Below are positions 1 through 25,269 of a stretch of DNA of 25,269 nt, piece after piece. How positions within the stretch are numbered: the stretch's first letter is position 1; every line of letters starts with the position of its first letter. This stretch comes from Paraspadella gotoi. Taxonomy: Eukaryota; Animalia; Chaetognatha. The notes beneath the pieces are model-generated. The model did no database searches. It saw only the letters and a list, made by a program, of their open reading frames with translations, and had not been told where the DNA came from. The stretch is taken from positions 1 through 25,269 of the forward strand of contig JBJCIZ010000703.1 of the NCBI GenBank assembly GCA_051294375.1, in the 5' to 3' direction. A program made the translations under genes and the position numbers.

Positions 1-3000
1 GAGCGAAGTTATTAAATATCTTTTTAATCAACAAACAAATTTTCCTTCTTTTTATTTATTGTCTCCTTTCTCTCTTCTTTTCTCTTTATTTTATGGTAGC
101 TATTCTCTCATTCTCAATAGATTAAAAACGTTTAATACACCAGAAACCGATCACTTTTTCTCGCTAAAAAGATATGAAAACTTTTTTAATTAAAAATAAC
201 CAGGAAAACGATTTTTTTCAATGTAAAAGAAATAAAAACTTTTTAAAAAAAAACCAGGCAAACGTTTTTTTTTTCCAATGCTAAAAAAAATATTATAAAA
301 AAAACACCGGCATAAACGACTTTTTCTAAAGTAGTAAAAAGTGATAAAACGAGTTAATTACACCGGCAGACGGAACCATTTCCAAAGGAAGGGATTAAAC
401 CAACCTTTTTTTTAAAAACAAAGAAAAAAGTTTTTTTCTAATGTAAAAAGAGTTAAAAACACCGATAAACGACTTTTCAAAGTAAAAAAGTAATAAAAAC
501 CGTTTAATTAAATACACCGGGCAGACGACCATTTCCCAAAGAAGATAACAACTTTATAAAAACAATAGAAAAACGCTTTTTATCCAAATGTAAAAAGAGA
601 ATAAAAAAATTTTTTCTTTCAGTAAAAACACCGGGGGGAAAACGAATATTTTCAAAGGAAAAAAGAAAAAAACGTTAAATACCTTCTGCAAAATAAACAT
701 CAACGAGGTTTGTCTTAAACTTGGCATGAGGGACAGTTATTAATATCTCTTTTTTTATCAAAAACAACAAATTTCCTCTCTTTTATTTTTATGTCTACCT
801 TCTACTCTCTCTTTTCTCTTTAATTTTATGTAGCTTTCTCTCCTCTCAAAGAATATTTTAAAAACGTTAAAAAATTACACCAGGAAAACGAGCTTTTTCT
901 CTGTAAAAAGATATTGAAACTTTTAAAAATTAAACAGAAAACGATTTTTTTTCAATGTAAAAAGAATAAAACTTTATAAAAAAAAACGGCAAACGTTTTT
1001 CAATGTAAAAAAAATATAAAAAAAAACACTGATAAACGACTTTTCTAAAGATTAAAAGCTTAATAAAAAACGTTAAATACAGCCCGCAAGGGCAGACGAT
1101 ATTTCCAAAGAGATAACAACTTTAAAAACAAGAAAAAACGCTTTTTCCAATGTAAAAAGAGATTAAAAATTTTCTCTAAAACACCGGAAAACTGATATTT
1201 TCAAAAGAAAAAAGAAAATAAAAACGTTAAATACTTCTGCAAATAACATCATCGAGGTTGTTAAATTGGGTGAGGACAGTTTTTAAATATCTTTTTATTC
1301 AAACAAAACAAATTTCCCTCTTTATTTTTTTATGTCTCCTTTCTCTCTCTCTTTTCTCCCTTGGTTTTTATGTAGCTTTCTCTCTACTCTCATAGATAAA
1401 AAGTGTTAAATACACTCAGTAACGACTTTTTCATCGGCTTTAAAAGATATGAAAACTTTTAAAAAATAAAGAAAACGATTTCTTTCCAATGTAAAAAAAA
1501 ATAAAAAACTTTAAAAAAAAAACCGGCAAAGCGTTTTTTTCCAATGTTAAAAAGAGGTTAAAAAACACCAATAAACGACTTTTCTAAAGTAAAAAAGGTT
1601 TTTTAAAAACAGCGTTTAATACCCGGCAGACAGACATTTCAAAGAGGATAACAACTTTAATAAAACAAATAAAATGCTTTTTCCAATGTAAAAAGAGATA
1701 AAAAAAAATTTTTTTAAAACACCGGGAAAACGAGTATTTTCAAGAAAAAAAGAAATAAAAAACGTTAATTACTTCTTGCAAATACATTCATCAGAGGTTG
1801 TTAAAATTGGGTGAGGACAGTTATTAAATATTCTTTTTATCAAAACAAACCAAAAAAAATATTCCTCTCTTTTATTTTTATGTCTCCTTCTCTCTCTCTT
1901 TTCTCTTAATTTTAATGTAGCTTTTCTTCACATCTCAAAAAGAATAAAAACGATTTTAAATACACCAGAAAACGACTTTTTCTCTCGTAAAAAAGATATG
2001 AAACTTTAAAATAACAAGGAAAAACGATTTTTTATTTCAATGTAAAAGAAATAAAACTTTTAAAAAAAACGGGGCAAACGTTTTTTCCAATGTTAAAAAA
2101 ATAAAAAAAAAACACTGAATAAACGACTTTTCATAAATAAAAAAGAATAAAAACGTTTAATTACAGCGGGCAGACGATATTCCAAAGACGATAACAACTT
2201 TAAAACAAAAGAAAAACGCTTTTTTTCCAATGTAAAAAGAGAAGAAATAAAATTTATTAAAAAATTCTTAAAACCACGGAAACGATATTTTCAAAGAAAA
2301 AAAGAAATAACGTTAAATTTACTTTCTGCAAATAACATCATCGAGGTTGTTAAAATTGAAGGGTGTGGACAGTTATTAAAGTAATCTTTTTATCAAAACA
2401 ACAAAATTCCTCTCTTTTTTATTTTTTATGTCTCCATTCTCTCTCTCATTTTCTCTTTAATTTATGTAGCTTTCTCCACTCTCAATAGATATAAAACGAA
2501 TTTAAAACACAGGAGAAAACGACTTTTTAACTCAGCCTTAAAAAGATTATGAAACTTTATTAAAACCAATAACAGAAAACGATTTTTTCCAATGTAAAAA
2601 AATAAAAACTTTAAAAAAAACGGCAAACGTTTTTTTTTCCAAATTGTAAAAAGGAGTTTAAACACCAATAACGACTTATTTCTTAAAGTAAAAGTAATAA
2701 AAACGTTAATACATCGGCAGGCCGATATTTATCCAAAGAGATAACACTCTTTTTTTTAAAAACAAAGAAACGCTTTTTCCAATGTAAAAAGAGAATAAAT
2801 AAATTTCCTAAAACACCGGAAAAACGAATATTTTCAAAGAAAAAAGAATAAAAAATAAAACGTTAAATATTCTGGGCAAATAACATCATTCAGAGGTTGT
2901 TTTAAAGTTGAGGTTGTGGACAGTTATTAAAAATATCTTTTATTCAAAAACAAACCAAATTTCCTTCTCTTTTATTTTTTATGTCTCCATTCTCTCTCTC

Positions 3001-5272
3001 TTTTCTCTTTAATCTTATGTAAGCCTATTTCTCACTCTCAATAGATTAAAAAACGTTTAAAAATACACCAGGGAAAACGACTTTTTTCGACTAAAAAGAG
3101 ATATGAAAAACTTTAAAAATAACAGGAAAAACGATTTTTTTCAAAATTGTAAAAAGAAATTAAAAACTTTAAAAAACGGCAAACGTTTTTTTTCAATGAT
3201 AAAAAAGATGGTTAAAAACACCCAATTAAACGACTTTTCAAAGTAAAAAGTTATAAAAACGTTAATACAACCGGCAGACGATATTTACCAAGAGAGAACA
3301 ACTTTAAAACAAAAAGAAAAACGCTTTTTTTCCAAATGTAAAAAGAGAATAAAAAAATTTCTAAACACCGGGGAAAAGATATTTTCAAAGAAAAAAGAAA
3401 TAAAAACGTTAAAATACTTCTGCAAATAACAATCATCGAGGTTAGTTAAAAATTGGGGGAGAGCAGACAGTTATTAACATATCTTTTTTATCATAAACAA
3501 ACAAAATTTTCTTTCGTTTATTTTATGTCTCACATTCTCTCTTCTCTTTTCTCTTTAATTTTATGTAGCTTTCTCTCAACTCTCAAAAAAGATAAAAACG
3601 ATTAAATACACCAGAAACGTACTTTTCTCTGTAAAAAGAATATGAAAATTTAAAAATTAACAGAGAAAACTGATTTTTAAATCATAATAAAAAAAATTAT
3701 AAAAAAACTTCAAAAAAAAACGGCAAAAAGTTTTTTTTCCAATGTATAAGAGTTAAAAAAAACACCGAAATAAAACGACTTTTCTAAGGAGAGATAAAAA
3801 AGTGCATAAAAATCGTTAATACGGCGGCAGACGATATTTCCAAGCGATAACAACTTTTAAAAACAAAGAAAAACGCTTATTTTCCAATTAAAAAAGAGAT
3901 AATATTTCTTAAACCCGGGAAAACGATATTATTAAAGAAAAAAAGAAATAAAAACGTTACATACTTCTGCACAATAACATCATCAGAGGTTGTTAAAATT
4001 GGGTGAGGCCAGTTATTAATAATAAATCCTTTTATCAAAACAAACAAATTTCCTCTCTTTTATTTTTATGTTCTCCTTCTCTCTCATCTTTTCTCTTTTT
4101 AATTTTTATGTAGCTTTCTCTCACTCTCAATAATATAAAAACGTTAAATACACAGAAACCGACTTTTTCTCTGTAAAAGATCTGAAAACTTTGAAAAATA
4201 AAAATCAAGAAAACGATTTTTTCAATGTAAAAAGAAAAAAACTTTTAAAAAAAGCGGCAAACGTTTTTTTTCCAATGTTAAAAGAGTTAAAAAACACCGA
4301 ATAACGACTTTTTCTAAAAGTTTTAAAAAGTAATAAAAACGTATAAAACACCAGGCAGACGACATTTCCAAAGATAACAACTTTTAAAAACAAAGAAAAA
4401 CGCTTATTTCCAATTGTAAAAAGAGATAAAAAAATTTACTAAAAACACCGGAAAAACGATTATTTTTAAAGAAAAAAGAAATTAAAACGTTAAATACTAT
4501 CTGCAAATAACATCATTGAGGTTGTTAAAAATTGGGGTGAGGACAGTTATTAAATATTCTATGTTATCAAAAACAAACAAATTTCCTCTCTTTTATTTTT
4601 ATCTCCTTCTCTCTCTCTTTTCTCTTTAATTATTATTATAGCTTTCTCCTTACTCTCAATAAGATAAACAGTTAAATACCACCAAGAAACGACTTTTTCT
4701 CTGTAAAAAGATTATGCAAAACTTTTAAAAATAACAGGAAAACGATTTTTTCAATGTAAAAGAAATAAAAAACTTAAAAAAAAACGGAAACGTTTTTTCC
4801 AATGGTAAAAAAGAGTCTAAAAACACCGATAAACGACTTTTCTAAAGCTAAAAAGTGATAAAAACGTTAATACAGCGGGCAGACGATATTTCCAGAGATA
4901 ACACTTTAAAAACAAAGAAAAACGCTTTTTTTCAATGTAAAAGAGATAAAAATTTCTAACAAACACCGGAAACGATAATATTTCAAAGGAAAAAGAAATC
5001 AAAACGTTAAATACTTCCGCACAATAACATCATCGAGGTTGTTAAAATGGGTTGAGGACAGATTTAATACATATTCTTTTTCAAAAACCAAACAAAATTT
5101 CCTCTCTTTTATTTTTATGTCCCTTCACTCTCTCTTTTTCTCTTTAATAATTTATGTAGCTTTCTCTCACTCTCAATAGATAAAAACGTTTAATACACCA
5201 GAAAAACGACTTGTTATATCTGTAAAAATTGAAAACTTATAAAAAAAAATAACAGAAAACGATTTTTTTTTG
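1..5272 (-). repeat. AT-rich tandem satellite, ~520-550 bp unit, ~9.5 copies (left arm, reverse orientation)
   Basis: The landmark ACATCATCGAGGTTGTTAAAATTGGGTGAGGACAGTTATTAAATATC recurs near 735, 1280, 1820, 2370, 2920, 3470, 4010, 4545 and 5060. Copies differ mostly by 1-bp indels. Confidence 0.97.
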
Positions 5273-5276
5273 TGTA

Positions 5277-8200
5277 ATATTTTTATAACTGTCCATCACC
5301 CAAATTTTTAAAACTCGATTTGATGGTTTATTTGTGCAGAAGTATTATAACCGTTTTTATTTCTTTTTTCTTTTTGAAATTATTCGTTTTCACGGTGTGG
5401 TTTTAGAAATTTTTTTAATCTCTTTACATTGAAAAAAGCGATTCCTTTTCTTGTTTTTAAAGTTGTTATCTCTTTGTGAAATATCGTTCTGCCGTCCTGA
5501 TAATATTAACGTTTTATTCACTTTTACTTATAAAGGAAAAGTCGTTATCAGTTGGATATATATTTTTGTATAATTTTTTTACATTTTGGAAGAACAAACG
5601 GTTTGCCCGTTTTTTTTTTTGTTAATGTTTTTAATTTCTTAAATTACATTTGGAAAAAAAATACTAAGTTTTCTTAGTAATTTATTTTTAAAGCTTTTCA
5701 TATCTTTTACAGAGAAATAGGTCGTTTCTGGATTTGTATTTAACGCTTTATATCTATTGAGAGTGAGAGAAAGCTACCATAAAATTTAAAGAGAAAAGAG
5801 AAGGGAAGGAGACATAAAAAATTAAAAAGAGAGGAAATTTGTCTTCCTGTTTTATAAAGATATTTAATTAATGTCCTCACCCAATTTTAACAACCCTCGA
5901 TGATGTATTGAGAAGTATTTAACGTTTTTATTTTTTCTTTTTTGTTTTTTTAAATTCGTTTTTTCCGGATGTTTTTAGGAATTTTTTATCTCTTTTTACT
6001 TGGGAAAAGCGTTTTTTCTTTTGTTTTTAAAGTTGTTATCTCTTTGGGAAATGATCGTCTGCCCGTCAGGTTTGTTTGTTTTTAAGCGGTTTTTATTACT
6101 TTTTTACTTTAGAAAAGTCGTTTTATCGGTAGTTTATTTAACTCTTTTTACATTTGGAAAAAAACGTTTTGCCGTTTTTTTTTTAAGAGTTTTTTATTAT
6201 TCTTTTTCATTGGAAAAAATCGTTTTCTGTTATTTTTTAAGTTTTATATCTTTATACAGAGAAGAAAGTCGTTTTTGGTATGTGTGTATTTAACGTTTTT
6301 AATCTTTTGGAGTGAGAGGAAAGCTACATAAATTAAGAGAAAAGAGAGAGAGGAAGGAGACATAAAATAAAGAGAGGGAAATTTGTTTTTGTTTTTGATA
6401 AAAAGATATTTTATATATCTGTCCCTCACCCAATTTAACAACCTCCAGATGATGTTATTTGCCAGAAGTATTAACGTTTTTTATTTCTTTTTTTCTTTTG
6501 GAAAATATCGTTTTTCGGTGCTGTTTTGAAATTTTTATCTTTTTTTTACATTGGAAAAAGCGGTATTTTTCTTTGTTTTTAAAGTTTGTTTTGCTCTTTG
6601 GAAATATCGGTCTTGCCGCTTGATATTTACGATTTTTATCACTTTTACTTTAGAAAAGTACGTTTTATCGGATGTTTTTTTTTATATTTTACATTGAAAA
6701 AAACGTTTGCCGTTTTTTTTTAGAGTTTTTATTTTTCTTTTTTTACATTGAAAAAAAATATCGTTTTCTGTTTATTTTTAACAGTTTTCATATCTTTTTG
6801 ACGACGAGAAAAATCGTTTTTTGCTGTGTATTTAACGTTTTTATCTTTTTGAAGTAATTGAGAGAAAGATACATTAAAATTAAAGAGGAAAGAGAGAGAG
6901 AAGGGACATAAAAATAATAAGAGAGGAAATTTGTTTGTTTTGATAAAACGATATTTAATAAATCTGGTCCATCACCCAATTTATTAACAACCCTCGATGA
7001 TGTATTTGCAGAGTATTTACCGTTTATTTCTTTTTTTTTTGAAAATATTCGTTTCCGGTTTTAATTCATGTTTAGAAATTTTTTATCTCTTTTACATATT
7101 GGAAAAAGCTTTTCTTTGTTTTTAAAGTTAGTTATCTCTTCTGGAAATATCGTTGTCTTGCCGCCCCTTTGGTATTTAACGTTTTTAATCACTTATTTAC
7201 TATTAGGAAAAGGTCGTCTTATCGGTGTTTTTTTTATATTTTATTTACATTGGAAAAAAAAACGTTTGCGTTTTTTTTTTTTAGTTTTTTATTTTCTTTT
7301 TACATTGAAAAAATGATTTTCTGTTCTTTTAAAAGTTTTCTATACTTTTTACGGAGGAAAAAGATCGTCTTTCTTGGTGTAATGTATTTAACTTTTTATC
7401 TTCTTGAGTTGAGAGTGAGAGAAAGCTACATAAAATTAAAGAGAAAGGAGAGAGATGTGGAGAATAAAATAAAAGAGAGGAAAATTGTTTGGCGTGTTTT
7501 GATAAAAAGCATATTTAATAACTGTCCTCACCCCAATTTTAACAACCTCGATGATGTTGGATTTGCAGAGTATTTAACGTTTTTTATTTCTTTTTTCTTT
7601 CGAAAATATCGTTTTCCGATGTTTTAGAAATATTTTTTTATCTCTTTTTACATTGGAACAAGCCGTTTTTCTTTGTTTTCTAAATGTTGTTTTCTCCTTT
7701 GGAAATATCAGTTCTGCCGCTGTATTTACACGTTTTTATCACTTTTTACTTAGGAAAAGCGTTTATCGGTGTTTTTTTTTATATTTTTTTACATTGGGAA
7801 AAAACGTTTGCCGGTTTTTTTTTTTATGTTTTTATTTCTTTTATCATTTGAAAAAAATCCCCCGTTTTCGTTGATTTTTTAAGTTTTCATATCTTTTACA
7901 GGAGAAAAAGTCAAGATAATTTAAATCTTTGGTTGTATTTTAACGTTTTTTATCTTTTGAGAGTGAGGAAGAAAGCTAACATAAAAATTCAAACTGAGAA
8001 AAGAGAGGAGAGAAGAGGAGACATAAAAATAAGAAGAGGAAATTTGTTTTGTTTTTGATAAAAAGATATTTTAATAAACTTCCTCACAATTTAAACAACC
8101 TCAGATGATTTATTTGCACAAGTATATTTAACCGTTTTATTTCTTTTTCTTTGAAAATATCGTTTTCCGGTTCGGTTTTAGAAATTTTTATCTCTTTTTA

Positions 8201-11200
8201 CAATTGGAAAAAGCGTTTTTCTTTGTTTTTTAAAGTTGTTATCTCTTTGGAATATTTCGTCTGCGCTTGTATTTAAGTTTATCACATTTTACTTTAGAAA
8301 AGTCGTTTATCGGTTTATTTTTTTATATTTTTTTACCAATTGGAAAAAAAACGTTTTGCCGTTTTTTTTTAAAGTTTTTGTTTCTTTTTACCATTGAAAA
8401 AAAATCGTTTTCATGTTCTTTTAAAAGTTTTCATATCGGTTTTTACGCAGAGGACGAAAATCGTTTTTCGTTATTCTGGGTTGTATTTAACGTTTAATTA
8501 CTTTTGAGAGTAAGAGAAAAGCTACATAAATTAAAGAAGAAGAATGAGAGACGTTTGGCAGACATAAAATAATAAAGAGAGGAAATTTGTTTGTTTTTAT
8601 AAAAAGATATTTTAATAACTGTCCTCACCCATTTTAACAACCTCGATGATGTTATTTGCAAAAGTATTTAACGTTCTTTAATTTTCTCTTTTTCTTTGAA
8701 AATATCGTTTTCCGGCTTTTTTAGAAATTTTTTATCTTCGTTTTTACCATTGGAAAAAGGCTGTTTTTCTAATGTTTTTTAATAGTTGTTATCTCTTTGG
8801 AAATATCGTCTGCCGCTGTATTTTAACGTTTTTATCATTTTTACTTCAGAAAGTCGTTTAATGCGGTGTTTTTTTTATATTTTTTTTACATTGGAAAAAA
8901 CGTTTGCCTTTTTTTATAAAGTTTTTTATTTCTTTTTACATTTCGAAAAAAATCGTTTTCTGTTATTTTAAAGTTTCCATATCTTTTTAGCGAGAAAAAG
9001 TCGTTTTCTTGGTGTGTGTAATTTAACGTTTTTTATCTATTGAAGGTGAGAGGAAAGCTACATAATAACTTAAAAGAGAAAAGAGAGAGCGAGAGGACGA
9101 CATAAAAATTAAAGAGAGGAAATTTGTTTTTTTGATAAAAAATATTTAATAAATGGTCCTCACCCAATTTTAACAACTCGATTGATGTTATTTGCAGAAG
9201 TATTTAACGTGTTTATTAAGTTCTTTTTTCTTTTGAAAATATCGTATTTTCCGGTTGTTTTAGGAAATTTTATCTCTTTTACATTGGAAAAAGCGTTTTT
9301 TTTGTTCTCTTAAACGTTGTTATCTCTTTGGAAATGTTCGTCTGCCTAAGGCTATTTAAAACGTTTTTGATTTTACGTTTTTACTTTTTAGAAAAGTCGT
9401 TTTTCGGTGTTGGTTTTTTAACTCTTTATTTACATTTGGAAAAAACGTTTTCCGTTTTTTTTTTTAATTGTTTTATTTTCTTTTTACATGGGAAAAATCG
9501 TTTTCTGTTATTTTAAGTTTCACTATTCTTTTTACAGAGAAAAAGGTCTTTTTCGGTGACTTTGTATTTAACGTTTTATATCTATTGAGAGTGAAGAGAA
9601 GCTACATAAAATAAAGAGAAAGAGAGACAGAGAAGGAGACATTAAAAATATAAAGAGAGGAAATTTGTTTGTTTTGATAAAAAGATATTTAATAAACTGT
9701 CCTTCACCAAATTTTACAACCGTCTGATGATGTATTTGCAGAGAGTATTTAACGTTTTTATTTCTTTTTTCTTTAAAAAGATCGATTAATTTCGGATATC
9801 TGTATTGTTTAAAATTTTTTATCTCTTTTTACATTTGAAAAAAGCGTTTTTCTTTGTTTTTAAGTCATTGTATAATCTCGTTTGGAAATAAATCGTCTGC
9901 CGCGTGATAATTAACGTATTTATCACATTTTACTTTAGAAAAGTCGTTGTATCGGTGTTTTTTTAACTCTTTTTTACATTGGAAAAACGTGCCCTTTTTA
10001 TATTAAAGTTTTTATTTTCTTTTACATGGGGAAAAATCGTTTTTCTCGTTTATTTTCTTAAAGTTTTCATATCTTTTTATCAGAGCATAGAAAAAAATCG
10101 TTCTGGCTTTCTTCTGTGTATTTAACGGTTTTTTATTTTTGAGAGTGAGAGAAAGCTACCTAAAATTTTAAGAGAAAAGATGAGGAGAGAGAAGAGGAGC
10201 ATAAAAATAAAAGAGAGGAGAATTTGTTTGTTTTGATAAACTAAACATATTTTAATAACTGTCCCCTCACCCAATTGTTAACAACCTCGATGAAATGTTT
10301 ATTTATGCAGACAGTATTTAAGGTTTTTATTTCTTTTTTTACTTTGGAAAATATCGTTTTAGAAATTTCCTTTATCTCTTTTTACTTTGGAAAAAGCGTT
10401 TTTCATTTTTTTTAAAGTTGTTATCTCTTCGGAAATATCGTCTGCCGGTTTGTATTAACATTTTATAATTACTTATTTACTTTTAGAAAAGGGTCGGTTT
10501 AATCGTGTGTTCTTTTAAATCTTATTTACATTTGGAAAACACGTTTGCCGTTTTTCTTTTAAAGTTTTTTATCTCTTTTAATTGGAAAACAACGTTTTCT
10601 GTTATTTTAAGTTTTCATATCTTTTTACAGAGAAAAAGTCGTCTTTTTCTGTGATATTAACGTTTTATCTATTGAGAGTGAGAGAAGAGTACATAAAATT
10701 AAAGAGAAAAGAGAGAAGAGAAGGAGACATAAAAAATAAAAGAAAGGAAATTGGTTCTTGTTTTCGATAAAAAGATATTTAATAACTGTCCTCACCCATT
10801 TTAACAACTCTCGATGATGTTATTTGCAGAAGTATTTAACGGTTTTTTATTTTTTTCTTTGAAAATTATCGCTTTCCGGTGTTTTAAAATTTTTAATCAT
10901 CTTTTACATTGGAAGCTACAAAGCGTTTCTTCTGTTTTAAGTTGTTATCTCTTTGAGATATCCGTTCTACCGCTGTATTTAACCGTTTTTATCACCTTTT
11001 TACTTTAGAAAAGTCGTTTATCGGTAGTCTTTTTTATATATTTTTTACATTTGGAAAAAACGTATTTGCCGTTTTTTTTAAAAGGTTTTTAGTTTCTTTT
11101 ACATTGAAAAAAAATCGTTTCGTTATTTTTAAAGTTTTCATATCTTTTTACGAGAGAAAAAGTCTGTTTTCTCTGTGCTTTTATTTAACTTTTTATTATT

Positions 11201-12202
11201 GAGCAGTGAAGAGAAGCTACATAAAATTAAAGAGAAAAGAGAGAGAGAAGGAGACAAAAAATAAAAGAGAGGAAAAATTGTTTGTTTTTGATACAAAAGA
11301 ATTTAATACTGTCCTCTACCCATTTTAACATAACCTCTGATGATGTTATTTGCAGAAGTATTTTAACGTTTTCTATTTCTTTTTCTTTGAAATATCGCTT
11401 TTCCGGTTGTTTTTAGAAATTTTTTATCTTCTTTTTACATTGGAAAAAAGCGTTTTTTCTTTGTTTTTTAAAGTTTTATCTCTTGGAAATATCGTTCTGC
11501 CGCTGTATTTAACGTTTTTCTATCACTTTTTACTGTTAGAAAAAGTCGTTAATGTCGGTGTTTTTTTTTATATTTTTTTGACATTGGAGAAAAACGTTTG
11601 CCGTCTTTTTTGTAAGTTTTTATTCTTCTTTACATTGAAAAAAAATCGTTTTCTGATTATTGTTTTAAAGGTTTTTCCATTTTAATTTTTTTTTTTTCTT
11701 TTTTACAGAGAAGAAAGTTCGTTCTGGTGTATTTAAACGTTTTTATCTATTGAGAGTGAGAGAAAGCTACATAAAATAAGAGAAAAGAAGGAGAGAGAAG
11801 AGACATAAGAAATACAAGAAGGAAATTTGTTGTTTTGATAAAAAGATATTTAATAACTGTGCCTCACCCATATTTAACAACCTCGAGTTGATGTTATTGC
11901 AAGTATTTACGTTTTTATTTCTTTTTTCTTTTAAAAATTCGTTTCCGGTGTTTAGAAATTTTTTATCTCTTTTTACATTGGAAAAAGCGTTTTTCTTTGT
12001 TTTTATAAGATTAATTTATCTCTTTGGAAATATCGCTCTGCCGCTCTGTATTTAACGTTTTATACTTTTACTTTAGAAAGTCGTTTATCGGTGTTTTTTT
12101 AACTCTTTTTACACTTGGAAAAAACGTTTGCCGTTTTTTTTTTAAATTTTTTATTACTTTTTACATTGGAAAAAATCGTTTTCCTGTTATTTTTAAGTTT
12201 TC
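5277..12202 (+). repeat. Same satellite in the opposite orientation, ~12.7 copies (right arm)
   Basis: The reverse-complement landmark ATAACTGTCCTCACCCAATTTTAACAACCTCGATGATG recurs near 5285, 5870, 6420, 6965, 7520, 8080, 8617, 9152, 9696, 10256, 10783, 11307 and 11853. Confidence 0.97.
12199..12202. other. Left target-site duplication (TTTC)
   Basis: The satellite consensus AAGTTTTCATATC is broken after ...AAGTTTTC. TTTC reappears at 24857-24860, followed by ATAATCTTTTTACAG. The boundary is uncertain by 1 base. Confidence 0.6.
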
Positions 12203-12478
12203 CACGACCAAACCAGCCTGAGCGCGAGTCTCGTGTTCTGCCAGCCACGCGATCTCCTCCTCTTCCTCCTCCAGGCACCCCAGGGGTCGAGGCTCACCAG
12301 TTTCACTTCTCCTCTTCCTCGATTCTCTCCTCTCTCTCTCTTCTCTACTCTCCTCTCTTTCTTACAACCGTTTCTTGTTACCTTTTTTGCCTTCTTTTTT
12401 TAGTACATATACTCTCCCACATTTTTGTCTTTTTCTTACGAGTTTTTCAGTCAGCCAGATACCACCATCCAGATAGAG
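12203..12478 (+). repeat. 5' LTR (~276 bp)
   Basis: CACGACCAAACCAGCC...CCATCCAGATAGAG aligns end to end with 24576-24856; differences are mostly single-base indels. Confidence 0.92.
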
Positions 12479-12493
12479 TGGACGCCCAATGTG
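12479..12493 (+). promoter_or_regulatory. Primer-binding site, tRNA-Lys(CUU)-type
   Basis: TGGACGCCCAATGTG directly follows the 5' LTR. It matches the known tRNA-Lys1,2 PBS TGGCGCCCAACGTG with one inserted A and one mismatch. Confidence 0.75.
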
Positions 12494-12582
12494 CTGCTCT
12501 TACACTATCCACTAAGAAACCCCTAGAAATCCACTAAAAATCCTCTCACACTACTAGACTTAACGAGCGCTTACCGGGACAC

Positions 12583-12670
12583 AAACTGAGCTGCTAACCG
12601 GGACTTAACCAAAACTGAGCTGCTAACCGGGAACTTAACCAAAACTGAGCTGCTAACCGGGACTTAACCA
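12583..12670 (+). repeat. 29-bp tandem repeat x3 just downstream of the PBS
   Basis: AAACTGAGCTGCTAACCGGGACTTAACCA three times head to tail, without spacers. Confidence 0.93.
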
Positions 12671-13154
12671 AAAATACAGATCTTCACCTATTTCCCCCTT
12701 ACCTTGTAACTTTAGCAATATAGCAAACCTAACTATTTCCCGTTCTTCTTTTATGACCTTGCTCTCTGACATCCTTATTTAACATTTATCTGACCGCTTT
12801 TCTCTCTGACTCCGACTCCCGCCAATTTTTCCCGCTCTACCGATTTCGCCGAAATTTTTTCCTCTCTCTTTCCTCGCCAAAACTGGACTTTTTTGATTTC
12901 TTTCTTTTTCTCCAACGACTCTCTTTCTTTCTCCGCCAAATTTTCGCCGAAACTTTTTCTCCCGCCGATCTTCGCCACTTGGATTATACCCGCGTTTCGC
13001 CGAGCCCCGACATTCCGTTCCCTTCTTTCCCTTCCCTACCCCTTTCTCCCACTTTCCTTTCCCGCGCGATGTCAGATAACAATCTGAAAAGGGTCAGATT
13101 CTCTTTCCCCACCTTTTCCATATCGAGCCCATTTTCTTCCCCACTTTCTGTCTT

Positions 13155-13950
13155 CTGAATCCATTTCGATTCCGTTTCAAATCCATTTCTTTTTCCCCAC
13201 CTTTTCCATACCAAATTCATTTCTTTCTCTTTCCCCACCCTTTCCATACCAAATCCATTCCGAATCTATTTCCTTTTTTCCCCATCCTTTCCATTCCATA
13301 ACCAATTCGAACCCGTTTCGAATCCAATCCAAAATCAATTTCAAACCCACCTCGAATCTATTTTCCTCCCCATTTTCTTTCCATTTCAAATCCAAATACC
13401 AATCCATCTCAAATCTGTGTCGAATCCATTTTCCATCTTTATCCACTCCAAGTCCGATTCGATTCCATTTCAAATCCATTTCCCTCCCCATTCTATCCAA
13501 TTCGATTCCATTTTGAATCCATTTCGAATTCATTTCGAAACCATTCCATTCAATTTTTGAATCCATTTTGAATCCATTTTGAATCCATTTCGAATCCGTT
13601 TCGAAACCATTCCAATCCATTTCGAACCCCTTTTGAATCCTCTTTGAATCAATTTTGAATCCATTTCGAATCCAATTCGAAACCATTCCAATCCATTTCA
13701 AATCCCCTTTGAATCCATATTAAACCCATTTTTAAATCCAACTTGAATCCGTTTTGAATCCTTTTTTCGAATCCATTTTTGAATCCACTTTGAATCTATT
13801 TTTGAATCCATTTTGAATCCACTTTAAATCCGTTTCAAATCCACTTTCGAATCCATATTGAACCCATTTTCAAATCCACTCTGAACCCATTTTAAAATCC
13901 ATTTTCGAATCCGTTTAAAATCCACTTCAAATCGATCCCGAATCCACTTC
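13155..13950 (+). repeat. Degenerate ~11-bp minisatellite (GAATCCATTTT/TTCGAATCCAT)
   Basis: Dozens of GAATCC/AAATCC cores about 11 bp apart. Confidence 0.85.
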
Positions 13951-13984
13951 CTCCCCATTTTCTCCACAAATTGGATTACCCACC

Positions 13985-14186
13985 ATGAAACGTCGAATTC
14001 ACCATCACCACAACCGTCGAGGTCCACGTCGATGGGAACAGACTGGAAACGCACACTTTTACAAACAGAGGTGGCCAGGTGAGGGTTGCGCTATATAGAA
14101 ACGACCCACACGAAATCCGACTACTGCCCAACAACATCCAGTCAACAGCAGGCAGAGCGCCGTCGCCTGACTCCACCAGCGATTGA
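13985..14186 (+). CDS. Cryptic ~66-aa leader ORF of unknown function (needs one 1-bp correction)
   Basis: CCACCATG Kozak context. Removing one A from ATGAAAC gives MNVEFTITTTVEVHVDGNRLETHTFTNRGGQVRVALYRNDPHEIRLLPNNIQSTAGRAPSPDSTSD*. It sits in a unique, GC-balanced island between repeats. Confidence 0.4.
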
Positions 14187-14235
14187 TGTCCCACCTTTTC
14201 CTTGCCTTCTTTTTCACTTTCCTTTGCCAATCTGT

Positions 14236-14545
14236 TCCGGTCAAATATTCTCTTCACCTCCTTTCTACTGAGTCAGGTCCTATCCTCGCCTCAGCAGAAT
14301 TGAGCCGTCCACCCCCCCCTGTTCTTTTCACCTTTTCTTTCCCCAAAAATCTTTATTCGGTCAAATTAATTTCTTAACCTCCTTTCTATGGAGTCGGTCC
14401 TCTCCCCGCTCGGCAGAATATTGAGCCCCCTACCCTTTATTTCACTTTCCCCCAACATCTTTTTCGGTCAAAAATATCTTTTCACCTCCTTTCTACTGAG
14501 GTCTGGTCCTATCCCCGCCTCAGCAGAATTGAGTCCCCTCCCCCT
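14236..14545 (+). repeat. ~110-120 bp imperfect tandem repeat x3
   Basis: CGGTCAAA...CACCTCCTTTCTACTGAGTC.GGTCCTATCC.CGCCTCAGCAGAATTGAG at about 14238, 14357 and 14465. Confidence 0.8.
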
Positions 14546-14825
14546 CTCCAAAATCCCCCCGCCGCCGTCTCAGGCTCTCAATTAACCGACTCTTGACCGA
14601 CAGACGTCCCTCCCCCCTGTGATATGAAAACTAACAACAAACGTACTTCAGTGAAAAGAAAGCCTGTCTCAATAAAATTCTGTAAAGTTCTATCAAAGGA
14701 AACTGTCTTCTGTTTATACAGACAAATAACAAAAATATCCTTGTCAAATTCCTGTCAAATACAAACAACGACTAGTACAAATTCTCTAAATAGATAATAA
14801 ATTCGCAACCATACTACTAAAATCC

Positions 14826-14954
14826 TACTAAAAAGTCGCTCACCTAATGTGTAGAGTGACAATAACATTACTAAAAAGTCGCTTGCCTAATGTGTAAAGT
14901 GGCAATAACATTACTAAAATCGTCAGCACCTAATGTGTGCAGACAAATAGACAT
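14826..14954 (+). repeat. 43-bp tandem repeat x3
   Basis: TACTAAAAAGTCGCTCACCTAATGTGTAGAGTGACAATAACAT-like units at 14826, 14869 and 14912. Confidence 0.85.
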
Positions 14955-16169
14955 CGTCGTCGTCGTTGTTGGAAGTAACTAAAAACTAAATCGATAGAAA
15001 GAAACCGATTGAAATCTGACTGAAATCTGTATAAAAAAAAAAAAAGAGAAAAGAACTAGAGAGATTCCTGATGAAAGTATTTGAAGCAACATGCCCATAA
15101 AAATCTTTAAAACCTTGACGATTTCCTTCATCCATCTCAATATCCACTCCACCTTCTTCCCTTCTCCCTCCTCCCCTCAATCGACGGAGGTGAATAACCC
15201 AGCTCTTACTCTGAGAATCATCACCACTCCCCTCCACCTCCATCCCTCCACTCGGTCAGGTTTCACCAACCCCTATCCATACCCGACTCCCCTCCCACCC
15301 AGATCCCCTCCGACCTCCCCCGATCGTCCCAGGGCCGATCGCCGATCGCCGATCGCCGACGAGCCACTAGTCAACCCTGGTGAAGAGATAAGAGAGAATT
15401 GCATGCACGCGATTCCTTTTCTCTAACAATTCGGGATTTCCAATTTCACTCCCACTTCACTCTCTTTCACAATCCTCTTTCCAGATTTCCTTCTTTCACT
15501 CTCGCTTTCCCTTTGTAAATTTTTTTCCTTTCTTTTTCTCTCCCTTTGTCTCTCTCTTTTTAATAAGGACGAATTTTTTTTCATATTTCTAAATACCCAA
15601 TTCGTAAACCCTTTCTCTCTTTTTCTCCTTTCTCTTTCTCCTCTTTCTTTCACTCACTTTCTCTTTCTCCTTCTCTTCTCTTTCTTTCCTTTCTCTTTTC
15701 CTCTCACTCCCATCCCTCCGCTCTCCTCTCCCCCACTCCATCACCCCACATTCCATTCCCGCCGACTCTTCTTCCCCCTCGACTGCGCCATTTGTCAGCC
15801 ACTAGCTGTCATCTTTGTCGCAGAGTCTGACTTGTCGGTCATCATTACTGACGCCTTCGCCGTCACTTTCACATTCCTTGAGCAATTAACCGCCCAAAGC
15901 ACCTGCTCGGAAAGAAAAGGAGATCGACCGATCTTTCCTTGAACCATCGAGAAGACTCGGTCAGACTCCTCTCCACACTCAGCCACTGCACCCCCCTACA
16001 CCCCTCCCTCTTCTCCCTTCACCCCTCTCCATACCACTAAAGGAAATCGTCGAAAGAAAGAAAGAAAGTCAGAAAGTAACCTTGATTGACAGCCGCCTGC
16101 GAATAAAGTAAAAAAGAAGAGAGTAAACTCAGAGCCTTACTTTACCTCTACTTTCACCTTCATATTTAA

Positions 16170-16422
16170 AATTAATAATAACAATAATATAAATATAACT
16201 AATAATAATTAATAACAAAGAATAATAATAATTAATAACAAATAATAATAATTAATAACAAATAATAATAATTAATAACAAATAATAATAATAATTAATA
16301 ACAAATAATAATAATAATAACAATAATAATAATATAATATAATTAATAATATAATTAATAATAACTAATAATAAATAATAATGAACAATAATAATAATAA
16401 TAAAAATAAATAAAATAATAAA
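16170..16422. repeat. (AAT)n microsatellite with ~20-bp higher-order periodicity
   Basis: AATAATAATAATTAATAACA repeated; almost pure A/T. Confidence 0.92.
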
Positions 16423-16439
16423 CATATTTGACATCCCGC

Positions 16440-16700
16440 TTTCGAATTCCTCTCCTTCGAATCTTTTTTCGAAATTTCTCTCTCGATCCCTTCCCCTCTC
16501 GATTCCTCTTTCGACTTCTGGAAAGTTCTAGAAAGTTCTTTCGAAATTTCCCTCTCGATTCCTCTTTCGACTTCTAGAAAGTTCTAGAAAGTTCTTTTCG
16601 AAATCTCTCTCTCGATCTCTTCCCTCTCGATCTCTTCCCTCTCGATTTCTCTTTCGACTTCTGGTAATTTCTAGAAGGTTCTTTTCGAAATTTCTTTCTC
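16440..16700 (+). repeat. Imperfect repeat rich in TTCGAA/TCTAGA/CTCTCGAT
   Basis: TTCGAAATTTC.CTCTCGATTCCTCTTTCGACTTCT.GAAAGTTCTAGAAAGTTC recurs about three times. Confidence 0.75.
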
Positions 16701-16709
16701 TTCTCCTTT

Positions 16710-16952
16710 CCCACATCGAATTGCGTCACAATTAATCATAATCGAATCATGTTGAGCCACATTAAACGGCGATTCCCCACATGGAATTGAGTCACATTTA
16801 ATCATAATTGAATCACGTTGAGCCACAGTAAACGTCGATTCCCCACATCGAATTGAGTCATATTTATTCACAATCGAATCACGTTGAGCCACATTAAACG
16901 TCGATTCCCCAAATCGAATTGAGTTACATTTAATCATAATCGAATCACATTG
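16710..16952 (+). repeat. 66-bp tandem repeat x~3.7
   Basis: CCCACATCGAATTGAGTCACATTTAATCATAATCGAATCACGTTGAGCCACATTAAACGTCGATTC-like units at 16710, 16776, 16842 and 16908. Confidence 0.9.
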
Positions 16953-17029
16953 AATCTCGGTTCCATGCAATGAAGTGAGTCACAGTGATTCGAGATCCCT
17001 TCACGTCGGATCACATCGAAACGCATTAG

Positions 17030-17450
17030 ATCACTGGATCATTAAATCATTGTGTTATTAAGTCATTAAACCATTAAGTCTTTGGATCACTGAATCATTA
17101 AATCATTGGATCATTACATCATTAAGTCATAAAAATCATTAAGTCATTGAATCATTAAGTCGATGAAACATCGAATCACATTAAATCATATTAAATGACA
17201 TTAAATCACACCAAGTCACGTCGAATCATATTAAATCACATCAAATTTCATTAAAACACAGTGATCCTCATTTAGGTCACATTTGGGTCACGTTTGGGTC
17301 ACATTTAGGTCACACTTGGGTCACATTTAGTCACATCGATTCGCGTTGAGTCACGCTGAGTCACATTGAATCTAAACTTTTTTTCATATTGAATCACACT
17401 GAGTCACATTGAATCACATTGAATCACATTAAGCAACATTAAAAAACATA
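17030..17450 (+). repeat. Degenerate 8-11 bp repeats (AAGTCATT, GAATCACATT, TTTGGGTCACA)
   Basis: Runs of related short units that also form the core of the 66-bp repeat. Confidence 0.75.
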
Positions 17451-17529
17451 TCAGAGAACATTTAAGTATTTTTCCCTCAAATTATCCCTTGAGTCACATT
17501 TTTCACATTTTCCTTTTTTCTCACATTAT

Positions 17530-17631
17530 TCCATCTGAGTTCCATCTGAGTTCCATCTGAGTTCCATCTGAGTTCCATCTGAGTAACATCTGAGTAACAT
17601 CTGAGTAACATCTGAGCAACATCTCAGTAAC
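17530..17631 (+). repeat. 11-bp tandem repeat (TCCATCTGAGT x5, then AACATCTGAGT-like x4)
   Basis: Directly visible. Confidence 0.92.
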
Positions 17632-17729
17632 AAACTTTATATAACATTTTCTTGGTAACTTTTAATAACATTACAAATTATTCATATAACCCTCCACAAC
17701 AACTCTGTCATATAAAAAAAATTTTATTA

Positions 17730-18041
17730 TTAAGCTCCACATTTAAGCTCCACATTTAAGTTCCACAATTGAATTCCACAATTAAGTTCCCAAGTTAAGT
17801 TCCCAAATTGAGTTCCCAAATTAAGTTCCCAAATTGAGTTCCCAAATTAAATTCCACAATTAAATTCCCAAATTAAATTCCACATTTAAGTTCCACATTT
17901 GATTTCCACATTTAAATTCCACATTTAAATACCACATTTGAATTCCACAATTAAGTTCCCAAATTAAGTTCCCAAATTGAGTTCCCAAATTAAATTCCAC
18001 AATTAAGTTCCCAAATTAAGTTCCCAAAGTTAAGTTCCCAG
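17730..18041 (+). repeat. 13-bp tandem repeat (TTAAGTTCCCAAA/TTAAATTCCACAT), ~24 copies, ending ~15 bp before the gag ATG
   Basis: Directly visible 13-bp period. Confidence 0.93.
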
Positions 18042-18056
18042 AAGAAAATCATAAAA

Positions 18057-19288
18057 ATGAGCGACTTAGTGAGATCCACAGCTAGGGCCCAGGCGATCCC
18101 CGAATCCAACAACGAGGGTGAGAGATCAAATCCCCACATTAGGCAAAGATCGAGATCAAGGTCTCTAGATTACAGCAGGTCAATCGTGAGACGGGCCAGG
18201 TCCTGCTCAAGGGACGGCAGCGTCAAACGGCATGACCCAATACCCACACCCAACCACCCAACCACCAACGCCAACACCAACGGCAAAACCACCCCTAACC
18301 ACACCCTCCCCGACCCTGGTGAGTGGACTTCACTCCCCCAATTCCAAACAAGGAGAAGCACTCCACCACCAGTACAGAGTGATGATTCAAGTGAGGATGA
18401 AGATGAAGACGACAATATCGGTCTTCAGAAACTTGAGAACATTTGTCTTGACAATGAGAGGCATAAGATGAGTGTCACAACACTCACCTCTGAGTCTAGT
18501 CTAAGACACAGGGAGATCACTCACCTCAAACAATGCCTTTCTGAGGCAGAGATGGACATAATCAACTACAAGGATAAGAATGAGGACCTTGCTAAGGAAA
18601 ATGCTGAGCTCAGAGCGACATTAAAATTAATGAGAAATGAGGACAGGGAAAGAGCTGCGTTAGAGGCCGCAAGAGAGATTGACAGAAAACTCATCGATGA
18701 TGAAACTGCATCCTCTGTCTCGCCAGCAACATCAACAACTGCACTCCCAACACAATTAGCCAGACAGCGATCGGCCAAGCGGTCACTTTCGACTCGAAAT
18801 GAATCGATCAAGGTCCGGCCCGCCGACCCCCAATTAACCCATGCCTCTACCCCAGGACCCCAATCACCTCCCCCTCCACCTCCCCATAAAAACATGACCA
18901 CTGAAACAGACCAATTTGTGTCAGCCCTGAAAGAAGAACTGAGAAAGATGTACAAAAAGAAAGAGGCCTGCCGCTCACAACTGAGAGAAATGACATCAAT
19001 GCTCTCAGGCGTGAGAAGCATTGATATTGACCGCGAGCGCTCTGACCGTGATAGCAAGAAATCCACCTCTAAATCGAGCTCTCACAAAGCCCTTATCATA
19101 GATGATGATAATGATGATGATGACAGACATGATGAGAATGACGACGTCGGCGTCCCCACTGTCGACAAATCGATTCCCTTAAAAGCAAAAAACTTTCCTT
19201 CCAGAGAATCTAGCGCCTCCTTCTCTGATTACCTAGTTGCACTTAAAACATACATAAATACCTTTATCTACACTAGACAATATCTGCC

Positions 19289-19338
<50 letters not shown>

Positions 19339-20540
19339 ACAATGCACCACAGCAATATACACAGCCGCAGCTCTCCCCCTCACCCCCCCTGTTACAAATC
19401 ACGACCCCTCAACAACAACAACAACTCGCTTTTCCAGCTGTGGCTCCGTCATATAACCAACAAGCAGCCCAGCCTCCACAACAACAACAACAAACTCAGC
19501 CTCCGAGTTACAACCAAATCCTCAACAGCGACCAAACCCTGCCAAAACCTTTTGTTAGAGCAGATGGTTCAGTCACCTTCCGACCTAAGAAATCTGACAG
19601 AATCCCAGCCCCACCTGGAACCCAAAGAATGCCACCAAATGCAGAAAGCGACCCATCGTTTAGAGGGAAGGTCTGCCTAAATTGCCGACAAGTGAACTCT
19701 CACGAGACTTCATACTGCCAATTTAAAAATTATTGCACATTGTGCAACATTGAAGGTGACCACGTGACACGATGGTGTCCTTTCTTACAACAGGCGACAG
19801 CCTGGCGTCAACAAAATCAAACAGGTTGGCGGCCACCGGCGTCCCCGGGTGAGAAATGTTTTGAGAACCTCGTAGAGATAATTTCCCAAACATTTGACAA
19901 TAAGTTTAATTCTGTACATAATGCGCGTAACTGTATCATAGCAGCATATAACAATAGCTTTCGTCTAAAGCCCTCTGACACTTTCTCAGATCGCATTGAG
20001 GATCTACCTGGGGGCATCGTCATCGATGCCGTTGCCAAAGCAATAAATTGCAACATTGAAATCTTTGCTGACAAAGAACTGTACTACAAAACCTTTGCAA
20101 ACCATATTTACAGCATGTCCTTTGAGTTTAGCTTTGTAACCAATACCTTTGCACCAATATTTGTAGAAAAAGCCGTGAACGCATGCCCCACCCCAAATAC
20201 ACCCATAACAAATTCGGAAACTAGAATCAAACCCTGTTTTGCGCAGTTACTAGATATGAAAAAAGAAACAAGAGAATTACTTATCAATGCAGCAGGTAAT
20301 ATTGAAACAAAAAGACATATTCACGACATCCTAAATAGCAGCAGCGATTACAAAAAACAAAAGAGTATTGTGCCAACCAAAGTCAGCATCAGTATTACGC
20401 CGACCGAAAACCCCATTAATATTGCGCCACCCAAAATCATGCCCACACCAATCCCCATAGGGACAGAATCAGAAAAACTCCCCCAAAAACATTATAAACC
20501 CAATAAACAACAGCTTTACAACCTCAAGAGGTTCCATTAA
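18057..20540 (+). CDS. gag: Gag-like protein, 827 aa, with two CCHC knuckles and a C-terminal OTU-like domain
   Basis: The only long ORF, in gag position between the PBS and protease. RS-rich N-terminus, acidic patch, coiled-coil-like segment, polyQ (19290-19337), PPSY (19500-19511), and CLNCRQVNSHETSYC plus CTLCNIEGDHVTRWC (19674-19778). Confidence 0.85.
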
Positions 20541-20865
20541 AACTAACAACAACCAAGTATGGGATACTGTTATAGGACAAGACCTCCCAGATTTAGAATA
20601 TGAGGAATGCTTATTATATACATAAACTAATGGGAACCCCAATGAGAAAGAAACCACCCATAATGGGTGTACAATTACAAATATGCTTTCAACATAGTCT
20701 ACCTCACTCTTAAACAAATCAAATATAATAGACTTCCAACAAGTTCTTAATACTAACCAACAGGGTAAAGGGTCTAACCTCTACTTGATTGGAAAATTTG
20801 ACAATAAACTTGTAAAAGAGATGGTGCTAGATACGGGTGCTACGACCTCACTAATCAGTGATTAG
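20461..20865 (+). pseudogene. pol: pol remnant: retroviral-type aspartic protease N-terminal half
   Basis: The frame +1 relative to gag reads ...LYLIGKFDNKLVKEMVLDTGATTSLISD* (LDTGA at 20827-20841). There are two upstream in-frame stops (TAA, TAG), and it is truncated just after the active-site motif. Confidence 0.85.
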
Positions 20866-21120
20866 TAATCACTAATCTCTCCCCGGGCCCTCTCCAGAAA
20901 TTTCCCCCCAAATTCAGACCCCCGGGGACAAACATTTGGGCGACGTTATACCAAGCGATTCGGATTCCAACAAGGTTGATGAGTTTGAACAGCGCAATAC
21001 CGAAACAGAGGGCACCACAATTGCATCACAAAGAGCTCCAGGGTTGAATCACTCCTCCATCAGGTCTGCAAAGCTAGGAATATAAAGACACCACCAAGCC
21101 TGGTTCTGAACAACACAGAA

Positions 21121-21373
21121 AAATTTGAAAAGGGAGAAACAGTATTAATTTGGCGAGATTTTGTTGAGAAAAAAAATAAATACAAAAGTTAAGAGTTTAC
21201 AATATAAACTTTATCCCAAATATGAATTAGCATGAGTCATTGACGAAACAGGGGACGATTACCTTGTCTAACCCATGGACGGCGCTACTTCCCGTGTTGT
21301 GAACCGCCGCACCATGAAAAAGTTCTATAAAGAATTAGCGCCACCATTGCGAGTGAGCGAAGAGCCACAATAG
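21121..21373 (+). pseudogene. pol: pol remnant: integrase C-terminal (GPY/F-module/SH3-like) domain
   Basis: KFEKGETVLIWRDFVEK / KLYPKYELA*VIDETGDDYLV*PMDGATSRVVNRRTMKKFY fits the F..GD.VL...KL.P.Y...V......Y.V......VH...LK.Y pattern of gypsy integrase C-termini. One frameshift in an A-run and two stops. Confidence 0.7.
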
Positions 21374-22647
21374 TTTCTTTCATCTACTTTTGCGAATTGT
21401 CAGAGCGGCGCGAGCTTCGGCTACCGACGTCTTACGCTGGCGACGATGCCACCTGGAAACGCCTCGCCCCAGCGGAAGTCGCCCGCGCGCTGCTCCAATG
21501 CCTCAACTAACCCCTATTTCCCACCGGTGGCGCCTTTCCAGTCGAGGGTTGTGCATCCGGCCGGTGCCCTGCCCCTGAGACGCCATCCACAGCTGCGCAG
21601 CAACGGGAAAAACGATTTTGCCACACAATATTTACTCAAACTAACCAGTCATTGCCACAAAAACCACGTAAGTCGATCGCAGTCAAATACTACAAAAAGT
21701 TAAGAGTTATTTCCCTTTATGGCTCGAAAATGGCGCGAAACAACACTGTAAATTTGCAAGGTTATATGACAATCAACAATCAATCAACCAATCGCCCCAC
21801 GACGTCAAAACGTGACTCAATTTCAAGAAGTTTTTTTTTGGTCAATCCAAGTAATCCAAGTAAAACAACATAAGCAAACAGCCTACTGAGAATACAAGCC
21901 TAAGGAAGTTAAGAGAAAAATAGTAACAAAATATATGCAAAATCCAAATTTACAAAATTACAAAATTACAAATTACAAAGAAATAGTAATAATACAATAT
22001 CTGAGGCACTGAGTTTTCAAGATATCGATAAAACTAAAGTTGAAATACAAAAAAACTAATCCAAAAATACAAACGAACCAAATTCGAAAAGCTAACAAAT
22101 GAGTTTAGTTGAATGAGTCAAATGAGTGATTCAAAATACAAACCAATGAGTTTAAGAAAAATATTACAAACAGAAAAACAAGTTTCACAATTTAGTCTTA
22201 CCAAGTAAATTGTTTTGGGCAAATGAATTGAGCCTAAGTCTGAACTGGAGATTTAATTGAGGACGAGAAGAGTCTTAAAGTTTTGAAGGAAAATAGAAGA
22301 ATAGAGCCCGGAGCCTCTCCACTAATTACAAGAGAAGAACTACTAATTCTAAGATTTTGCCGACAATCAATTCTGATCGAAACTAGGACGAAGAAGAGGA
22401 TTCCGCCGAAAGGATGAGCCGCCGAGGCAAAGTGAATTGAAATCGCTGAAAAACGATAAAGCCTGCGCAAAACAAACTAGAATAATATGCTGTAAATACT
22501 ACTTTAAACTATACCTTACTTTACTCGAATTGTAGCGGTCATGCAATACTCCCCTCCCCTACAATCTCCCGTTTTTTGTTTTGTTGTTTTTTTTTATAAA
22601 CAAAAATAATCTGATTGATATCCAATGAATGATTTTCCATTATTTAC

Positions 22648-22648
<1 letters not shown>

Positions 22649-22694
<46 letters not shown>
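22649..22694 (+). repeat. Poly(A) tract, 46 nt
   Basis: Directly visible. Confidence 0.95.
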
Positions 22695-22696
<2 letters not shown>

Positions 22697-23122
22697 GTGA
22701 AATAGCCGGCAGAGAGAATAAAGGGCGAGTGCCACCACTAGATTTAGACCAACACCCCTCTACCAAACCCACACCCCCTTCACCCCCAATACATGGGCCC
22801 ACTGCCAAAAACCACCCCCCCTCCTTTCCCCTTTTTCTACCGTGAGGGCCATAGAACAGAAGCAAACAAAAAAAAGCATCTACATTACATTATCCTTTTA
22901 TTTTGCTGTTCTGACCCCATCTCCACAAATTCTGCATATAGAAAGTCTTGTACAAACAACCACCCATTTTCCAAAGATATTATTATACATACTGTGAAGA
23001 AACTTTGCATATCTTGCATAGTTCTGCATATTCTACACACTTCACATCTTCTTTTTCTTTTCATGCCACAAGTTATATATATTGGTTGTACCAATTTCAT
23101 ACATATTCACTGCATTAACAAG

Positions 23123-23467
23123 ATGCACAGGGATAACACAAATCACACTCCATTATCGCCCGTAGCTGCTCCATCAGGACTTGCTTGCCCTGATCAGCGC
23201 ACAGCGATCTTGCACGCTGAGCAAATGAACAGGTTAATAACAAAATATTCACCAGAATCACAATTCGTTATACTGGGACATAGTTTCCGGACCATTTGGC
23301 AGGGCGACCGGGTCTACACCTTGCTATCGAAATATGGCTATGTCTCACCTAACGAAATCGACTCTAAGGCAGAAAGGGACCTGGTGGCTGTCGTAGCCAA
23401 CAACGATGCCATATTGCGTCTCTGCCACAAGACCAGGATCACACCAATACACCTAGAAAGAAAATGA
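23123..23467 (+). CDS. Orphan accessory ORF (114 aa; may continue by frameshift to ~23714)
   Basis: C-terminal half of the 224-aa track ORF, from the ATG at 23123. Composition is mixed and globular-looking (...QFVILGHSFRTIWQGDRVYTLLSKYGYV...). An overlapping frame continues NDTITHPTECQMAIAQRL... up to the poly(A). Confidence 0.45.
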   Translation: MHRDNTNHTPLSPVAAPSGLACPDQRTAILHAEQMNRLITKYSPESQFVILGHSFRTIWQGDRVYTLLSKYGYVSPNEIDSKAERDLVAVVANNDAILRLCHKTRITPIHLERK

Positions 23468-23714
23468 TACTATTACCCACCCCACAGAATGCCAAATGGC
23501 TATAGCCCAAAGATTGACTGCACGGCGACACCTGTACGGGCATGATTCCATCAGGCTCGCAACCGAGCAAATTGAAATTGGGAGCCCCATGACACAAACC
23601 ATAAGATCACTAACTTATGGCCAAAACCCACCATTACCTATCACACAGCATACACTCTGCATGCACAGTGTGGTCATTTTCCTAGCACCGCTTTATTCGA
23701 TCTGCCGCCTTCTC

Positions 23715-23742
23715 AAAAAAAAAAAAAAAAAAAAAAAAAAAA
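23715..23742 (+). repeat. Poly(A) tract, 28 nt
   Basis: Directly visible. Confidence 0.95.
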
Positions 23743-23887
23743 CATAACACAGGCGCGTTTAGTCTAACCCCAGACAATTTTTTTTCCCTTCTCTCTTTAC
23801 CGAATCGCCTCATATTTCCTTTTTGCATACTATGTCACCCAATACCCCTTTACTATGCCCGTATATATATGCCCAAATGAAGCAAAA

Positions 23888-24225
23888 TACTTTACATTAC
23901 TTTTAATCACATTTAATTACATTCTAATCACTTTAATTACATTCAAGTATTTTTTTTAATCACATTTAATTACATTTGATTACTACGCTTTACTTTTGAT
24001 CACGTTTTACTTTTGATCATGTTTTACTTTTGATCAAGTTTAATTACTTGCGATTACATTTCGCTACATTCTAATCACTTTGAGTACATGCAATTATTTT
24101 TAATTACATTCAATTACATCTAATCACTTTCAATTACACCCGTTTATTTTAGCTACGATTAATTACGTTTGATTACCTTTGAGTACATCTAATTACATCT
24201 GATCACATTTAATTACATTTACATT
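23888..24225 (+). repeat. Degenerate ~10-bp repeat (TAATTACATT/TAATCACATT) in the 3' UTR
   Basis: About 30 ATTAC/ATCAC cores at ~10-bp spacing. Confidence 0.85.
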
Positions 24226-24564
24226 TGAAATTTTGTTCTCTCAAGTTCTTCTTCTTATTGCCACATTTGGAAAATGCTTACCCCCCGACTGAAATGAAAA
24301 TTATTTTCGTTTTATATCTTTCAGTTATTATTATATGTCTCTCCGTTCCGTTATATTCCCTTGTAACCCCTACCCCTCCCCTTTTTTTCTTTGTTTTTCC
24401 TTTTTGTGTTTCGCTAAACAATGACATGTACCCCCTCCCAACTCCCCTTCTCCTTTCTCCGCCCTGCTCACCATGCACGCACCACACACGTTAGACTCAC
24501 CCGACACACGCACCACCACGATGCCGTGACGCGTCATTCAGGGCCCGTCACGCCATCTCGGGCC

Positions 24565-24573
24565 AAGAGGGGG
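24565..24573 (+). promoter_or_regulatory. Polypurine tract
   Basis: AAGAGGGGG two bases upstream of the 3' LTR start. Confidence 0.65.
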
Positions 24574-24575
24574 CG

Positions 24576-24856
24576 CAACGACCAAACCAGCCCGAGCGCG
24601 AGTCTCGTGTTTCGCCAGCCACGCGACTCTTCCTCCTCTTCCTCCTCCAGGCACCCAGGGGTCGAGGCTCACCCAGTTTCACTTCTCCTTCTCCTCGACT
24701 TCTCTCCTCTCTCTCTCTCTCTACTCCTCCTCTCTTTCTTACACCGTTTTTTGTACCTTTTTTGCCTCTTTTTTTAGTACATATACTCTCCCACATTTTT
24801 GGTCTTTTTCTTACGAGTTTTTCAGTCAGCCCGAGATACCACCCATCCAGATAGAG
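24576..24856 (+). repeat. 3' LTR (~281 bp)
   Basis: CAACGACCAAACCAGCC...CCATCCAGATAGAG, a direct repeat of 12203-12478. Confidence 0.92.
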
Positions 24857-25269
24857 TTTCATAATCTTTTTACAGAGAAAAAGTCGTTTTCTGGTGTATT
24901 TAACGTTTTTATCTTTTGAGAGTGAGAGAAAGCTACATAAAATTAAAGAGAAAAGAGAGAGAGAAGGAGACATAAAAATAAAAGAGAGGAAATTGTTTTG
25001 TTTTGAAAAAAAGATATTTAATAACTGTCCTCACCCAATTTTAACAACCTCGATGATGTTATTTGCAGAAGTATTTAACGTTTTTATTTCTTTTTTCTTT
25101 GAAAATATCGTTTTTAGAAATTTTTTATCTCTTTTTACATTGAAAAAGCGTTTTACTTTGTTTTTAAAGTTGTTATCTCTTTGGAAATATCGTCTGCCGG
25201 TTTATTTAACATTTTTATTACTTTTTACTTTAGAAAAGTTTCGTTAGGTGTTTTTTTCAACTCCTTTTT
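24857..25269 (+). repeat. Satellite resumes (partial unit), beginning with the right TSD copy TTTC
   Basis: TTTCATAATCTTTTTACAGAGAAAAAGTCG continues the unit interrupted at 12202; the landmark appears at 25021. Confidence 0.95.

What the first reader, a model, noticed from the sequence alone, without database searches (positions are those of the whole stretch)
19824..20165. OTU deubiquitinase-like domain between nucleocapsid and protease of an LTR retroelement
Four motifs occur in OTU order and plausible spacing: PGEKCFENLVEII (cf. GDGNCLFRAIS), VHNARNCIIAAY (cf. H..LR..VV.Y), FSDRIEDLPGGIVIDAVAKAINCNIEIF (cf. F..Y...M...WGG..EL.A.A..L.V.I.IF) and MSFEFSFVTNTFAPI (cf. I.L.Y...HY..L). The Cys is kept but the catalytic His position appears to be Thr, suggesting a pseudo-enzyme or ubiquitin binder. 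OTU domains are established in nairoviruses, arteriviruses, tymoviruses, Helitrons and some non-LTR elements; I do not know them as a standard part of LTR Gag-Pol. This is the strongest novelty candidate here, judged by eye only.
Basis: partly seen in the sequence, partly recalled or inferred. Interest (0 to 1): 0.8.

Follow-up and report, generated by a model that had tools for sequence, protein, structure and literature searches.

The report
Dead OTU-fold domain in retrotransposon Gag
A jumping gene of the LTR type carries, between its zinc knuckles and its protease remnant, a conserved 106-residue stretch that likely has the fold of a ubiquitin-removing OTU enzyme but lacks the catalytic histidine, so it is likely a dead enzyme kept as a binding module, a placement not found in the papers searched.

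Summary
The four motifs are at the stated place (aa 597-702 of an 827-aa ORF, 18057-20540), between two CX2CX5HX4C knuckles and a broken aspartic-protease motif, inside a 12.65-kb internally deleted LTR element with Ty3/Gypsy domain order. The segment is real protein: against a second, less deleted copy type in public runs dN/dS is 0.17. OTU kinship is likely but not proven. Pfam, PDB and three homologue searches gave nothing for it. A profile of 27 viral OTU domains scores it weakly (23 of 3000 shuffles reach it). The ESM Atlas returns OTU clusters as its top three hits (0.83-0.84, lead level). An AlphaFold model seeded with OTU sequences reaches pLDDT 77, which is partly circular. Only the helix-strand motif matches well. 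So an active deubiquitinase is unlikely and classical ubiquitin binding is doubtful. Verdict: probably a pseudo-OTU domain retained at the end of Gag; a new variant of the known theme of OTU domains in mobile elements; moderate interest.

The parts
12203..12478 (+). 5' LTR (about 276 bp), inserted in a ~545-bp satellite
   Evidence: 93% identical to 24576-24856 over 285 columns
12479..12493 (+). primer-binding-site-like sequence starting TGG directly behind the 5' LTR; resemblance to a tRNA-Lys site is recalled, not tested
12494..18056 (+). 5.6-kb leader filled with minisatellites (periods 8-76 bp), no long meaningful ORF
18057..20540 (+). ORF1, 827 aa, Gag-like: Ser/Arg-rich start, coiled coil, Gln/Pro-rich part, two knuckles, OTU-like segment, Pro-rich tail; no capsid family recognised
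19674..19778 (+). two CX2CX5HX4C zinc knuckles (aa 540-554, 560-574); with the 45 residues before them 42% identical over 95 aa to unnamed protein P0002
19845..20162 (+). OTU-like segment, aa 597-702, catalytic His position Thr697, W-loop Trp absent
20698..20859 (+). aspartic protease remnant with DTG motif (20830-20838), broken by stops and cut off by a deletion
   Evidence: motif read by eye, no Pfam hit
20878..20898 (+). short remnant resembling the end of RNase H (by eye, recalled motif)
21025..21370 (+). integrase C-terminal remnant in pieces in two frames (GPY/F-type module by eye); a run contig holds 1165 further letters in front of it
   Evidence: no Pfam hit
24565..24573 (+). polypurine run just before the 3' LTR
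24576..24856 (+). 3' LTR, followed by TTTC, which also precedes the 5' LTR (3- or 4-bp target duplication; edge ambiguous)

Best explanation
The segment is a conserved protein domain at the end of the Gag-like protein of an LTR retrotransposon that likely descends from an OTU deubiquitinase, has lost its catalytic histidine, and is likely kept as a non-catalytic binding module. Shown: position, open frame, purifying selection, Thr at the His position in both copy types. Inferred: an ancestor of this lineage captured an OTU domain behind the knuckles (relatives with the same knuckles have another domain there); the active site then decayed while the fold was kept. Being in Gag, the domain would be made in many copies and sit in or on the particle, on a linker between nucleocapsid and protease from which the protease could release it. 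Most likely role (inferred, about even odds within this reading): a decoy or docking surface for parts of the host ubiquitin system that shields Gag and the particle from degradation, by a surface other than the classical ubiquitin site.
For: dN/dS 0.17; 13 amino-acid changes where 21.6 were expected, 0 of 5000 random placements as low; core changes are conservative (I/V, V/A). The segment differs at 37 of 325 bases, the next 152 bases at 30, and the linker beyond does not align at all. Custom profile p about 0.008-0.03; 1 of 77 natural decoys reached the score. Motif order and spacing are collinear. OTU-seeded AlphaFold model pLDDT 77, pTM 0.69, helices followed by four strands; its top 20 VIA rows are all OTU-class (best Z 6.9, rmsd 3.6, 100 aligned). 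Codons for T695, N696, T697 differ only silently in the second copy type. Post-knuckle part of the 7 relatives is unlike both the segment and OTU.
Against: No Pfam hit at E up to 10, no PDB sequence hit, no relative of the segment in 1.84 billion representatives or three word searches. Profile score 3.7 bits against 33-174 bits for true OTUs left out in turn. hhalign no signal. Atlas scores are under 0.9 with 131-134 of 256 features, and the segment alone gave 0.75 to an unnamed cluster. The unseeded model is all-helical, pLDDT 46, with no OTU among 50 rows. The seeded model has no control, its five models range 59-77, and its matches stay under Z 8 and above E 0.001. Cys-to-His spacing of 93-96 is just below the reference range 97-156. 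No binding partner was tested.
Confidence: 0.6

Rival explanations
1. The segment is a folded, lineage-specific Gag domain unrelated to OTU; one helix-strand motif resembles OTU by chance and misleads reader, profile and language model alike.
For: Blank results; only one of four motifs stands out; reader, profile and Atlas all read the same letters, so they are not independent; seeded model is circular.
Against: OTU as top hits among 7.7 million clusters; collinear order of helix, helix, helix-strand, strand, strand over a full domain length; seeded model confident over 95 of 115 residues.
Confidence: 0.22
2. It is an active, atypical cysteine protease or deubiquitinase that uses another pair, such as Cys601 or Cys626 with His683 or His621, as compact viral OTU-like proteases do.
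For: C626, H621 and H683 are unchanged in the second copy type and C601 is inferred unchanged (contig break pattern); C626 scores 1.7 bits for the Cys motif and one alignment put it on the catalytic column.
Against: C626 gives a spacing of 71, far below 97-156, and lies in the helix that matches the second OTU helix; H683 is in a loop and H621 in a helix of the model; no Asp/Asn two behind T697; no Cys loop is built (helix starts at aa 597).
Confidence: 0.08
3. OTU-derived and dead, but kept for a job unrelated to ubiquitin: RNA binding, condensate formation or particle assembly together with the neighbouring knuckles and Gln/Pro-rich part.
For: W-loop Trp missing; fly Otu and CG3251 lost the catalytic Cys and are proposed to have DUB-independent functions (PMC4654579, abstract seen); adjacency to nucleocapsid. 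This differs from the best explanation only in the partner.
Against: No test of RNA binding; mobile-element OTU domains are elsewhere tied to the ubiquitin pathway (PMC2836005, passages).
Confidence: 0.1

Closest known systems
Ginger1 DNA transposases with C-terminal OTU (PMC2836005; passages seen)
   Same: OTU domain fused into a mobile-element protein whose integrase is Gypsy-related; proposed role in the ubiquitin pathway
   Different: DNA transposons with TIRs; OTU follows the transposase and is recognised as pfam02338; here an LTR element, in Gag, below Pfam detection and without the catalytic His
Helitron/Helentron RepHel OTU-like protease (PMC6431247, PMC2836005; passages seen)
   Same: OTU as accessory domain of a transposon polyprotein in animals
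   Different: rolling-circle DNA elements; different position
Burro/GYPSM1 giant Gypsy-like elements of planarians (PMC6431247; passages seen)
   Same: extra domains linked to ubiquitination (MATH, Ubi2/SUMO-like) inserted between Gag knuckles and protease of a Gypsy-like polyprotein
   Different: no OTU named for them in the passages found; polyprotein near 5000 aa
Pseudo-OTU proteins: FAM105A/OTULINL, vertnin (PMC10318531, passages), Drosophila Otu and CG3251 (PMC4654579, abstract and outline)
   Same: OTU fold without deubiquitinase activity, retained for other functions
   Different: host genes; the fly proteins lost the Cys, here the His (and possibly the Cys) is lost; no sequence link shown
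Viral OTU proteases of nairoviruses and tymoviruses (PDB 3phx, 3phu, 4a5u)
   Same: compact OTU fold inside a viral polyprotein; best structural neighbours of the seeded model
   Different: active enzymes; the match is partly produced by the seeding alignment
Troyka LTR retrotransposons (PMC12440569; parts 1-3 of 5 read)
   Same: aquatic-animal LTR elements with non-TG..CA ends, 100-400 bp LTRs; the 3' LTR here could be read as starting CGCAA with a 3-bp duplication
   Different: 3' end here is ..AGAG not ..CG; knuckle CX2CX5HX4C twice, not CX2CX8-10HX4C; internal part 12.1 kb, above the 1.6-7.7 kb range

Membership tests
OTU family (Pfam PF02338) | score at or above the Pfam gathering cut-off (23.3 bits) | tested here: not met
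   no OTU hit at E up to 10 for the ORF or the segment; 12 of 14 reference domains passed in the same tool
OTU family (Pfam PF02338) | catalytic Cys at the start of a helix behind a D-G-x loop | tested here: inconclusive
   three registers: C601, N604 (best helix fit among aa 598-608), C626; no D-G-N loop at any
OTU family (Pfam PF02338) | catalytic His on the last strand | tested here: not met
   Thr697 in both copy types
OTU family (Pfam PF02338) | W-loop tryptophan of the ubiquitin site | tested here: not met
   W in 24 of 27 references; gap in the segment
OTU family (Pfam PF02338) | OTU (papain-like) fold | tested here: inconclusive
   Atlas top hits OTU at 0.83-0.84; seeded model pLDDT 77 matches OTUs at Z up to 6.9 but is circular; unseeded model uninformative
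OTU family (Pfam PF02338) | cleaves or binds ubiquitin | not testable with these tools
   needs an assay
LTR retrotransposon, Ty3/Gypsy type | LTR pair, primer site, polypurine tract, target duplication | tested here: met
   termini are not TG..CA
LTR retrotransposon, Ty3/Gypsy type | order Gag knuckles, PR, RT, RNase H, integrase | tested here: inconclusive
   PR, RNase-H-end and integrase-tail remnants read by eye in this order; no Pfam hits for three fragments; RT is deleted
LTR retrotransposon, Ty3/Gypsy type | RT phylogeny within Metaviridae | not testable with these tools
   no RT in the window; run contigs that extend past the protease cannot be read
Troyka | 5'-CG..CG-3' ends and CX2CX8-10HX4C knuckle | tested here: not met
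   both LTRs end ..GATAGAG; knuckles CX2CX5HX4C

The most novel reading that the evidence does not exclude
A Gypsy-type lineage has turned a captured deubiquitinase into a pseudo-enzyme built into Gag, a particle-borne decoy that blocks host ubiquitin-dependent clearance of retrotransposon particles without cutting ubiquitin. It would be the first pseudo-DUB kept under selection as a structural part of an LTR-element Gag, pointing to a ubiquitin-based restriction of retroelement particles in invertebrates.
Probability: 0.25. Interest if true: 0.72.

Novelty: new variant of a known kind. Interest (0 to 1): 0.45.

Why it matters
OTU and Ulp1 domains recur in DNA transposons and viruses, which is read as a sign that hosts fight mobile elements with ubiquitin. 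A domain that has lost catalysis yet stays under purifying selection inside Gag would show that binding alone can be worth keeping, and would give a 106-residue, easily expressed handle to find the host factor. It is one lineage in one genome, the fold is not proven and no partner is known, so the interest is moderate.

Tried and rejected
No whole genome is held for this window, so copies were seen only through run contigs. Pfam, PDB sequences: nothing for the segment. Word-based homologue searches: 0 of 219 candidates (454-1448 aa), 7 of 88 (45-371 aa, all knuckle matches), 0 of 2125 (372-2000 aa). Full HMMER scan: 1 hit, knuckles only. Related loci: none in viral contigs, none and then 1 in metagenome contigs (L034 is a 30-residue match in GC-rich DNA, judged chance), none in prokaryote genomes. 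Single-sequence AlphaFold model pLDDT 46 and its fold search were uninformative. hhalign showed no signal. No RNA holder listed, so expression is untested. No tRNA or Rfam family. From the 29 extracted viral OTU domains 2 mis-trimmed ones (L005, L018) were dropped before the 27-sequence profile; all references were picked by a D-G-N-C motif and are viral, so the set is biased. A complex prediction with ubiquitin was not run: with an OTU-seeded chain a pass would come from likeness to solved structures. Troyka membership considered and rejected. H683 as the catalytic His considered and rejected (it would cut off the last two strands).

Full report
Observation. Two CX2CX5HX4C knuckles precede them (aa 540-574). 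A DTG protease motif follows at 20830-20838; in this copy it is in another frame, behind the ORF's stop and further stops.

The element. A self-comparison finds one direct repeat pair around the region, 12204-12479 and 24578-24857, 93% identical over 285 columns. The left copy is followed at once by a TGG-starting primer-site-like sequence, the right copy is preceded by a purine run, and both sit in a ~545-bp satellite with a 3- or 4-bp duplication. The element is thus about 12.65 kb, with a 5.6-kb minisatellite-rich leader. Remnants of protease, the RNase H end and the integrase tail follow in Ty3/Gypsy order; these were read by eye from recalled motifs and three fragments gave no Pfam hit. 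Earlier unchecked notes call the genome an animal, possibly an arrow worm (e1-10588039); I did not test this.

Other copies. Eight DNA runs of two studies hold the stretch; four were laid and two again on the segment. Beside the window's own sequence, which may be the source, each holds a second contig about 3-4 times deeper (depth is no copy number, and that contig may merge copies). It is less deleted: one contig runs 2.1 kb past the protease motif, another holds 1165 extra letters before the integrase tail. In it the linker between segment and protease is replaced (335 by 454 letters), which puts the protease motif in the Gag frame by arithmetic; whether those letters are free of stops could not be seen. 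So a Gag-Pol fusion is inferred for that type only.

The segment is constrained. The second type differs at 37 (X1) or 36 (X2) of 325 bases; 33 are listed, the rest lie near the ends of the laid stretch. Over the 88 codons where the list is complete there are 18 silent and 15 replacing differences, dN/dS 0.17 (bootstrap 0.07-0.37); 13 residues change where random placement with the same share of transitions gives 21.6, and 0 of 5000 trials are as low. The next 152 bases differ at 30 places and the linker beyond does not align. The codons for T695, N696 and T697 change only silently.

Is it OTU? Against: no Pfam family for the segment at E up to 10, no PDB sequence hit, no relative in 1.84 billion representatives except at the knuckles, none in three word searches or four contig scans. 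I collected OTU domains from viral contigs by a motif pattern; 12 of the first 14 pass the Pfam OTU cut-off. With 14 of them the segment scores 1.5 bits (74 of 2000 shuffles reach it; true members left out in turn score 33-174 bits), whole-domain threading 29 of 300, hhalign nothing. With 27 (2 of 29 dropped as mis-trimmed) it scores 3.7 bits, 23 of 3000 shuffles, and 26 of 1000 in threading; 1 of 77 natural decoys reached it. For: the ESM Atlas, asked with aa 495-720, returned three OTU clusters on top (0.84, 0.83, 0.83; 8 of the ten best named hits share the family or clan). AlphaFold alone failed (pLDDT 46; fold search empty of OTU). With 12 OTU rows it gave pLDDT 77, pTM 0.69 and an OTU-like order of helices and strands, whose best matches are OTU domains (Foldseek E 1.3e-3, TM 0.57; VIA Z 6.9, rmsd 3.6, 100 aligned). 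This shows compatibility, not kinship: it is seeded and has no control. I put OTU descent at about 0.75-0.8.

Active site. Motif by motif, only PGGIVIDAVAKAINCNIEIF stands out (14.7 bits, next place 4.9) and the HNAR helix is the best place for its motif (4.9 bits). All whole-domain alignments put T697 on the catalytic His, with Ala two behind it, where 13 of 27 references have Asp or Asn. The W-loop Trp (24 of 27 references) falls in a gap. The Cys is uncertain: C601, N604 with an ungapped run to R624 and the best helix fit among aa 598-608, C626.

Mechanism. Shown: a constrained domain at the end of Gag, behind the nucleocapsid, without the His. Seven unnamed relatives share the knuckles but carry an unrelated region behind them, which fits a captured module in an exchangeable slot. 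Inferred: the fold is OTU, catalysis decayed, and the surface is kept for binding; as part of Gag it would be abundant and particle-associated; the likeliest partner is a component of the host ubiquitin system, with RNA or assembly roles as the alternative. Dead OTU domains with other jobs are known in hosts (PMC4654579, abstract; PMC10318531, passages).

Comparison and novelty. OTU domains are described in Ginger1 transposases and Helitrons (PMC2836005, PMC6431247; passages), and ubiquitin-related inserts between Gag and protease in planarian Burro elements (PMC6431247; passages). Seven full-text searches listed no paper that places an OTU domain in LTR Gag or Gag-Pol; I saw most hits only as listings, opened no supplements, and Repbase reports and subscription papers are outside the library. 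A chaetognath retroelement paper has no mention of OTU or ubiquitin (PMC2678813, term search). Unchecked notes of this scan report OTU genes in other LTR elements and a Cys-less OTU in a giant gypsy element (e1-8585436, e1-8580557, e1-10595186), so the theme seems recurrent. It is not filed as a PF02338 member (cut-off, His and Trp tests not met). Verdict: new variant of a known kind, interest 0.45.

Noticed in passing
window 455-5268 and 5735-12202, again from 24857: About 545-bp AT-rich satellite in two arrays of opposite orientation (about 9 and 12 copies) meeting near 5.3-5.7 kb; the LTR element sits inside the second array.
   Followed up: partly
window 12203-12478, 24576-24856: LTR ends are not TG..CA (start C(A)ACGACC or CGCAACGACC, end GATAGAG); target duplication TTTC or TTT.
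   Followed up: partly
window 12494-18056: Unusually long 5.6-kb leader made of many minisatellites, which differ in number between copy types (joints).
   Followed up: no
window 19548-19603: A third, more distant copy type matches only this pre-knuckle motif at 80% or more and runs on unlike on both sides (loose ends); its sequence could not be read further.
   Followed up: partly
window 19830-19876: Contig ends and starts imply about 47 bases identical between two copy types that differ by 11-17% elsewhere; it covers the start of the OTU-like segment and could reflect an RNA-level signal or conversion (inferred).
   Followed up: no
window 23078-23285: Short stretch with summed contig depth 40 to several hundred times its flanks, between two poly(A) runs (22649-22694, 23715-23742): probably a high-copy insert in the element's 3' region.
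   Followed up: no
P0002, P0009-P0014: Unnamed proteins share the pre-knuckle motif and double CX2CX5HX4C knuckle but carry a different, Pfam-less region behind it, suggesting an exchangeable slot after the nucleocapsid.
   Followed up: partly
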